A stretch of DNA of 64,000 bases, from positions 3,136,001-3,200,000 of the forward strand of contig OY760937.1 in the NCBI GenBank assembly GCA_963664225.1, in the 5' to 3' direction. Both the position numbers and the translations under genes were made by a program. Source of the DNA: Verrucomicrobiia bacterium. GTDB lineage: Bacteria; Verrucomicrobiota; Verrucomicrobiia; Limisphaerales; UBA1319. Positions 1-64,000 of the stretch are shown one piece after another (positions within the stretch are counted from its first letter, which is position 1; every line of letters begins with the position of its first letter). The notes beneath the pieces are model-generated. The model made no database searches, had not been told where the DNA came from, and saw only the letters and a program-made list of their open reading frames with translations.

Positions 1-491
1 TGGAAAATAAGCGGGGCGGCGGGGCGGTCGAAACGCTGGGTGATGGTTTGATAGAATTCGCGGGCGTGGGTGTGACGTCCGGCGTCCCAGAGCATGTCAC
101 CACCTGCTTTAAGGGCCTGGAGGGTATCCCATTCCTGCGCGGGGTAACGCTGACCCACGCTGCGGTAGTGTTCTGCGGCCTCATCGAGGCGGCCCTGGGC
201 GACGCGAACATTTCCAAGGCTTCTGAGGGCCTGCGCACACCAGACGGTTTGCGCGGGATGGTCCTTGAGCACTTTTTGATAGCCCGCCGCGGCCTGTTCC
301 AGGAGGCGGGTCCGTGCTTCGCCGCTGGCCTCCGCGGAAGGCAGGTGATACTGCCTCACGGTGGTATTGAACAATTCCCGTGCGGCGGCTTCGTCCTGTG
401 CTGGGGTGAGCGCCGGACCCCCACAACCCGTGAAAGTCCACACCAGAAAACAGAGGCAGAGGAATGCCAGTATCCGATTATTTCGTAACAT
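1..491 (-). CDS. TPR-like lipoprotein, 3' end beyond window edge
   Basis: Manual translation (not in the ORF track because it has no stop): ATG at 491, MLRNNRILAFLCLCFLVWTFTGCGG (lipobox FTGC), then helical TPR-like segments (AQALRSLGNVRVAQGRLDEAAEHY). Open to position 1 and overlaps the upstream gene's stop. Confidence 0.7.
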   Translation of the reverse strand, partial: MLRNNRILAFLCLCFLVWTFTGCGGPALTPAQDEAAARELFNTTVRQYHLPSAEASGEARTRLLEQAAAGYQKVLKDHPAQTVWCAQALRSLGNVRVAQGRLDEAAEHYRSVGQRYPAQEWDTLQALKAGGDMLWDAGRHTHAREFYQTITQRFDRPAAPLIF

Positions 492-1818
492 TGGCGCCAT
501 AACGTGTGGTTAGGTCGTAAGTGAAGGTGCGTTGTTCGCGGGACTTGAGAGGGATGACAAACTTGACCTTGTTGGCGTCCACTTTTTCATTGGGCGCCTG
601 GGTGTCGATGGACCAGTCCCCGGTGAAGTTGCGCCGGATATCCAGTGTGATGTCGATGTCCTTGGAGTTGCGCACCTCGAATTGCCAGGTTTCCTTGGTG
701 GTCCAGCCGGAAACGTTGCCCTTGTCATCGAACCGGATATCGGATTTTTCCCAGTTCATCAGCACGGGTTTGACGAGCACCTCCTGATCCGCGCCCAATT
801 CGAGGTCCACCTGCTCGTTGATCGGGATGTATTTGACTGAAGTGCCGCCAGTATATGCGTAAAGGCGGTCTTCACCGAGAACACGGAAAGCCTTGACCGC
901 GCCGTCCGGCAGCGGTTCCTTGCCGAGCTTGCTCTTGGTGTCGTTCTTGAACCGGTAAAACCGCACCACCTGGTCGTTCCACTGTTCCTTCTCGAACTTG
1001 TAGTAGCTGGCAATGGGCACTTCATCGGCCTTGAAGGATGGCAGGCGCTTGGACCAGCCGTTGGGAATGGTGTCGCTGCCAACCACCGTGTACATGAAGT
1101 ATTCAGAGAGGCCTTCCTTGACGATATCCTTGGCTTTGAGGCTGTCGAAGGCGAAGGCCAACCTCCGATTTCCACCGCCAAAGCCCGGTTTTACTTTCCC
1201 GCTCTCCGACTTCATTAGGGCTTCTTTCATTTCACGGTTCGCTTCGAAACCAAAATCCTGCGGCCGAAAGTTCTGCGCCAACTGCGAAATATCCTCCACA
1301 AGCCGAACGACGCCCACGATCAGTCGCACCTGGGCATTCTCGTAATCCTCACCGCTGTTGTTGGTCACGCGCACCGCCCCGGACAGGGCCATCATTTTCT
1401 CATCGCGAGTGGCCTCGGCCACATAATCCGCCGACCACGTAATGCCACTGGTGAAGTAACGAATCTCCACCTCCACTTCCCCGGCGAACTCGCTCTGGAT
1501 GCGCCACTCTAGAGTATTGGTTACACGCGGCGGGAAACTCGCGTCGAGGACGTCCACGGCATCGGCGTGGGTGAGCGCTCGAAACTCCACCGACGTGGGA
1601 TCAATCAACGTGTTTGCCCAGGAAAACTCGAGATGGTTCAATCCTTTGCGCAATGTCAGGATGCGCGTCTCCTTGACCAGTGTCAGATCGGCGGAATTGT
1701 AGATGGTCAGTTTGGTGGAATCGCGTCCGGGTAGCGTGACTACGTTGATGCGCGCATGGCCCGTGGCGGCCGTGAGCAGGCCAACCCCCAACAGGATCCA
1801 TGGCAATTTGGTTTTCAT
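478..1818 (-). CDS. DUF4139/DUF4140-family secreted protein
   Basis: Signal peptide MKTKLPWILLGVGLLTAATGHA; LTIYN..LTLVKETR, YFTSGITWSADY, VTNNSGEDY and EPLPDG motifs typical of DUF4139. Confidence 0.75.
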   Translation of the reverse strand: MKTKLPWILLGVGLLTAATGHARINVVTLPGRDSTKLTIYNSADLTLVKETRILTLRKGLNHLEFSWANTLIDPTSVEFRALTHADAVDVLDASFPPRVTNTLEWRIQSEFAGEVEVEIRYFTSGITWSADYVAEATRDEKMMALSGAVRVTNNSGEDYENAQVRLIVGVVRLVEDISQLAQNFRPQDFGFEANREMKEALMKSESGKVKPGFGGGNRRLAFAFDSLKAKDIVKEGLSEYFMYTVVGSDTIPNGWSKRLPSFKADEVPIASYYKFEKEQWNDQVVRFYRFKNDTKSKLGKEPLPDGAVKAFRVLGEDRLYAYTGGTSVKYIPINEQVDLELGADQEVLVKPVLMNWEKSDIRFDDKGNVSGWTTKETWQFEVRNSKDIDITLDIRRNFTGDWSIDTQAPNEKVDANKVKFVIPLKSREQRTFTYDLTTRYGANVTK

Positions 1819-2008
1819 AACAATCAATCATTCCCGATCGCAATGGACCGGCGCATTTCAAGGAATTAGACGGGCTCCCGAAAAATATCCTCCGCAAAAT
1901 ATACCGCGCTGAGGTGGCCACCCCATCACCAGAGTGGAACGGTGACAGAGAGCAAAATACTTTGCCCGCGCAACGCCGGTTGACGCTGCGCGGGCTGAGC
2001 ATGGGTTC

Positions 2009-5000
2009 TTAATGTATCTCCGAAACCGCTGTGGTCCGCAGTGTGACCGGTCCAATCAGGCCGGATTCCTGGAGTTGGTCATCCTTTTTCCAGAGCCTCC
2101 AACTCGTGAAGGTAAGGCGGCCAGTGGGACTGGGCTTCCCATCGTTGACCCACTGTGGCCACCCCTTGAGCGTGCCGTCGCCGTTGCGCTGGCTGTCTTC
2201 GGGTAGTTGCTCGTCGCCGATCAGGCGGTTGATCCAGAGGTTGACAACCTTCACTTCGAGCACATTTTCGCCTGGCTTCAGGGCATTTGTAACCTCCACA
2301 CGGAACGGAGGTTTCCAGAGGATGCCCAAGTCGTGGCCGTTCAATTTGACTTCCGCCATCACGGCAACCTTGCCCAGATCGAGGAAGAGACGGTTGAGGC
2401 TTGAGGGTTGCGAGCTCAGGGTAAAGGTCTTCCGATAACTCGCCGTCCCGGAGTAGTAGCGGATGCCCTCTTCGGAACGCTTGGACCAATCCTCAAGCGG
2501 GTCGAAGGTCGCGCTTTCAGGGCCGCCCCACTTGGGATCAAAGCGCACCTCCCATGGGCCGGTCAATTCCATCGATTGCGGAATAGTCTCCACTTTCACC
2601 TTTTGCACCTGACCGGAGGCGCTCACGAGTTCGTATTCGCCTGGCTCGCGGGCTTCCAATTGGGCGTGCCCCTGCGCGTCGCACCGGACTTGCACAACCG
2701 CGCCCGGTGGCACGGGCCCGGTGACAAAATCCACCATGTCCGGATCCGTGCCGGTCAGGTGGAGGCGTTTGCCGTTGAGCGTGTATTCCACATCGAGTGT
2801 TTTTATCAGGCCAAAAGCCGGATCATCGCCCGCCGCCATGCGCGCAACGAGGAAACTGCTTTCCCCGGCATCCAGGAGGCGCTGCAGCTTTTCCCGCACG
2901 TCGCGAGTCCGCTTCGGATCGCCCAGCACGCCGTAGCGCGCCACCTCCACCCGCGCGCCGACCGCGTTGCGCCCCAGAAGGACCGTGTCTCCATCGCGCC
3001 ATTTCCCGGTAAACGACTGCCCGTCGATGCTGTAATCGACCTCGAGCGTCTTTACCACATTCAGGGCGGGATCGTCTCCATCGGCCATCGCGGTAACGGG
3101 AAAGCTATGGTCGAACGCGTCGGCTTTGACCTGCACTTTTGCCGTCACGTCGCGCGTGCGCTGCGGGTCGTTCAGCACTCCGTAGCGCGCCTGGCGCACG
3201 GTGATCTTCAACGGCGGTTCCTGTCCGGCCGTGAGAAGCGTCTTTCCTGCGCGGCGCACCTGCGCGATGGGGTCGCCGTCTCCTGAGCGTTCGCGGAAAA
3301 TTACGAACACGGAGCCATTCGGCCCCAGCGTCAGCGAAACACGGGTGACTCCGTCTTTCACTTCATGCACTCCGGCGCGTTCCGTAAGCCCCGTTTCTGG
3401 CGACCAAAACTCCGGAACCTTGCCTGACACGCGGAAGGCGCATGTGGCGGTGGTTTCGAACGGCTGGCCGTTGGCCACGAAATAAATCTCCGCGTCGCCG
3501 CTGCTGCGGTGGATGAAGCGCCACGGCTGGCCGCAGACGAAATCGGGTTGCACCCCGCTTTGTTGCAGAACCTTTTCGACCGCCAGTCCCCAGACGATGC
3601 GCCCCTTTCCAAAGGCATGTTCCTTCACCCCCTGGCCGTCGCAATCGCCCCAAAGCTCGGCGCCCAACTTTTGCACTTCCTCGTCGCACTGCGGATGGCC
3701 GCTCAAGCTCGGTGACTTCAGCGGGCGGGGGCCGACCACCGTGGCCCCGGCTTCGACGAGTTCCTTGAGCTTGCGCAGCAACCGCGGCGTCATCGTCCGC
3801 GCGTCTGACAGGGCCAGCAGACGGTAACTCATGCCATCCGGCAACACGATGCGCCCATCGCGCACGGACATTCGCGTCATCACAGCGTCATCGGTGCATT
3901 CATCCCAGTCGTAGCCGTTGCGCGAATGGTTGCCAAAACCCATCGGCGGGGCTTCCGCCTGGAGATGGCAGACATCCGCGACGAACAATCCCTGCCGCAG
4001 TAAAAACTGGCAGCGCGCCAGATACTCGTGCCACGCGCGCGATTGCTCCCACCAGGTCTGCGTGCGCTCGTAATGCTGGCCCCACGGCCCCATCGTCATG
4101 CCCGGACGGTAGTCGGCCCACGGCTGCATGGCGTAGCGATGAAAGACGAAGCGGTTGATGCCCTCGCAGAACGCGCGGTCGCCCAGCGACTTCAACAAGG
4201 CCGGATGCTCGCGCCACCGTTCCTGGTCCCCCGACGTGAAGGCTTCCGCTCCGATGATCGGTTTGCCATAGACGTGACCCGCCGAGGCCATGCCGCGGCA
4301 GGTTTCCATCGAACCGCCGCCCGGGGTCCAGAACTCGCCCATCGGCTCATCGGCCTGGCCGCCATAGGGAATGTAGTCGCAAGGGCTGCCATAGGCTTCG
4401 CAGGTGAAGCGCATTGCGTTCGCGTTGGCCAGCCCGTGGAACCGGCCCGCATAGTTCTCGATCACCAGCTCGGAAACCGTGCGCCGCACGTCCCAGAGAA
4501 ACCGCTCCGACACTTCGAGGCTGCTCACGACACGCCCGGTGAATACCGGCAGGAACGGCGTCAAATCATAGCCGTGCCGCTGCTGGAACTCTTCCCGCAT
4601 CTTTGCGGTCCAGTTCTGCGAACCGTTCTCCCAACTGTCAATGTGTGTGGCCACCAGGCCGCCCGGCGTGCGCTGCGCCGTGATGCCCGTGTCGCCCGCC
4701 AGCCTGGCCATCATGCCGTTGAAATTCGCCTCGATACCTTCCTTGCTGAGCTTGTCGCATTCGAGGCCGCGACCCGTCATCGGCGCAGGCGCGTTTTCAG
4801 CGCCGGTGCTCGTGTGGCCAATGCGCAGAATCGTCCACTCTCCCGCTGGCACATCCCAAACCAGTCGCCCGTTTGCATCCATCCACGCGGCCAGGTTGGT
4901 GATCGCATTCTGGCCGATGATCGATTTCTCCGTCAGTTCACCCTTCCCTGGCTTGCGGCCGCGAAAATTCTGGAACGCAGCCTTGGACTCGATCCCCGGT

Positions 5001-5653
5001 ATGCGGTAGTCATCCATTGCTGGAAACGCCTGCACCGCGATGTCGCGGTAATACTTCGCGGTTGCCACTGGCTGCGCGAGCTCGCCCTCAAAGTGGAGCG
5101 GGCCGGCGACGTTGGTTTCCGTCCACGTCACTTCCTGCATGGATTGCTCGGGTTTGATCCACGGCCCGCCGCTGCCGTTCCAGCCGGCATCGTCGTTCAT
5201 GTTAATTTCCAGATCCAACCGGTTCGCCTCGGCGTGGACATGGCGGAACAAGTCTCGCCATGCCGGCCCCATGAAATCCATCGGTCCAACCGGCGCGCCC
5301 TGGTCTACTTCCATGATCAATCCGCCACCAATCCCAACGCGCTTCATCGCTTCGAGGTCGGCGGTAATACCATTGCTGGTAATGTTGCCGTTGAGCCAGA
5401 ACCAATACACCCACGGGCGCGCGGAATCAGGCGGGCGCGTGAAACCTTTCTCCAGATCGGAAACCGGCTCGGCGGCCAGCACCGTGGCTCCGAGGACCAT
5501 AAGGGCAATGGTGCTGAGCTTGATAATGGATGGGAATTTGCTTTTGCAGCGCTCCCGGATTTTGGTCGCTGCCCGGGTGAAGGAGGATTGGTTTTCGCTC
5601 GCTCTCATTTCGATTGGCACCGTGCCAGACCGGATCGAGGCGTCAAGTGTCAA
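2009..5653 (-). CDS. Glycoside hydrolase family 106 (alpha-L-rhamnosidase-like) with two inserted lectin-like repeats; start uncertain
   Basis: ARPWVYWFWLNGN, ITADLEAMKRVGIGG, GWNGSGGPW, HIDSWE, AEAFT, EGINRFVFH, LDLGKV, NLWINRLIGD and SGLIGPV motifs. Confidence 0.85.
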   Translation of the reverse strand: MTLDASIRSGTVPIEMRASENQSSFTRAATKIRERCKSKFPSIIKLSTIALMVLGATVLAAEPVSDLEKGFTRPPDSARPWVYWFWLNGNITSNGITADLEAMKRVGIGGGLIMEVDQGAPVGPMDFMGPAWRDLFRHVHAEANRLDLEINMNDDAGWNGSGGPWIKPEQSMQEVTWTETNVAGPLHFEGELAQPVATAKYYRDIAVQAFPAMDDYRIPGIESKAAFQNFRGRKPGKGELTEKSIIGQNAITNLAAWMDANGRLVWDVPAGEWTILRIGHTSTGAENAPAPMTGRGLECDKLSKEGIEANFNGMMARLAGDTGITAQRTPGGLVATHIDSWENGSQNWTAKMREEFQQRHGYDLTPFLPVFTGRVVSSLEVSERFLWDVRRTVSELVIENYAGRFHGLANANAMRFTCEAYGSPCDYIPYGGQADEPMGEFWTPGGGSMETCRGMASAGHVYGKPIIGAEAFTSGDQERWREHPALLKSLGDRAFCEGINRFVFHRYAMQPWADYRPGMTMGPWGQHYERTQTWWEQSRAWHEYLARCQFLLRQGLFVADVCHLQAEAPPMGFGNHSRNGYDWDECTDDAVMTRMSVRDGRIVLPDGMSYRLLALSDARTMTPRLLRKLKELVEAGATVVGPRPLKSPSLSGHPQCDEEVQKLGAELWGDCDGQGVKEHAFGKGRIVWGLAVEKVLQQSGVQPDFVCGQPWRFIHRSSGDAEIYFVANGQPFETTATCAFRVSGKVPEFWSPETGLTERAGVHEVKDGVTRVSLTLGPNGSVFVIFRERSGDGDPIAQVRRAGKTLLTAGQEPPLKITVRQARYGVLNDPQRTRDVTAKVQVKADAFDHSFPVTAMADGDDPALNVVKTLEVDYSIDGQSFTGKWRDGDTVLLGRNAVGARVEVARYGVLGDPKRTRDVREKLQRLLDAGESSFLVARMAAGDDPAFGLIKTLDVEYTLNGKRLHLTGTDPDMVDFVTGPVPPGAVVQVRCDAQGHAQLEAREPGEYELVSASGQVQKVKVETIPQSMELTGPWEVRFDPKWGGPESATFDPLEDWSKRSEEGIRYYSGTASYRKTFTLSSQPSSLNRLFLDLGKVAVMAEVKLNGHDLGILWKPPFRVEVTNALKPGENVLEVKVVNLWINRLIGDEQLPEDSQRNGDGTLKGWPQWVNDGKPSPTGRLTFTSWRLWKKDDQLQESGLIGPVTLRTTAVSEIH

Positions 5654-5688
5654 GTTTCGCTGTGGTGCTCCGGTGAACCGGAAGGTGT

Positions 5689-7194
5689 CTACTGGCTTCT
5701 GATACGAAAGTAACCATTCGAATTCAGAATTGGAACCGTCACGAACTGAGCGCTGGTGGTGAACGCCGGTCTCCAGGATGGGGGAATGCCAGCGGTTTGC
5801 TCCACCACATATGCGGACGATTGGGCTGTCCAGTTCAGGTTGAGATTGGTTCCAAAGCGGGCTGCCGAGACCGTCAAGCCGACCGTCACCACCGCTACAT
5901 CGTAACTGACGGCATGAACGCCATCGTCAGCGCTCAGAAGCAGCGTATAGACGCCTGGCGCGCTAAAAGCGGCCGTGGTGTTGGTTTGCGAAGAATTGTC
6001 AAAAGTGACCGTCCCGGGACCGGAATAGGCGCGCCACTGCACCCCGGGTACCGCCGCGCTGAAGGAAACATATCCGCGCAAACTGGCCAGGGCACCTGAG
6101 GATACAACTTGATTCCCACCTGCATGGGAAACAGGACCGCCGGGTGAACGGGGACCCGCTGTAGGACCCGTGGTCTGGATGACTTCAAAATTGGTGATTC
6201 CAATCGTGGAAAGATGATCGAAAGCTCCCGCAGGCCAGCGATTGTCCGGGGTGACGGATATGGAAAAGAAATTGCCGTTATCGGCCACAATCGCGCCGTA
6301 CTTCTTGAAAGCCAGCAGGACCGCCTTCTCTTCTCTGGTCCATTGGGAGGGAATGGAGAAGTTGGATTTGAGCCGCAGCCGCTGGCCCATGGAGGGCACG
6401 TTGGTTTGGGAAGCAGCCGTCGTGGAAGCGTAATGGGTGGCCGGATAGAGGTATTCCTTGCGCGTACGTTTGACGACCAACCGCATCGCATGCTCGACCA
6501 TTCCCCGCTGGCACTCGTCATAACGGACCAGGGCGGGAAACATCGGCAGCCCGGCCGCGTCTCCGGAAGTCCACCCCGCCGGACGCAAATTATTGCTGTT
6601 TAAATCGAACTTCGCCCCATTGGAAGCTTCCCAATTGGAGCCCACCAGCTTCGCCTGCCACATCTCACGGATCAAGCCCGTGCCCGGCTGCACAAGGATC
6701 GCGTGGCGGTCCCCGCCTATGTTTGAAACATCCTGTTGCCACTGCACCAGGGTCTGGCTGCCGGTCCCCAAGGGCCAGGTCTCAATCGGCATGTTGGAGG
6801 GGATTGGGTAGGGGCCGGGATCGGATTCGTCGGGATAATCGACAAAATCGACGGGCACCGGCGATTGATTGTCGGGCACGAGAACAAAATTCATTTCAAA
6901 AAACGGCCTCAATGTCTGACGAGAGGCGGCGAGGTCGTTCGTGATTTGAGATATCATCGCGGCGGAATTGGCCAGGAGGGGTCGCCGGGAGATGTCCTCA
7001 TTCCATGCACTCGTGACTGGAAATATTTGCATGGCGCCCACCACGGCATCCGCCTCCGCCGTGTTGAAAAGTATTGATTGGGTAACCACGGGGACATCCC
7101 CCAGGATGCGTCCCTCCTGATTGATGCGCGTTGCAGCGCATGCTGAGGCGATGACCCATCCGCCGGCCAACGCCAATGCAATGCTGAATCTCAT
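5689..7194 (-). CDS. Secreted uncharacterised protein with PKD/Ig-like domain and short C-terminal beta domain
   Basis: Signal peptide; GDRH, GWTSGDAAGLP and HAMRL conserved-looking core; WRAYSGPGTVTF...PGVYTLLLSADDG PKD-like motif; ends GYFRIR. Confidence 0.7.
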   Translation of the reverse strand: MRFSIALALAGGWVIASACAATRINQEGRILGDVPVVTQSILFNTAEADAVVGAMQIFPVTSAWNEDISRRPLLANSAAMISQITNDLAASRQTLRPFFEMNFVLVPDNQSPVPVDFVDYPDESDPGPYPIPSNMPIETWPLGTGSQTLVQWQQDVSNIGGDRHAILVQPGTGLIREMWQAKLVGSNWEASNGAKFDLNSNNLRPAGWTSGDAAGLPMFPALVRYDECQRGMVEHAMRLVVKRTRKEYLYPATHYASTTAASQTNVPSMGQRLRLKSNFSIPSQWTREEKAVLLAFKKYGAIVADNGNFFSISVTPDNRWPAGAFDHLSTIGITNFEVIQTTGPTAGPRSPGGPVSHAGGNQVVSSGALASLRGYVSFSAAVPGVQWRAYSGPGTVTFDNSSQTNTTAAFSAPGVYTLLLSADDGVHAVSYDVAVVTVGLTVSAARFGTNLNLNWTAQSSAYVVEQTAGIPPSWRPAFTTSAQFVTVPILNSNGYFRIRSQ

Positions 7195-7577
7195 GGGCAG
7201 AACAGGAGCAAAATATGAGCCAATGTGGCTTGCGACAAGACTCTTGATGCTTCCGGAGCCACTCGCACGACAACCGATACAGAATTTTGCGTTCTTGCCG
7301 CGCTATGCAGGGTAATTCAAACGGATAATCCGGGTTGCGCTTGTTTTCGGCCAGTCGTGCGGCGGCGACCGGGCTCAATTTCGGCTCAACCTGCACGTCC
7401 AATTGTACAAACTGGACAGACAGATGCCCACCGGGAGTTAATGCAAGGACATGTGACATGATGCGCGGACCAGACTATCACCATTCCCCAATGCAGCATC
7501 TGTTTCAAAAAGCTGGCGAGCTTGCCTGTGCGTTTTTCCTTATTTAGCGTTTTTTTATCTAAACGGATCCTTCCTTC

Positions 7578-7901
7578 TCAATGGCTGCCACCAGCCAGGT
7601 TGATCATCACGATGCCCACGATTACCAAGGCGATTCCCGCGCATTTAAGCAGTGAGTACGATTCGTGAAAAATCAGGATGCCGATCACGGCGATGATGGC
7701 GGTCCCCAAGCCGGACCAAATTGCATAGGCCACGCTGATATCCCATTGCTTGAGCGCCAGCGCCAGCGCCCCGAGGCTCCCAATATAGAGGACAAACATG
7801 GCCACCGTGGGCACGGGACGGGTCATCCCGAGCGAAAGTTTCATGCAGGTGGTGCCACAAATCTCCAACAAGATGGCCGTTAACAATAAAACCCATTTCA
7901 T
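7578..7901 (-). CDS. SMR/DMT small multidrug efflux transporter
   Basis: 107 aa, 4 TM; AILLEICGT (conserved Glu) and SVAYAIWSGLG motifs. Confidence 0.9.
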   Translation of the reverse strand: MKWVLLLTAILLEICGTTCMKLSLGMTRPVPTVAMFVLYIGSLGALALALKQWDISVAYAIWSGLGTAIIAVIGILIFHESYSLLKCAGIALVIVGIVMINLAGGSH

Positions 7902-8111
7902 ATCGCACAGTTTAAACCGCAATTCTCTGATTGCCAACATCACGCAGGGCGCATAGTCTGCCCGTCAAGCTCGACATTAGAGCGGTGTCGGTGTCAGAAA
8001 GACAGAATGTCAGTGATCTAACAAAAGTTGACAATAAATTGGCATCCCGCGGTCCTGCAGGTGCAGAATCCAACGCGCTGTCTCGGAGCCTCAAATCACA
8101 ATCCAAGTATC

Positions 8112-8435
8112 ATGAACGAGTCCAAACTCTTTGTGGGCAATCTCTCCTACGAAACCCAGGAACACGACCTGCAGGATTACTTCGCCCAGGCCGGCAATGT
8201 GACCACGGTCACACTCATGCTCGACAAATTCTCAGGCAAATCCCGCGGATTCGCCTTTGTCGAATTCGCCTCGGCGGAAGAAGCCGCCAAGGCCGTCGAG
8301 CAATTCAATCAAAAGGAATTCCAGGGCCGTCAGTTGACGGTCAATATCGCCCGTCCCCGCGAAGACCGCCCCCCACGTTCCAGCGGTGGCAATTCGCGGT
8401 ACCGCGACGAGCGCCCGAATTATCGCAACGAGTAA
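8112..8435 (+). CDS. RRM RNA-binding protein
   Basis: RNP2 LFVGNL, RNP1 RGFAFVEF, and LTVNIARPRE. Confidence 0.95.
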   Translation: MNESKLFVGNLSYETQEHDLQDYFAQAGNVTTVTLMLDKFSGKSRGFAFVEFASAEEAAKAVEQFNQKEFQGRQLTVNIARPREDRPPRSSGGNSRYRDERPNYRNE

Positions 8436-8486
8436 TTCATCCAAAATTCAAAACGAATACCGCGCTATGGGCGCGCGCAAACGCGC

Positions 8487-8861
8487 TCATAGCGGTATTT
8501 GATCTGGTTTTCGCATCGTCCTGGCCCGCCCCGCAATGGCCCGCCAGCCATCCCATACGTGCATCAATGCCCAGACGGGATGTCTCAATAGCATCCGCGG
8601 CCCGGCATAGCGCATGACTTGTTTGATTTCCTCTCGTTGTCTGGGGCCGTAGCAATGCACAGGGCAGCGGGCACAGGTCGGCTTCTCCGCGCCAAAACGG
8701 CAGCGCGCCAGTCGTTCAGCCGCATACGCCGCCAATGAGCCGCACGCGGCGCAGAGTTCGCCCTGCGTTCCATGCTGATCGTGGCAATAAAGATCGAACA
8801 AGGCCGCCACAGTCCTGCGCTCGCGAATCAGGCGGGAGGCCTGGGATAATTCCGTACTCAT
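8487..8861 (-). CDS. YgbA family (nitrous oxide-stimulated promoter family) Cys-rich protein
   Basis: RERRTV...YCHDQH...LCAAC...RLARCRFG.EKPTCARCPVHCY...MRYAGPRMLLRHP pattern. Confidence 0.85.
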   Translation of the reverse strand: MSTELSQASRLIRERRTVAALFDLYCHDQHGTQGELCAACGSLAAYAAERLARCRFGAEKPTCARCPVHCYGPRQREEIKQVMRYAGPRMLLRHPVWALMHVWDGWRAIAGRARTMRKPDQIPL

Positions 8862-8955
8862 ACCGCCCGTAACCTGCCCCCGGCCGTCTCAAGTCGCCTT
8901 GACCCAGATCAAGCTTTTGCTCTTCGAGGATTCATCCGCTTTTATTGCGGAACGG

Positions 8956-9708
8956 CTATTTGATCGGTGAAAAAACCTCCGGTGCCATGAAGACCGATTC
9001 CACTTTGGTCGTCAAAGGGCCGTTGGTTTCGGAGGCGCTTTTGGCCGCAATCCAATCAGGATCCTTGCGGAAATCCGCGAAAGCCTCGGCCCCGGCTTCC
9101 TTGCTCTTATGCGCCAGGATGTAGATCAGGGTGTTCTCGGGTTTGGTTTCCAACGCGGTCCAATAGCCCACGCTGGTCATGCCGTGTTTGGCGAAGAGGG
9201 CCACGGTATGATCGCGGAACCGGGCTTGGAGCGCGTCGAGTTTGCCCGGCGCGGCGGTGTAGGTCCGCAGTTCAAAGGTGCGGGGAGCGGCTGCGCTCGA
9301 AGGTTTGACCAGCGGCGAGAAGTCCGTGGTTTTCAGAAAATAGGATTCCACCTTGGTGATCAGCCGGCTTTTCGACTCGGTGGCTTTAACGACCTCCTGC
9401 CATTCGGGATCCTTGCCAAATTCGGTCCATGCCTTGGAATGCGCCTCGCGATTCGGACTGGCAATGATGTAGATGATCTTGTTGTCGGGATTCTCCAGTG
9501 GCGTCCAATAACCGATGTTCGTGAAACCGTGTTTTGCAAACAACGCGCAGGTGTGGTCACGGAAGCGGGACTCCAGATCGCCCAACCGGCCCGGAGCCGC
9601 ATAGTAAATCCTCATCTCGTAACAACGGGTATCGGCGTCAGCAGCTGTTAGCCAGCAAGCGGAGGCCGCCAGGACCACAATAGTCAACAGGGTCAGTAAT
9701 GTTTTCAT
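8956..9708 (-). CDS. Tandem NIPSNAP-domain exported protein
   Basis: Two repeats of YE(M/L)RxY.AAPG.L..L..RFRDHT..LF.KHG..GYW; signal peptide. Confidence 0.9.
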   Translation of the reverse strand: MKTLLTLLTIVVLAASACWLTAADADTRCYEMRIYYAAPGRLGDLESRFRDHTCALFAKHGFTNIGYWTPLENPDNKIIYIIASPNREAHSKAWTEFGKDPEWQEVVKATESKSRLITKVESYFLKTTDFSPLVKPSSAAAPRTFELRTYTAAPGKLDALQARFRDHTVALFAKHGMTSVGYWTALETKPENTLIYILAHKSKEAGAEAFADFRKDPDWIAAKSASETNGPLTTKVESVFMAPEVFSPIK

Positions 9709-9858
9709 GATGCGTCACCTATGATCGGCCCGAGGCGCAAAGGCAAATATTTTCTAAGACGATTTGCGTTTATTGAGCTGCCGAACATGGGCTCAAACCG
9801 ATCACCATGACTCCAGATCTGTTATTGAGCCGCCCAGGCGCTCGGAGTAGAATGAGGC

Positions 9859-10428
9859 ATGACCCAAAACGCTGAAATTGAGGCCATTTACCATTCCCGG
9901 ATTCTGAAGGTGGCGGCGGATTCTGTGGCAAACGGGGTGGAGCGTGGAATGCCTCTGGAGGTGGAACCGGCGGATTATCCTCCGCCCCTTCAGCTTCCCC
10001 GGGCGGTCTTTGTAACCCTGATGATCGGGGACCGTTTGCGTGGCTGCATCGGCACTCTGGAGTCCCTCCGTCCGTTGATTTCCAATACGGCCGAATACGC
10101 TTATGCGGCCGCCTTTCGCGATTCGCGTTTCGATCCCGTCACGCGCCAGGAATACCCCCGGCTCCAATATCATGTTTCCATCCTGAGTCCCCCGGTACCC
10201 CTGCCGTGCGATTCCGAGGAGGAATTGATTGCAAAAGTCCGGCCCGGGATCGACGGTTTGATACTCGAGGACGGTCCCTGCCGGGCCACTTTTCTGCCTT
10301 CCGTGTGGGAGGATCTGCGCGATCCGGCGGAGTTCATCCGTCGGCTGAAAATCAAGGCGGGCATGCCTGAACGCGGTTGGTCGGACACGATGACCGTGCG
10401 GATTTATACCGCGCAAAGCATCGGTTGA
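9859..10428 (+). CDS. AmmeMemoRadiSam system protein A (AMMECR1 domain)
   Basis: FVTL....LRGCIG, AAFRDSRF and ATFLPSVWE motifs. Confidence 0.9.
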   Translation: MTQNAEIEAIYHSRILKVAADSVANGVERGMPLEVEPADYPPPLQLPRAVFVTLMIGDRLRGCIGTLESLRPLISNTAEYAYAAAFRDSRFDPVTRQEYPRLQYHVSILSPPVPLPCDSEEELIAKVRPGIDGLILEDGPCRATFLPSVWEDLRDPAEFIRRLKIKAGMPERGWSDTMTVRIYTAQSIG

Positions 10429-10471
10429 CACCGTCCGGCAGCCGCAAATCCCTGTTGTTTCTGACCCACGC

Positions 10472-11341
10472 CTATTGATTGTCTGGCTTGTCAGGCTTCT
10501 TGCGATTGTGGTTCGGGAGCGGGGGCGGGGCGCTGAGTTTGCGGTAAATCCAGGTTTCAATGGGCCGCAGCGGTTGCAGCCAGCGATAAAACGGCGAATA
10601 CACCAGCCGCAGACGCATCACCGAGAGGAACATGACGAGCGAGGTTTTGCCCAGAACGACTTTGGAACCGATCTGATCAGTCCATTCGGTGGGCACCTCG
10701 AGAATGGAATATCCGGCGCGTTTTAGGACGTATAAAAGGTTGATATCGAAGGCCATATCCGCAATTCGCAATGCCGGGTGAACGCGTTCCACCGCCTCGC
10801 GCTTCATGACTTTGGCCCCGCATTGTGTGTCCCTCAGATTCATCCAGAAAAAACCCTGCACGATCATGTGGAATATGCGGCTGGCAAACTGACGCTTGCC
10901 CGACTGGCTTTGGTGAAGAATTGCCCCGGGTAGCCAGCGCGAACCGATGACACAATCCGCGCGGTCGCACTTTTTGACGAGATCCAGAAATGCGGCTGGA
11001 GCTGTCGCACCGTCCGCATCCACATAGCCGATGAGATCGGCCGTGGGCCACAGCTTCAACCCTTCGATAAGGGCGCCGCCCTTGCCGATAGGCGCGGGGA
11101 AATTCAAGGCCCGGATTTCCGGGAACTCCGCCGAGGCGTCTTCAACAACGCTCAATGTGCCGTCGTTGCAACCATTTAAAACGACGACCAATTCGAATTT
11201 CCCGGGGTAATTTGCGCGGAAATAGGTGGCGTAGTCCCTCAATACCGGGGCAATCCGGCGTTCTTCATTGTACGCCGGGATCAGGAGCAGGACACTGGGA
11301 ACTACTTGGGTCACAAGGTATTGTTTAGCAAATATTTTCAA
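10472..11341 (-). CDS. GT2 glycosyltransferase (polyprenyl-phosphate hexosyltransferase-like)
   Basis: IPAYNEE, GKGGA, YVDADG, IGSR and DTQCGAK motifs. Confidence 0.9.
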   Translation of the reverse strand: MKIFAKQYLVTQVVPSVLLLIPAYNEERRIAPVLRDYATYFRANYPGKFELVVVLNGCNDGTLSVVEDASAEFPEIRALNFPAPIGKGGALIEGLKLWPTADLIGYVDADGATAPAAFLDLVKKCDRADCVIGSRWLPGAILHQSQSGKRQFASRIFHMIVQGFFWMNLRDTQCGAKVMKREAVERVHPALRIADMAFDINLLYVLKRAGYSILEVPTEWTDQIGSKVVLGKTSLVMFLSVMRLRLVYSPFYRWLQPLRPIETWIYRKLSAPPPLPNHNRKKPDKPDNQ

Positions 11342-11517
11342 AAAAGCAATCGGCGCGATGCCTTCTTTTCAGAAAAATCGAATATTCCGGTCAACCCGAC
11401 TTTAACTCCTTGTAACCAACCGCCGCGCTATGCCGTCTTAATCACCGTAATGAACGAGATTTGCAAGCCGGTAACGGAATCCGGTTTCAGGACTCGAACG
11501 ACTACAAAGACAAGTTT

Positions 11518-11925
11518 ATGAAGATGATGAAATACAGTGTGATCGCGGCGCTCGCCCTTGGCGGGTTGGTAATGACAACCCCCATGACCTTCGCTCAGGA
11601 TTCGGCCACAACACCGACCGCCACGCAGAACGGAAGAGGCCAACGCGGCCAGGGTCAGACCATTCAAGCTTTGACCAAGGAACTCTCCCTGACGGATGCT
11701 CAAGTCAAGGATGCCAAGCCCCTTTTTGAAAAACGCGCCACCGCCATGAAGGAACTGCGCGCCAAGAACCTAGACAGGACGGAAATGCGTCCGGCGATGC
11801 AGAAGATCCAGAAGGATTTCACCGACGGCATGAACAAGATCCTCACTGCCGACCAGAAGACCAAATGGGAAGCAGCGCGCAAAGCCGCCCAGGAAAAGGC
11901 CCGCAATCGCGCTCCGCAGCAATAA
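11518..11925 (+). CDS. Exported basic helical protein, Spy/CpxP-like
   Basis: Signal peptide; LSLTDAQ and ILTADQ (LTxxQ) motifs. Confidence 0.6.
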   Translation: MKMMKYSVIAALALGGLVMTTPMTFAQDSATTPTATQNGRGQRGQGQTIQALTKELSLTDAQVKDAKPLFEKRATAMKELRAKNLDRTEMRPAMQKIQKDFTDGMNKILTADQKTKWEAARKAAQEKARNRAPQQ

Positions 11926-11984
11926 GACACCGCTCCCATTCAATTCACCGGATCCATTTCACAATGGATGCGGATCTGAAATAT

Positions 11985-12018
11985 AAAAAAGTTGGATCGT
12001 CTGATCCAACTTCTTTCT
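11985..12018. terminator. Intrinsic terminator between convergent genes
   Basis: AAAAAAGTTGGATC-GTCT-GATCCAACTTCTTTCT hairpin with A/T tails on both sides. Confidence 0.75.
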
Positions 12019-12117
12019 GTACACATAAAAACCTGTGCGAGACCGCAGAAGCGATCCCAACCAGGTAATTATTTGCGGGATTCCCCGGTCAGGGGCCGAA
12101 AACCGCGATCAGCCGGA

Positions 12118-12546
12118 TCAATGGCAGCCGCAGCCGCCGCCACCACCAGAACTGCAACACCCTTCTTCCTGCATATCCTCTTCCACAGGCAGGCGTCCCA
12201 ATTCGAGAGTCTTGCTCACATGTTGAACGACGAGTTTTTTCAAGTCGTGGAGGGATTCCTGGGCGTCCAGGAAACCAGTGGCCACCGGATTCTTGAGTAG
12301 GGCGTCGCGCTGTTTTTCAAAATCCTCGATTTCGTCGGGCGTCAGTTGGCCGCCTTCCTGTTGCTTGCCGCGCAGGGCGGTGCCCAATTCAGAAACGGCC
12401 TGGTATTGCTTCCGGGATTCCTCGTGATCCATGAATGCCTGGATGCGATTCTGCAGGTCTTTATACTCGGGATGATCCAAAATGAGCTGGCAAAGTTCTT
12501 TTGTTTTAAGAACCACTGCGCCGTTGGATGCCATTAATTGCGTCAT
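12118..12546 (-). CDS. YlbF/YmcA (Com_YlbF) family regulator
   Basis: ELCQLILDHPEY...LLKNPVATGFLDAQ pattern; Cys/His-rich tail CCSSGGGGGCGCH. Confidence 0.75.
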   Translation of the reverse strand: MTQLMASNGAVVLKTKELCQLILDHPEYKDLQNRIQAFMDHEESRKQYQAVSELGTALRGKQQEGGQLTPDEIEDFEKQRDALLKNPVATGFLDAQESLHDLKKLVVQHVSKTLELGRLPVEEDMQEEGCCSSGGGGGCGCH

Positions 12547-12692
12547 ACGATATATCTATTGCGGACAGGGGCGAGGGCATCATTGCCCAAACCGCCAGCC
12601 AGAGGATAATACATCACACTTAAAGCCAAAGCGCAACTCCGGGCAAATCGATGTCGCGCGGTGTGCCGACCGCACGGAAACCTGACGGTCCA

Positions 12693-13280
12693 TCAGGCCG
12701 CGGGCCATGTGGAGGAGGCGCTCTGCGGACTGGCGTTGAGCTGGCGCACCCCATCCACCACATAAAGGGCGCCGGATGCCGCCGTGGTCAGCGCGGTGGC
12801 CAGGGCCAGGTAATAAATGCTCGCGGAATTCCATTTGAGCAGCGTCCAGCTCACCACCACCATCAGGAGAACCGTTGAGATCTTTCCAAGAATGCGCGGT
12901 CGGACCCGCATTTTGCCGCAGGTGTAGTGAATAACGAGGGAGCCGAGCAACAAAATGGCGTCCCGGCTGAACACGATCGCCGTCAGCCACAGCGGCAACT
13001 GGTCGAACCGGGGGCGATTGTTGAAACTCAGCAGGATCAGCGCCGAGATCAGGAGGAGTTTGTCCGCCAGCGGATCCAGCACCGCGCCCAATTCGCTGAA
13101 TTGATTGTAATGCCGCGCGATGTAGCCATCGATGCCGTCGCTGATGGCCGCCAGGGCAAAGGCGAGCACCGCGATCAGCCGACAGACTTCATTGCCCGTC
13201 TGTACATAGTACACCGCCTGCACAATAAACACAGGTATGAGCAGTATCCGCCCGATGGTGACTTTGTTGGCTGTGGTCAT
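12693..13280 (-). CDS. pgsA: CDP-alcohol phosphatidyltransferase (PgsA-like)
   Basis: ANKVTIGRI and SDGIDGYIAR...G..LDPLADK signature. Confidence 0.85.
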   Translation of the reverse strand: MTTANKVTIGRILLIPVFIVQAVYYVQTGNEVCRLIAVLAFALAAISDGIDGYIARHYNQFSELGAVLDPLADKLLLISALILLSFNNRPRFDQLPLWLTAIVFSRDAILLLGSLVIHYTCGKMRVRPRILGKISTVLLMVVVSWTLLKWNSASIYYLALATALTTAASGALYVVDGVRQLNASPQSASSTWPAA

Positions 13281-13498
13281 GCAACTTGGATGGTTCCTCT
13301 CCCGCCAATGAACCATGGAACCACTGTCGTCGCGCTAAACATAAGTCAATAGTCAATATTTAGCAAGGCGGGCCCGCCTTCGACCGCGCGCGCGAGAAAT
13401 ATTTCGGGAGGCTTGACACGCTGGCTGCGGCTTGTTTGTGTGGGGCCATGTACGCCCGTTTTTCAGTTCGCACAACCGTGCCTTGAGAGGAAAACACC

Positions 13499-14932
13499 AT
13501 GCCAAATTTAACCCGTCGCACTTTTCTAAGTTCCATCGGTTTGACCGGCGCCTCCCTGTGCCTGGGAACCTCGTGGGCCACCGCCAGGGTTCCTGGCGCC
13601 AATGACACCGTTCAGATTGGTGTCGCCGGACTCAACGGACGCGGCGGGGACCATATCAACGCGTTCCTGGAAATGAAGAACGTCCGCATCGCCTACCTGA
13701 TCGATCCCGACAAGCGCACCTGGGCGGCCAAGGTCAAAATGATCCAGGACAAGGCGGGATACACCCCAAAAACAGTGCAGGACGTCCGGCAGGCGCTCGA
13801 GGACAAAAGCCTGGACGCGGTATCCATTGCCACGCCTAACCACTGGCATTCGCTGATCGCCATTTGGGCCTGCCAGGCGGGCAAGGACGTGTATGTGGAA
13901 AAACCGTGCAGCCATAATGTGCGCGAAGGCCGCATTCTCGTGGAAACGGCGCGCAGGTATGACCGCATTGTGCAACACGGCACCCAGAGCCGCACCGGGA
14001 CACTTGGCGTTCAGGCCCGTGAACTCGCCAAATCCGGTCAGTATGGCAAGCTGCTTGTTTCCCGCGGACTGTGTTACAAACCGCGCGTGAGCATCGGCTT
14101 CAAGCCCGAGAAAACTCCCCCGCCGGAACTGGACTTCAATATCTGGCTCGGGCCCGCGCCCGAACAGCCGTTTCACGAAAACCTGGTTCACTACAACTGG
14201 CACTGGTTCTGGGACACCGGAAACGGCGACATCGGTAACAACGGCGTTCATCAAATGGACATTGCGCGCTGGGGCATTCCCGGGGCCACACTGCCCAGGA
14301 GTGTCATCAGCCTGGGGGGCCGTTTCGGCTATACCGATCAGGGCCAGACCGCGAACACGCAGATTGCCATCTACGATTTCGGCGCCACGCAGTTGGTATT
14401 CGAGGTGCGCGGGCTTAACACGGATGGTTTCAGGGGACAGAAAATCGAAAATTTCTTCCACTATGAAAAAGGGACGCTGACCGGCGGGAAATACACTCCC
14501 AACGAAGGCGGCGAGGCCATCAAACTGCCCACTGGTCAATTCAAACTCGGGCCGGGCGATAATCACTTCGCCAATTTCATCGCCGCAGTCCGCAGCCACA
14601 AAAAGTCTGATCTGAACGCTGAAATTCTCGAGGGCCACTACAGCAGCGCCCTCTGTCATCTGGCCAACATTTCCTATCGCTTGGGCGAGACGGTTCCTTT
14701 CAATTCCAAGACCAAGGCCTTTGGCGACAACAAGGAGGCCTACGATACGCTCGCCCGCATGGAGCAGCATCTGGCGGGTGAAAACGGCCTGAAGCTCGAC
14801 GGCCTGCAATACCGCCTGGGACGCAAACTGATCATCGACGCCAAGTCGGAAAAGATCGTCAACGATCCCGAGGCGTCGAGGATGCTCACCCGAGAGTATC
14901 GCAAACCGTTCGTCGTGCCGGACAAAGTGTGA
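13499..14932 (+). CDS. Tat-exported Gfo/Idh/MocA oxidoreductase
   Basis: TRRTFL twin-arginine signal; ATPNHWH, GKDVYVEKP and HQMD motifs. Confidence 0.9.
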   Translation: MPNLTRRTFLSSIGLTGASLCLGTSWATARVPGANDTVQIGVAGLNGRGGDHINAFLEMKNVRIAYLIDPDKRTWAAKVKMIQDKAGYTPKTVQDVRQALEDKSLDAVSIATPNHWHSLIAIWACQAGKDVYVEKPCSHNVREGRILVETARRYDRIVQHGTQSRTGTLGVQARELAKSGQYGKLLVSRGLCYKPRVSIGFKPEKTPPPELDFNIWLGPAPEQPFHENLVHYNWHWFWDTGNGDIGNNGVHQMDIARWGIPGATLPRSVISLGGRFGYTDQGQTANTQIAIYDFGATQLVFEVRGLNTDGFRGQKIENFFHYEKGTLTGGKYTPNEGGEAIKLPTGQFKLGPGDNHFANFIAAVRSHKKSDLNAEILEGHYSSALCHLANISYRLGETVPFNSKTKAFGDNKEAYDTLARMEQHLAGENGLKLDGLQYRLGRKLIIDAKSEKIVNDPEASRMLTREYRKPFVVPDKV

Positions 14933-14966
14933 GGTGCTAGTGACGAACGGGACACCGGGCGTTGGG

Positions 14967-17408
14967 ATGTCACGAATTGCGGTTCTCTGGAGCCGCAAAA
15001 TCGGATTTCCCCTGGTTCCGGTCGCGTTGCTTTACACAGCGGGCATTCTTTTGGGCCGTCTGGCTCCAGCGCCGTCCCTGATGTGGCTGTTTGGCGGTTG
15101 CCTGCTGGCGCTGGCCGCCTGGTTCATTTCGCACAAGCAGCAGAGTCGGTGGCAATGTTCATTGGCCGTGCTTTTGGTTCTGGCAGGCTGGACGAATCTG
15201 GTCTGTCGCACGCAACCGCTATCCCCGAACGATCTACGGTTTTTACTTAAAGGCGAACCCGAGCTGATCGCATTGCGCGGAGTTCTGACGGAAACTCCGT
15301 CCGAGCGGATTCAGGAGCGACGGGGCCGGGAATATTCGCGTGCGCTTGCCTTGGTGGACGTCACTCAAATCGAACGCAACGCCAATGGAAATTGGGAACC
15401 GGCCTTTGGACGGGTGATCGTCAGCACCACGGGGACACTTCCGCCCAGCTATTACGGTGGACACGGAGTGGAAATTGCCGGCGTGATTGAATCGCCCAAA
15501 TCCGCCGCCGCAGAGGGATTGTTCGATTACCGGGAATATCTCTATTGGCAGGGGGTCCACTTCTCAGTGCGCGCATCCACAAACGATTGGAAGTTGATCG
15601 CACCCGATCCCGGCGAACCCTCAGTATCCGATCGTTTTGCCCAATGGGCGCATGGCGTTCTCGCGCGCGGTTTGCCTGTGGAGGACGAATCGCTGCGCCT
15701 CATCTGGGCCCTGGCGCTGGGATGGAAAACCGGCCTCACGAACGAGGTGTCCGAGTCTTTCATGCGGACCGGAACGATGCACATCTTCGCGATCAGCGGC
15801 CTGCACATGGTCTTGATCGCGGGCATCCTGGTGAGCCTGCTGCGCGTGGCGCGGATTCCCAGAGGGGTTTGTGGCTGGCTGGTAATCCCGGCCATCTGGT
15901 TCTACACGGGTGTCACCGGCTGGCAATCCTCGGCCATCCGCTCCACGGTGATGATGACCGTGGTCATTGCCGGCTGGGCTTTGCACCGTCCAGGCAATTT
16001 GCTCAACTCCCTTTCAGCGGCAGGTTTTATTCTGTTGCTGTGGGATCCGCGCCAGCTCTTTCAGGCGAGCTTCCAACTCTCCTTTTTCGTGGTGCTCATG
16101 CTGGGCCTGCTCTCACCCGTCTTCGCGGAATTGCGGGAACAAATCCACCAGACCGACCCAATGCTTCCGGATAAGCTGCGGCCCGGGTGGAAACGAATCC
16201 TGGAAACTCCTTGGCGTTGGCTCACTGCGAGCTTCAGCACCTCGTTTGCGGCGTGGGTGGGATCGCTGCCAATCATCGCCTGGTATTTTCACATGATCAC
16301 CCCGGTGAGCCTGCTGGCCAATCTGGTCATCATCCCCCTGAGCAGCTTCGCGTTGATGTGCCACATGGGCAGCCTTGTCTGCGGTCCATGGTGCGACTGG
16401 GCCTGCGTGCTCTTCAACCATGGCGGCTGGTTTTTTATGACGGTCATGGTGAAATTGAGCGATTGGATGGCCCAATGGCCCACTGCATTCCTCTATGTTC
16501 GCCCGCCGGGAACGGTCTATTTCCTGATCTATTACGGAGTGCTGTTTGGATTTTTAGTCCTGTCTGGCCCTCCCAAGACCTGGCGGCGATGGGCCGTCGC
16601 AACCGCCATTTTTGTGGGCCTTCTTGTGCTTCTTCCATTGTCGAACCTGCGTATCCATCCGCGCCTGACCGTGCTCGCGGTTCAGAATGGCGATGCCATT
16701 TTTCTCGATGCGCCATTCTGGGAGAAGGATTTTCTGATCGATGCCGGAAATGAGGAAACAGGAGAGTTTCTCGTCAAACCCTTCCTGGGCGCCCAAGGTG
16801 TAAACGGGCTCCCATACTGCGTTCTGACGCATGGCGATATTGCCCATGTGGGCGGATTTCCTGTCATTCATGAGACTTTTAAACCGCGCCGGTATCGGAC
16901 AGGTGCGCTTCCGTTCCGGTCCCCGGTTTACCGGCGGGAATTAAAGGATTGGAAGGATAAGATACAGAGCGCATCCCGGGGCGCGCGCATTGGCATCTGG
17001 ACCGTGTTGCATCCTGACGCCGGAGATTCCTTTTCATTGGCCGACGATAAGGCGCTGGTGCTGCGCGGCACAGTCGAGGGAGTTCGCGTCCTCCTGCTTT
17101 CGGACTTGGGCAAGTTGGGCCAGCGCGCGTTGCTGGAACGCGAACCGGATCTGCGCGCGGATATCGTGGTGGCTGGCTGGCCTTCGAATGGCGAGCCGCT
17201 TCAGGACGATCTGCTGGCGGCCATCCAACCCCGTCTCATTCTCCTGAGCACCGCAGGCACACGTTCCTCGAACGCATTAAAGAAACAGATGCTCGCTCGA
17301 CTATCGCGCTTGGGCGCAGAAGTCAAAACCACCGAAACCTCCGGTTCCATGACTCTCGAATTCGCCCGCGCGCAATGGACACTCAAGGAATATGGAAAAG
17401 TCGAATGA
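14967..17408 (+). CDS. comEC: ComEC/Rec2 competence protein
   Basis: GTMHIFAISGLH, SAIRS, SFQLSF and LLANL motifs; C-terminal MBL-like domain. Confidence 0.9.
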   Translation: MSRIAVLWSRKIGFPLVPVALLYTAGILLGRLAPAPSLMWLFGGCLLALAAWFISHKQQSRWQCSLAVLLVLAGWTNLVCRTQPLSPNDLRFLLKGEPELIALRGVLTETPSERIQERRGREYSRALALVDVTQIERNANGNWEPAFGRVIVSTTGTLPPSYYGGHGVEIAGVIESPKSAAAEGLFDYREYLYWQGVHFSVRASTNDWKLIAPDPGEPSVSDRFAQWAHGVLARGLPVEDESLRLIWALALGWKTGLTNEVSESFMRTGTMHIFAISGLHMVLIAGILVSLLRVARIPRGVCGWLVIPAIWFYTGVTGWQSSAIRSTVMMTVVIAGWALHRPGNLLNSLSAAGFILLLWDPRQLFQASFQLSFFVVLMLGLLSPVFAELREQIHQTDPMLPDKLRPGWKRILETPWRWLTASFSTSFAAWVGSLPIIAWYFHMITPVSLLANLVIIPLSSFALMCHMGSLVCGPWCDWACVLFNHGGWFFMTVMVKLSDWMAQWPTAFLYVRPPGTVYFLIYYGVLFGFLVLSGPPKTWRRWAVATAIFVGLLVLLPLSNLRIHPRLTVLAVQNGDAIFLDAPFWEKDFLIDAGNEETGEFLVKPFLGAQGVNGLPYCVLTHGDIAHVGGFPVIHETFKPRRYRTGALPFRSPVYRRELKDWKDKIQSASRGARIGIWTVLHPDAGDSFSLADDKALVLRGTVEGVRVLLLSDLGKLGQRALLEREPDLRADIVVAGWPSNGEPLQDDLLAAIQPRLILLSTAGTRSSNALKKQMLARLSRLGAEVKTTETSGSMTLEFARAQWTLKEYGKVE

Positions 17409-17476
17409 TGCCGTCAACCTCCGGTTCATTGAAACCGGCGTTGCTTTTATTAAGGAACCAGACTCAGCCTGCGCGT

Positions 17477-18046
17477 TCAGCGCGAAAGCGTGAGGAAGTT
17501 CTTCAGAATGGTCCGGCCCTGGTCGGTCAAAATGCTTTCAGGATGAAACTGCACGCCCCAAATCGGATACTCCCGGTGGCGCACGCCCATGATTTCGCCT
17601 TCCTCAGTGTCAGCCGTAATTTCCAGGCACGTCGGCAGGCTGTCGCGTTCGATCACCAGGGAATGATAACGCGTGGCATTGAAAGGATTGGGCATGCCCG
17701 CAAAGAGGTCCTTGCCATTGTGCCGGATAGGCGAAGTCTTGCCGTGCATCATCCGGTAATTGACGTTCACCGTTCCGCCAAACGTGTGACCGATGCATTG
17801 GTGGCCCAGACAAACACCGAACACCGGCAAATGCGGCCCGAAGGTCTTGATGATCTCGTTGGAGATGCCCGCCTCGCGCGGCGAACAGGGGCCGGGCGAG
17901 ACGAGTATGCGTTCCGGGTTCAGCGCCCGGATTTCCTCCAGCTTCACCTGGTCGTTGCGCAGCACCTTGACATCCACCTGCAATTCCCCGAGGTATTGCA
18001 CTAGGTTGTAGGTGAATGAATCGTAATTATCTATGACCAAAACCAT
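17477..18046 (-). CDS. pabA: Anthranilate/aminodeoxychorismate synthase component II (glutamine amidotransferase)
   Basis: [27 protein letters not shown] and QFHPES motifs. pabA and trpG cannot be distinguished. Confidence 0.9.
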
Positions 18047-18261
18047 AAGATCGTCTCGGCCAAGTTAATGGATAAACCCCGTGTTGCGCCAGTGATTTGT
18101 TGATCCACGAGCCGGAAAGCCGGAAATGCATTGCGGACCAATTCAGTTTCAGAGTTCGGCCCGTGTCCATTTGCGAATCGGGTGTTTGAGATTATGTTGT
18201 GGTTCAATAACGCCGCAACGAATGCGTCATTTCGGTGCGCGTTAAACACGGACAAGGAATT

Positions 18262-18735
18262 ATGCCCAAAAAAGTGGAAGTAAATTTGAAACCGGGAGAC
18301 AAGGCGCCCGATTTCGATGCCCCGGCCAGCAACGGCGGTCGCATCTCGCTGGCCAGCCAGGCCGGAAAAAATGTGATTTTGTATTTCTATCCCAAGGATG
18401 ACACCCCCGGATGCACCAAAGAAGCCTGCGCCTTCCGCGATCATTTCGCCGACTTCCAGAAAAAAGGGGCCGTGATTCTGGGTGTGAGCGTGGACCCGGT
18501 CGTGTCCCACGATAAATTCATCGCCAAATACAAACTGTCGTTCCCCTTGCTCTCCGATGAGGACAAAAAGATCGTCCATGCCTACGGGGTGTGGGGCGAA
18601 AAAGTGTTCATGGGGCGCAAATACCAGGGCACGCATCGGGTCACTTTCTTGATCGGACCGAATGGAGTCATCAAGAACATCTGGACGGAGGTCAAACCGG
18701 GCGAACACGCCGAGGAAGTTCTCGCGGCACTTTGA
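18262..18735 (+). CDS. bcp: Peroxiredoxin Bcp/PrxQ
   Basis: YFYPKDDTPGCTKEAC motif. Confidence 0.92.
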   Translation: MPKKVEVNLKPGDKAPDFDAPASNGGRISLASQAGKNVILYFYPKDDTPGCTKEACAFRDHFADFQKKGAVILGVSVDPVVSHDKFIAKYKLSFPLLSDEDKKIVHAYGVWGEKVFMGRKYQGTHRVTFLIGPNGVIKNIWTEVKPGEHAEEVLAAL

Positions 18736-18806
18736 CAAAACACAGTTTTGGTATTACAATGAGGGCTGTGGCTTTTGAGAACAATTAAGGAAACAATAAA
18801 AATATT

Positions 18807-19286
18807 ATGGCACTGAATGTTGGGGCCAAAGCGCCCGATTTTTCCCTGAAATCCAAACAGGCCTCCGGTCTGGTGGACGTGAAACTGAGCAATAACTTTG
18901 GCAAAAAGAACACGGTCGTCCTGTTCTTCCCCCTGGCGTTCACCGGCGTTTGTACGGCGGAAATGTGCGAACTGACCAACAGCCTTTCCCAGTATTCCTC
19001 CCTGAATGCCGATGTCATTGCCATCAGCGTGGACAGTCCTTTCTCGCAGGAAGTCTGGGCGCAGAAGGAAAAGATCAGCATCACGCTGGCCAGCGACCTG
19101 AACAAACAGACCGCCAAGGCCTTCGGCGTCCTTCTGGATGACCTGGGCGGGCTGGGATCGGTGAGCGCGCGCGCCGCGTTTGTGGTCGATAAGAATGGAG
19201 TCGTTCAATACGCCGAGCAGACCCCCACCGTGAAAGACCTTCCGAATTTCAGCAAGGTCAAAGAGGCCCTGGCCAAACTGAAGTAA
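18807..19286 (+). CDS. Peroxiredoxin, AhpE-like
   Basis: FFPLAFTGVCTAEMC, ISVDSPF and RAAFVVDK motifs. Confidence 0.88.
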   Translation: MALNVGAKAPDFSLKSKQASGLVDVKLSNNFGKKNTVVLFFPLAFTGVCTAEMCELTNSLSQYSSLNADVIAISVDSPFSQEVWAQKEKISITLASDLNKQTAKAFGVLLDDLGGLGSVSARAAFVVDKNGVVQYAEQTPTVKDLPNFSKVKEALAKLK

Positions 19287-19316
19287 GCGCAGTCGGTAAT
19301 TTCTTTGGATTGGCAG

Positions 19317-19357
19317 GCAGCCGGACCCTCCTTAGCGGGGCGTCCGGCTGTTTTTTT
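19317..19357 (+). terminator. Intrinsic terminator
   Basis: CAGCCGGAC...GTCCGGCTG hairpin followed by a T run. Confidence 0.75.
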
Positions 19358-19370
19358 AAGAAACCTGTTC

Positions 19371-20264
19371 TCAGCCAGGCACCACGACCCGGATCTTCTT
19401 CGAGTGCATCTGAAGCGTTGCAGGCAGCCGACCCACGAGTTCCCCGTCCAGTTCAAAACCCACTTTTTCGTCGCATTGCAGCGTCAGCGTTTGCGTTTGC
19501 AGGTGCGTGACACCTCGTGTGGGACGCCTGAACGTCGCGAGAGCCACCGGCGCGCAAAAAGCCAGAAAGGCCGTGTTGATTTTGGGAAACAGGGCGACAT
19601 CCATTTTGTGATCGCAAAGGTCCGCCTCGGGAAAGAGCCGGAACGGACCCCCGTAATACCGGCCATTGCCAATCACCACGGCATCAGCCACCCCTTTCCC
19701 CTCTGGAGTGCCCCAGTCAATCCTGGGATGCCGCTCCAACAACGCGATGCAGGCCGCCACGCCATAGGCGATAAACGCGCTCCTCTTTTTCCATTTCCAG
19801 CTCACCAATTCCACCGCTCGCGCGTCGGGTCCGGCGCCGGCCAATTGAATAAAATAACGGCTCTCCATTCCCAGCGGGGAGGAGAATCGAGCCTCGCCCA
19901 GATCGATGGATCGCTCCGTGCCTCCGCGGATGATTTCCCAGGCGCGCTCCAAACGAGTCGGCAGCTTGATCTCCAGTCCGAATACATTTGCGGTACCGAT
20001 CGGGAGAACGCCGAGGCGGGAGCGTTCGAACCCCCCGGGAGCGTCGCCGATGCCGTTGACCACCTCGTTCACCGTGCCATCACCGCCGGCAGCCACAATC
20101 GTGTCGAAGCCCTCAATCACAGCCTCCGCCGCCAGGAGACGCCCCGCCCCCGCCGCAGGAGTGGGTTTAAGGGTGCATTCGCCGCGCAGGCCCTCCAGAT
20201 ACTGGCGCAGGCGTTCGGCTTTTGCCCCGCGGGCCGTTGGATTATAGATGATGCAGGCGCGCAT
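19371..20264 (-). CDS. Diacylglycerol/lipid kinase family (YegS/DagK-like)
   Basis: NPTAR, AGGDGTVNEV, PIGTAN, GNGRYYGG and ELDGE motifs. Confidence 0.9.
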   Translation of the reverse strand: MRACIIYNPTARGAKAERLRQYLEGLRGECTLKPTPAAGAGRLLAAEAVIEGFDTIVAAGGDGTVNEVVNGIGDAPGGFERSRLGVLPIGTANVFGLEIKLPTRLERAWEIIRGGTERSIDLGEARFSSPLGMESRYFIQLAGAGPDARAVELVSWKWKKRSAFIAYGVAACIALLERHPRIDWGTPEGKGVADAVVIGNGRYYGGPFRLFPEADLCDHKMDVALFPKINTAFLAFCAPVALATFRRPTRGVTHLQTQTLTLQCDEKVGFELDGELVGRLPATLQMHSKKIRVVVPG

Positions 20265-20410
20265 GAGGGACTCTTTGACCATTTCAACGGGTTCGCACGA
20301 AACCTTTGTATGCGAAGCGCGTTTTCAAGAAAAGGCCGAATTCCAGCCACGCAATGTGACGGTCCTTGAATGGTGAATTTCTGGTGAAATGAAATTCCCA
20401 GAAACAACGA

Positions 20411-22381
20411 TCAGGCGCCCGCTCCGCGGCCGGGGTGTGAAGAGGGAGGTGAATCTTTGGGCGCCTCCGGCTCCTCCTCAAATACCTCCGGATACAATCT
20501 GTGTGCGCACTCGGGGCACAGACCATGGGTGAATGTCGCGGCAGAGTGCTGCTCGACATAGAGTTCCACCGTGTTCCAGTAGCCGCCGTCGTCGCGAATT
20601 TTCTTGCAGGAGGCGCAAATAGGCAGCAGGCCGGAAAGGGTCTTCACCTTGGCGATTGCCTCCTGCAATTCCACTATCAGATGCTCCCGTTCCACCTCGA
20701 TCTCTTTGCGCTGGGTGATATCCTCCTTGATGGCAAGGTAGTGGGTCACCTTTCCTTCAGCGTTGCGAATCGGCGACAGGGAGGCCATTTCCCAGAAGTA
20801 GTCTCCGTTCTTTTTGCGATTGTGGAATTCACCCCTCCACTCGCGTCCATCCTCCAGTGTCCGCCACAGCTCCAGGTAAAACTCCGGCGGATTTACGCCC
20901 GACTTGAGCACCCGCGGATTCTCTCCGTAAACTTCTGCCGCGCTATAGCCGGTCACCTCGGTGAATTTCGGGTTCACATATTCGATGCCCCCCTTAGTGT
21001 CCGTGATCACGATCGAGCACGGGCTTTGCTCCACGGCGCGCGAGAACTGCCGCAGACGCTCCTCCGTCGCCCGGCGTTCCGCGATTTCAATGGTCAACGA
21101 CTCGTTGACGGCATCCAATTCGGCGGTGCGGTTGCGCACTTTTTGCTCGAGTTCCTCCTGCGATTTCTGCATGTGGCGAACCATGGAGTTGAACGTCACG
21201 GCCAGATGACCGACCTCGTCTTTTTCATGAACAGTGGCGCGGGCGTTCAAATTGCCCCTGTCCACCTCATGGGCGGCGCGGTCGAGATCCCGCAGTGGGT
21301 GGGAGAGGCGGCGGGCGACAAACAGCGTCGTAGCCATGGCCGCCAACAGCATGACCAGCCAAAGCGCCGCGACTTCCCAAGCCGCCTTTCGGGCTTCCGC
21401 ATTCAACTCGCTCTTGTCCTGTTGCACCACAAGGCTCCAGTGCTGGCCGGGCGAAACCTCCACCGTCCGATAAGCCGCAAGCACCGCACGGCCCTGATAA
21501 TCCGTCGTCTCCTCTATCCCTTCCAGACCCCTGGCTGCCTGGCGAGCCATCTCGCTGCGATTGAGGTTGCTGGCGGTTCCCGCAGCGCCCTGGGATGTTC
21601 GATCGATGTTGAGAATCACCCCTTGGGAGTCCATTAACAGCGACTTGCCGGTCGATCCCTGCAACAACATGCGATGCCTCAATGGCGCGAGCAGGTTATC
21701 AAGCCGGGTTTCCAATACGAGCACCGCAGCCGGCCTTCCCGCCTCCATTATCGCGCGGGATAAATGCACCACGGAATTGGCCGAAAGCGGTTCTCTGTGA
21801 AGCTCCAGAACAGGAACACCCGGCAGACCTCGCGCATTCAAGAAACAGCCCGCTTGCGATAGATTGGAACCCAGCCGCGTGGGATCCGTGGACGCAATCA
21901 CCAGACCGGTCGCCGCATCCACGATCTGGAGACTCTGGTAGATGGTTCCCGGACCGACCCAGGGTTTGATCTGCGCCAGCAGCGCCGCGTTGATGGAATG
22001 GTTTCTCAGGCTCAGAATGCGCGCGGACGTCAAATTGGCCGTTCCGGCGGCTTTCAACTGGGTTTTCCAGGCCGCCACCGCAGCCTTTATGCCGGGGTTT
22101 TCGGCCAGACCCAGACTATCGGCCTCACGCTCCTGACGCCATCCTTCAAGCCATGTTTTCTGAATGTCCGCAATGGCCGCCAGCCGTTGGTCGGCCTCAG
22201 CGCGGTGCATGCGCAATTCGCCAACAATGGAGCTGTGCGGCAGCCCGAAGAGGTAAATGACGTTGATCGCGGCCAGGAAAATGAGAAAGACCGTGCCAAA
22301 ACCCAGCAACATTTTGGAACGTATGCCAAGCCCGGCTGGCTCATCTAATTTGGTCGAACCATCCTGATCTCCCGAATTCAT
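20411..22381 (-). CDS. Membrane sensor: Cache-like, HAMP, PAS/PAC and small C-terminal Cys/His domain
   Basis: Two TM segments; HAMP (PLRDL...DEVGHLA..FN.M); PAS (VEQSP.SIVITD..G.IEYVNP...W.GE..NRKKNG); C-terminal LPICASCKKIRDD.GYW...HGLCPEC. Confidence 0.85.
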   Translation of the reverse strand: MNSGDQDGSTKLDEPAGLGIRSKMLLGFGTVFLIFLAAINVIYLFGLPHSSIVGELRMHRAEADQRLAAIADIQKTWLEGWRQEREADSLGLAENPGIKAAVAAWKTQLKAAGTANLTSARILSLRNHSINAALLAQIKPWVGPGTIYQSLQIVDAATGLVIASTDPTRLGSNLSQAGCFLNARGLPGVPVLELHREPLSANSVVHLSRAIMEAGRPAAVLVLETRLDNLLAPLRHRMLLQGSTGKSLLMDSQGVILNIDRTSQGAAGTASNLNRSEMARQAARGLEGIEETTDYQGRAVLAAYRTVEVSPGQHWSLVVQQDKSELNAEARKAAWEVAALWLVMLLAAMATTLFVARRLSHPLRDLDRAAHEVDRGNLNARATVHEKDEVGHLAVTFNSMVRHMQKSQEELEQKVRNRTAELDAVNESLTIEIAERRATEERLRQFSRAVEQSPCSIVITDTKGGIEYVNPKFTEVTGYSAAEVYGENPRVLKSGVNPPEFYLELWRTLEDGREWRGEFHNRKKNGDYFWEMASLSPIRNAEGKVTHYLAIKEDITQRKEIEVEREHLIVELQEAIAKVKTLSGLLPICASCKKIRDDGGYWNTVELYVEQHSAATFTHGLCPECAHRLYPEVFEEEPEAPKDSPPSSHPGRGAGA

Positions 22382-22594
22382 TATATGACAGCGGCTTTCA
22401 TTGATTTTTCGTGCTGCAACTTGGACTGGCGCGCTCCACTCGTCAAGCGTCCCGGGGATAACGTTGACAATTATTTGCGCGCGGGGTTGAAACCGGCCAA
22501 TTCCCCTTCTCACGCTATTGGTAAAGCACCTGTTGGCATCCTCTTGCCGCACCCGGCCTTTGAGGCTATACTAAGCCCATCTTGTGAGGCGCTT

Positions 22595-23644
22595 ATGAAA
22601 CGAAGAGTCTTTATCAAAGTGGTTGGCGGTGTCGCGGGCGGTCTGGCCGTGGGCGGTCAGTCTTTTTTATCCGCTGCGGACGCGGTGGAAACAAAAGTGG
22701 AGGGGCTGCCCAGACGCCCCCTTGGGCAGACCGGCCGGAAAATATCCGTGGTCGGATTTCCCGGGCTGGCCCTCATGCATTACGACCAACAGCGCTGCAC
22801 CGAGGGAATCCATAGCGCCTTCGAACGCGGGCTGAACTATTTCGATGTCGCTCCCGCCTATAACAATGGCGATTGCGAAATCAAAATGGGCATCGGCCTC
22901 CAGGGGCTGGACCGTGACCAATATTTTCTGGCGTGCAAGACCAACCGCCGGGACAAGGAAGGCGCGCGCAAGGAATTGGAACGCTCGCTGACCCGCCTCA
23001 AGACCGATCATTTCGACCTCTATCAGCTCCATCATCTGCGACAACCCGCCGAAGTCCGCGAAGTGCTCGGACCGGACGGTGCTCTTGCCACCATTCAGAA
23101 GGCCCGGGACGAGGGGAAAATCCGCCATGTCGGATTCTCCGCGCACACGACCAAGGCGGCCTTGCAGGTTATGAAGGAGTTCCGCTTTGACACCGTCATG
23201 TTTCCCGTGAGCTTTGCCGAATATTACACCGTCGGCTTTGCAAAAGAGGTCCTGGAATTTGCGGAAAAACAGGGTGTGGGCGTCATCGCCATCAAGCCGT
23301 TGAGCATGGGCCAATGGCCGCAGGGCATGCAAAAAACGCGCGAATGGTGGTACCGCACCACGGAGAGCCAGCGGGAAGTGGATCTGGCCATGCGCTTTGC
23401 ACTCTCCCAGCCAGGCGTCGTCACGGGAATTCCGCCCTCATTCCTGGACCTTTTGGACAAGGCCATTGAAGCGGGCAAAAACTTCAAACCGATCACAACC
23501 GAAGAATTGGCAGAATTAAAGGAAATCGCCAAATCCTGCGAATCCTACTTCAAGACCGAGGATGCCAAAGTAGTGGCCATGGGTGGATCGCCGCACGAAC
23601 GGACCACAGGCGAATGCCCGCACGATTACGGCCATTTCGCCTGA
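22595..23644 (+). CDS. Tat-exported aldo/keto reductase
   Basis: MKRRVFI twin-arginine signal; NYFDVAPAY, LERSLTRLKTDHFDLYQLH and GFSAH motifs. Confidence 0.88.
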   Translation: MKRRVFIKVVGGVAGGLAVGGQSFLSAADAVETKVEGLPRRPLGQTGRKISVVGFPGLALMHYDQQRCTEGIHSAFERGLNYFDVAPAYNNGDCEIKMGIGLQGLDRDQYFLACKTNRRDKEGARKELERSLTRLKTDHFDLYQLHHLRQPAEVREVLGPDGALATIQKARDEGKIRHVGFSAHTTKAALQVMKEFRFDTVMFPVSFAEYYTVGFAKEVLEFAEKQGVGVIAIKPLSMGQWPQGMQKTREWWYRTTESQREVDLAMRFALSQPGVVTGIPPSFLDLLDKAIEAGKNFKPITTEELAELKEIAKSCESYFKTEDAKVVAMGGSPHERTTGECPHDYGHFA

Positions 23645-23684
23645 TCGCATCGCGCTGCATATCTCAGGTTTCAGACTGGTCCGC

Positions 23685-25031
23685 TTAACGCGGGAACATT
23701 CCCGGAGGCGGCACGCCGCCCATGCGCCCCATCATTTTCTGGAATTTTCCGAATTTCTTCATCATCTGCTGCATCTGATTGAAGCGGTTGAGCAGGTTGT
23801 TCAATTCGGAAACCTGAACGCCGCTGCCCTTGGCGATGCGAATGCGGCGTTTGGCGTTGAGAATGCTCGGATTGCGCCGTTCCTTCAGCGTCATGGCGCA
23901 GATCATGGCCTCCATGTGCTGAAATTCCTTCTCGCTCTTGCTGAAATCCACGCCTTTGGCCATCTGACCCGCGCCCGGCAGCATGTTGACGATGTTTTCG
24001 AGCGGCCCAAGTTTCTTCATCTGGCGTAACTGCTCCAGGAAGTCCTCCAGCGAGAAAACCCCTTTGCGCATCTTCTCCTCGAGCTTGCGCGCTTCGTCGG
24101 CATCCACCGCCTCGGCGGCTTTCTCGACCAGGCTCACCACATCGCCCATGCCCAGAATTCGGGAGGCCATGCGTTCAGGATGAAACACTTCCAAGTCCTC
24201 GAGTTTCTCGCCCAAACCGGCCAGTTTGATCGGTTTTCCGACCACGGCCTTCATGCTCAGGGCCGCGCCGCCCCGGGCATCGCCGTCGAGTTTGGTCAGC
24301 ACGGCGCCGGTGATGTTGAGGGCTTTGTCGAAATGGGTCGCCACGTTCACGGCCTCCTGACCGGTGGCGGCGTCGAGGACGAGCAGGATTTCCTGCGGGT
24401 GGATCATATCCCGCAACCGAACTAGTTCTTGCACAAGTGGTTCGTCGATCTGCAGACGACCGGCGGTGTCAAAAATGAGCGTATTGCATTTGTTGGCCCT
24501 GGCATATTCCAAGGCCTCGCGGGCAATCTTCAGAACATCGGTTTCGCCCTTTTTGACGAAGACCGGCAGGGACAATTGTTCGCCCAGGGTGGCCAACTGG
24601 TCCATGGCGGCTGGGCGATAGACGTCCGCAGCCACCAGTAAAGGCGTGCGGCCCTGCTTGTTAAGCAGACGCGCGAGCTTGCCCGAGGTGGTAGTTTTGC
24701 CCGAACCGTGCAAACCGACCAGCATGATGCAGGAGGGCTCGGCGGTCAGGTTCAGGGCGGCATTCGAGGAACCGAGGAGCTCCACCAGCTCATCATGGAT
24801 GATTTTGATGATCTGCTGGCCGGGATGAATGGTCTGGATGACCTGCTGGCCGATGGCCTTTTCCTTGATCTTTTCGACGAAATCGCGGGCCACCTTGAAA
24901 TTCACATCGGCGTCCAGCAGCGCCATGCGGACATCACGCAGGGAATCACTTACGTTGGATTCGGAGATTTTCCCGAGCCCGCGCAGGTTGCGGAATACGT
25001 TCTGGAGCTTGCCGCTTAACGAGTCAAACAT
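23685..25031 (-). CDS. ffh: Signal recognition particle protein
   Basis: GLHGSGKTTT, DTAGR, TKLDGDARGGAA and RILGMGD motifs; Met-rich M domain. Confidence 0.98.
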   Translation of the reverse strand: MFDSLSGKLQNVFRNLRGLGKISESNVSDSLRDVRMALLDADVNFKVARDFVEKIKEKAIGQQVIQTIHPGQQIIKIIHDELVELLGSSNAALNLTAEPSCIMLVGLHGSGKTTTSGKLARLLNKQGRTPLLVAADVYRPAAMDQLATLGEQLSLPVFVKKGETDVLKIAREALEYARANKCNTLIFDTAGRLQIDEPLVQELVRLRDMIHPQEILLVLDAATGQEAVNVATHFDKALNITGAVLTKLDGDARGGAALSMKAVVGKPIKLAGLGEKLEDLEVFHPERMASRILGMGDVVSLVEKAAEAVDADEARKLEEKMRKGVFSLEDFLEQLRQMKKLGPLENIVNMLPGAGQMAKGVDFSKSEKEFQHMEAMICAMTLKERRNPSILNAKRRIRIAKGSGVQVSELNNLLNRFNQMQQMMKKFGKFQKMMGRMGGVPPPGMFPR

Positions 25032-25118
25032 GGGTCAAAACTAAATTAAGCGCCGTGGGTTGACAAGAGCGCGTGCGTTTGGCTTAATGGCCGGACCGTT
25101 TTTTCGGTAACGGGCCGT

Positions 25119-25204
25119 GGTAGAATACCCAAGTGGCCAACGGGGGCAGACTGTAAATCTGCTGGCTCACGCCTTCGAAGGTTCGAATCCTTCTTCTACC
25201 ACCA
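25119..25204 (+). tRNA. tRNA-Tyr(GTA)
   Basis: Acceptor stem GGTAGAA/TTCTACC, anticodon arm GCAGA-CTGTAAA-TCTGC, long variable arm, GGTTCGAATCC T-arm, encoded CCA. Confidence 0.96.
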
Positions 25205-25240
25205 TTTTCTTCGTCATCCGCAGGGAGTGAAATTTTGCGT

Positions 25241-25284
25241 TCAACCGGTTGACCATGGGTTGACTGCTGGTCAACCGGGTTGAA
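25241..25284. terminator. Hairpin between tRNA-Tyr and the convergent LRR gene
   Basis: TCAACCGGTTGACCA...TGGTCAACCGGGTTGA inverted repeat. Confidence 0.55.
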
Positions 25285-25318
25285 TTGGGTGGATTTCTGG
25301 AGCTGCCAGTACCCGGCC

Positions 25319-28300
25319 TCAAGGTACCGGTACCAAAACCACCCGATAGAACCCCTGATCGACCGGTTTGTTGATGAGAACCCGCTTTTGGGTCGTGGTG
25401 GCGGTTATGTTGGTTTCGGTCTGCCAGACACCACCGAATGCGGTCACGCTCTGGATTTCGTATTTCCTTCCCGCCACCGTCTGGAAAAAGAGGGGGTGTT
25501 GGTCCGAGCCTATGGCGGTTTTGTCCTCGTCCACCAGGTCATTGGGGCGAGACACACGCTCAAAGGCGAGTTTCGAATTCGGACTGGTCGGATCGGTGCC
25601 CGCCTGCATCTCGGCCAGATTGCGCATGCCGTCCTGATCCGCATCGTCGGTTTCGGCACTGGCATCGGGATATTTGTCCAGCAAACCCACTGTCAGCGCC
25701 CATTCCTGATAGGTGGGTTGTTCGACCCATAGCACCGTCGGACGACCGGCAAATGTCGATTCCCAGCCAGTGGTCCCAGCCCGATAATACACCGTGACAT
25801 TGGTGGCATTTTGAAAAAGGAAGGCAGGAGCGGGCGTGGGCGCATTGCCCGCGAAATAAACGGCCGTCAGGTTTGAACAATTGGCAAAGACCGATGAGCC
25901 GATACTAATGACGCCGGCTGGAATCGCGATGCCCTTCAGACTGCTGCAGGCATTGAAAACGGAATCCCTGATATTGGTGATGCCGCTGCCGAACACCACA
26001 TTGGTAAGATTGGTGCAACCAGAGAAGGCGCTGCTGTCGATTGTGTAAATATTGTCGGACATTTTAATGTCAGACAGTGTAGAGCAGCCTTTGAAGGCGT
26101 TTGCTCCTATTACGCCCACCTTAATGTCTTGAATGATATCCGGGATCACCACGCTGCCATTGCTTCCCGTATATTGAGTGATCGTGACATTCGATCCGAT
26201 GAGAGAAAAATTGAAACCGATCAGATAGGTTGACTTTCCCGCCAGGAATCTGCCCCAGCCCGTGGTTCCAAGATAATAATATATTTTGACACTCCCGGAA
26301 CCAAACGCGTTACTGGCGACGAATGAAGGGGCGTTGCCTTCAAATACTACAGAAGTCACACGGCTTCCAAACAATACGCCGGACTCAATGTCTGTAACGC
26401 TGCCGGGGATGGTGATGTTGACCAAACGGCCGCAGCCAAAAAACGCATATGATCCAATGCGCGTGAGACCGTCGGGGATTGTGACATTGGTCAGGCTGCT
26501 GCAATTGTAAAACGTATTGGACTCGATGTTGATGATTCCATTCGGAATCGTCACGTTCCACAGGGCGACGCAATTGGAGAAGCACTGACTTCCCATGCTC
26601 GTGGCGCTTTCTGGAAGTGCGATATTCGTCATCGATGTACAGTCTGCAAAGGCCGCCGAACCAATGGTGGAAACGGTTTTAGGCAGGGTGACATCGGTCA
26701 GAGCTCTGCAACTCCGAAACGCCGCATCCCCTATGCGGGTGACGCCGTCGGGTATCGAAATATTCGACAGATTGGTGCAACCATAGAATACTTCAGAAGC
26801 GATGGCGGCCACACCGGGTGGAACCGTAATATTGGCCAAGGCAGTGCATCCATTGAAGGCATCATAACCGATATTCGTCACACTGCCGGGGATCGTCATA
26901 TTGGTCAGGGCCGTGCACCGGGAAAAGGCGTAGTTTCCAATGCTTGTAACGGTGTTCGGAATGGTGATGTTTGTTATACTGGTGACGGCTGGAGAACCAT
27001 AGGAGTATGAGAAAGCGTAATCCGCAATGCACGTTACCGGCAGACCGTTAATGCTGGCCGGTATGACGACATTCCCACCCGCCCCCATGTAGCCGATGAT
27101 AGTGTAAGCGGATCCAATTTGCTGATAGGATAAATCAAGGGCCTCGGTTTTGTCCCACAGAGCCGTCGGGCGGTCTGCATATTTCGTTCCCCAGCCCGTC
27201 GTTCCAGAGCGGTAATAGATCGTTGCCATATTCGCATCTAGAAATGGGGCATTCGCCGTGATCACACTTGGAGCATTACCCTCAAAATAAACTCCTGTCA
27301 GATTCGAGCAGGCCTCAAACGCGTAGCTTTCGATTTTGGTGACGCTGGCAGGAATCGTGATACTCGTCAGCCCAACGCATCCAAAAAAGGCAGAATCCAT
27401 TATAACCTTGGTCCTATTGGGAAGAATGATGTTGGTCAGGCCCGTGCAATTATAAAACGCATTTCTGCTGATGTTGGTAATGGTTTGAGAAATAGAAATA
27501 TTCGTAAGGCCGACGCAATCTGAGAACGCAAAACCACCGAGCTGGTTGACTTTATTCGTAATACTGTAACTGCCGGTCTTTCCTGCCGGGCAAGCGATCA
27601 GTGTTGTCAGGCTTTTGTCGAGCAACGCTCCATCGACCGTTCTAAAAACGGAGTTCGTAGGGACTGCAAAATCTGTCAGACCGGCGCAGCCCGCGAAAGC
27701 GGATTCCCGGATGGCGGTGACGGTCGAGGGAATCATGTAACTTCCAGTTTTGCCACCCGGAAACTGCAGAAGCGTGCTCTGGCTTTTATTGAACAGCACG
27801 CCGTCGATGCTGGAATAGTTTGTGTTGGCTGGGTCCACTGTAATGTTTGTCAGGCTGCTGCAACGAGCGAATACACTCTCCCCGTAAACACTCACAAAAT
27901 AAATACTCGGAAAACTTAGAACAACACTCTCTGGAATTACGATATTAGTCAGGCTGGTGCAGCGATAAAATGCAGATTGATCGATAAAGGTGACGCTGTC
28001 GGGGAGGTTGATGTGTGCCAGTTTCGTACAGCCATAAAACGCCGACGGCCCGATGTTGGTAACCCCTTCAGGCAAGGTGACGCCTGTCAGTTCAAGGCAG
28101 TCTTTGACGGCTGAGTTGTCGATGGACTTGACAGTGGCGGGGACCACGTATTCGCCTTCTTTGCCTGGTGGGTAGGCAAGCAGGATCGATTGATTATTGG
28201 TGAATAAGACTCCATCGATGCTCGAATAGGCTGGATTGAGGGGATCCACCGAGATCGTCGTGAGGTTGTTACAGCCACTGAAGACCCAATGTCCAATCTG

Positions 28301-28942
28301 GGCCAAGCTGGCAGGGAGCGCGATATTCGTCAGACTGGTGCAAGACCAAAAAGCAAGAGTGCCAATGCTGGTGACCTTGTCGGGTATATTAATATCCGCC
28401 AGATTGTTGCAGTCAAAGAAGGCCGTTTGTCCAATGCTGAGCACACTGTCAGGGAGCGTGATGCTTTTAAGCTTGTAGCAGCCTATGAACATCGTATCAG
28501 CAATATTGGTGATATTGTCGGGCAAGGTGACATTGGTCAGACCTGAACAACCGCCAAACGTGCCTGTTCCAAAACTAGTGATACTGTTGGGAATAACGAC
28601 ATTGGTTAACCCCCTGCATGCCTGGAATGCATAACTGCCCAAGGTTGTGACACTGTCGGGGAACGTTAATCCCGTTATGTTCGTGCCATTATAAAACGCC
28701 ATATCCCCAATGCTGGTCACCGGTTTGCCCTCAATGACATCCGGGATGTTCACGTTGCCGCCGGGGCCGGTGTATCCGGTGATGATGGCCGAAGTGTCGT
28801 TGGTCGTGTAGGTGAAGTCGCCAAACGTGTCGGCTCTAGCCAAGGTGAGCAGGCCGGATAAAACAAGGAGTATGGGGATGGCAAGCCACTGCGCAACGGT
28901 CATGGTTTGGAGAACACTTCCGTTGCTCATCGTTTTTCTCAT
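25319..28942 (-). CDS. BspA-type leucine-rich repeat (LRR_5) surface protein, paralogue A
   Basis: Many CxxLTxIxIPxSVTxIGxxAF repeats; signal peptide; C-terminal DADQDG...GTDP Ca-binding-like motif and GFYRV end. Confidence 0.92.
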   Translation of the reverse strand: MRKTMSNGSVLQTMTVAQWLAIPILLVLSGLLTLARADTFGDFTYTTNDTSAIITGYTGPGGNVNIPDVIEGKPVTSIGDMAFYNGTNITGLTFPDSVTTLGSYAFQACRGLTNVVIPNSITSFGTGTFGGCSGLTNVTLPDNITNIADTMFIGCYKLKSITLPDSVLSIGQTAFFDCNNLADINIPDKVTSIGTLAFWSCTSLTNIALPASLAQIGHWVFSGCNNLTTISVDPLNPAYSSIDGVLFTNNQSILLAYPPGKEGEYVVPATVKSIDNSAVKDCLELTGVTLPEGVTNIGPSAFYGCTKLAHINLPDSVTFIDQSAFYRCTSLTNIVIPESVVLSFPSIYFVSVYGESVFARCSSLTNITVDPANTNYSSIDGVLFNKSQSTLLQFPGGKTGSYMIPSTVTAIRESAFAGCAGLTDFAVPTNSVFRTVDGALLDKSLTTLIACPAGKTGSYSITNKVNQLGGFAFSDCVGLTNISISQTITNISRNAFYNCTGLTNIILPNRTKVIMDSAFFGCVGLTSITIPASVTKIESYAFEACSNLTGVYFEGNAPSVITANAPFLDANMATIYYRSGTTGWGTKYADRPTALWDKTEALDLSYQQIGSAYTIIGYMGAGGNVVIPASINGLPVTCIADYAFSYSYGSPAVTSITNITIPNTVTSIGNYAFSRCTALTNMTIPGSVTNIGYDAFNGCTALANITVPPGVAAIASEVFYGCTNLSNISIPDGVTRIGDAAFRSCRALTDVTLPKTVSTIGSAAFADCTSMTNIALPESATSMGSQCFSNCVALWNVTIPNGIINIESNTFYNCSSLTNVTIPDGLTRIGSYAFFGCGRLVNITIPGSVTDIESGVLFGSRVTSVVFEGNAPSFVASNAFGSGSVKIYYYLGTTGWGRFLAGKSTYLIGFNFSLIGSNVTITQYTGSNGSVVIPDIIQDIKVGVIGANAFKGCSTLSDIKMSDNIYTIDSSAFSGCTNLTNVVFGSGITNIRDSVFNACSSLKGIAIPAGVISIGSSVFANCSNLTAVYFAGNAPTPAPAFLFQNATNVTVYYRAGTTGWESTFAGRPTVLWVEQPTYQEWALTVGLLDKYPDASAETDDADQDGMRNLAEMQAGTDPTSPNSKLAFERVSRPNDLVDEDKTAIGSDQHPLFFQTVAGRKYEIQSVTAFGGVWQTETNITATTTQKRVLINKPVDQGFYRVVLVPVP

Positions 28943-29099
28943 ACTGCCGTTCTATCACTTGCTGAGGCACTTGCAATAACTGTTTTGCTCTGCCTGGGGA
29001 TGCAGGACAAAGTCAGGCGAGTTTTTAAATGGTTCTCGCCCCGTTCGTGCCAATACAGGTTTTAGGGCGAAATAGGAGAAATGCGTCACTTGGTTGCCA

Positions 29100-29365
29100 T
29101 AAGAACGCCGCCCCGCTGGGGCTGGGGTCTCGTGGTTTTTCGATTTCTATAAACATGGCACTCCTACGGAGTTTCTGATTGTGGCCCACCGGGCGATGAC
29201 TCCCGCGGTACAAAGGAACGCCGCAGGGCCGGACATTTGGATACGGATCGCCCGGTGTGTGTTTTTGATTCAACCCTTGCAGGGTAGGGGATTCCAGGGG
29301 GCGATTACCCCGGGTAGGCCACGTCGGCCAACCCGGGGCTGAGTGATTGCAACCCGTTCCGGGTT
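29100..29365. repeat. Cluster of REP-like palindromes
   Basis: GCCCCGCTGGGGC, ACTCCTACGGAGT, ACCCTTGCAGGGT, CCCCGGGTAGGCC...GGCCAACCCGGGG and AACCCGTTCCGGGTT hairpins in the non-coding gap between the LRR genes. Confidence 0.65.
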
Positions 29366-29581
29366 TCGCTGGAGTTTGGCAGGGAACGCCGGGGTTGGTT
29401 TCACACTCAGTTCCCAACGCTCCGCTTCGAAACGATAGTCTGGCGCAGATTGACGCTGCGGCGTGGCCCCGTTGGATGAAAGTGACCGCTGCGATGGGCA
29501 AAATGGTCAGGAATAGTGGATCATATAATGGTTGCTCCCATTCAGGGATACCTTGAGCCATGGCGAAAACAATTCCCGGCC

Positions 29582-32500
29582 TTATGGCACCAAAGGCGCC
29601 AAAACGATTCGATAGAACCCTTGATCGACCGGTTTATCGATGAGAACCCGCTTTTGGGTCGTGGTGGCGGTAACGTTGGTTTCGGTCTGCCAGACGCCAC
29701 CGAATGCGGTCACGCTCTGGATTTCGTATTTCCTTCCCGGCACCGTCTGGAAGAAGAGGGGGTGTTGATCCGAGCCTATGGCGGATTTGTCCTCGTCCGC
29801 GAGGTCGTTGGGGCGAGCCACGCTTTCAAAGGCGAGTTTCGAATTCGGATTGGTCGGATCGGTGCCGGCCTGCATCTCGGCCAGATTGCGCATGCCGTCC
29901 TGATCCGCATCGTCGGTTTCGGCGCTGGCGTCAGGAAACTTGTCCAGCAACCCCACCGTCTGCGCCCATTGCTGATACGTGGGCTGCTCAACCCACAACG
30001 CCGTCGGGCGACCGGCAAATGTGGAGCCCCAGCCGGTGGTGCCCGCGCGGTAATACACCGTTACATTGGTGGCTAAAGAAAACAGATACTTGGGTACGGG
30101 TGTCGGAGCGTTCCCCTGAAAATAAACTCCTGTCAGGCGTGTGGCTTTAAAGAATGCATCATCTCCAAGGCTGGTGACGCTGCCCGGGACTGTAACATTC
30201 GTCACCCCCCAGCAGCTATCGAACGCGCTAATGCCAATTGCGCTGACCGTGCCGGGAATCACATAGTCACCCATCCTGCCTGCCGGACATTGAATGAGGG
30301 TTGACTGGCTTTTGTCGAACAGTATGCCATCGTTGCTGGAATAGTTCGTATTCTGGGTGTCCACTTCAATGGCTGTCAGTTTGGTGCAGCCAACGAAAGC
30401 TTTTTCATCGATGCTGGAGACCCCGGTTGAAATCGTGAGATTCGTCAGCGCGGTGCAGTCTGCAAACGCATAGGTGCCAATTTTCATGACACTGTTCGGT
30501 ATCTCGACGCTGGTCAGGTTGCTGCAAGATGCGAAGGCGGAACCCAATATATTGGTAACACCGCTGCCCATTACCAAGCTGGTCAGATTGCGGCACATGA
30601 AAAACGCGCTGTCTCCGATGCTATGGACACCATTGGGTATTATGATGCCGGTCAGGACTCCGCAGTTCATGAACGCGGTCCCCCCTATGGCCACCACTTG
30701 CTTGCCCCCAATGGCATCCGGGATGGTCACGCTGCCACCCGGACCGATGTATTTGGTGATGGTGGCCGACGTGGCGTTGGTCGTGTAGGTAAAGTCGGAA
30801 ATTGGGGATTGTTCGACCCATAGGGCAGTCGGGCGGCCTGCATATTTCGTTCCCCAGCCCGTCGTTCCAGAGCGGTAATAGATCGTTGCCAAATCAGCAT
30901 CTAGAAATGGGGAATACGCCATGATCACATTAGGAGCGTTTCCCTCAAAATAAACTCCTGTCAGATTCGAGCAGGCCTCAAACGCGTAGCTTTCGATTTT
31001 GCCAACACTGGCCGGAATCGTGATACTCGTCAGCCCAACGCATCCATGGAAGGCGGAATCCATTATAACGTTGGCCCGATTGGGAATAATGATACTTGTA
31101 AGGCCCGTACAATTATAAAACGCATTACTGCTGATGGTGGTAATGGTTTGAGGAATCGAGATATTTGTCAGGCCGGAACAATCGGAGAATGCATAGCCAC
31201 CGAGCTTGTTGACTTCGTTCGTAATACTGTAGCTGCCAGTCTTGCCTGCCGGGCAAGCGATCAGTGTTGTCTGGTTTTTGTTGAACAAGACTCCATCGAG
31301 CGTGCTAAAAATGGAGTTCGTAGGGACTGAAAACCCGGTCAGACCGGCGCAGCCCGCGAAGGCGGATTCCCGAATGGCGGTGACGGTCAAGGGAATCATA
31401 TAACTACCAGTTTTTCCGCCTGGAAATTGCAGGAGTGTGGACTGGCTCTTATTGAACAGCACGCCGTCGAGGCTGGAATAGTTTGTGTTGGCTGGGGCCA
31501 CTGTAATGTTTGTCAGGCTGCTGCAACGTGCGAAAACATTCGCCCCGTAACTGCTCAAAAAACTGATTACAGCACTCCCTGGAATTACGATATTAGTCAG
31601 GCTGGTGCAGCGATAAAATGCAGATTGATCGATAAAGGTGACACTGTCGGGGAGGTTGATGTGTGCCAGTTTCGTACAGCCATAAAATGCCGACGGCCCG
31701 ATGTTGGTAATCCCTTCAGGCAAGGTGACGCCTGTCAGTTCAAGGCAGTCTCTGACGGCTGCGTTGTCGATGGACTTGACAGTGGCCGGAACCACGTATT
31801 CGCCCTCTTTGCCTGGTGGGTAGGCAAGCAGGATCGATTGATTATTGGTGAATAAGACTCCATCAATGCTCGAATAGGCTGGATTGAGAGTATCCACCGA
31901 GATCGTCGTGAGGTTGTTGCAGCCACCGAATATTGAGTATCCAATCTGGACCACGCTGGATGGGAGCGCGATGTTCGTCAAACTGGTGCAGTAAAGAAAC
32001 GCGGTCTTTCCGATATTTGTGACGCTATTTGGGATGTTAACACCCGTCAGGTTTGAGCAGTTTCGAAATGTGTCATATCCAATGCTTGTCACGCTATCCG
32101 GGAGCGTGATGTTGCCAAGGCCGCTGCAATCAGAGAACATCGAATCCATGATGTTTGTGATCCCGTTGGAAAGCGTGACATTCGTCAGCCCATAGCAATA
32201 ACCAAACGCGCCTGATCCAAGACTCGTGACGCTGTTGGGGATTACGACCTCCGTCAAACGCCCGCAATCGAAAAACACATACGCACCAATGTTGGTAACG
32301 CTATTGGGAATCGTGATCCCTGTCAGATTGGTACAATTTCTAAACGCGTTATTCCCGATAATCGTCACTGGTTTACCTCCAATCGCATCCGGGATGGTCA
32401 CGTTGCCGCCGGGGCCGGTGTATCCGGTGATGGTGGCGGAAACGTCGTTGGTGGTGTAGGTGAAATCGGTAATTGGGGATTGTTCGACCCACAACGCGGT

Positions 32501-35344
32501 CGGGCGTCCCGCATATTTCGTTCCCCAGCCGGTGGTGCCCGCGCGGTAATAGACGGTGACGTTGGGGGCGGTATCAAACAGACCCTGTGCGACGTTTGTC
32601 GGCGCATTGCCGTTAAAGTAAACCCCTGTCAGACGGGTGCAGCCATAGAACGCAAACCCATCGATCAGGGTGGCGCTGTTGGAGATCGTGACACTCGTCA
32701 AATTGGAACAACCCGCAAAGGCCCCGCCAATTATGTTGGTCACGCTTCCAGGGATGATGACGCTTGTCAGATTGGTGCGGTCGGCGAACGCCAAATCTCC
32801 AATGGCCGCGACCGGGAGTCCGAGAATTGTAAGTGGGATGGTCAAGGCACCCCCGGAACCTACGTAGCCGGTGATCGTGGTGGTGGTTGCATTTTGCTTA
32901 AAGGCGAAACCACGAACACCAGGATCAGAAATTGGCGCGGTAGGCACGCCGCCATAGCTGGAGCCCCAGCCGGTGATTCCCGCGTTGTAATATACCGTTT
33001 TTTCCCTGATATTAATATTCAAATAGTTTGGAGGCCCTGGAAACCTGGGCGGATTCCCTTCAAAATAAAGGTCCGTCAGGTTCGAGCAACCACTGAAGGA
33101 ATTGCCATCCAGCCAGAGGACACTATTGGGGAGTTTAATGCTGCTCAAACTGGTGCAACTGCCGAACGCATACTTATCCAGCTTCGTGACGCTTGAGGGT
33201 ATTGCTACATTCGTTAATGAAGCACAGCCGGAGAATGCCCCCTGCCCAATGGTTGTGATTCCGTAGGGGATGGCAAGATCGGCCAGGCGTGAACAGTTGG
33301 CGAATACATTGCTTTGGAGCGTTGTTACATGGCCTGAAATCAGCACGTTGGTCAGATTGGTGCAACCGTAAAACGACGTGGTTCCGAGTGCCGTGACGCT
33401 TCCCGGCATTTTAACGCTTTCCAATCTGGTGGAACCGAGAAATGCTGATCCCCAGATTTGCGCGACGCTGTCCGGGATTATGTAATTGGCTGTGTTGGCC
33501 GCTGGAAATTGATAGAGGACAGTCTGGTCCTTATTAAACAGAACGCCATCGATGCTGCTGTAGGCTGTGTTAAGAGGATCCACTGAAATGGTGATTAAAC
33601 TCGAACATCCACTGAACGTATTAATGCCGAGGTTGATAACGCTGGCCGGAATGTCAACATTCGTCAGGCTGGAGCAGTCGGCAAACATGGAAAAGCCGAG
33701 GTTCCGGATGCCATTGGGAATGGAGACACTCAGCAAGCTGGAGCACCCGACAAACTCATACGAGCCAATGTTCGTAACGCTATTGGGGATGTAAATATTC
33801 GTCAGACCCGCGCACCCGGCAAAGGCTCCGTTCATAATAGCGGAAATACCGTCGGGTATCGAATAATCTCCAGCCACGCCAAGCGGGTACTGAACCAAGT
33901 TCTGGCTCTTGTCGAACAATACGCCGTCCTTGCTGAAGTAAACGGGATTTGAATTATCCACGGTGATAGACATCAGATCGGTGCATTTATAGAACACATA
34001 ACCGTCAATGTTCGTGACGCTGGCTGGGATATTTAAATAGGTCAGACCAGTGCAATCACTAAATGCATTACGCAAAATGCCAACAACGCCATTGGGGATC
34101 GTTGCATTGGTCAGACCCCTGCATGCTTCAAATGCAGATTCACCAATCGTGATAACGCTGGTGGGCATCGTAATCCCTGTCAGGTTCGTGGAATACCTAA
34201 ACGCCGAATTCCCTATGCTGGTCACAGGTTTGCCCTCAATGATGTCCGGGATGATCACATTGCCGCCGGGGCCGGTGTATCCGGTGATGGTGGCCGACGT
34301 GGCGTTGGTCGTGTAGGTGAAATCAGTAATAGGGGATTGCTCGACCCACAACGCGGTCGGCCTTCCTCCGTAGGTGGATCCCCAACCTTTGGCACCCGCA
34401 CGATAATACACCGTCACCTGGTCAGACCCCAAAAACACACTGCTATTATAGGACAAGGGATATGAATTGCCTTCGAAATAAACCGCCTGCAAAGCGGCAC
34501 AGTGTGAGAACGCAGAATCTCCGATCTTGATGACGCTTTTAGGAATGGTGAGGCGCGTCAGATTGGCACAACCCGAGAAGGCAGCAGTTAGAATATTTGT
34601 AACGCTCGAGGAAATCGTTACGTTCGTGAGACTGGCGCAACCGTAGAAAGATGAACTGTTGAGGATGGTGACGCCTTCTGGAACTGTAAAGTTGCCAGCC
34701 TTGCCCGCCGGACAACAAATGAGCAAAGTGTGGCTCTTGTTGAACAATACACCATCAACACTGGAATAGGCCGTGTTGAGGGAGTCCACAGTAATTGCCG
34801 ATAGACTGGAACAGTTCATGAATGCGGTATTTCCAATGCTCGTGACGGCTTTGGGAATCGTTACATTCGTAAGGCTATTACACGAGAAAAATGCCTGCAT
34901 TCCGATATTCGTGACACCATTGGGAATTCTTACATGCGCCAGGTTGGAACAGCAAAAGAAAGCGTAATTCCCAATATAGTTCAGGCTGCCAGGCAGCGTA
35001 ACTTCCGTCAAGCCACTGCAAGAGTAAAACGCTTCAATTCCGATCACCGAAACACTGTCGGGAATTGTGACATTCGTCACACCAATACAACCAAAAAATG
35101 CCCCAGCCCCTATACTGGTGACTTTCTTGCCGAGAATGGAGTCTGGAATGATAATGTTGCCGCCTGGGCCGTTGTATTTGGTTATACCGGCGGTTGAACC
35201 ATTGGCAAAATAAGTGAAATCGCCAAAGGTGTCGGCTCGCCCCAAGGTGAGCAGGCCGGATAAAACAAGGAGGATGGGGATGGCAAGCCACTGCGTGACG
35301 GTCATGGTTTGGAGAACACTTCCGTTGCTCATCGTTTTTCTCAT
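29582..35344 (-). CDS. BspA-type leucine-rich repeat (LRR_5) surface protein, paralogue B
   Basis: Same architecture as paralogue A with more modules; near-identical N- and C-termini. Confidence 0.92.
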   Translation of the reverse strand: MRKTMSNGSVLQTMTVTQWLAIPILLVLSGLLTLGRADTFGDFTYFANGSTAGITKYNGPGGNIIIPDSILGKKVTSIGAGAFFGCIGVTNVTIPDSVSVIGIEAFYSCSGLTEVTLPGSLNYIGNYAFFCCSNLAHVRIPNGVTNIGMQAFFSCNSLTNVTIPKAVTSIGNTAFMNCSSLSAITVDSLNTAYSSVDGVLFNKSHTLLICCPAGKAGNFTVPEGVTILNSSSFYGCASLTNVTISSSVTNILTAAFSGCANLTRLTIPKSVIKIGDSAFSHCAALQAVYFEGNSYPLSYNSSVFLGSDQVTVYYRAGAKGWGSTYGGRPTALWVEQSPITDFTYTTNATSATITGYTGPGGNVIIPDIIEGKPVTSIGNSAFRYSTNLTGITMPTSVITIGESAFEACRGLTNATIPNGVVGILRNAFSDCTGLTYLNIPASVTNIDGYVFYKCTDLMSITVDNSNPVYFSKDGVLFDKSQNLVQYPLGVAGDYSIPDGISAIMNGAFAGCAGLTNIYIPNSVTNIGSYEFVGCSSLLSVSIPNGIRNLGFSMFADCSSLTNVDIPASVINLGINTFSGCSSLITISVDPLNTAYSSIDGVLFNKDQTVLYQFPAANTANYIIPDSVAQIWGSAFLGSTRLESVKMPGSVTALGTTSFYGCTNLTNVLISGHVTTLQSNVFANCSRLADLAIPYGITTIGQGAFSGCASLTNVAIPSSVTKLDKYAFGSCTSLSSIKLPNSVLWLDGNSFSGCSNLTDLYFEGNPPRFPGPPNYLNINIREKTVYYNAGITGWGSSYGGVPTAPISDPGVRGFAFKQNATTTTITGYVGSGGALTIPLTILGLPVAAIGDLAFADRTNLTSVIIPGSVTNIIGGAFAGCSNLTSVTISNSATLIDGFAFYGCTRLTGVYFNGNAPTNVAQGLFDTAPNVTVYYRAGTTGWGTKYAGRPTALWVEQSPITDFTYTTNDVSATITGYTGPGGNVTIPDAIGGKPVTIIGNNAFRNCTNLTGITIPNSVTNIGAYVFFDCGRLTEVVIPNSVTSLGSGAFGYCYGLTNVTLSNGITNIMDSMFSDCSGLGNITLPDSVTSIGYDTFRNCSNLTGVNIPNSVTNIGKTAFLYCTSLTNIALPSSVVQIGYSIFGGCNNLTTISVDTLNPAYSSIDGVLFTNNQSILLAYPPGKEGEYVVPATVKSIDNAAVRDCLELTGVTLPEGITNIGPSAFYGCTKLAHINLPDSVTFIDQSAFYRCTSLTNIVIPGSAVISFLSSYGANVFARCSSLTNITVAPANTNYSSLDGVLFNKSQSTLLQFPGGKTGSYMIPLTVTAIRESAFAGCAGLTGFSVPTNSIFSTLDGVLFNKNQTTLIACPAGKTGSYSITNEVNKLGGYAFSDCSGLTNISIPQTITTISSNAFYNCTGLTSIIIPNRANVIMDSAFHGCVGLTSITIPASVGKIESYAFEACSNLTGVYFEGNAPNVIMAYSPFLDADLATIYYRSGTTGWGTKYAGRPTALWVEQSPISDFTYTTNATSATITKYIGPGGSVTIPDAIGGKQVVAIGGTAFMNCGVLTGIIIPNGVHSIGDSAFFMCRNLTSLVMGSGVTNILGSAFASCSNLTSVEIPNSVMKIGTYAFADCTALTNLTISTGVSSIDEKAFVGCTKLTAIEVDTQNTNYSSNDGILFDKSQSTLIQCPAGRMGDYVIPGTVSAIGISAFDSCWGVTNVTVPGSVTSLGDDAFFKATRLTGVYFQGNAPTPVPKYLFSLATNVTVYYRAGTTGWGSTFAGRPTALWVEQPTYQQWAQTVGLLDKFPDASAETDDADQDGMRNLAEMQAGTDPTNPNSKLAFESVARPNDLADEDKSAIGSDQHPLFFQTVPGRKYEIQSVTAFGGVWQTETNVTATTTQKRVLIDKPVDQGFYRIVLAPLVP

Positions 35345-36078
35345 GCAAGCGTTGTATCACGCAATGAGACGCTTGCAATAACTGTTTTGCCCTGCCTGAG
35401 GTGCAGGAAAAAATTCTTCGGCAAGCGAGAAAGTCCTTATGAAGGGCATGTGAGTCTATACGAAACAAATATAGCAAGAGTTTCGGGATTGGCCGGGCGC
35501 CGATTGAGGGTCCGGCAAAAGTCAGATCTGAAAGGACGACCGCCCTCATGGAATGACGACCGCCCTCCCCATGAACCCAAAGTGGGGTGTCTTTCGTTAC
35601 AAGTTACATGGAAAGAAGTGGGTGAAGAAACATCAACATGGATAGGCAGGATGAGCAGGATATTTGACCACTGATATCACGGACGAGAAAGGAAATGGAT
35701 AATTGAGAATTTTAAAAAAAGACAAACATCCAATGGATGGGGATAGGCAGGGGAAAATCCGCAGATGAAACTGAGAAACGCAGATTAGGAGAACGAGAAG
35801 AGGGTGGATTTTGAAACCGCGAATGAACGTCAATAATTGGGGATCGGGAAAAAGGAATTGAACCACGAAATATGCGAAATGGAAAAAAGGATTGACGCAC
35901 GCCCTCATCCCGACCTTCTCCCCCAGGAGAAGGAGTAGTGTTGCGAGCCCTGGATTTATTGAACGGTTTGGAGGATGCCGCCGCGTGGGGTTGGTATAGG
36001 AGGAAAATATTAGTTGGTATGGAAAAAAGGATTGACGCACGCCCTCATCCCGACCTTCTCCCCCAGGAGCAACGGTAT

Positions 36079-36987
36079 TTAATTTGAGAGTGCAAAATCT
36101 GCGTTTTTGAGGATTTGGTTCATCAGGACAATGAGTTTGCGCATGACGGCGGTGAGCGCGACTTTGGCGGGCTTGCCCGCCAATCGGAGTCGTTCGTAGA
36201 ACTCCTTGAGTTGGCGATTGCAGCGCGCAGCCACCAGGGCGGCCATGTAGAGGGCACGTCTAACGGCGGCTCTTCCGCCACCGATGGAGCGGCGGCCTTG
36301 CCACTGGCCGCTTTCTCGAGGATGTGGAGCCAGTCCGGCCAAGGCGGCGGCCTGCCCCCGATTGAGCGTGCCCAACTCGGGCAGCTCAGCCAAAACCCCC
36401 AAGGCGGTAATCGCGCCCACCCCGGTGATGGCTTCGAGTTTTTTTGCGCGTTCATCCAGTTCTGTGGTTTTCTGGCGCAGCGCTTTGAGTTGGGTCTCGA
36501 TATGCTCCAGATCCCGTTCCAATCGACGCAGCAGGCTCTGGGCCTGGCGGCGCAACTTGGGCAGCGTGAGGCGTTCGATCTGATGGCGCTGGCTAATAAG
36601 CAGATCAAGGATCTGAGTGCGGCGGCGAACCAGTTCGGTCAACTGCTCCTCCACCTCGGAACGCGCGGGCGTGGGTTTGGGGGCGAAGGCCTGCCCATAG
36701 GCGGAGAGGACGGCGGCATCTATACGGTCGGTTTTGGCCCGTTGTCCCTGGGCGCGGGCGGGATTGATGATGCTGACAGGAATGCTGGCATGATGGAGGG
36801 CGTCAGCCACCTCACGCTCGTAGCCGCCGGTGGCTTCACAGATGACGTGAGCGCCGGGATGCTGCGCCAGGAGTTTGACGAGCTGGCGATGACCGGCGGC
36901 GGTATTGGGCAGATGGTGGGAACGACCGGCCAGTTGGAGATCAAGACTCAGCTTGGCAATATCCAAACCAGCGTAGATAGTGGTCAT
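36079..36987 (-). CDS. IS110 DEDD recombinase/transposase
   Basis: AGLDIAK, CEATGGYE, KTDRIDA, GVGAITA, GLAPHPRESG and ALYMAA motifs; alternative start at 37002. Confidence 0.93.
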   Translation of the reverse strand: MTTIYAGLDIAKLSLDLQLAGRSHHLPNTAAGHRQLVKLLAQHPGAHVICEATGGYEREVADALHHASIPVSIINPARAQGQRAKTDRIDAAVLSAYGQAFAPKPTPARSEVEEQLTELVRRRTQILDLLISQRHQIERLTLPKLRRQAQSLLRRLERDLEHIETQLKALRQKTTELDERAKKLEAITGVGAITALGVLAELPELGTLNRGQAAALAGLAPHPRESGQWQGRRSIGGGRAAVRRALYMAALVAARCNRQLKEFYERLRLAGKPAKVALTAVMRKLIVLMNQILKNADFALSN

Positions 36988-36988
36988 A

Positions 36989-37170
36989 GTGTTCTGGCTC
37001 ATTCTTGTAAATACGAGCAGGCCTTGGTGGGCCGCTCAAGCAACGGTTCGAGTTTAGGACACAGGCACGAACGGCTCTGGCTCCTCGCGCATTTGGTTAA
37101 AAACCAATGCAAGAAGGAAACGAGCTCGTCCGCGCCACTGTCCTGCCGCCTGCAGGCGGCAGGACAGTTC
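36989..37170 (-). ncRNA. Predicted bridge RNA of IS110 no.1
   Basis: 5' hairpin, target-binding loop and donor-binding loop with guide segments matching the element's own junctions (see findings). Confidence 0.8.
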
Positions 37171-37624
37171 CATCTATTCCGTCTTTTCAAACAAAACAAG
37201 AATAGATGGAAAATCAGATACAAGAAGGAGGAGTATTGGGAGATGTCGGTGTGTTTGGATGGTTTGGGAGGTGCCGCCGCGTGGGTTTGGTATAGGAGGA
37301 AAATATCAGTTGGTATGGAAAAAAGGAATGACGCACGCCATCATCACGGCTAAGCGCTGGCATCCCTGCCAGGATGCTTGAAGGGAATTGTTTGAATGGG
37401 AGAAGGGAAGAATGTGGGTTTTACGAATTAGAGCAGGCCATCGGATTATCGAGAGGGCTAGAAATATTCAAGCTTCCCTCCATTTGAATGGTGCGCCGTC
37501 TAAAGACGGGACTCCATACCCCGGAACGCCGCGCGCCGAGAATGACGTCACCCATGGCATTACACTTTTGGCTGCAGGATCGTTGGTTTCCAGACCAGGG
37601 GATTAGAGTGGGTTTGAGACGGTG

Positions 37625-37670
37625 AGCGGATTGGAAATCCGCGATACGGCAGGTTTGAAACCTGCGCTAC
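37625..37670. repeat. REP-like double hairpin
   Basis: GCGGATTGGAAATCCGC and GCAGGTTTGAAACCTGCGCTAC (GTAG end on the minus strand). Confidence 0.7.
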
Positions 37671-37816
37671 GGGTTGCGGTGTGGACGCGCGGGGGATTGA
37701 TTAAGTGTATGGCATGCCGTTGCGCTTTTTGGCCGAAAAGGTTCGTTAAACAGGTTCCAACAAAAAAGGGGCTGCCGTTGTGGTGGCAGCCCCATGCGTC
37801 ATGTTTCAGAAGAGGA

Positions 37817-39193
37817 TCAGATCTCCACGGTCTGGCCGGGAGTCGGCTCGAGAATCTTGATCCGCGGATGACGGGCGTGAATCTCCTGCTTGAACCATGC
37901 GATGGATTCGTCCTGGCCGTGGCCGAGGACAATGGTGCGCGGGTTCACCTGCGCGACAAAATCCATCATGTCATTGCGGTTGGCATGGGCGGTAAGATCG
38001 AAAATATCCATTTCGCATTTGCGGGTGAGTTCACCGGCTGATTTGCTAAAGAGGAAGGTATCGCCCGGTTTGGTGATTTTGAGGTGACCGCCGGGGGTGT
38101 CGGGATCCGCGTAGCCCACGAAGAAAATGGCGTGCTTTTCATCGCTCATGATCCGCACCGCCAGGTCGTGCGCGGCGGTGTTCTCGCTCATCATTCCCGA
38201 GGTCACCACAAAGATGCGGCCGCCGGTAAGGCGCATTTTCTGGGCCTGACCGGATTCGAGCACCTGCAGATCGAGGGCTTCATTGAGCATCAACGCGCTG
38301 TGCTGGCGGCAGGTGCGGTGGGCCTCCAGGTCGTAGATTTCCGTAAAGACGCGTCCCAGGCCGCCAATATAGATGGGTTGGCGCTTGAGTTTGCCCTCCC
38401 GCATCATCAATGCCAGCATGGCCAATACTTCCTGTGTCCGCCCCAGGGCGAATGAAGGAATCAGCACGCTGCCCTTGCGCTTGAGAACCTTTTGAATGGA
38501 CTCGGCGAGGCGCTGGACCTCGTTATCCCGGGAAAATCCGGGCGGCAACGCGCGGCTGCCCCGGGTGGTTTCCATGAGGAGGACATCCGCCTGAACTTCC
38601 TGGCACCGGGCGCCGCGGAGCAGGGTCTGGTCATGGAAACAGATATCGCCGGTGTAGAAAAACGTCTCTTTGCTGCCGCGAACCATGACTCCGGCGGAGC
38701 CGAGGGTGTGGCCGGCGTCGAAGAATTCGAGCGTGGGCGAGGTGAGGCCGGCGCGGGATTTGTGAAACGCGGCCCATTCGATTTCGCGATTGTAGCGGAA
38801 CCCCTGGAACCGGGCCGAGAGTTCGTCCACCTCGTCATGGTCATAGAGCGGATAATCGGGGATGCCCAGCTCGGTGCGCTGGCGGGTCATGACATTGACC
38901 GAGTTATGCAAAATCCGTTCGACCACGTAATAGCTCAAGTCGGTCATCAGGACGTGCGCGCGGGGAAACTGACGCATGGCCAGCGGCAGGGAGCCGACAT
39001 GATCGTGGTGGCAATGGGATATGGCGATGGCGTCCACATCCTCTTTTTTGATCTGACCGTAGAGCGGCAGGCTGTCTGTGCCTTCGCGTTTGGGGTGGGT
39101 TCCGGCATCCAGGAGCAGTCGATTGTCCTGAATATTCAACAACCACGCGCTGGCGCCAATCTCCTTTGCGGGGTTTAAATTCGTAATTCGCAT
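37817..39193 (-). CDS. MBL-fold beta-CASP ribonuclease (YSH1/CPSF-like)
   Basis: EIGAS, SHCHHDHVGSL, AGHTLGS, YTGD, FALGRTQE, TAHA and GHG motifs. Confidence 0.9.
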   Translation of the reverse strand: MRITNLNPAKEIGASAWLLNIQDNRLLLDAGTHPKREGTDSLPLYGQIKKEDVDAIAISHCHHDHVGSLPLAMRQFPRAHVLMTDLSYYVVERILHNSVNVMTRQRTELGIPDYPLYDHDEVDELSARFQGFRYNREIEWAAFHKSRAGLTSPTLEFFDAGHTLGSAGVMVRGSKETFFYTGDICFHDQTLLRGARCQEVQADVLLMETTRGSRALPPGFSRDNEVQRLAESIQKVLKRKGSVLIPSFALGRTQEVLAMLALMMREGKLKRQPIYIGGLGRVFTEIYDLEAHRTCRQHSALMLNEALDLQVLESGQAQKMRLTGGRIFVVTSGMMSENTAAHDLAVRIMSDEKHAIFFVGYADPDTPGGHLKITKPGDTFLFSKSAGELTRKCEMDIFDLTAHANRNDMMDFVAQVNPRTIVLGHGQDESIAWFKQEIHARHPRIKILEPTPGQTVEI

Positions 39194-39373
39194 TTTTAAT
39201 TCATACCAAGGGCGCAGCGGAAAGTTTCATCACAACAGAGGAATGAAGCGGATCGACCGGGCTCTTGGTTACAAGATTCCAATAAAACAACGGCCTACTC
39301 TAAGCGCATAAGCGCCTCTGCGCAATGGAAAACAAAATCGCAAACGGTTCGGGTCGCCTGAAATGCCGCGCCA

Positions 39374-40231
39374 GGGCGCAGGACACGATTCAGGATTGTG
39401 GAAGACTGCCATGGCAGTGCGCTGTTTTAAATCGGTTTTGCGGCAACGGCAGAACCGGCTTGCGGGGATCGCGGCGAAATTGAAACCGCCCGATTCAATA
39501 ACACCGTAAGCCGGTCAGGAGACCGGCGCTCGTGTGTCTGGCAGGTATTGGATCTATTGGGATGAAAGGAGCCCAACGGGGGCGGTGACGCCAACCGTAG
39601 CGGTAGGCCAGGTTCGATCCGCGAGGGTCGGACGCGAAAGGGCCGAGAGCAAAGGCGCGACCGTAGGAACACGAACGGGCAGTGAGGCCGGGTGCGTGGG
39701 TTAGCTGGCGAGTAACGGCGAAACCCAAAGGTCATCCAAACGCATCAGGTAGAGCCCGGCGGCGCGCGCCGACAGAGTCAATACCGACCCAGAGAGATCT
39801 GTCCCGTGAGAGCGGGACAGAAGTCAGCAGAGGCCATAGTAGTGATGAGGCCCGGTGAAAGCCGGGAGGAGCGAAGGGCCGAAGGAACAAACGGAGCCAA
39901 CCAAGGCGTTGGACATGAGGACGAGTGATGGAATGAAGCAACAGGACGCAACAATTACGGTTACCATCCTGGCACTGGCAAACGGCGGGCCCAACGCTGG
40001 AAGCGCCCAACCCGTCGAAGTATTCCGGGGTCACATGTCTGCACGACTGGGAAGGAAGAACTCTGAATGTTCCAACCGCCGGATGCGAGAAAACCGCACG
40101 TCCGGTGGTGTGGGAGGGTGCCGGGGCGAAATCCCTGGCACCCGACCCGATCGAAGTCACCTGGCGCCCTATATAGTTATAGGACGTTTCAAGGCCTTTT
40201 TCCATTTCCTGAAGAATTTTGTCACGCACCC
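39374..40231. mobile_element. Putative MITE-like cassette hosting the group II intron (no target duplication seen)
   Basis: Left end GGGCGCAGGACACGATTCAGG; right end GAAGAATTTTGTCACGCACCC. The last 66 bp are colinear with 45020-45085. Confidence 0.5.
39532..40151 (+). ncRNA. ORF-less group II intron, class IIC-like
   Basis: 5' GTGTG; AAGTCAGCAGAGGCCATAGTAG D2-D3 signature; D5 ACCGCCGGATGCG..CGCACGTCCGGTGGT with CGC triad (40075-40109); D6 ending CCCGACCCGAT; no RT ORF. Confidence 0.9.
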
Positions 40232-40250
40232 TTCGCCATTTTGGCATGCG

Positions 40251-40279
40251 TTGACACCTGGGGGGTGGGCTGTTAGCGT
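40251..40279 (+). promoter_or_regulatory. sigma70-type promoter of ileS
   Basis: TTGACA-17 bp-TAGCGT with extended -10 TG. Confidence 0.7.
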
Positions 40280-40294
40280 AATTGTCTTATAAAA

Positions 40295-43120
40295 ATGGCA
40301 ATGGACTATAAAAATTCGTTGAATTTGCCCAAGACGGACTTCCCCATGAAGGCCGATCTGGTGTCCCGGGAACCCCAGCGTCTGGAAAAGTGGGAGTCGG
40401 GCCAACTGTATGAAAAAATCCTGGCCCGGCGGGCGGCGGCCTCGCGGTTTATTTTGCATGACGGGCCGCCGTTCGCCAATGGGGATGTGCACATCGGCAC
40501 GGCGCTGAACAAGATTCTCAAGGATTTCATCATCAAGTACCACACGTTGCGCGGGCAGAACGCCCCCTATGTGCCGGGCTGGGATTGCCATGGGCTGCCC
40601 ATCGAATTCAAAGTGGTGCAGGAGCTTCGCAAAAAGGCCGGGGAAGCCGCCGCGGGGGCCGATGCCGCCACGATTCGCAAGGAATGCGCGGCGTATGCGC
40701 GCAAGTATATCGATTTGCAGCGGACGCAATTCAAGCGCCTGGGTGTGCTCGGGGATTGGGAGCATCCCTACCTGACGTTGGACCCCGCGTATGAAGCCGC
40801 GGAGCTGGGAATGTTCGCGGATATCGTGGACAAGGGCTTCGTTTACCGGGGCAAGAAACCGGTGTATTGGAGCATCCCGTGCCGCACCGCGCTGGCCGAG
40901 GCCGAGGTGGAATACCAGGACCATGTGAGCCAGAGCGTGTTTGTGAAATTCCCGGTGATCGGCCGGCCCAACACCTTTGTGGTGATCTGGACGACGACGC
41001 CGTGGACGCTGCCCGCGAACCTGGCCATCGCCTTTAATTCGACCCTGAGCTACACGATCGTGCATACCGGCGATGCGAGCTACATCGTCGCTGTGTCGCT
41101 TTTAAGTTCCGTGGCGGAGAAATGCGGCTGGGAGAATTACCAGATCATGCGCAGCCTCACCGGCGAGGAACTGGCGACCTATGTCTGCCAGCATCCGTTC
41201 TGCAACCGGCCCGCGCCGTTGCTGGCGGGAGACGCCTTCGTGGAGAGCACCACCGGTTCGGGCTTTGTGCATATCGCCCCGGGCCACGGTCTGGAGGATT
41301 ATCAACTGGGCCGTCAGAATGGCTTGCCCATCTACTCCCCGGTGGACGACAACGGCTGCCTGTGTTACACGCAAGACCTGCCCGTGGAGCAGCAGATGCC
41401 CGCGTCGCTGATCGGCAAAAGCATTCTGGAGAAGAATCACAAGAGCGATGCCAACGAGGCCGTTCTGGAGATCCTGCGCGAGGGCCAGATGCTTCTGCGC
41501 CAGGAGCCTTACACGCACAGCTACCCGCATTGCTGGCGGAGCAAGACCCCGGTGATCTTCCGCGCCATGGACCAATGGTTCATCCGCATCGACCATCAGG
41601 ATTTCCGCAACCAGGCCTTGAAGGCCATCGACCAGGTGAAATGGATTCCCGACTGGGGCAAGAGCCGCATCGAGGGGGCCGTGAAATCCCGCCCGGACTG
41701 GTGCATCTCGCGCCAGCGCTGCTGGGGCGTGCCAATCCCGGCCTTTTACGACGCCGAGCGCACTCCCATCCTGGACGCGCGCATCGTGCGCAACGCCGCC
41801 GCGTTATTCGAGAAATCCGGCTCCAATGTGTGGTTCGAGAAAACCGCGGAGGAATTATGGGCGCTGCTCCGGCCCGCGGATTGGAACGGTCCCGAGGCCA
41901 CCGCGAAATCGACCGACACGCTGGACGTGTGGATCGATTCCGGTTCCTCCTCGCGCAGCGTTTTGCAGAAGCGGCCTGAGCTGGCCCATCACCTGGCGGG
42001 TGTGGACGACTGGCAGGCGGATATCTACCTCGAGGGCAGCGACCAGCATCGCGGATGGTTCCAGTCCTCGCTGTTGCTCTCCCTCGCCGGGAATGGCGCG
42101 CCTCCCTATAAGACGGTGCTCACGCACGGGTTCATGGTGGATGCGGATCGCGAGAAAATTTCCAAGAGCAAGCAGGGCCAGGGCGGTTACGAGAAACCGC
42201 AGACCTCGGAGGCCTATGTCAAAAAATATGGCGCGGACGTGGTCCGGCTCTGGGTGGCCTCGCAGGATTATCGCAACGACATCATCGTGAGCGAGGAGCG
42301 CATCAGCAAGGTGGGCGAGACCTACCGCGTGATCCGGAACTCCCTGCGCTTCCAGCTCTCGAATCTCTTTGATTTCGATCCCGCGAAGCATCTGGTCGCG
42401 CCGGAGAAGATGACCGCGCTGGACCGCTGGATTCTGGACGCCTTTGCCGTGCTGGAGACGGAAATTGCCGCCGCCTACGAGGCGAGCGAGTTCCATGTGG
42501 TCTATCAGAAGATCAGCCAGTTCGTGGCGGTGGAGCTTTCCTCCGTCTATCACGATGTGGTGAAAGACCGCCTCTACACCGACGCGGCGAATTCGAACCG
42601 CCGGCGTTCCACGCAAACCGCCCTTTACTTGCTGGCGCGGGGCCTTTGCCAGGCGCTCTCGCCCATCCTGACCTTCACTGCGGACGAGGCCTGGGAATAT
42701 CTCCCCGGCGTTCAGCCAGGCGAATCGGTCCATGCCACGGATTGGACATTATTGGCGACCCGGCGTACTGAAGAGGAGCAGGAGACCTGGAAAAAGCTGA
42801 TGCACCTGCGGGACCTCGCGCTGCCGGAGCTGGAGAAGGCGCGCCAGGCCAAGCTCATCGGCAAATCGCTTGAGGCCAAAATAACGCTGACCGGACGGGC
42901 GGCCGAATTGCCCGCAGCGGATGCCGCAAAGGAAACGCTGCGCGAGTTGCTCAACGTGTCGCAACTGGAATTGATCCTGGACGAGGCGGACGTGGTCGTT
43001 TCCGTGGCGCGCTCCGGGGGTCAGAAGTGCGAGCGCTGCTGGCGCTGGGAATTGACGGTGGGCAGCCACACAGACCACCCGACCATCTGCGGGCGCTGTG
43101 TCGAGGCCGTGACGGCGTAA
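40295..43120 (+). CDS. ileS: Isoleucyl-tRNA synthetase (type 1)
   Basis: LHDGPPFANG, PGWDCHGLP, WTTTPWTLP, DWCISRQR, EGSDQHRGWF and KISKS motifs; C-terminal CERCW...CGRC zinc finger. Confidence 0.97.
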   Translation: MAMDYKNSLNLPKTDFPMKADLVSREPQRLEKWESGQLYEKILARRAAASRFILHDGPPFANGDVHIGTALNKILKDFIIKYHTLRGQNAPYVPGWDCHGLPIEFKVVQELRKKAGEAAAGADAATIRKECAAYARKYIDLQRTQFKRLGVLGDWEHPYLTLDPAYEAAELGMFADIVDKGFVYRGKKPVYWSIPCRTALAEAEVEYQDHVSQSVFVKFPVIGRPNTFVVIWTTTPWTLPANLAIAFNSTLSYTIVHTGDASYIVAVSLLSSVAEKCGWENYQIMRSLTGEELATYVCQHPFCNRPAPLLAGDAFVESTTGSGFVHIAPGHGLEDYQLGRQNGLPIYSPVDDNGCLCYTQDLPVEQQMPASLIGKSILEKNHKSDANEAVLEILREGQMLLRQEPYTHSYPHCWRSKTPVIFRAMDQWFIRIDHQDFRNQALKAIDQVKWIPDWGKSRIEGAVKSRPDWCISRQRCWGVPIPAFYDAERTPILDARIVRNAAALFEKSGSNVWFEKTAEELWALLRPADWNGPEATAKSTDTLDVWIDSGSSSRSVLQKRPELAHHLAGVDDWQADIYLEGSDQHRGWFQSSLLLSLAGNGAPPYKTVLTHGFMVDADREKISKSKQGQGGYEKPQTSEAYVKKYGADVVRLWVASQDYRNDIIVSEERISKVGETYRVIRNSLRFQLSNLFDFDPAKHLVAPEKMTALDRWILDAFAVLETEIAAAYEASEFHVVYQKISQFVAVELSSVYHDVVKDRLYTDAANSNRRRSTQTALYLLARGLCQALSPILTFTADEAWEYLPGVQPGESVHATDWTLLATRRTEEEQETWKKLMHLRDLALPELEKARQAKLIGKSLEAKITLTGRAAELPAADAAKETLRELLNVSQLELILDEADVVVSVARSGGQKCERCWRWELTVGSHTDHPTICGRCVEAVTA

Positions 43121-43149
43121 GGCCGCATTAACCATTTCCGTGTGTGAGA

Positions 43150-43191
43150 CCGGGGGACAGGTCCAGGAAAACCTGCTCCCCGGTTTTTTTT
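43150..43191 (+). terminator. Intrinsic terminator of ileS
   Basis: CCGGGGGACAGGT...ACCTGCTCCCCGG hairpin followed by a T run. Confidence 0.8.
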
Positions 43192-43299
43192 ATTTGAACC
43201 CGATCCCCGGTATGGGTCGCAGACGGGTCAGTGCGCGGGTGCGGGACAAAATTCTTCTGGGAGGATCTTTATGGAACCCCTGATACGGTTTCCACAGGT

Positions 43300-43570
43300 A
43301 ATCATCCGTTGGCGAGGAGAGCCCCGGGAAGCTCCCCGTAGCCAACGGTGAATAACTGTGCCGCCGCCAAAAAATCGAGCGGTGAAAAACTTTTGTCGCC
43401 GGGGTATAATGCTTCTGGCGGCATCGCCCCGGATGGATCACGGTCATACACCCCTTGTCTTAAGAAGACTGAGGAGAGTTTACCGGCCCGTCCGACGGCG
43501 CCTGTCAAAAAGTCTGAGAGAACTATTGCCCGCGAGGCTTCCTGTATCAGGTTGACTGACGACAGCGCTC
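43300..43570 (+). ncRNA. Predicted bridge RNA of IS110 no.2
   Basis: 5' hairpin (CCGTTGGC/GCCAACGG), then two internal loops with junction-matching guides. Confidence 0.78.
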
Positions 43571-43593
43571 CGATGCCCCGTAACGGAGGATCT

Positions 43594-44844
43594 ATGAAAT
43601 CATGGTTGGAGATATCCTGTTTTGCCGGATTGGATTGGGCCCGGGATCATCACGATGTGGTCATCGTCGATCGAGAGGGCAAGATCGTGGAACAGTTCCG
43701 CTTCGAGCATTCCCAGGAAGGCTGGGAGCAATGGCGGAAAAAGACGGCGCCCTTCGCCCCTTTGGCGGTGGCCATTGAGACGAGCTTCGGCACGGCTGTG
43801 GACCAGCTCCTGAGGGGGGAGGCAACGGTCTATCCGGTCAATCCCAAGAGCGCCCAGCGGTATCGGGATCGCAAGGTGCCCAGCGGCAGCAAGACCGATT
43901 TTCTGGATGCCTGGTCTCTGGCCGATGCCTTGCGGATCGACGGGCACGGTTGGAAAGCGCTGGTCCCAACGGACGCGCTGACCAGCCAGTTGCAGATGCT
44001 CTGCCGGGATGAGGTTCATCTCATCGGTCAGCGCACGCTGTTCGTAAATCAATTGCAACAAGCTCTCTTGGAATACTATCCGGCGGCCCTGGAGGCCTTT
44101 GAGGATTGGACCATGGCCTCGGCGTGGGATTTCATCATTGAGTTTCCAACGCCTCGTGCGCTGGTCAAAGCCGGCAAGCGACGGTGGGAAAAGTTCCTGC
44201 ACGTTCATAAGCTCTGGCGGCCGGAAACCGCTGAAAAACGGATGGGCATTTTTGCACGGGCCGATCAGTTTTGCGGCTCGGCGGCCCTGACGGCGGCCAA
44301 GGGCACCCTGGCGGTGAGCCTGGCCAAAATGTTACGCACGTTGCAGCAGCAACTGGATGTTTATCACGCGCAAATCCAGGCCTTGTTTGCACAGCACCCC
44401 GACCATGACTTGTTCGGTTCGCTGCCCGGAGCGGGCTCGTTTTTGGCTCCACGGCTGCTGGGAGAAATCGGCGGCGGGTCGGGCCGGTTTGAAAGCGCAC
44501 AGCATCTGCAGGGCATTGCGGGCACGGCTCCTGTGAGTTATCAATCGGGACAAATCGACAAGGTCCGCATCCGCCACCACTGCGACAAGTTCCTCCGCCA
44601 TGCCGTGCATCTGTGGAGCGATTGCAGTCGCAAGAAATGTCTTTGGGCACAGGTTTACTACCAGAAAAAACGGGAAGAGGGCAAAAGCCATGCCTGCGCC
44701 TTGCGATGTCTGGGCCAGCGGTGGCTCAAAATCATCTGGAAAATGCTCCAAACCCACGCGCCCTACGATCCGGAAATACATGCCAAAAACCAGCAGCTGC
44801 ATGGTTCGTGGGTGCTGAGTCTGCAGACCAAAACCGCCAGGTAA
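43594..44844 (+). CDS. IS110 DEDD recombinase/transposase (long type)
   Basis: FAGLDWA, AIETS, KTDFLDA, SLPGAG and GTAPVSYQSG motifs; RBS GGAGGA before ATG 43594. Confidence 0.93.
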   Translation: MKSWLEISCFAGLDWARDHHDVVIVDREGKIVEQFRFEHSQEGWEQWRKKTAPFAPLAVAIETSFGTAVDQLLRGEATVYPVNPKSAQRYRDRKVPSGSKTDFLDAWSLADALRIDGHGWKALVPTDALTSQLQMLCRDEVHLIGQRTLFVNQLQQALLEYYPAALEAFEDWTMASAWDFIIEFPTPRALVKAGKRRWEKFLHVHKLWRPETAEKRMGIFARADQFCGSAALTAAKGTLAVSLAKMLRTLQQQLDVYHAQIQALFAQHPDHDLFGSLPGAGSFLAPRLLGEIGGGSGRFESAQHLQGIAGTAPVSYQSGQIDKVRIRHHCDKFLRHAVHLWSDCSRKKCLWAQVYYQKKREEGKSHACALRCLGQRWLKIIWKMLQTHAPYDPEIHAKNQQLHGSWVLSLQTKTAR

Positions 44845-45142
44845 TATTGGTGAATAACTTTTATGAAAAACCATTTTACAACACAGAGAACAACTCTCCT
44901 CGGTCCTCTCCCCGTTCGTGCCTCACGGGGCGAGGAGGTGGAATGCGCGATTCGCAAGGTTTTGGCTTTTGGACGCATGGAAGCAGAAAAGATCGCTGAT
45001 GGCGCACAGCGGACTAACAGCCCTATATACTTCCATGTCGTTTTAAAGCCTTTTTCGGCATGCTGAAGAATTTTGTCGCGCGCCCTCAGTGCGCGCATTT
45101 AGAAAACACGGCTTGCACTTCAAATGAAGTCTGTTTCTATAG

Positions 45143-45700
45143 TTACTTCTCGTTTAAGTCTTTAATCATTTTCGCAAAATCTGTATTACAAAGTCTTTTC
45201 ATCGCAGGGTAACCTCCTTTAAAGAAAGGACAGAGCATGACTGTTAGCTCTTTATCAGTAAACAGGCCTTCTCTATCCGTGATGAATACCACCGCTGACA
45301 CCCATGCACAAAATGCACCACATCCCGGAGCAATTATTGAAATAGCCGTATTTACATCCGAATACTGATTATACTCGCACTTGAACAGTATAAGAGGCAA
45401 AGCGGTTTCGATTAAACACAGCCCCGCGATTATTCTCGTTGCAAATCGAAGCCAGGCGGTTGGATTAATATCCGGAGTGAAGGAGCAGGAGCCATCTTTG
45501 AAATAAAAACTGCAAATAATAAAGCACGCCATTGAAGGGACAAATAATATGCATAATATTTCATCGCTTAAATGACATACATTGGTTATTTGCAATATAT
45601 ACAATACTTGATTTAACAAAAAGCATACCACAGACACCAACGCAAGCATTCTGCGGAAATGTTTCAATATCATAAAGTTTGTTTGCTCCAAAAAGGTCAC
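45143..45700 (-). CDS. AT-rich hypothetical membrane protein
   Basis: 185-aa ORF with about 4 hydrophobic segments, visibly AT-richer than its neighbours; no family recognised. Confidence 0.6.
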   Translation of the reverse strand: MTFLEQTNFMILKHFRRMLALVSVVCFLLNQVLYILQITNVCHLSDEILCILFVPSMACFIICSFYFKDGSCSFTPDINPTAWLRFATRIIAGLCLIETALPLILFKCEYNQYSDVNTAISIIAPGCGAFCAWVSAVVFITDREGLFTDKELTVMLCPFFKGGYPAMKRLCNTDFAKMIKDLNEK

Positions 45701-45837
45701 CTATAAGATGCTTCGTCCTTGTTAAAGTGATGCGTTGGCTCTTGAGGAGTCACGGCCTTATTCCTTGGTTTCCATTCATTTCGCTATGTTCCCGAGGACC
45801 ACAGTTCTCGTCATGTTTCCCCCGAATGGCCACGTCC

Positions 45838-45896
45838 CTCCGGCCCATGACATGGCAAATCACTCCCGGATACCCGACTCTCAACTTGGGTGGCAT
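45838..45896 (-). pseudogene. N-terminal remnant of a REP-associated tyrosine (HUH) transposase-like gene
   Basis: Manual translation MPPKLRVGYPGVICHVMGR resembles the MPRxxRxxYPGAxYHVxxRG start of RAYT/TnpA(Y1) proteins; similarity then stops. Confidence 0.55.
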
Positions 45897-46066
45897 GGCC
45901 ATATCCTGCCGGATTCACCCAAAAAATCAACAATGAGAGCGCCGAACCAAATCTGCCCCCGGTTTCTTTTGACTCAATGCTGGACGCGCCTTTTTTCGTC
46001 AAAAAGGGAGGGTGCGCTTGGCGCTTGCGGGACGGAGCGTCTCACGTCAACATGTGTGAATCGGAT

Positions 46067-47977
46067 ATGTTGACTATTTCGGATGTTACAAAGGCTTTTG
46101 GCGGGCGGACGTTGTTTGCAAATGCGACGGTGCAGGTGGATCGCGGGGACCGGATTGGACTGGTCGGGGCGAACGGCGCGGGCAAATCGACGCTGTTTTC
46201 GCTGATCCTGCGCGCGCAAACGCCTGATGAGGGCAAAATCATCCTGGAGCGGCGCGCCAATATCGGCTGGCTGCCCCAGGAGAGCGAGCCTGCGGGCCAG
46301 GAGACTGTGCTGCAATTGGCGATCGGCACCGGGGCGTCGATCATCGGATCGGACCAGGGGGAGGAAGAGGATGCCGAGGACGAAGGGCTGGCCTATCACG
46401 AGGAGATGGCGGCCGCGGAATTGGAGCCCAAGGCGAAAAAGATCCTGCGCGGATTGGGTTTTCGCGAGAAGGACTTTGACCGTCCGGCACGGGAGATGAG
46501 CGGCGGCTGGGTGATGCGGGCGCGGCTGGCGAATCTGCTGGTGCGCGGGCCCGATCTGCTGCTGCTGGACGAGCCGACCAACCATCTGGACCTCGACGCG
46601 CTGTTGTGGTTCCAAAGTTATTTGATCAATTACCCGGGGGCGATTCTGCTCATTTCCCACGATCGCGAGTTTCTCAACCAGATTGTCGGGTCGATCGTCG
46701 AAATTCATCAGGGCAAGCTCATGCGCTACCAGGGCAATTACGAAAGCTACCTGGAGCAACGCCAGGCGCGGCTGGAGCAAATGGAGGCGGCTTACAAAAA
46801 CCAGCAGCGCGAGATCAACCGGCTCATGGATTTTGTGAACCGGTTCCGCGCCAAGAACACCAAGGCCGCCCAGGCCCAGAGCAAGCTCAAGCAGATCGAG
46901 CGGATGGAAAAGCTCGCCGCGCCGGACGCCGATGAGCGCGAGTTCGAATTCCGGTTTCCGCAGCCGGAGCGCAGCGGGTTGAAGGCCATCAAGCTGGAGC
47001 ATGTGACCTTCTCCTACGGGACCACGCCGGTCTATACGGATTTGAATTTCGTGGCGGAACGCGGCGAACGGACCGTGCTGGTGGGGCCGAACGGCGCGGG
47101 CAAGTCCACCCTGCTCAAACTCCTGGCCGGTGTGCTGCCGGTTAATTCCGGTCTGCGCGAGCCGGGGTTCCGCGTGAAGGTCGGCTACTATTCGCAATAC
47201 CGCATCGAGATGCTGCATGCGGACCGGACCATTCTCGAGGAGGCCATGGACACGCCGCAGCGTGTGACGGAGACCTTTGTGCGCACGGTTCTGGGGTCGT
47301 TTGGTTTCTGCGGCGACGATGTGTTCAAGGAGGTGAAGGTGTTGAGCGGCGGGGAAAAAAGCCGGCTCGCGCTCGTCAAGTTCCTGCTCGATCCGCCCAA
47401 CCTCCTGCTGATGGACGAACCGACCACGCATTTGGACATGGACGGTGTGGAGGCGCTGATTTTTGCGCTCGCGAAATTTGAAGGCACGCTGATTTTCATC
47501 AGCCATGATGTCTTCTTCATTCGCGAGCTGGCCGATCATGTGGTGCATGTGAAGGATGGTGTCCTGCGGCATTTCACCGGCGGTTATGCCTACTACCTGG
47601 ACCGCATGGCGATGGAGGCGGCGGCGGCCGAACAGGCCCTGGCGGCACGGCAAAGCGTGCGCAAACCCGTGGTCGAAACCCCCACGGTTTCGTCGCGCGA
47701 GCAGCGTCGTCTGCTGGCACAACAGCAGGACGCGCGGGCGAAGGTCCGGCGCGAGCAGCGCAAGCATGTCCAGGAGCTCGAGAAGGAAATTCACCGGCTC
47801 GAAGATCTCACGGTGAAGCTGACCGCGGAGCTTGAAGACCCGGCGACCTACGAGAAAAAGGACGGACGTGCCGCCGCGGTCAATCGTGAGCTGGCGGGCA
47901 TCAGCGATCGAATGCCCCACCTCATGAAGGATTGGGAGGCGGCTGCCGAAAAGCTCCAAGTCATGGAAGCGGATTGA
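46067..47977 (+). CDS. ABC-F family ATPase
   Basis: Two ABC domains (GANGAGKST/MSGGW/LLLDEPTNHLD; GPNGAGKST/LSGGEK/MDEPTTHLD), no TM segments, C-terminal coiled coil. Confidence 0.95.
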   Translation: MLTISDVTKAFGGRTLFANATVQVDRGDRIGLVGANGAGKSTLFSLILRAQTPDEGKIILERRANIGWLPQESEPAGQETVLQLAIGTGASIIGSDQGEEEDAEDEGLAYHEEMAAAELEPKAKKILRGLGFREKDFDRPAREMSGGWVMRARLANLLVRGPDLLLLDEPTNHLDLDALLWFQSYLINYPGAILLISHDREFLNQIVGSIVEIHQGKLMRYQGNYESYLEQRQARLEQMEAAYKNQQREINRLMDFVNRFRAKNTKAAQAQSKLKQIERMEKLAAPDADEREFEFRFPQPERSGLKAIKLEHVTFSYGTTPVYTDLNFVAERGERTVLVGPNGAGKSTLLKLLAGVLPVNSGLREPGFRVKVGYYSQYRIEMLHADRTILEEAMDTPQRVTETFVRTVLGSFGFCGDDVFKEVKVLSGGEKSRLALVKFLLDPPNLLLMDEPTTHLDMDGVEALIFALAKFEGTLIFISHDVFFIRELADHVVHVKDGVLRHFTGGYAYYLDRMAMEAAAAEQALAARQSVRKPVVETPTVSSREQRRLLAQQQDARAKVRREQRKHVQELEKEIHRLEDLTVKLTAELEDPATYEKKDGRAAAVNRELAGISDRMPHLMKDWEAAAEKLQVMEAD

Positions 47978-48070
47978 GAGTCCGCAGGTAAGGTGTTTAA
48001 TTCACATGGATGTGCAGGATGCACAGGATTGAGGAAAAACAGGACGTTTGCGTGAGCATCCATTTGTGAC

Positions 48071-48391
48071 GGGTGCATCACAATATTCTTCGGCAAGCGA
48101 AAAAGTCCTTAAAAAGGGCATGCGAGTATATACGAAACAAATATAGCAAGAGTTTCGGGAATGGCCGGGCGCCGATCGAGGGTCCGGCAAAAGTCAGATA
48201 TGAAAGGACGACCGCCCTCATCCCGGCCTTCTCCCCCAGGAGAAGGAGGAGTATTGCGAGCCCTGGGTTTATTGCACGGTTTGGAGGATGCCACCGCGCC
48301 GGACTACATGCCCCACACCGCCGACTGGCGTCCTGGCTGGGTTCATACGGTTTAGGCTTTTTACCAGCTTCCTGAATTTTGTCGTGCGTAC
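48071..48391. mobile_element. 321-bp MITE-like cassette with internal REP
   Basis: TIRs GGGTGCATCACAATATTC / GAATTTTGTCGTGCGTAC; 9-bp direct repeat ATTTGTGAC at 48062-70 and 48392-400. Body similar to 35399-35549 and 35901-35985. Confidence 0.85.
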
Positions 48392-48457
48392 ATTTGTGAC
48401 ACGCACTGCGACACACACTTGCATTTGAATCTCCGCGCGCTAGGCTGTTTTGCAGCC

Positions 48458-48907
48458 ATGAACGAGGGAAAAATCCAGGCGGAGGATCGCCCCATGTTGA
48501 TCGCCATTTTCCAGCAGAACTGGGAAAACGTGCGGCACATCAAGAACGAGCGGCTGACCTTCGCCAATTTTTACGCCGTCATCAACGCGGGCGCGCTGTC
48601 CCTGCTCAACACCGTCAAGGGCCAGGGTCGGGCCGAGATTTTCCTGCTGCTGTTCCTCTGGTTTTTTTCGATGCTGGGCCTGTTGACGAGCCTGCGCCTG
48701 AAGGCCGAACTGGAGGAGTGCCTCGAGAATATCGACGCCCTGCTCATCACCACGGGATTGGAATCGTTCATGGCGATGGGAGTCACAAACAAGGAACGGA
48801 TGCGCTATCCCAAGTTCCGGTGGATGTTCCCCGCCTTCTACTCGTTCACCACAACCGCCTTTACGGCGCTCCTGCTCTACAATTTGTTCGCCGGGCGGCT
48901 GCCATAA
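48458..48907 (+). CDS. Small hypothetical membrane protein
   Basis: 149 aa with about 3 hydrophobic helices and genome-like codon usage. Confidence 0.7.
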   Translation: MNEGKIQAEDRPMLIAIFQQNWENVRHIKNERLTFANFYAVINAGALSLLNTVKGQGRAEIFLLLFLWFFSMLGLLTSLRLKAELEECLENIDALLITTGLESFMAMGVTNKERMRYPKFRWMFPAFYSFTTTAFTALLLYNLFAGRLP

Positions 48908-48942
48908 AAAAAGCGCGCGGAATTTTGGAAAATCCCGCGCGC
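48906..48942. terminator. Terminator between convergent genes
   Basis: AAAAAAAGCGCGCGGAATTTTGGAAAATCCCGCGCGC hairpin with T tail on the minus strand. Confidence 0.7.
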
Positions 48943-48987
48943 CCAGTAATGCAAAGATCGCCGTCAGCGGCCTGCAACTTCTCCGAT

Positions 48988-49866
48988 TTATTTCGCGTTC
49001 AGAAGCGTCTGGTAAAATTCAAAGGCTTCCTTGGGGGTGCGCTTGTCATGGACCACGGCGCGAATGGCCTTGAGCATGGCAATGGGGTTCCCGGCCTGGA
49101 AGACATTGCGTCCCATATCGACACCAGCAGCGCCCTGTTGGATGGCATTGTAGGCCATCACGAGCGCCTCGTTCTCGGGGAGTTTCTTGCCACCCGCCAC
49201 CACGATCGGCACCGGGCAGGAGGCAGCGACTAGGTCAAATCCAGTGTCGCAAAAATAGGTCTTCACGAAGGTCGCGCCGTTTTCAGCGCAAACACGGCTG
49301 GCCAGGGCCAGATAGCGCGAGTCGCGCACGAGTTCCTTGCCCACGGCGGTGACGCCCAGCGTCGGAATGCCGTATTTATTACCGAGGTCGGCCGTCTTGA
49401 CCATGTTCGAGATGGTTTTCGCCTCGAACTTGCTGCCCACAGCCACCATGACCGCCAGGGCCGAGGCGTTGACGCGAATGGCATCCTCGATATCGAGCAC
49501 GCATTCATCGTTGAGGTCGGTGAGCACGGTGGTTCCCGCCGAATAGCGCAGCGACACCGGCTTGGCGCAGGTGGGCGGCACGATGGAGCGCAGCGCGCCC
49601 CGGGTACACATGATGCAATCGGCATGCTCGATCAGCGGCGTGATCGTGAGGTCCATGCGCTCGAGTCCCGAGGTGGGCCCCATGATGTAGCCGTGGTCGA
49701 AGGCGAGCATCACGGTGTGGCCGGAGGCGGGATTAAAAATCCGGCTCAGGCGGTCTTTCATTCCCCAATCGACATGGTCGAGTCCCTTGAGGAAAAATCC
49801 GTGACGTTGAACAGGAATACCGATGCCGTAATCCGCGGCATCCTTGTTGGAATCATTATCTGCCAT
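48988..49866 (-). CDS. lsrF: LsrF-like thiolase / class I aldolase
   Basis: DWGMKDRLSRIF, MLAFDHGYIMGPT, VKTY, VAGGKKLPE and GAAGVDMGRN motifs. Confidence 0.9.
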   Translation of the reverse strand: MADNDSNKDAADYGIGIPVQRHGFFLKGLDHVDWGMKDRLSRIFNPASGHTVMLAFDHGYIMGPTSGLERMDLTITPLIEHADCIMCTRGALRSIVPPTCAKPVSLRYSAGTTVLTDLNDECVLDIEDAIRVNASALAVMVAVGSKFEAKTISNMVKTADLGNKYGIPTLGVTAVGKELVRDSRYLALASRVCAENGATFVKTYFCDTGFDLVAASCPVPIVVAGGKKLPENEALVMAYNAIQQGAAGVDMGRNVFQAGNPIAMLKAIRAVVHDKRTPKEAFEFYQTLLNAK

Positions 49867-49905
49867 AAGTGGTTTATTTTAATTACTAATAATTGGTGCG
49901 ACGCT

Positions 49906-50541
49906 TCAGACTGCTTCGCTGAAGCCTTTAAAAATCAGGGAAACGGAGACGGCGCCTGGATCGGGATGGCCGATCACGCGGTCGCCGAGATTACGTGCGC
50001 GGCCGAATTTGGCGCGCATGGCGCGGGTGGCTTCCGCTCCGGCGGCGGCGGCCAGGGCGGCGTGCTCCAGGGCGGACTTGATGCCCTGGGCGGGATCGGC
50101 TGTTTTCAAAGCATCCAGCGCGGGCAGGAAGGCGTCCATCATGGTTTTATCCCCCACGGCGGCCTTGCTCTGCTTTTGAAGTTTGGCCACGCCCGAGGTC
50201 ATCAGGGCGACAAACCCGGCGCAGTCCAGCGTATCCCTGCCGCCGGTGCCTTCGCTCAGTCCCATGAAAAAGGAGCCCAGCAACGGGCCGGTGGATCCCC
50301 CATCGCAGGACATGACATCCCAGGCCACCTTCGAAAAGAATGCTTTCAGGTCGCCGCCCGGAGCTTCATGCGAGGCCTTGTCCACGGCCTCCATGGTGCG
50401 CAGGATCGTGGTTCCGTGGTCGCCATCGCCCACGGCGGCGTCGAGCCGCGAGAGCATTTCGTGATGCGTGCGGATTTGCGCCACGGCGCCCTGGAGCATG
50501 GAGCAGATTCCGGAGTATCCAATGGTATCGGTATCGGTCAT
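49906..50541 (-). CDS. dhaL: Dihydroxyacetone kinase subunit L (DAK2)
   Basis: LDAAVGDGDHG, GGSTGPL, GDKTMMDA, GRA and DPGA motifs. Confidence 0.92.
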   Translation of the reverse strand: MTDTDTIGYSGICSMLQGAVAQIRTHHEMLSRLDAAVGDGDHGTTILRTMEAVDKASHEAPGGDLKAFFSKVAWDVMSCDGGSTGPLLGSFFMGLSEGTGGRDTLDCAGFVALMTSGVAKLQKQSKAAVGDKTMMDAFLPALDALKTADPAQGIKSALEHAALAAAAGAEATRAMRAKFGRARNLGDRVIGHPDPGAVSVSLIFKGFSEAV

Positions 50542-50563
50542 GATCGGAAAAAAATTGGTGTTA

Positions 50564-50729
50564 AACCCGAAATCCGAAATAGGAACGGCCCATCTGACGC
50601 AATCATTTGGCCATCCATGGTTTGAAACCGGCTGTGGAGTATTGATTTAATACACCTTCGCCGATTGCAAATCATGGCTGTCTCAAAGCATTGCATCATC
50701 TTGACCATTCTTATTTCGGATTACGGGTT
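50564..50729. repeat. 166-bp imperfect palindrome
   Basis: Arms of about 80 bp, AACCCGAAATCCGAAATAGGAACGG... / ...CCATTCTTATTTCGGATTACGGGTT, centred on GTATTGATTTAATAC. Confidence 0.85.
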
Positions 50730-50795
50730 AAGCGGGACGGGGCGGTCCGCCACGAAGGGCAAAGAGCCGTCCCCGTCCCGCAGGTGTTGGGAGTA

Positions 50796-51797
50796 TTATT
50801 TAACCGTCAGCGCGGGTGTGTCGCACGGGGCCTTCCAGTATTTCAATAATTCGTCATCCATCTTCGCGACGAACATCTGGAACCCGGCCATTTCCTGCAC
50901 GGTCAGGATTTCGGCGCATTTGGCGGCGGCAATATGGATGCCCTGGGCATCGAGATGTTTTTTGCAGCCGCGCAGCACAATGTACATTTCCATGAGCGTG
51001 GTCGCGCCGCTGCCATTGATGATGAGCAGCAGACGATCGCCCCGGGCGGCATTGACGGCCATGGCCAGCCGCGAAACCATCATTTCGGCGGTGCGATCCG
51101 CCGTCATGATCTTGCTGGGACCGGTGCCGGCCTCGCCGTGCTGGCCCATGCCGATTTCCATCTCGTCATCGGGCAGGTCGAAAATGGCCTGACCGGTGGA
51201 GGGATGGGTGGCGGTTTTCATGGCGACGGCGAGCGTGGCCATGCTGTTGTTGAAACGTTCCGCAATGGCGTAAACCTCATCCAGACTTTTGCCCGCTTCA
51301 GCCGCCGCGCCGGCAACCTTGAACAAGGGAACGCAGCCGACCAATCCGCGGCGATCCTCGATCGGCGTGTTGGCCCCGGGGGCAATGTCCTCATGGGTGA
51401 GCAGCATCTTAAAGGGAATGCCCTCCTTGGCGGCCATCTCGGCGGCCATGTTCGCGCTCATCACATCGCCCGCGTGGTTGAGCACCACAAAGAGAATGCC
51501 TGCCGGACGGTTGGCCAGGCGCAACGCCTCCAGAACCTTCGGTGGTCCAGGCGCGGCAAAAATATCGCCGACCACGCTGTAATCGAGCATGCCTTCGCCC
51601 ACGAAACCGCTCAGGGCGGGTTCATGACCGGCGCCGCCCAGGGTGACAATGGCCACCTTGTCCCTGGATTTGGGCCGGGCGCGGCAAACGATTTTGTCCG
51701 ACTGAATGCTGATCACATCGCTGTGGGCGATGGCGAATCCCTCGAGCAGCTCGCGGGTGAGTTGCGTGGGATCGTTAATGAATTTTTTCATCGTCAT
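50796..51797 (-). CDS. dhaK: Dihydroxyacetone kinase subunit K (DAK1)
   Basis: MKKFINDP, GGAGHEPA, GD, DRRG and GMGQHGEAG motifs. Confidence 0.92.
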   Translation of the reverse strand: MTMKKFINDPTQLTRELLEGFAIAHSDVISIQSDKIVCRARPKSRDKVAIVTLGGAGHEPALSGFVGEGMLDYSVVGDIFAAPGPPKVLEALRLANRPAGILFVVLNHAGDVMSANMAAEMAAKEGIPFKMLLTHEDIAPGANTPIEDRRGLVGCVPLFKVAGAAAEAGKSLDEVYAIAERFNNSMATLAVAMKTATHPSTGQAIFDLPDDEMEIGMGQHGEAGTGPSKIMTADRTAEMMVSRLAMAVNAARGDRLLLIINGSGATTLMEMYIVLRGCKKHLDAQGIHIAAAKCAEILTVQEMAGFQMFVAKMDDELLKYWKAPCDTPALTVK

Positions 51798-51816
51798 GGC
51801 GGTGTTCTCCCTGGGT

Positions 51817-52137
51817 TTACTTCGTGAACTGCATGTATTCAATCGGTGCGTCGCCGTCCTGAATGAATGCCACGCGCAAGCCGTCCATGGGAACGAACGG
51901 CTCCACAATGACCTTCTTGCCGGCGAGGGCCGCATCCAGATCATCCACGGTATAGGCGACGTGGGCGGTTTTCTTCAGCAGGTAATACATGGGGCTGCCG
52001 GCCTCGAACCGCAGCCACTCGATCTTGTGTTCGCTCTTGTTGGCGTCCGTGACGTAAAGCTTCGCCCCCTCGAGATAAATCTCGTTGGGCTGCTGCTGGG
52101 TGGTTGGGATTCCGATGTGGTGAAATTCCATTTTCAT
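51817..52137 (-). CDS. VOC/glyoxalase-like protein
   Basis: FHHIGIPT, IEWLRF, HVAYTVDDL and VAFI...IEY motifs. Confidence 0.75.
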   Translation of the reverse strand: MKMEFHHIGIPTTQQQPNEIYLEGAKLYVTDANKSEHKIEWLRFEAGSPMYYLLKKTAHVAYTVDDLDAALAGKKVIVEPFVPMDGLRVAFIQDGDAPIEYMQFTK

Positions 52138-52173
52138 ACGGTTATTCCAGTGAATGATGGGTTCGCGGGAGAA

Positions 52174-52860
52174 TTAGAATTTGACGTCGGGATTCGTGAA
52201 CCGGAGTCCGTCGCCATCGTGGAAGCTGCCGTATTCGCTGACGATCGCGCCATTGGGTCCGCCCATCATGAAATGCTTGGCGGTGAGACGATTGAGGGTG
52301 GCGATGTCACCGGGCTGCATTTCGTGGTATTTGGAGACGGTGATGAACTTCTCCTGGCTCTTGGGCAATTTGAATCCGGCAGGCAGAGGGCTGCCTTCTT
52401 CGCCGAGGGTGAAAATGCTGCCGTTGCGGACATGCCAGCTCTCCATCTTGGCCTTGCCCTTGGCGGTGGCCGCATGGGCATGCTCCACGATCATCTGACC
52501 GGGCAGCAGGTAAATCTCATGCGCGAAATAGCCGGCCTCCTGGGAATTAATCCAGAAAATGCCGCCCATGCCCACGTTCGCAAAATCGCCCAGACCAAAA
52601 TCCGTGGCCCACATATTCGTGCGGAGCGATTCGGGCACGGGATAGCCATAAGCGCCCATCATGTCGAAATAGGCCTGCTTGGCCTTCTCCACCTGGAATT
52701 TTCCGTCCTTGTAGAAGTCCTCGTTCTTCATTTTCGCAATTTTCACTTTCTTCACAGTCTTATTATCATTGTCTTTGGCCATGTTATTAATGCACAGCGC
52801 GGATGTCGTAACGACAAATGCGGCGAGCAATAGCAGGCGTCCGAATGTTCCTCGTTTCAT
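52174..52860 (-). CDS. D-lyxose/D-mannose isomerase-like cupin with N-terminal signal peptide
   Basis: TDFGLGDF, GQMIVEHAH...KMES (HxH..K.E), H..MGG and VSEY motifs; RBS AAGGA before ATG 52860. Confidence 0.75.
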   Translation of the reverse strand: MKRGTFGRLLLLAAFVVTTSALCINNMAKDNDNKTVKKVKIAKMKNEDFYKDGKFQVEKAKQAYFDMMGAYGYPVPESLRTNMWATDFGLGDFANVGMGGIFWINSQEAGYFAHEIYLLPGQMIVEHAHAATAKGKAKMESWHVRNGSIFTLGEEGSPLPAGFKLPKSQEKFITVSKYHEMQPGDIATLNRLTAKHFMMGGPNGAIVSEYGSFHDGDGLRFTNPDVKF

Positions 52861-52920
52861 TATATTCCTTTGGTTGTTGTGGTTGTTAAAAAATGGCCGG
52901 TGACCCGGCCTCTCATTGAA

Positions 52921-53853
52921 TCATCGCTGGCAGGGGCCCGGCAAAGGTTTCCCCTCTTTGGAAAGCATTTCCACCGGCATCATGGTGCTGTCGCCCGTGG
53001 GATTCGAATAATGCCAGACGGCTTTTTTCTCGCGGGTGATTTCGACCAATCCGCATCCCGCCCCATCCTGATAGGCCCGGTAACAGCCCATGACCAGGTT
53101 CTCATTGGCCAGCAGGTGCATTCCCGTCAGGTTCTGCAGCTTCAATTCCGGCAGATCGCGACAGGCAAATTCCCACACCTTCCCCCCTTTGGCGTCATAC
53201 TCTGTGACCTGGTCGAGGCTTGTGACAAGGGTGGTGCCTTTGGGCGTGCGCAAGGCGGAGAAGGCCACGCCACCGGCCACTTGCACCTCCCAGACCACAC
53301 GTCCGTCGGGCGTGTATTCCTTCACCTGGCGCAGGCCGGAATGGCAGACGAGATAGTTCCCGTTGTCCAGCTTGCGCGCCATGCGCATGTTATGATGTTC
53401 CCCCAGCTTGGACGGTGTCGTTTGCAGTGTGAAAACGATCTGTCCCGCGGCGTCCAACTCGAGCACGCGACCCGTGGAGTTCTCCCCCACAAGGGTTCTG
53501 CCATTGGCCAGCCTTTGACACGAGAACGCCCCGCCGCCTTTTTGCTCCGCGGGCTTGTATTGAAAAACGGTCTTATGCTCCGGGGTCACTTCGGTCACGG
53601 TCGCCCCGTCGGCGAAGAGCACGTTTCCGTTGGTCAGCATCCAGACGTCATGTGTCAACTGGGCGGGCTGCTGCCAGAGCACCTGGCCCGCCGGATCGAG
53701 GATCAACACCCGGTTATCGCCCGCAGCCAGAATGCGTCCCGAGGGCGAACCGACGATCAGGGGCGTTTCCGCCCGCAAACCGCCCGCACCGATCAGGAGC
53801 GCCAGCAGACCGATGACTGCTGGCGCGTTCGTAAACAGGGATGTGCCGCGCAT
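52921..53853 (-). CDS. Exported beta-propeller protein (PQQ/arylsulfotransferase-like repeats)
   Basis: Signal peptide; repeated LxNGNxL...VxExxxxGxxVW units. Confidence 0.75.
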   Translation of the reverse strand: MRGTSLFTNAPAVIGLLALLIGAGGLRAETPLIVGSPSGRILAAGDNRVLILDPAGQVLWQQPAQLTHDVWMLTNGNVLFADGATVTEVTPEHKTVFQYKPAEQKGGGAFSCQRLANGRTLVGENSTGRVLELDAAGQIVFTLQTTPSKLGEHHNMRMARKLDNGNYLVCHSGLRQVKEYTPDGRVVWEVQVAGGVAFSALRTPKGTTLVTSLDQVTEYDAKGGKVWEFACRDLPELKLQNLTGMHLLANENLVMGCYRAYQDGAGCGLVEITREKKAVWHYSNPTGDSTMMPVEMLSKEGKPLPGPCQR

Positions 53854-53876
53854 GTTGTTTGGGTTTTGAATCCGGG

Positions 53877-56800
53877 TTAATCGGTCACGACGACGCGGAA
53901 CCCGACGTTGTAAACATGCTGCCAGGCCGGATAATCCAGTCGGGCGGAAACGGTGGATTCACGCGGCCTTTCGGACCATGAACCTCCACGCACCACTTTG
54001 GAGACGTCGGAGCCCGCCTTTGATGGCGCCGTATCCTTGTACGGATATGGCCGGTAATCATCCAGCGTCCATTCGGCCACATTGCCGATCATGTTTTGCA
54101 GACCCCACGGATTGGCCTTGTAATGGGAAACCTCGGCGAGCATCAGCACACCGTCGTTGAACCGGGCTTCCTTGGGAACATAGTCCCAGAACTTGTCGGG
54201 GTTGGAGATTGGCTGAGGATCGACCCCGGAGACGGCCAGCTTTGAAATCGAGGCGTCGGAGAGATTCGCAAACGTTGAGAAATCCGAGTTCAGATCCCCA
54301 TAGAACATCGGCGTGGAGGAACCGGTCCGACAGGCCCATTCCCATTGCGCCTCGGTGGGCAGTGTCACCTTCTTGCCGGTGCGCGCGGAGAGCCATTTGC
54401 AGAAGGCCATCGCCTGGTTCCAGTTCACACGAATGACCGGCAGGTTCGGGGCATCCATCAAGTAGCCCGGACGCACCTGATCCTTGTAGTGCTGATCATA
54501 GTATCCGTTGCGATGGTTGGGATCGAACTGCTGATACTGCTGCAGACTGATCTCCGTCGTGGCCATCCAGAAGGGCCTGGCGATTTTCACCGCAGTCATG
54601 GGGAATTCATTGAGCGCGCCATCCACGGCGCCCATCGCGAACTGGCCGGCGGGGATTTTCTTGAGCGCAATCGCCTGGCTGTTGCCCAGGTCCAGGGCCA
54701 TGGCGTTTTCGCCCAGGTCGGCCTGCAATTTTTGGGCGGCGTCGGGACTCAGCGGCCAGCCGTCCACGGATACCGCCGCAGGACGCGCCGCCATCGGCTC
54801 GGGTTTGACAAACTCCACCTTCGCGGTGCTCACTGCGGGAATGGCCTCGATGTCTTCATCGACATTGGAGTACTTCTTTCTGGAATCATAACGCCGTTGC
54901 TCGAAGTTGGAGGGAATTTTCGCAACCTCATGATACGTGCCGTAGGCGGGAACGTTGATGTCGATCCAGGTCAACAGACGGTCCCAGCCCTCGGCGTTCA
55001 ACTTCACATTGTAATGACCCTTGCGCAGCATCTGAATCAAGAGGCTGGTGTTGGCGTGGAATTCCAGAGGCGTTAGAACGTGGTAATCGCCTTCCGGTCC
55101 GTTGCGACGGATGTATGGATGCAGGTTCAGGTAGGAAACCGGCAGATCCGAAATGCCGCCGCTGGTCGGGATGATGCGTGTGTCGGCGAAGTTGGGGCGT
55201 CCTTCCTTGCTGCCGTTATGGCAACCCACGCAATACTGATCCAGCACAGGCTGAACCTCGCGCAGGAAGCTGAAGCCGCGTTTGGGCCCGTGCCATGGCG
55301 TGGGTTCAATCGGCGCTTTGCGGGCGGCAAGGCCCAGCTTTGGCGCGGCGGCGGAGTTCTGGCGCTCATGACAGCCCACGCAGGAAACGACTTCACCGGG
55401 CATTCCCACAAACCAACTGCGCATCAGTTGGAGGGCCTTGCCTTCCTGATCGAGCGGCTGGAGAGCCACCGGCGTGTTGGCCGGGATTTTGAACATGGCC
55501 GAGCCATCGGATTCCACCGGCACGGTGCCGATCATGCGGCGAACGTCCCATCCGCCTTCCATGCCGACAAAATAATGACCGCCCTGGTTGCGATAGGAAT
55601 ACTCGTATTGGAACAGGCGGAGGTTTTTCACGGAACCGCGCGGCACGTCCTTGAGGCCGGGACCGGCGTAAATATCATGCACGTAAACCGTGGCATTCGT
55701 ATCGGCCAGTTTCACCTTGTCTGGAATGACCGGGGGACGGACGGTTTTGCGGAAGGGCAGCGGCTCGAACAAGGCGTAGCCCGGCTGCTCCTTTAGAAGC
55801 AGCATGTTGTCGAAAGTATCCACCAGGTACAGGCCCCATGCAGCCGAGGGAGTCGGCTTGGCGGAAACCAAAAAGTACTTATCGCTCAAGGGATAGGGAT
55901 GCAGGAATTTCGGCCAGGAATCCGCCACCAGCTCGTCCTTGATGACGTCCGGAACCGGTTTGCCGCGACCGGGAATGCGCTGGATCGCGCCGGTGTTTTC
56001 CTGACGGCCTTTGGAGACGTCGAACAACACCATTTCGCCCATGCGCGCCACGCCGTGATGGCCGGAGACGATGCCGACCAGCTTGGTCGAACTGCCCGGC
56101 AGGGGCCGCGCGTAAAAGAGCGAGTTGGGCCAGTAGGAATTGCTGCCGTAAAGCTCCATCTGGCCGGTGCCATCGGGATTCATGGACATCATGATCCGGC
56201 TGAAATAGTGGGCTGAATCGGTGTATTCCCAGCGCAGATACATGATGCGGCCGCTGGGCATCACCACGGGATACCAGTCGTTGTCCTGGTCGAAGCACAA
56301 ACGGCGGATGGTCTTTCCCTCCGCGTCCATCAGGTGAAGATTGGCCACATAATCCGAACCGCCCACGCATGGCACGCCCTGGAAGGTGCTGGTGGAATCG
56401 AACATGATCCGGCCATCGGGCAGATACACGGAATCGTAGCTGTCGATATCGGTTTCATCGGCGGGTGTCACCTGGCGCAGGCCGGTCTTGTCCGCCTTGA
56501 TTTCAAACACCTGCCACTTGTTGTGGGTGCCAATGGAGGAAAACATCAGCTTGTCCGCGTCGAAATTCAGATCGACATCGCCGACATAGTAATTCTTTTC
56601 GGGCTTGTAGAAGGTCTCCAGGGCCGCGCCGCCTTTCTTGTATTCCAAAGTGGCGATTTCGTTTTCCGTCTGGGGATTGATGCTCGAGTTACCCTGCCAA
56701 TTCTGCGGCAGACAGAGGTTGCCCTCGGAGCGTTTGACGAGCAGGACCTTGTCGAAATCCAGCAATGGATTGGCCAGAAGCGCCTGACGCCGAACTTCCT

Positions 56801-57860
56801 TGAAGCTGGAAAGGGCGGCCAGGGACTTGTTTTCCCCATTTTCGAGCCCGGCCTTGATGGTCGGCAGATCTTTTTCAAAGGCCAGCACCGCCTTCAAGGA
56901 TTCGGGTCCGCCGACGTACTTGCCGGGGAACGAGGCGTTGAGGTCTTCAACCGCCAGGCGCAGCGCCGTCAGGTCCAGCCCGGCCAACTCAGCCCGGGCT
57001 TGTTCAAATGTGGTCGCCTGCCCGGCCAGCGAAAGCACGAGCTGGATCCACTCGGGGCTGGTGGGGGCCGTTTTGGCCTGAACCAATGCCGCGAGTTTCT
57101 CACGATCGGCTGTGGCGTCCTTGAGATTCTTCAGCAAAGCCTCCGCCGCCTGCTGCTCGATCTGGGTGTTTTCCGGATGCGCGAACCACTGTTCCGCATT
57201 CACATACTTCGAGAAAAGGCCCGATGGCCCCGGAAAATTATGCGCCACAGACCCAATGGCGCCCACCGTCGAGGCGTCCGTGCTAAAGTAAATGCCGGAA
57301 TCGCCGGTGCGATTGAAGATTTTAACCAGGACCGTGTTGGTGCCTTCGTGCAATTTGGCCTGGATCACGTCCGCGTCCGGGGTGGTTCCGCGTGGAACGT
57401 CATTGGACAAAAGTTTTTCACCGTTCACCCAGCATTCCACGCCGTCGTCGCTGCCCAGCCCGATTTTCAGCGGACGCGCCTCTTTGACGGTAATGGTGCG
57501 GTAAAAGTAGTTGGCCGTGGACGCTCCCGCCTGGAGCGAATGCACCACGCCATCGGGAATCTCGACCGCCTTCCAGACGGGCTTGTCGTTTTTAACCGCC
57601 TTCAGGTCAACGCCTTGCTCGGGAAACAACGCATCGGAAAACGACTGCGCTTTCAATCCCCCCGTTGTGACCCACGGGGATTCGACCAGGTCGGGTCCGG
57701 ACTGCAGCGCCGCGCGCCGGGCCAGCATCGCCGCCGCCCAATCGCCGCTTTCAGCCGCCACGGCCATCCATGCCGATCCGATCAGCAGGCCCGCTGCCGC
57801 CAATGTCCCCAGCCTTCTCCCTGCTCCACAACCCGCGATACCATTAATCAGTGATTTCAT
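53877..57860 (-). CDS. Exported hydrazine synthase alpha-like c-type haem protein with C-terminal FGE/SUMF1 domain
   Basis: Signal peptide; TolB-like propeller (YLPDGRIMF, RWEY, NPDGT); GTVPVESDGSA..PA..MRSW..PGE..SCVGCHE; second CVGCH; FGE motifs LPTEAQWEWACR, GNVAEW, RGGSW and GFRV. Confidence 0.85.
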   Translation of the reverse strand: MKSLINGIAGCGAGRRLGTLAAAGLLIGSAWMAVAAESGDWAAAMLARRAALQSGPDLVESPWVTTGGLKAQSFSDALFPEQGVDLKAVKNDKPVWKAVEIPDGVVHSLQAGASTANYFYRTITVKEARPLKIGLGSDDGVECWVNGEKLLSNDVPRGTTPDADVIQAKLHEGTNTVLVKIFNRTGDSGIYFSTDASTVGAIGSVAHNFPGPSGLFSKYVNAEQWFAHPENTQIEQQAAEALLKNLKDATADREKLAALVQAKTAPTSPEWIQLVLSLAGQATTFEQARAELAGLDLTALRLAVEDLNASFPGKYVGGPESLKAVLAFEKDLPTIKAGLENGENKSLAALSSFKEVRRQALLANPLLDFDKVLLVKRSEGNLCLPQNWQGNSSINPQTENEIATLEYKKGGAALETFYKPEKNYYVGDVDLNFDADKLMFSSIGTHNKWQVFEIKADKTGLRQVTPADETDIDSYDSVYLPDGRIMFDSTSTFQGVPCVGGSDYVANLHLMDAEGKTIRRLCFDQDNDWYPVVMPSGRIMYLRWEYTDSAHYFSRIMMSMNPDGTGQMELYGSNSYWPNSLFYARPLPGSSTKLVGIVSGHHGVARMGEMVLFDVSKGRQENTGAIQRIPGRGKPVPDVIKDELVADSWPKFLHPYPLSDKYFLVSAKPTPSAAWGLYLVDTFDNMLLLKEQPGYALFEPLPFRKTVRPPVIPDKVKLADTNATVYVHDIYAGPGLKDVPRGSVKNLRLFQYEYSYRNQGGHYFVGMEGGWDVRRMIGTVPVESDGSAMFKIPANTPVALQPLDQEGKALQLMRSWFVGMPGEVVSCVGCHERQNSAAAPKLGLAARKAPIEPTPWHGPKRGFSFLREVQPVLDQYCVGCHNGSKEGRPNFADTRIIPTSGGISDLPVSYLNLHPYIRRNGPEGDYHVLTPLEFHANTSLLIQMLRKGHYNVKLNAEGWDRLLTWIDINVPAYGTYHEVAKIPSNFEQRRYDSRKKYSNVDEDIEAIPAVSTAKVEFVKPEPMAARPAAVSVDGWPLSPDAAQKLQADLGENAMALDLGNSQAIALKKIPAGQFAMGAVDGALNEFPMTAVKIARPFWMATTEISLQQYQQFDPNHRNGYYDQHYKDQVRPGYLMDAPNLPVIRVNWNQAMAFCKWLSARTGKKVTLPTEAQWEWACRTGSSTPMFYGDLNSDFSTFANLSDASISKLAVSGVDPQPISNPDKFWDYVPKEARFNDGVLMLAEVSHYKANPWGLQNMIGNVAEWTLDDYRPYPYKDTAPSKAGSDVSKVVRGGSWSERPRESTVSARLDYPAWQHVYNVGFRVVVTD

Positions 57861-58711
57861 GCGTCATCTGTTCCCGTTTTAAGTTGTTTTTGACCGTTGG
57901 AGTCCAACAGCCCATATCCCAGCCGTCCGGAAATTATTCTGGCGTGTTCCATGACCGTCGCGCCCACCCTGGCCAGATCCTCCAGGCGCATGCGTTCCAT
58001 CGGTCCCGTCGTCCAGATCGACGCGATGGGATAGCCATGCCGGTTAAAGACCGGCGCGGCCACGCAGTGAATGCCCGCCATTTGCTCGCCCCGGTCCAGG
58101 GCATAGCCCTGCGCCGCCACTTCATTCAATTCATGGATGTAAGTTTGGACGTCGCCAATGGTGCGTTCATTGAATCGTTTGAAAGAAATTTTCTTGAGGA
58201 CGGCCTCGCTCTCGGCGGAGGGCATCCAGGCGAGGATGGCCTTGCCCGGCGCAGCCACGTGCAGCGGCAGGCGCGCGCCCAGATCGACCGAGAATTTAAA
58301 GGGATGAGACCCCAGCACCTGCCCCAGCACCACCAGTTCGCTTTCGACAATGGTGCCAATAAGGACCGTTTCCCTGAGTTGGTCGCGCAGTTTCTTGAGG
58401 ATATCCACGGAGAGGGACATCAGGTCCTCCTCGGCAAGTGTCCGGCTGCCCATGGCCACCAGCTTGCGGCTCAGGCGCAGGGTCTTGGTTTCCTCGTCGC
58501 GCACCAGGTAGCCATATTCGACGAGGGTCATGGCAATGCGGTAAACACTGGTCTTGGCGCAATGCAGGAGGGCGGCGATTTCGGATTGCTGGAGGCCATC
58601 CGGGTAATCGAGCAAAAGCTCCATGAGCTTGAGGCCGCGCTCGAGATTGGGGACCTTATAACGGGATGCGGGCTCTTTATTGACTGGTTTTATGAGAGAC
58701 AGGGCGCGCAT
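57857..58711 (-). CDS. IclR family transcriptional regulator
   Basis: VPNLERGLKL HTH; LRETV, APGKAILA and GYALDRGE..GIHCVAAPV motifs. Confidence 0.93.
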   Translation of the reverse strand: MRALSLIKPVNKEPASRYKVPNLERGLKLMELLLDYPDGLQQSEIAALLHCAKTSVYRIAMTLVEYGYLVRDEETKTLRLSRKLVAMGSRTLAEEDLMSLSVDILKKLRDQLRETVLIGTIVESELVVLGQVLGSHPFKFSVDLGARLPLHVAAPGKAILAWMPSAESEAVLKKISFKRFNERTIGDVQTYIHELNEVAAQGYALDRGEQMAGIHCVAAPVFNRHGYPIASIWTTGPMERMRLEDLARVGATVMEHARIISGRLGYGLLDSNGQKQLKTGTDDA

Positions 58712-58712
58712 T

Positions 58713-58748
58713 AGTTCACTGGTAAAAAATAGTTTTGCCAGTGAAACT
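58713..58748. promoter_or_regulatory. Inverted repeat, candidate IclR operator
   Basis: TTCACTGG-TAAAA-AATAG-TTTTG-CCAGTGAA in the divergent promoter region; minus-strand TTGACA at 58767-72; extra CCAGTGA half-site near 58780. Confidence 0.55.
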
Positions 58749-58883
58749 GAATTGCCCTACGTTTTCTGTCAAGCGTGTTCCAGTGATTCTGCGCAAAAAT
58801 TGTTTTTTTGCCGCGTGAATCGAATCCTCTCGCGATTCGTCCTCTCATGAGGCACCATGACCGCTCACAACATTCATTGAATT

Positions 58884-60785
58884 ATGCGATTGCCCGCTTT
58901 GCAAAAGCTCCATTGGAGCCTGTTGTTCATCGCCATTTTGGCGATTCAAAAGGTTGACTCGGCGGTTGACTCCTCCGCAAAAACCGGCCCGGCGGACTGG
59001 AACGCGCCGGTGGCGCTGGCTGCGGGACCCGGTGGCGGCGAGCTTTTTGTGGCCTGCGCAAAGGCCAGTCGTGTGAGCGTGCTGGAAACCAGGGGATTCA
59101 CGGAGACGCGCTCAATCGCCCTTCCTGGGAATCCCTCCGGCCTGGCGCTATCCACGGATGGCAAAACGCTTTACGTCACCTGCTCGGGACCGGTGAGCGA
59201 GCTGGTGGTCATCGATGTTTCCGCCAATAAAATCCTGCGCGCCATCAAGGTAGGGCATACGGCGCAAAGCCCGGTGATTGCGCCCGACGGCGCTCTCGTT
59301 TATGTGTGCAACCGCTTTAATAACAGCGTTTCTGTGGTCGATCCCGCTGCGGGAAAGGAGCTTGCGCGCATTCCCGTGGAACGGGAACCGGTGTCGGCAG
59401 CGGTCACGCCGGATGGCAAATACCTCCTGGTCGCCAATCACCTGCATAATGGACGCTCGGACGAGGGAGTGGTGGCGGCCAAGATCAGCATCATCGACAC
59501 GGCCACCCGCAAGGTGACGAAGGAGCTGCAGTTGCCCAACGGCAGCGGTTTGCTGCATGACATCCGGATTTCGCCCGATGGCCATTATGCCTGCGTGGCG
59601 CATGTGCTGGCGCATTATCAGCTTCCCACCACGCAGCTCGAACGCGGCTGGATGAACAGCAATGCGATGACGCTGATCGATTTGTCGAACCTGACTCTCG
59701 TGAATACGGTGCTGCTGGATAATGTGGACAGCGGCGCGGCCAATCCCTGGGCGGTTGGCTGGTTGGCCGACGGCAAGACGTTGTTTGTGACGCACGCGGG
59801 AACGCATGAGCTGAGCCTCATCGATTTCCCGGCGGTGCTGGCCAAGCTGGCGAAACTGCCTGAGGCGCTGGTGAATCAGGATGCCGTGCAGGATGGGGAG
59901 GTTTCGCGAATCCAGTCCGATGTGCCCTCGGATCTGTCCTTCCTGGCGGGCGTGAGAATCCGGGTGCCGCTCAAGGGCAAAGGGGCGCGCTCGGCGGTGG
60001 TTTGCGGGGACCGCATCGTGGTGGCGGATTATTTTACCGATACGCTCGAAAGCATCGATCCCCGGAAGGACCAGGCGACGAGTCTTGTTCAATATCCGCT
60101 GGGAACCGGTCAGGCCATGTCGATCACCCGCAAGGGGGAATCGCTGTTCAACGATGCCACGCTCTGTTTTCAAGGCTGGCAGACGTGCGCCAGTTGCCAC
60201 ACGGACGATGCGCGCACGGACGCGCTGAACTGGGATTTGATCAACGACGGCATTGGCAATCCCAAGAACAGCAAGAGTCTGCTCTACTCGCACGCGACCC
60301 CGCCGGTGATGAGTTTGGGCATCCGCGAAAATGCCGAGGCCGCGGTGCGTTCCGGCATCCGCTATATTCAATTCACCACGCAGCCCGCCGAAGTTCCCGA
60401 GGCCATGGATGCCTGGCTGAAAACGATCAAAGCCACACCCAGCCCGCATCTTGAGAATGGTCATCTCTCCGCAGCGGCCCAGCGCGGGCAAAAAGTGTTC
60501 GAGAGCACTGAGGCCCGATGCGCCACCTGTCATAAGGGGACCTACATGACCGATCTGCAGCATCATGAAGTGGGCACGGCCTGCGCCACGGATAAACCGG
60601 GCGAACCGTTCGATACGCCCACGCTGCTGGAAATCTGGCGCACGGCTCCCTACCTGCATGATGGTTCCGCCGTCACGCTGCGGGAGATTTTGACTACGAA
60701 GAATCCCCAGGACCGCCATGGCCGGACTTCGCACCTGACACCCAAGCAGATCGACGATCTGGTGGAATACCTGCTCTCACTCTGA
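58884..60785 (+). CDS. YVTN beta-propeller fused to di-haem cytochrome c peroxidase/MauG-like domain
   Basis: Propeller repeats (LALSTDGKTLYVT, PDG..YVCN); CASCH and CATCH haem motifs; TPTL...TAPYLHDGS. Confidence 0.88.
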   Translation: MRLPALQKLHWSLLFIAILAIQKVDSAVDSSAKTGPADWNAPVALAAGPGGGELFVACAKASRVSVLETRGFTETRSIALPGNPSGLALSTDGKTLYVTCSGPVSELVVIDVSANKILRAIKVGHTAQSPVIAPDGALVYVCNRFNNSVSVVDPAAGKELARIPVEREPVSAAVTPDGKYLLVANHLHNGRSDEGVVAAKISIIDTATRKVTKELQLPNGSGLLHDIRISPDGHYACVAHVLAHYQLPTTQLERGWMNSNAMTLIDLSNLTLVNTVLLDNVDSGAANPWAVGWLADGKTLFVTHAGTHELSLIDFPAVLAKLAKLPEALVNQDAVQDGEVSRIQSDVPSDLSFLAGVRIRVPLKGKGARSAVVCGDRIVVADYFTDTLESIDPRKDQATSLVQYPLGTGQAMSITRKGESLFNDATLCFQGWQTCASCHTDDARTDALNWDLINDGIGNPKNSKSLLYSHATPPVMSLGIRENAEAAVRSGIRYIQFTTQPAEVPEAMDAWLKTIKATPSPHLENGHLSAAAQRGQKVFESTEARCATCHKGTYMTDLQHHEVGTACATDKPGEPFDTPTLLEIWRTAPYLHDGSAVTLREILTTKNPQDRHGRTSHLTPKQIDDLVEYLLSL

Positions 60786-60818
60786 AGATCCGCCGCGCCC
60801 GGGAGCGGTCCGTTGACC

Positions 60819-61487
60819 ATGCCAAACGCGATTCCAACTCCAGCCCCCACGCTGGTCTGCTTTGCCGTGCCCGAGGAGGCCCGGCCGTTCCAGAGGCTTC
60901 TGGGTTTGGGTCAGGCTCAAAGCCCTGCCGTACGCGTTGCCGTCTCGGGAATGGGTCGTCGGAATGCGCAGGCGATGATCGACGCGGAATTCAAAAAAGA
61001 ACGCCCCGGCCTGGTCCTGACCTGCGGTTACGCCGGGGCCTTGAATCCGGAGCTTGCCTTGGGTCAGATCGTTTTCTACGCGGATTCAAAAGTGCCGAAT
61101 GCCTCGCGCCTCGAAGCCTTGGGCGGGCGCGCCGTCCGGTTTCTGCACTCGGATACAATCGTGGTTACTGCGACCGATAAGGCACGGCTGCGCGCGGAAT
61201 CTGGTGCGGACGCGGTGGAGATGGAGTCCTCGATCATCCGCGCCGCGTGTCGCGATCAGGGCATTCCCAGCGCGACGGTGCGCGTCATTTCAGACACGGC
61301 CCTGGAGGACATGCCGCTGGACTTCAACGCCCTGCTGACCCCGGACCTGAAAATGAATTACCTGCGGTTGAGCGGGATGATTCTGAGTCATCCGCAGCGC
61401 ATTCCCGCGTTGTGGAAGTTCGGCAAGGAAACACGGAAGGCGGCGGAGGCCCTGGGGAATTTTCTGGTGAGGTTTATTGGAGCGTGA
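60819..61487 (+). CDS. Nucleoside phosphorylase family protein (PNP_UDP_1, HpnG-like)
   Basis: FAVPEE, SGMG, GYAGAL, AVEMES and VRVISD motifs. Confidence 0.8.
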   Translation: MPNAIPTPAPTLVCFAVPEEARPFQRLLGLGQAQSPAVRVAVSGMGRRNAQAMIDAEFKKERPGLVLTCGYAGALNPELALGQIVFYADSKVPNASRLEALGGRAVRFLHSDTIVVTATDKARLRAESGADAVEMESSIIRAACRDQGIPSATVRVISDTALEDMPLDFNALLTPDLKMNYLRLSGMILSHPQRIPALWKFGKETRKAAEALGNFLVRFIGA

Positions 61488-61647
61488 CGGAGGCGTTGTG
61501 GGGGAGGCGGGGAAATAACCACAGAGGCAAAGAGGCACGGAGAGACAAAGAACGGGTTATAAACATGGATAGACAGGATGGGCAGATTTTTAACCACGGA
61601 TTAGACGGATGGCACGGATAGGGACTTTAATTTCGAGACGGGATTAT

Positions 61648-63078
61648 TTACTCAGCGTATTCGAACCTCAAATCCAAAGTCACGGCTACTGGCTGTTGGA
61701 GATCCGATTTCTCTATGGCTTCAAAGAATTTGTAGATCAATGCGACCGCTGACGAGTCCGATAATAAATGCGTTTGAATCAACTTTAGGACGTAGGGAAC
61801 GCCGTAAGCCCTAAGTTCTGTGTCTCCCATTCTTTTAATAATCTGCAACTCTCCATTGATACCAGCTTCGATTTCGATTCCGCCGCGACGAAGGTCATCA
61901 ATTAAAAATACCGGGTTGTAGAGTGTCATTACGGCGAATTCCCTAAACAGCAAGGCTTCTATGACTTCAGCCTCCATCGGCCACCAAAAAAGCGGCCTCA
62001 TCCCCAGCAGCAAACTGTAGCGGCCGTTTGTAGGATATGGCAGCCAATCGAATCTAGGTCTGTAGTCTTTTAGAGAACGGTCCGTTATTCTGCGAATAAA
62101 TTGCGTGTTGTATAAGCGATCAACCACTCGTTTCTTTGACAACTTTGAGGTTAGGCGTGAATAAAGCGTATTTCCCTTGAGCCTAATCCCGACGAGGAGC
62201 AACCCTCTGTCAGCTTTGATCGAACCAATGGCTACCCGGACAGTTTGTCGGTAAAGATCGGCAACTTTTGAATGGAGGTAATCAGCCCCCATTTGCACAG
62301 GTGCGACTCCACTATTGAAGACAAGAGGCTTGAGTGCATCCTGAATCCCAACAATTTGGCGCTTGAGCCGCTCGAGCATCTGTGGCGGTAACGGCTGATA
62401 ACTGTGCTGCGTGGTCTGGTCTGAAGCTGTTTTGGGTAACCGCGATTTATTAAGCTTCGGCCCAACTAAATTTATGGTGACGACCAGCTCACTATCACCT
62501 ACAGCGCGGGTCTTGAGTTCCCCAATGCCAGCAACTATTCCTTCCGATAGATCGAAGAGGCTCACATCACCAATACGTAAAAATGTGGTAATTGAGTGGG
62601 CCAAAACAAAGTAATCCCCAAACATCGGGCATCCCCGAATAAAATGAATTTCGCCTCTACCGCCAATTCCAGTTGGTAGATGAGGATTTGCTTCGTGATT
62701 AGCGTGGTTCCGAAGCAACTCGTGTTCGTTTCGGTAAAATATCCACGCAAAAGAGTCTCCCATTACTTTACCCACATCCATAGCTTTGGTAATGAGTTTT
62801 CTATAACCACTGAGAATGTGAAGTCGATAACCAAACCATTTCTGATTCAAACCTGATTTGCGCGATATCAAATCTCTTTCCTCCTCACAAACTTCTTTGT
62901 AGAGCATCTCAAGGAAATATAGAGTGTTTCCGAGAGTTGGTTGAAAAGTGATGACAGCAACAAACACCTCTGCTTTAATGTCCACGCACCTGCGAATCGT
63001 TAACAATTTCAACCAACAATCTTTGAACGATTGTTCAGCCTCATCGAGCGCACCCTCTATTTGTTTCTGAGTTAGCAT
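61648..63078 (-). CDS. Hypothetical protein, possible PD-(D/E)XK nuclease
   Basis: 476-aa AT-richer ORF containing IGD-x15-ELK; located directly downstream of the MmeI-like gene. Confidence 0.65.
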   Translation of the reverse strand: MLTQKQIEGALDEAEQSFKDCWLKLLTIRRCVDIKAEVFVAVITFQPTLGNTLYFLEMLYKEVCEEERDLISRKSGLNQKWFGYRLHILSGYRKLITKAMDVGKVMGDSFAWIFYRNEHELLRNHANHEANPHLPTGIGGRGEIHFIRGCPMFGDYFVLAHSITTFLRIGDVSLFDLSEGIVAGIGELKTRAVGDSELVVTINLVGPKLNKSRLPKTASDQTTQHSYQPLPPQMLERLKRQIVGIQDALKPLVFNSGVAPVQMGADYLHSKVADLYRQTVRVAIGSIKADRGLLLVGIRLKGNTLYSRLTSKLSKKRVVDRLYNTQFIRRITDRSLKDYRPRFDWLPYPTNGRYSLLLGMRPLFWWPMEAEVIEALLFREFAVMTLYNPVFLIDDLRRGGIEIEAGINGELQIIKRMGDTELRAYGVPYVLKLIQTHLLSDSSAVALIYKFFEAIEKSDLQQPVAVTLDLRFEYAE

Positions 63079-63128
63079 ACTGTTGTGCCTCTTGCGCCCA
63101 GCCCACCTACACCAGATGGGTTCACCCA

Positions 63129-64000
63129 CTAATCAGCGTGCAAAGCTTTCTTATTTTGTACTTTCTTTGCGGTGATCAATGGGGCGGTGATTTTCTCGTA
63201 AAGGGCAAAGAGAAATTCAACGCGCTTGCGGTCGTTTTCAAAAGGCTCGGGGCGATAACATTTATCGACGGCCTTGTCCAAAGCAGCGTGGGCCGTCACC
63301 AGTTCCGGGGGCATGGTCAATGGATCGTAGAGATCGGCGAGCGTTGAACCGGGATATTGTGCGCGAGCGTCCAAGACACCTTGAGCCGCCGCTTCGACGG
63401 CCTTTTTCTGTTTTTCGGAAACATCCTGTGGCCATGGAAAGTTGTTATAGACAAGCCCGGCCGAGTAACGATATCGGCTTTCTAGGCGACCTGCCACGTA
63501 CCTCATCCATGCCATGTGCATTTGGGATGTGGTTACCCCGAAGGTATAAAGGCTCGCTTCGGGAATCGTGTAAAGAAGGTTTGAAGCGATAATGTCTTTT
63601 GTAAGGTATCCAATCGGAATATATCTTCGCGTTTCAGAGGAAACCTCAGGAACGGCCAGATAATCTGAATTGGGCTGGCGAAGCTCTGCAAAGATTGCCG
63701 GGGTTTCCGCCTGTTCGCGCGTCTTGGCCTTTGGGCTCTTTAGCCGGAAACTACGAACAGCTTCAACCCTTTCGAGTATACAAGAGTTATGTCGCCAAAC
63801 GCTCGGCGAGGCCCCCAAAAGCCACAGACAATACCTCTCGCCTCCATTGATTAATTCTTCGGAGCCTAACAAGCGGCGCACCAACGGTGTTACTTCAGGG
63901 TGATCGTTAAGGAGTTTTAAGCGCTCTTCCGGAGTTAGCATCAAGTTCCCACCGTCCACAGGTTTACTCCCATAGACCATTGGCTGGGCATTACATAGGG
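63129..64000 (-). CDS. MmeI/YeeA-like type IIL DNA methyltransferase, C-terminal part (5' end beyond window)
   Basis: GSKPVDGGNL, VSSETRRYIPIG, MHMAWMR.VAGRLESRYRYS...YNNFPWP and LADLYDPLTMP motifs. Confidence 0.9.
   Translation of the reverse strand, partial: LCNAQPMVYGSKPVDGGNLMLTPEERLKLLNDHPEVTPLVRRLLGSEELINGGERYCLWLLGASPSVWRHNSCILERVEAVRSFRLKSPKAKTREQAETPAIFAELRQPNSDYLAVPEVSSETRRYIPIGYLTKDIIASNLLYTIPEASLYTFGVTTSQMHMAWMRYVAGRLESRYRYSAGLVYNNFPWPQDVSEKQKKAVEAAAQGVLDARAQYPGSTLADLYDPLTMPPELVTAHAALDKAVDKCYRPEPFENDRKRVEFLFALYEKITAPLITAKKVQNKKALHAD

Follow-up and report, generated by a model that had tools for sequence, protein, structure and literature searches.

Distant hydrazine synthase homologues encoded beside DhaK, DhaL and LsrF homologues in a Verrucomicrobiia bacterium

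What do relatives of hydrazine synthase (HZS) do when they are encoded among genes that look like those of sugar catabolism? The question is raised by a locus within a 64,000-nucleotide stretch of a Verrucomicrobiia bacterium genome (the window, to which all coordinates below refer), where the genes read as a self-contained cluster of approximately 11.9 kb (48911-60785) with an IclR regulator in charge. All genes named in an initial annotation of this DNA were found, by open reading frames and Pfam, where it had placed them, and the domain matches of the cluster genes lie well past chance level. Two of the products, which we refer to as A and BC, are true yet distant homologues of HZS alpha and of a fused HZS beta-gamma. 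As detailed below, we consider it somewhat probable that the two constitute a haem-based redox module in the periplasm whose product enters an Lsr-like route to DHAP and acetyl-CoA. Conserved linkage with genes for a protein resembling sugar isomerases, for a ketose kinase and for a cleavage enzyme of the LsrF type provides a first testable metabolic context for these poorly understood HZS relatives.

Gene A (53877..57860, minus strand) encodes a predicted exported, HZS-alpha-like di-haem protein of 1327 aa, identified from its open reading frame, Pfam, fold and profile matches; for both A and BC, the term "exported" reflects a hydrophobic N-terminus, read by eye, and the export requirement of c-type haem attachment. 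A had been described as a propeller protein with two CxxCH motifs, an HZS-alpha-type middle domain and an FGE fold, and all of these features are present: Pfam detects HZS_alpha at aa 742-832 (E 4.1e-34) and FGE-sulfatase at aa 1069-1324 (E 1.7e-40), and CxxCH occurs just twice, at aa 827 and aa 877. Near the N-terminus, a beta-sandwich-like segment (aa 78-190; 57291..57629, minus strand) gives a weak Glyco_hydro_2_N match (E 0.16). This segment is unconserved among orthologues (alignment A3), recurs in similar form in two further proteins encoded by this genome, and is replaced by NPCBM in the orthologue at locus L175; it would appear to be a variable, sugar-binding-like domain. The remaining domains, likewise on the minus strand, are a TolB-like beta-propeller (aa 401-741; 55638..56660) assigned from the AF2 model and TolB fold matches, in which C498 (core C98) is invariant in 46/46 rows of alignment A1; the HZS_alpha middle domain (55365..55637), terminating in the first CxxCH (aa 827-831; 55368-55382), which aligns with the haem alpha-I motif of 5c2v_A; a second haem domain (aa 833-1000; 54861..55364) aligned to the haem alpha-II region of the same chain, with the second CxxCH (aa 877-881; 55218-55232) and a His949 that is invariant in the alignments; and the FGE/C-type-lectin-fold domain (53889..54656), which matches FGE, PorK and PvdO in the PDB at ~1e-11. 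Elsewhere in the genome, a split operon encodes Rieske, FGE and alpha-like proteins separately, an arrangement that links the FGE domain with both the alpha core and electron transfer.

The structural similarity to HZS on which the initial annotation had staked its interpretation in advance was found for both proteins. The AF2 model of the A core (pLDDT 88.9) has 5c2v_A as its top PDB match in Foldseek (E 1.2e-25, TM 0.65, 735 aligned columns), with TolB as the runner-up at 4.7e-8, covering the propeller alone; a profile built from 46 alpha-like cores (A1) matches 5c2v_A with E 6.8e-41 in three collinear pieces spanning chain residues 84-766 of 782. Gene BC (58884..60785, plus strand) encodes a 633-aa predicted exported HZS-beta/gamma-like fusion, recognized from PDB, NCBIfam, fold and motif matches, and is indeed the propeller plus di-haem CCP/MauG-like protein that had been annotated (Pfam YNCE propeller, CCP_MauG and Cytochrom_C). 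An HZS-beta-like 7-bladed propeller at aa 40-395 is followed by an HZS-gamma/CCP-like di-haem domain at aa 413-633, with CxxCH motifs at aa 435 and 546 (60186-60200 and 60519-60533) and an extra Cys, C428, that is invariant in the family alignment. By sequence, BC matches 5c2v_C (gamma) with E 3.2e-30 and 5c2v_B (beta) with E 4e-28, and by fold it matches 5c2v_B with E 4.6e-29 and TMt 0.86. BC resembles the di-haem CCP/MauG/MbnH proteins in its CCP_MauG score (42.7 bits, cut-off 25.6), its two CxxCH motifs and its conserved C-terminal haem region, but differs from them in being fused to a propeller, in not conserving their Trp position, and in matching HZS gamma (E 3e-30) better than it does any peroxidase (at best E 2e-4).

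The pair shares with Kuenenia stuttgartiensis HZS (PDB 5C2V) the order of the alpha core (a propeller, then a middle and a C-terminal domain bearing the first and second CxxCH, respectively), the combination of a beta-type 7-bladed propeller with a gamma-type di-haem CCP-like domain, a total of four c-type haem motifs, and the proximity of the genes. Nevertheless, A and BC are not a hydrazine synthase and do not perform anammox chemistry, because the defining hydrazine synthase residues are missing. A lacks the Tyr591-type ligand (the context of its first CxxCH is H-E-R-Q-N, without the Tyr) and has Asn574 at the position of alpha-Cys303, and in BC the positions of gamma-His144 and gamma-Cys165 are occupied by Ser477 and Ile495. 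The A core is only 17% identical to the HZS chain in the structural alignment, and the NCBIfam equivalog scores are 42 bits for A against a cut-off of 800 and 178 bits for BC against 1250 (177.7 bits to hydrazine_BC). Here, moreover, beta and gamma are fused, A has additional N-terminal and FGE-fold domains, the A–BC complex is putative, and the context is one of carbohydrate-type catabolism rather than anammox. The cluster contains no nitrogen-cycle gene. The original view of the locus as non-anammox holds.

Non-anammox HZS-like pairs have already been reported: Hägglund et al. (Genome Biol Evol, December 2025; PMC12758564) describe co-localised alpha and fused beta-gamma homologues, in clades I-IV, from PVC bacteria, with loss of key HZS residues. 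Alpha homologues annotated as SUMF1/FGE, 1089 and 1177 aa long, appear in their supplementary tables alongside c-type cytochromes with lengths of 601 and 605 aa. In the portions of the paper available to us no function is proposed for the pairs, and the words sulfatase, dihydroxyacetone and Verrucomicrobia each occur 0 times in the main text. The residue analysis presented there concerns clades I-III, in which the gamma-His144 position is Trp, in contrast to Ser477 of BC; as in clade IV, the window has neither an FG-GAP/CRTAC1 gene nor an ABC binding-protein gene beside the pair (PMC12758564). We infer, without placement in that paper's tree, that A and BC most likely belong to its clade IV. 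The recurrence of the gene layout and the counts of alpha-like/BC proximity given below seem to be new, as does the similarity of the cluster's LsrF to that of E. coli.

The genes that give the pair its metabolic setting follow A on the minus strand. A 310-aa Mal s 1-like propeller protein, predicted to be exported (52921..53853; Pfam Mala_s_1-like/PQQ_2, the former matched by the L175 homologue with E 3.6e-46), precedes a 228-aa predicted exported cupin (52174..52860). The cupin has no Pfam match and is D-lyxose-ketol-isomerase-like according to ESM Atlas clusters (score 0.97), on which that name is automatic; its homologues carry twin-arginine signals. Next come a 106-aa VOC/glyoxalase-fold-like protein (51817..52137) with a weak, non-significant Glyoxalase_4 match (E 0.049), the DhaK substrate-binding subunit of a kinase (50796..51797; Dak1 E 1.2e-102), the nucleotide-binding subunit DhaL (49906..50541; Dak2 E 1e-45, TIGR02365 147 bits with a cut-off of 138.3), and an LsrF-type class I aldolase-fold thiolase (48988..49866; NF006081 446 bits with a cut-off of 297). 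The DhaK start is probably Met50 of a longer open reading frame (50796-51944), in which NCBIfam alignments begin at residue 52. In the E. coli Lsr route, AI-2 is processed by the kinase LsrK, the isomerase LsrG and the thiolase LsrF to DHAP and acetyl-CoA. The LsrF homologue here matches E. coli LsrF (3gkf) over its full length (E 4.1e-106, aa 1-286), passing the NCBIfam equivalog cut-off, and a logic of kinase, isomerase and LsrF would be common to both systems. Unlike the E. coli system, the kinase is DhaK/DhaL rather than LsrK-type, the VOC-like protein and the exported cupin stand in place of LsrG, which is not in the cluster, and there is no Lsr transporter, nor any other transporter gene, within the cluster. 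LuxS is absent from this genome (96% complete).

Of 80 loci centred on BC, 38, from several phyla, have an alpha-like gene no further than ~3.4 kb away, and in 36 of the 38 the two genes share a strand (gap median ~1 kb, maximum 3.4 kb); the fraction is 22/42 where at least 4 kb is available on both sides and 14/31 where at least 9 kb is. By way of reference, the 5.78 Mb of this genome contain 4 alpha-like genes. FGE-fused orthologues of A (at least 43% identity) occur at 21 of the 80. The co-occurrence with each other and with sugar genes that had been proposed is thus apparent, the latter at lower frequency: cupin at 9 BC loci, DhaL at 6, DhaK at 5 and LsrF at 4, under the labels Planctomycetota, Hydrogenedentes and Nitrospirota. 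A metagenome scan centred on the cupin (n=80) found VOC at 62 loci, in each case following the cupin, DhaK at 57, LsrF at 38, the FGE part of A at 27, the propeller between A and cupin at 23, and BC at 11; among the 27 loci flanked by 3 kb or more in each direction, A is present at 18, BC at 10, DhaK at 22 and LsrF at 20. The recurring layout is iclR, A, propeller, periplasmic cupin, VOC, dhaK, dhaL and lsrF, with BC close by; the set stays together in at least three distinct gene orders, and at L175 all ten components are co-directional. Dereplication at 80% identity gives 24 cupin clusters, with A near 4, BC near 3, DhaK near 15 and LsrF near 13, counts that are lower bounds, as many contigs are just 1-2 kb. 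A and BC do not accompany the Lsr-like core everywhere. FGE-fused alpha proteins form a clade with 100/100 support (19/19 rows), and within the A family a 7-row "Lsr-linked" subclade reaches only 67/88.

The reading that we favour would then run as follows. A and BC would form a periplasmic four-haem redox module, with the sugar-binding-like N-terminal domain and FGE-fold domain of A holding a carbohydrate-derived substrate, and the exported propeller and lyxose-isomerase-like cupin acting alongside. The product would be imported and phosphorylated by DhaKL at its hydroxy-ketone end, perhaps rearranged by the small VOC protein, and cleaved by LsrF to DHAP and acetyl-CoA, as the Lsr route does with its AI-2 precursor. 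Any direction assigned to the redox step would be conjectural, as is the substrate, for which we suggest a 1-deoxy or 5-deoxy C5 hydroxy-diketone, or a small ketose.

Since alpha-like genes outnumber BC and each family is found without the other, an obligate alpha/beta-gamma complex is not the sole reading. One complete 6.5-Mb genome has BC-like genes and no HZS_alpha match, and at two loci (L049 and L064) BC accompanies the cupin where an alpha-like gene is missing; both observations count against the reading that we favour. BC might instead be a shared MauG/MbnH-like di-haem enzyme or general redox partner that matures (oxidatively modifies) many alpha-like proteins or exchanges electrons with them, A being one neighbouring client. 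The ratio of alpha-like genes to BC is 4 to 1 in this genome, and other genomes give 19 HZS_alpha to 3 BC matches, 109 to ~10, and 12 to 1, although match numbers are not exact copy numbers; a single BC often has two or three distinct alpha-like neighbours. In its tree BC sorts by phylum, with cupin-linked members scattered across it (5 changes), whereas the FGE-fused alpha clade is phylum-mixed; the MbnH, MauG and MauG-like models of NCBIfam match BC below threshold; and each family has an invariant extra cysteine, C498 in the alpha-like proteins and C428 in BC. We nevertheless regard a shared BC as rather unlikely. The best similarity of BC is to stoichiometric subunits, namely HZS beta and gamma, the conserved Trp of CCP/MauG (Trp per PMC12758564) is replaced by Ser477, with Met476 adjoining, and at L049 and L064 BC occurs with the cupin but lacks an alpha-like neighbour.

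Two further readings take one part of the homology at face value. The initial annotation was right about the HZS-like fold and gene co-occurrence, but the N-N/N-O chemistry that it proposed is disfavoured because HZS-specific residues are missing. A broader version, in which the pair reduces NO or hydroxylamine or makes or breaks N-N/N-O bonds, possibly on an amino- or N-oxy-sugar, could draw on homology to both HZS catalytic subunits and on a RidA-fold, FkbO/Hyg5-like gene at 17 of the 80 BC loci (immediately after BC in 14). We consider it very unlikely, given those residues, scores far under the equivalog cut-offs, and the lack of nitrogen-cycle genes in the cluster; the FkbO-like gene, too, is outside this locus, the genome's sole homologue being 30% identical and ~160 kb distant. 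It is still less probable, indeed highly improbable, that A is a periplasmic sulfatase-maturing (formylglycine-generating) enzyme taking electrons from its own haems. The FGE-sulfatase match is strong, the lineages involved are rich in sulfatases, and sulfatase genes occur at 6/80 BC loci; yet FGE catalysis requires two Cys, and across 23 orthologues the FGE domain has no conserved Cys pair, C1154 being the only near-invariant Cys. Its full-domain alignment goes to PorK-type non-enzymatic relatives, and this cluster has no sulfatase. A chance mosaic, with A and BC unrelated to dhaKL, lsrF and the cupin, is quite improbable. The cluster does have an IS110 transposase and a low-GC restriction-modification island in its vicinity, and most dereplicated cupin clusters are without A and BC, but recurrence of the ten-gene set in several orders and under several phylum labels argues against it, as do the iclR–A overlap, the short gaps and the single terminator described next.

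The iclR gene (57857-58711, minus strand) is assigned from Pfam IclR_C (E 1.5e-36) and HTH_IclR, with BhcR and KdgR, both under cut-off, as the nearest NCBIfam models. In the divergent intergenic region between iclR and BC, 4 bp upstream of the iclR start, an inverted repeat read from the sequence (58715..58745; perfect arms of 8 bp, or 13-bp arms with one mismatch) is a candidate operator; among 180 loci, it is present only in this genome's own. The iclR stop codon overlaps the gene A start codon, and the gaps from A to lsrF are short. A consensus scan places a single terminator-like hairpin of 15 pairs followed by a T run directly 3' of lsrF (48911..48944, minus strand), which is probably the end of the iclR-to-lsrF transcription unit.

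The cluster is compact and is organized divergently around a regulator gene. On the minus strand, a tightly packed row of genes runs from 58711 to 48988 with gaps of 19-60 bp, except for 254 bp before dhaL: iclR (57857-58711), whose stop codon overlaps the start codon of gene A; gene A itself (53877-57860), which encodes the di-haem protein resembling the alpha subunit of hydrazine synthase (HZS) and ending in an FGE-fold domain; genes for a 310-aa propeller (52921-53853) and a 228-aa cupin (52174-52860), both predicted to be exported; a 106-aa VOC-like ORF (51817-52137); dhaK (50796 to ~51797); dhaL (49906-50541); and lsrF (48988-49866), with a strong terminator-like hairpin (48944-48911, minus strand) at the end of the row. 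Gene BC (58884-60785, plus strand), encoding an HZS-beta-like propeller fused to an HZS-gamma-like di-haem domain, is divergent from iclR across 172 bp and is separated from gene A by 1 kb, with iclR in between. These coordinates confirm the genes and gene order of the initial annotation (A, iclR, BC, propeller, cupin, VOC, dhaK, dhaL, lsrF). Between the divergent genes iclR and BC, 4 bp ahead of the iclR start codon, lies a 31-bp inverted repeat (58715-58745; arms of 8 bp without mismatch, or of 13 bp with one, around a 5-bp centre), which is a candidate IclR operator; its exact pattern is absent from every related locus searched. A GC-rich hairpin with a T run at 52895-52910 on the minus strand (a consensus match only), in the gap that separates the cupin gene from the gene for the exported propeller, is a possible attenuator inside the operon.

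Judged from sequence and predicted structure, genes A and BC are HZS-like, and the alpha-like and beta-gamma-like architectures initially ascribed to them are borne out by matches to the chains of Kuenenia stuttgartiensis HZS (5c2v; chains A, B, and C are alpha, beta, and gamma). Pfam assigns gene A both HZS_alpha (E 4e-34) and FGE-sulfatase (E 2e-40), and the protein carries exactly two CxxCH motifs, at aa 827 and aa 877. When its core (aa 401-1045) is searched against the PDB as a single sequence, the only match is 5c2v_A, in three collinear pieces (a propeller blade; the middle domain with the first haem motif; the second haem motif). A profile of 46 alpha-like cores likewise finds 5c2v_A in three collinear pieces (E 6.8e-41, chain residues 84-766 of 782), followed by a designed propeller at 4e-8. 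The AF2 model of the core (46-row alignment, pLDDT 88.9, pTM 0.88) has the same chain as its best Foldseek match in the PDB (E 1.2e-25, TM 0.65/0.56, 735 columns, 17% identity), the runner-up being TolB at 4.7e-8, which covers the propeller only. The three-domain architecture of HZS alpha (a propeller, then a middle domain carrying haem alpha-I, then a C-terminal domain carrying haem alpha-II) is thus present in gene A. The N-terminus (aa 37-400) gives only a weak Pfam match, to Glyco_hydro_2_N alone (E 0.16), and a best score of 0.78 in an ESM Atlas search, to clusters without a name. Two rows, L043:1-1665 and L020:7994-9781, were left out of the alignments for an internal stop codon.

For gene BC, the sequence matches in the PDB are HZS gamma (5c2v_C, E 3.2e-30) and HZS beta (5c2v_B, E 4e-28), and the NCBIfam beta-gamma fusion model is matched at E 3e-52. 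The predicted model (pLDDT 82.5) matches the fold of HZS beta (5c2v_B, E 4.6e-29, TMt 0.86). All 50 fold matches listed for this model are propellers, so the gamma-like part is assigned by sequence alone. The 7-bladed propeller and the di-haem CCP-like domain of HZS beta-gamma are both present in BC. A classical peroxidase or MauG was considered for BC and rejected, as the aligned position carries no Trp.

The residues particular to HZS were compared after mapping PDB chain numbers to the published numbering, a mapping that we checked by the mapped chain residues being the expected Cys, His, Cys, and His. Gene A has no haem alpha-I ligand of the Tyr591 type, its first CxxC being followed by H-E-R-Q-N, and it lacks the His587/Cys303 zinc site (chain Cys276, alpha-Cys303, aligns to Asn574). 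In BC, pairwise alignment places Ile495 at gamma-Cys165, the third thioether of haem gamma-I (chain residue 126, Cys), and Ser477 at gamma-His144 (chain residue 105, His). Scores against the NCBIfam HZS models are likewise far below the cut-offs: 42 bits, over aa 771-833 only, for gene A (NF052339, cut-off 800), and 177.7, 114.1, and 107 bits for BC (NF052340/41/42, cut-offs 1250, 625, and 560). On these residues and scores, the A/BC pair is not a hydrazine synthase, and we reject hydrazine synthesis and, in agreement with the initial annotation, anammox metabolism. The second haem of gene A could possibly be bis-His, since the column of chain His745 (alpha-His772, the distal ligand of the bis-His haem alpha-II), occupied by Tyr950 in gene A, holds His in most orthologues, and the residue just ahead of it, His949, is invariant. 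We note separately two unexplained invariant cysteines, neither of which matches the special cysteines of HZS: C498 in the gene A propeller (window ~56367-56369; 46/46 alpha-like cores) and C428 of BC (window ~60165-60167; 43/43 BC proteins), seven residues before the first CxxCH.

The FGE-sulfatase fold of gene A is well above its Pfam threshold (139.7 bits, cut-off 23.3). FGE catalysis requires two Cys near the C-terminus; among 23 orthologues, the domain shows no conserved pair of this kind, and no invariant or nearly invariant Cys follows aa 1154. We therefore reject a formylglycine-generating activity for gene A and read the domain as a binding or scaffold module. Elsewhere in the same genome (L180, C1:1798000-1816000; locus coordinates 7047-11029), one strand encodes, in succession, a Rieske 2Fe-2S protein of 160 aa, an FGE-fold protein of 274 aa that stands alone, and an HZS_alpha protein of 895 aa; as a split counterpart of the gene A fusion, this row links the fusion to electron transfer.

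Hydrazine synthase was, to our knowledge, long believed to be without relatives. The idea of HZS-like pairs outside anammox bacteria is already published: Hägglund et al. (Genome Biol Evol, December 2025; PMC12758564) describe distant alpha and fused beta-gamma homologues, encoded adjacently, in non-anammox Planctomycetota, Desulfobacterota, and other lineages, and sort them into clades I-IV with similar predicted structures and loss of key residues, the sections consulted putting forward no function. The supplementary tables there include alpha homologues annotated as SUMF1/FGE (1089 aa in Anaerohalosphaera lusitana, 1177 aa in Novipirellula artificiosorum), tabulated with c-type cytochromes of ~600 aa, and the A. 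lusitana clusters belong to clade IV, in which the FG-GAP and ABC genes seen in clades I-III are lacking (PMC12758564). As in the published pairs, the alpha-like gene of the window has a fused beta-gamma-like gene close by. Clades I-III have FG-GAP/CRTAC1 and ABC binding-protein genes beside the pair, and none occur in window 44000-64000; these three clades also have Trp at the gamma-His144 position (PMC12758564), where BC has Ser477. By the published description of the clade, the window pair fits clade IV. The main text of that paper makes no mention of sulfatase, dihydroxyacetone, or Verrucomicrobia (PMC12758564). Our literature searches returned no paper naming both LsrF and dihydroxyacetone kinase, none on the function of non-anammox hydrazine synthase homologues, and none joining hydrazine synthase alpha with sulfatase or polysaccharide. 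Within the literature searched, a conserved tie of an HZS-like pair to an Lsr-like catabolic route thus appears not to have been published.

The co-occurrence of an A-like gene with BC extends well beyond the window. Across 80 BC-centred loci from species genomes (L017-L096), an alpha-like gene is found in 38, on the same strand as BC in 36 of these, and its HZS region lies 147-3380 bp away from BC; among loci that extend 4 kb or more to each side the share is 22/42, and among those that extend 9 kb or more it is 14/31. FGE-fused orthologues of gene A occur in 21 of the 80, and a second, shorter alpha-like paralogue (~850-980 aa, ~30% identity) often lies between or beside the fused orthologue and BC. 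Other recurrent neighbours are a RidA-fold gene of the FkbO/Hyg5 type (17/80, directly after BC in 14), GFO/IDH/MocA oxidoreductases (9), and sulfatases (6), along with the cupin (9), DhaL (6), DhaK (5), LsrF (4), and IclR (3). The FkbO/Hyg5-like protein has ~390 aa in two RidA/YjgF-fold parts (e.g., L027:4247-5422; also L175:7986-9137, in addition to the 80 loci); its nearest solved relative is the chorismatase FkbO (4bps, E 3.5e-5), and its sole homologue in the window's genome is 30% identical and lies ~160 kb off.

Loci centred on the cupin give a complementary view. Among 80 metagenome loci, we found VOC in 62, DhaK in 57, LsrF in 38, DhaL in 35, the FGE part of A in 27, the extra propeller in 23, BC in 11, and IclR in 7; where the locus extends 3 kb or more to each side (27 loci), A is present in 18, BC in 10, DhaK in 22, and LsrF in 20. 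The window's exact layout is seen again in L101, L102, L113, L115-L117, L121, and L137. Alternative orders also occur, with BC after lsrF on the same strand (L109 and L124) or with the order dhaL-lsrF-cupin-VOC-dhaK-A (L126-L129 and L134). In the distant locus L175, ten components are co-directional (iclR, BC, FkbO-like, cupin, VOC, dhaK, dhaL, lsrF, a Mal s 1-like propeller, and A), with one additional ORF of no known family and with gene A preceded by an NPCBM domain. These cupin-centred loci are biased toward relatives, and we dereplicated them by single linkage at 80% cupin identity into 24 clusters, many of whose contigs span just 1-2 kb; A is nearby in 4 clusters and BC in 3, versus 15 for DhaK, 13 for LsrF, and 16 for VOC. 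The robust core is therefore cupin-VOC-DhaKL-LsrF, with A and BC attached in a subset of lineages that includes the window's. On architecture and linkage, the initial reading was largely right.

The LsrF of the window passes NF006081 (446.1 bits, cut-off 297) and resembles E. coli LsrF (3gkf) over its full length (E 4.1e-106, aa 1-286). The reaction of E. coli LsrF yields DHAP and acetyl-CoA. The dhaK and dhaL products match Dak1 (E 1e-102) and Dak2 (E 1e-45); DhaL passes its NCBIfam equivalog (147, cut-off 138.3), and DhaK is under the cut-off of TIGR02363 (308, cut-off 406). The genome, which is 96% complete, has no match to EIIA-man (DhaM) and no LuxS. The cupin has no Pfam match up to E 5, and so none to Lyx_isomer (PF07385); its language-model features reach scores of 0.92-0.97 against clusters that carry the automatic name D-lyxose ketol-isomerase, in which PF07385 is found in 12-83% of members. 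Homologues of the cupin bear twin-arginine signals, which argues for a periplasmic family, and the N-terminus of the window copy is Sec- or lipoprotein-like.

Both HZS-like families are large. BC has 4967 proteins at E <= 1e-10 among 8000 scored candidates, the named top matches being mostly from Verrucomicrobia at 55-60% identity over the full length, and the alpha-like core gathers 5683, 3534, and 1447 representative clusters at E <= 1e-3, 1e-10, and 1e-30, respectively. The window's genome (closed, 5.78 Mb) has four HZS_alpha genes and one BC, and five other BC-bearing genomes give 2, 19, 0, 109, and 12 HZS_alpha matches and 2, 3, 3, 10, and 1 BC-like matches, respectively, numbers that are not exact copy numbers. 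Across genomes, these matches mark the alpha-like proteins as a strongly expanded family and BC as a low-copy one, and each may be present where the other is absent. Some genomes labelled Planctomycetota show a huge expansion of HZS_alpha-domain genes, with 109 matches in the 16.2-Mb G004 (the genome of L050) and 19 and 12 in G002 and G005, whereas BC-like matches in these three number only 1-10. We also observed three BC-like genes in tandem on one strand of a Phycisphaerae-labelled contig (L073, ~9947-15740). In Bacteroides thetaiotaomicron, included as a control genome, a protein is also above the Pfam HZS_alpha cut-off, and this well-studied gut bacterium might be a quicker way to learn what alpha-like proteins do.

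Such numbers bear on the main rival to joint action of A and BC, namely that many alpha-like proteins share BC as their MauG-like maturase or redox partner. Copy numbers favour a shared partner, as do the trees: in the maximum-likelihood tree, the 19 FGE-fused cores form a single clade (100/100) with mixed phylum labels, within which gene A groups with six loci also having cupin, kinase, or propeller genes (support only 67/88), and a FastTree phylogeny of 70 BC proteins follows phyla more closely, with the cupin-linked BCs scattered. Opposing a shared partner are the precedent of HZS itself and the missing Trp. Descent from HZS-type subunits and conserved adjacency suggest that A and BC probably act together.

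Acting together, the two exported haem proteins would form a four-haem periplasmic redox module, in which A may bind a carbohydrate-type substrate through its variable N-terminal domain and its FGE-fold domain. The exported propeller and the cupin would work on the same compound, the cupin by keto-enol isomerisation; once the product is imported, DhaKL would phosphorylate its hydroxy-ketone end, the VOC protein may rearrange the phosphorylated product, and LsrF would cleave the result to DHAP and acetyl-CoA. IclR would govern both divergent promoters through the repeat at 58715-58745. A broader reading, which we consider rather unlikely, is that PVC-type HZS-like alpha and beta-gamma proteins constitute a new class of periplasmic haem-c enzymes acting on carbohydrates, in which alpha-like proteins diversified by swapping sugar-binding modules (NPCBM, discoidin, GH2_N-like, FGE fold) and, with a conserved BC, oxidise or rearrange a sugar-derived substrate; the product of the present subfamily would then be a hydroxy-diketone passed through cupin, DhaKL, and LsrF to DHAP and acetyl-CoA, and hydrazine synthase itself would descend from such an ancestor that processed sugars. 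The window is perhaps the first functional handle on the relatives of HZS: a compact cluster under IclR control connects BC and one subfamily of alpha-like proteins with an isomerase-like exported cupin and with a kinase/LsrF route whose end product can be predicted, and thereby makes both the function of these relatives and the origin of HZS directly testable.

The genes flanking the cluster on both sides are unrelated to it. Beyond lsrF, an ABC-F ATPase gene (45890-47977) is immediately preceded by a 1-kb GC dip (to 0.44 over 45000-45999), which follows an IS110-family transposase (DEDD_Tnp_IS110 and Transposase_20) at 43348-44844. Directly after BC, at 60813-61487, lies a PNP_UDP_1 phosphorylase/nucleosidase gene whose nearest model is the hopanoid-associated HpnG, below cut-off; such a gene adjoins BC in 0/80 of the BC-centred loci. 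The stretch from 61648 to 64000 has low GC (0.46-0.51) and contains an ORF of 493 aa that matches no Pfam family, together with an MmeI-type restriction-modification gene that leaves the window, so that its C-terminal part alone is included; the stretch is probably a defence island at the border of the cluster.
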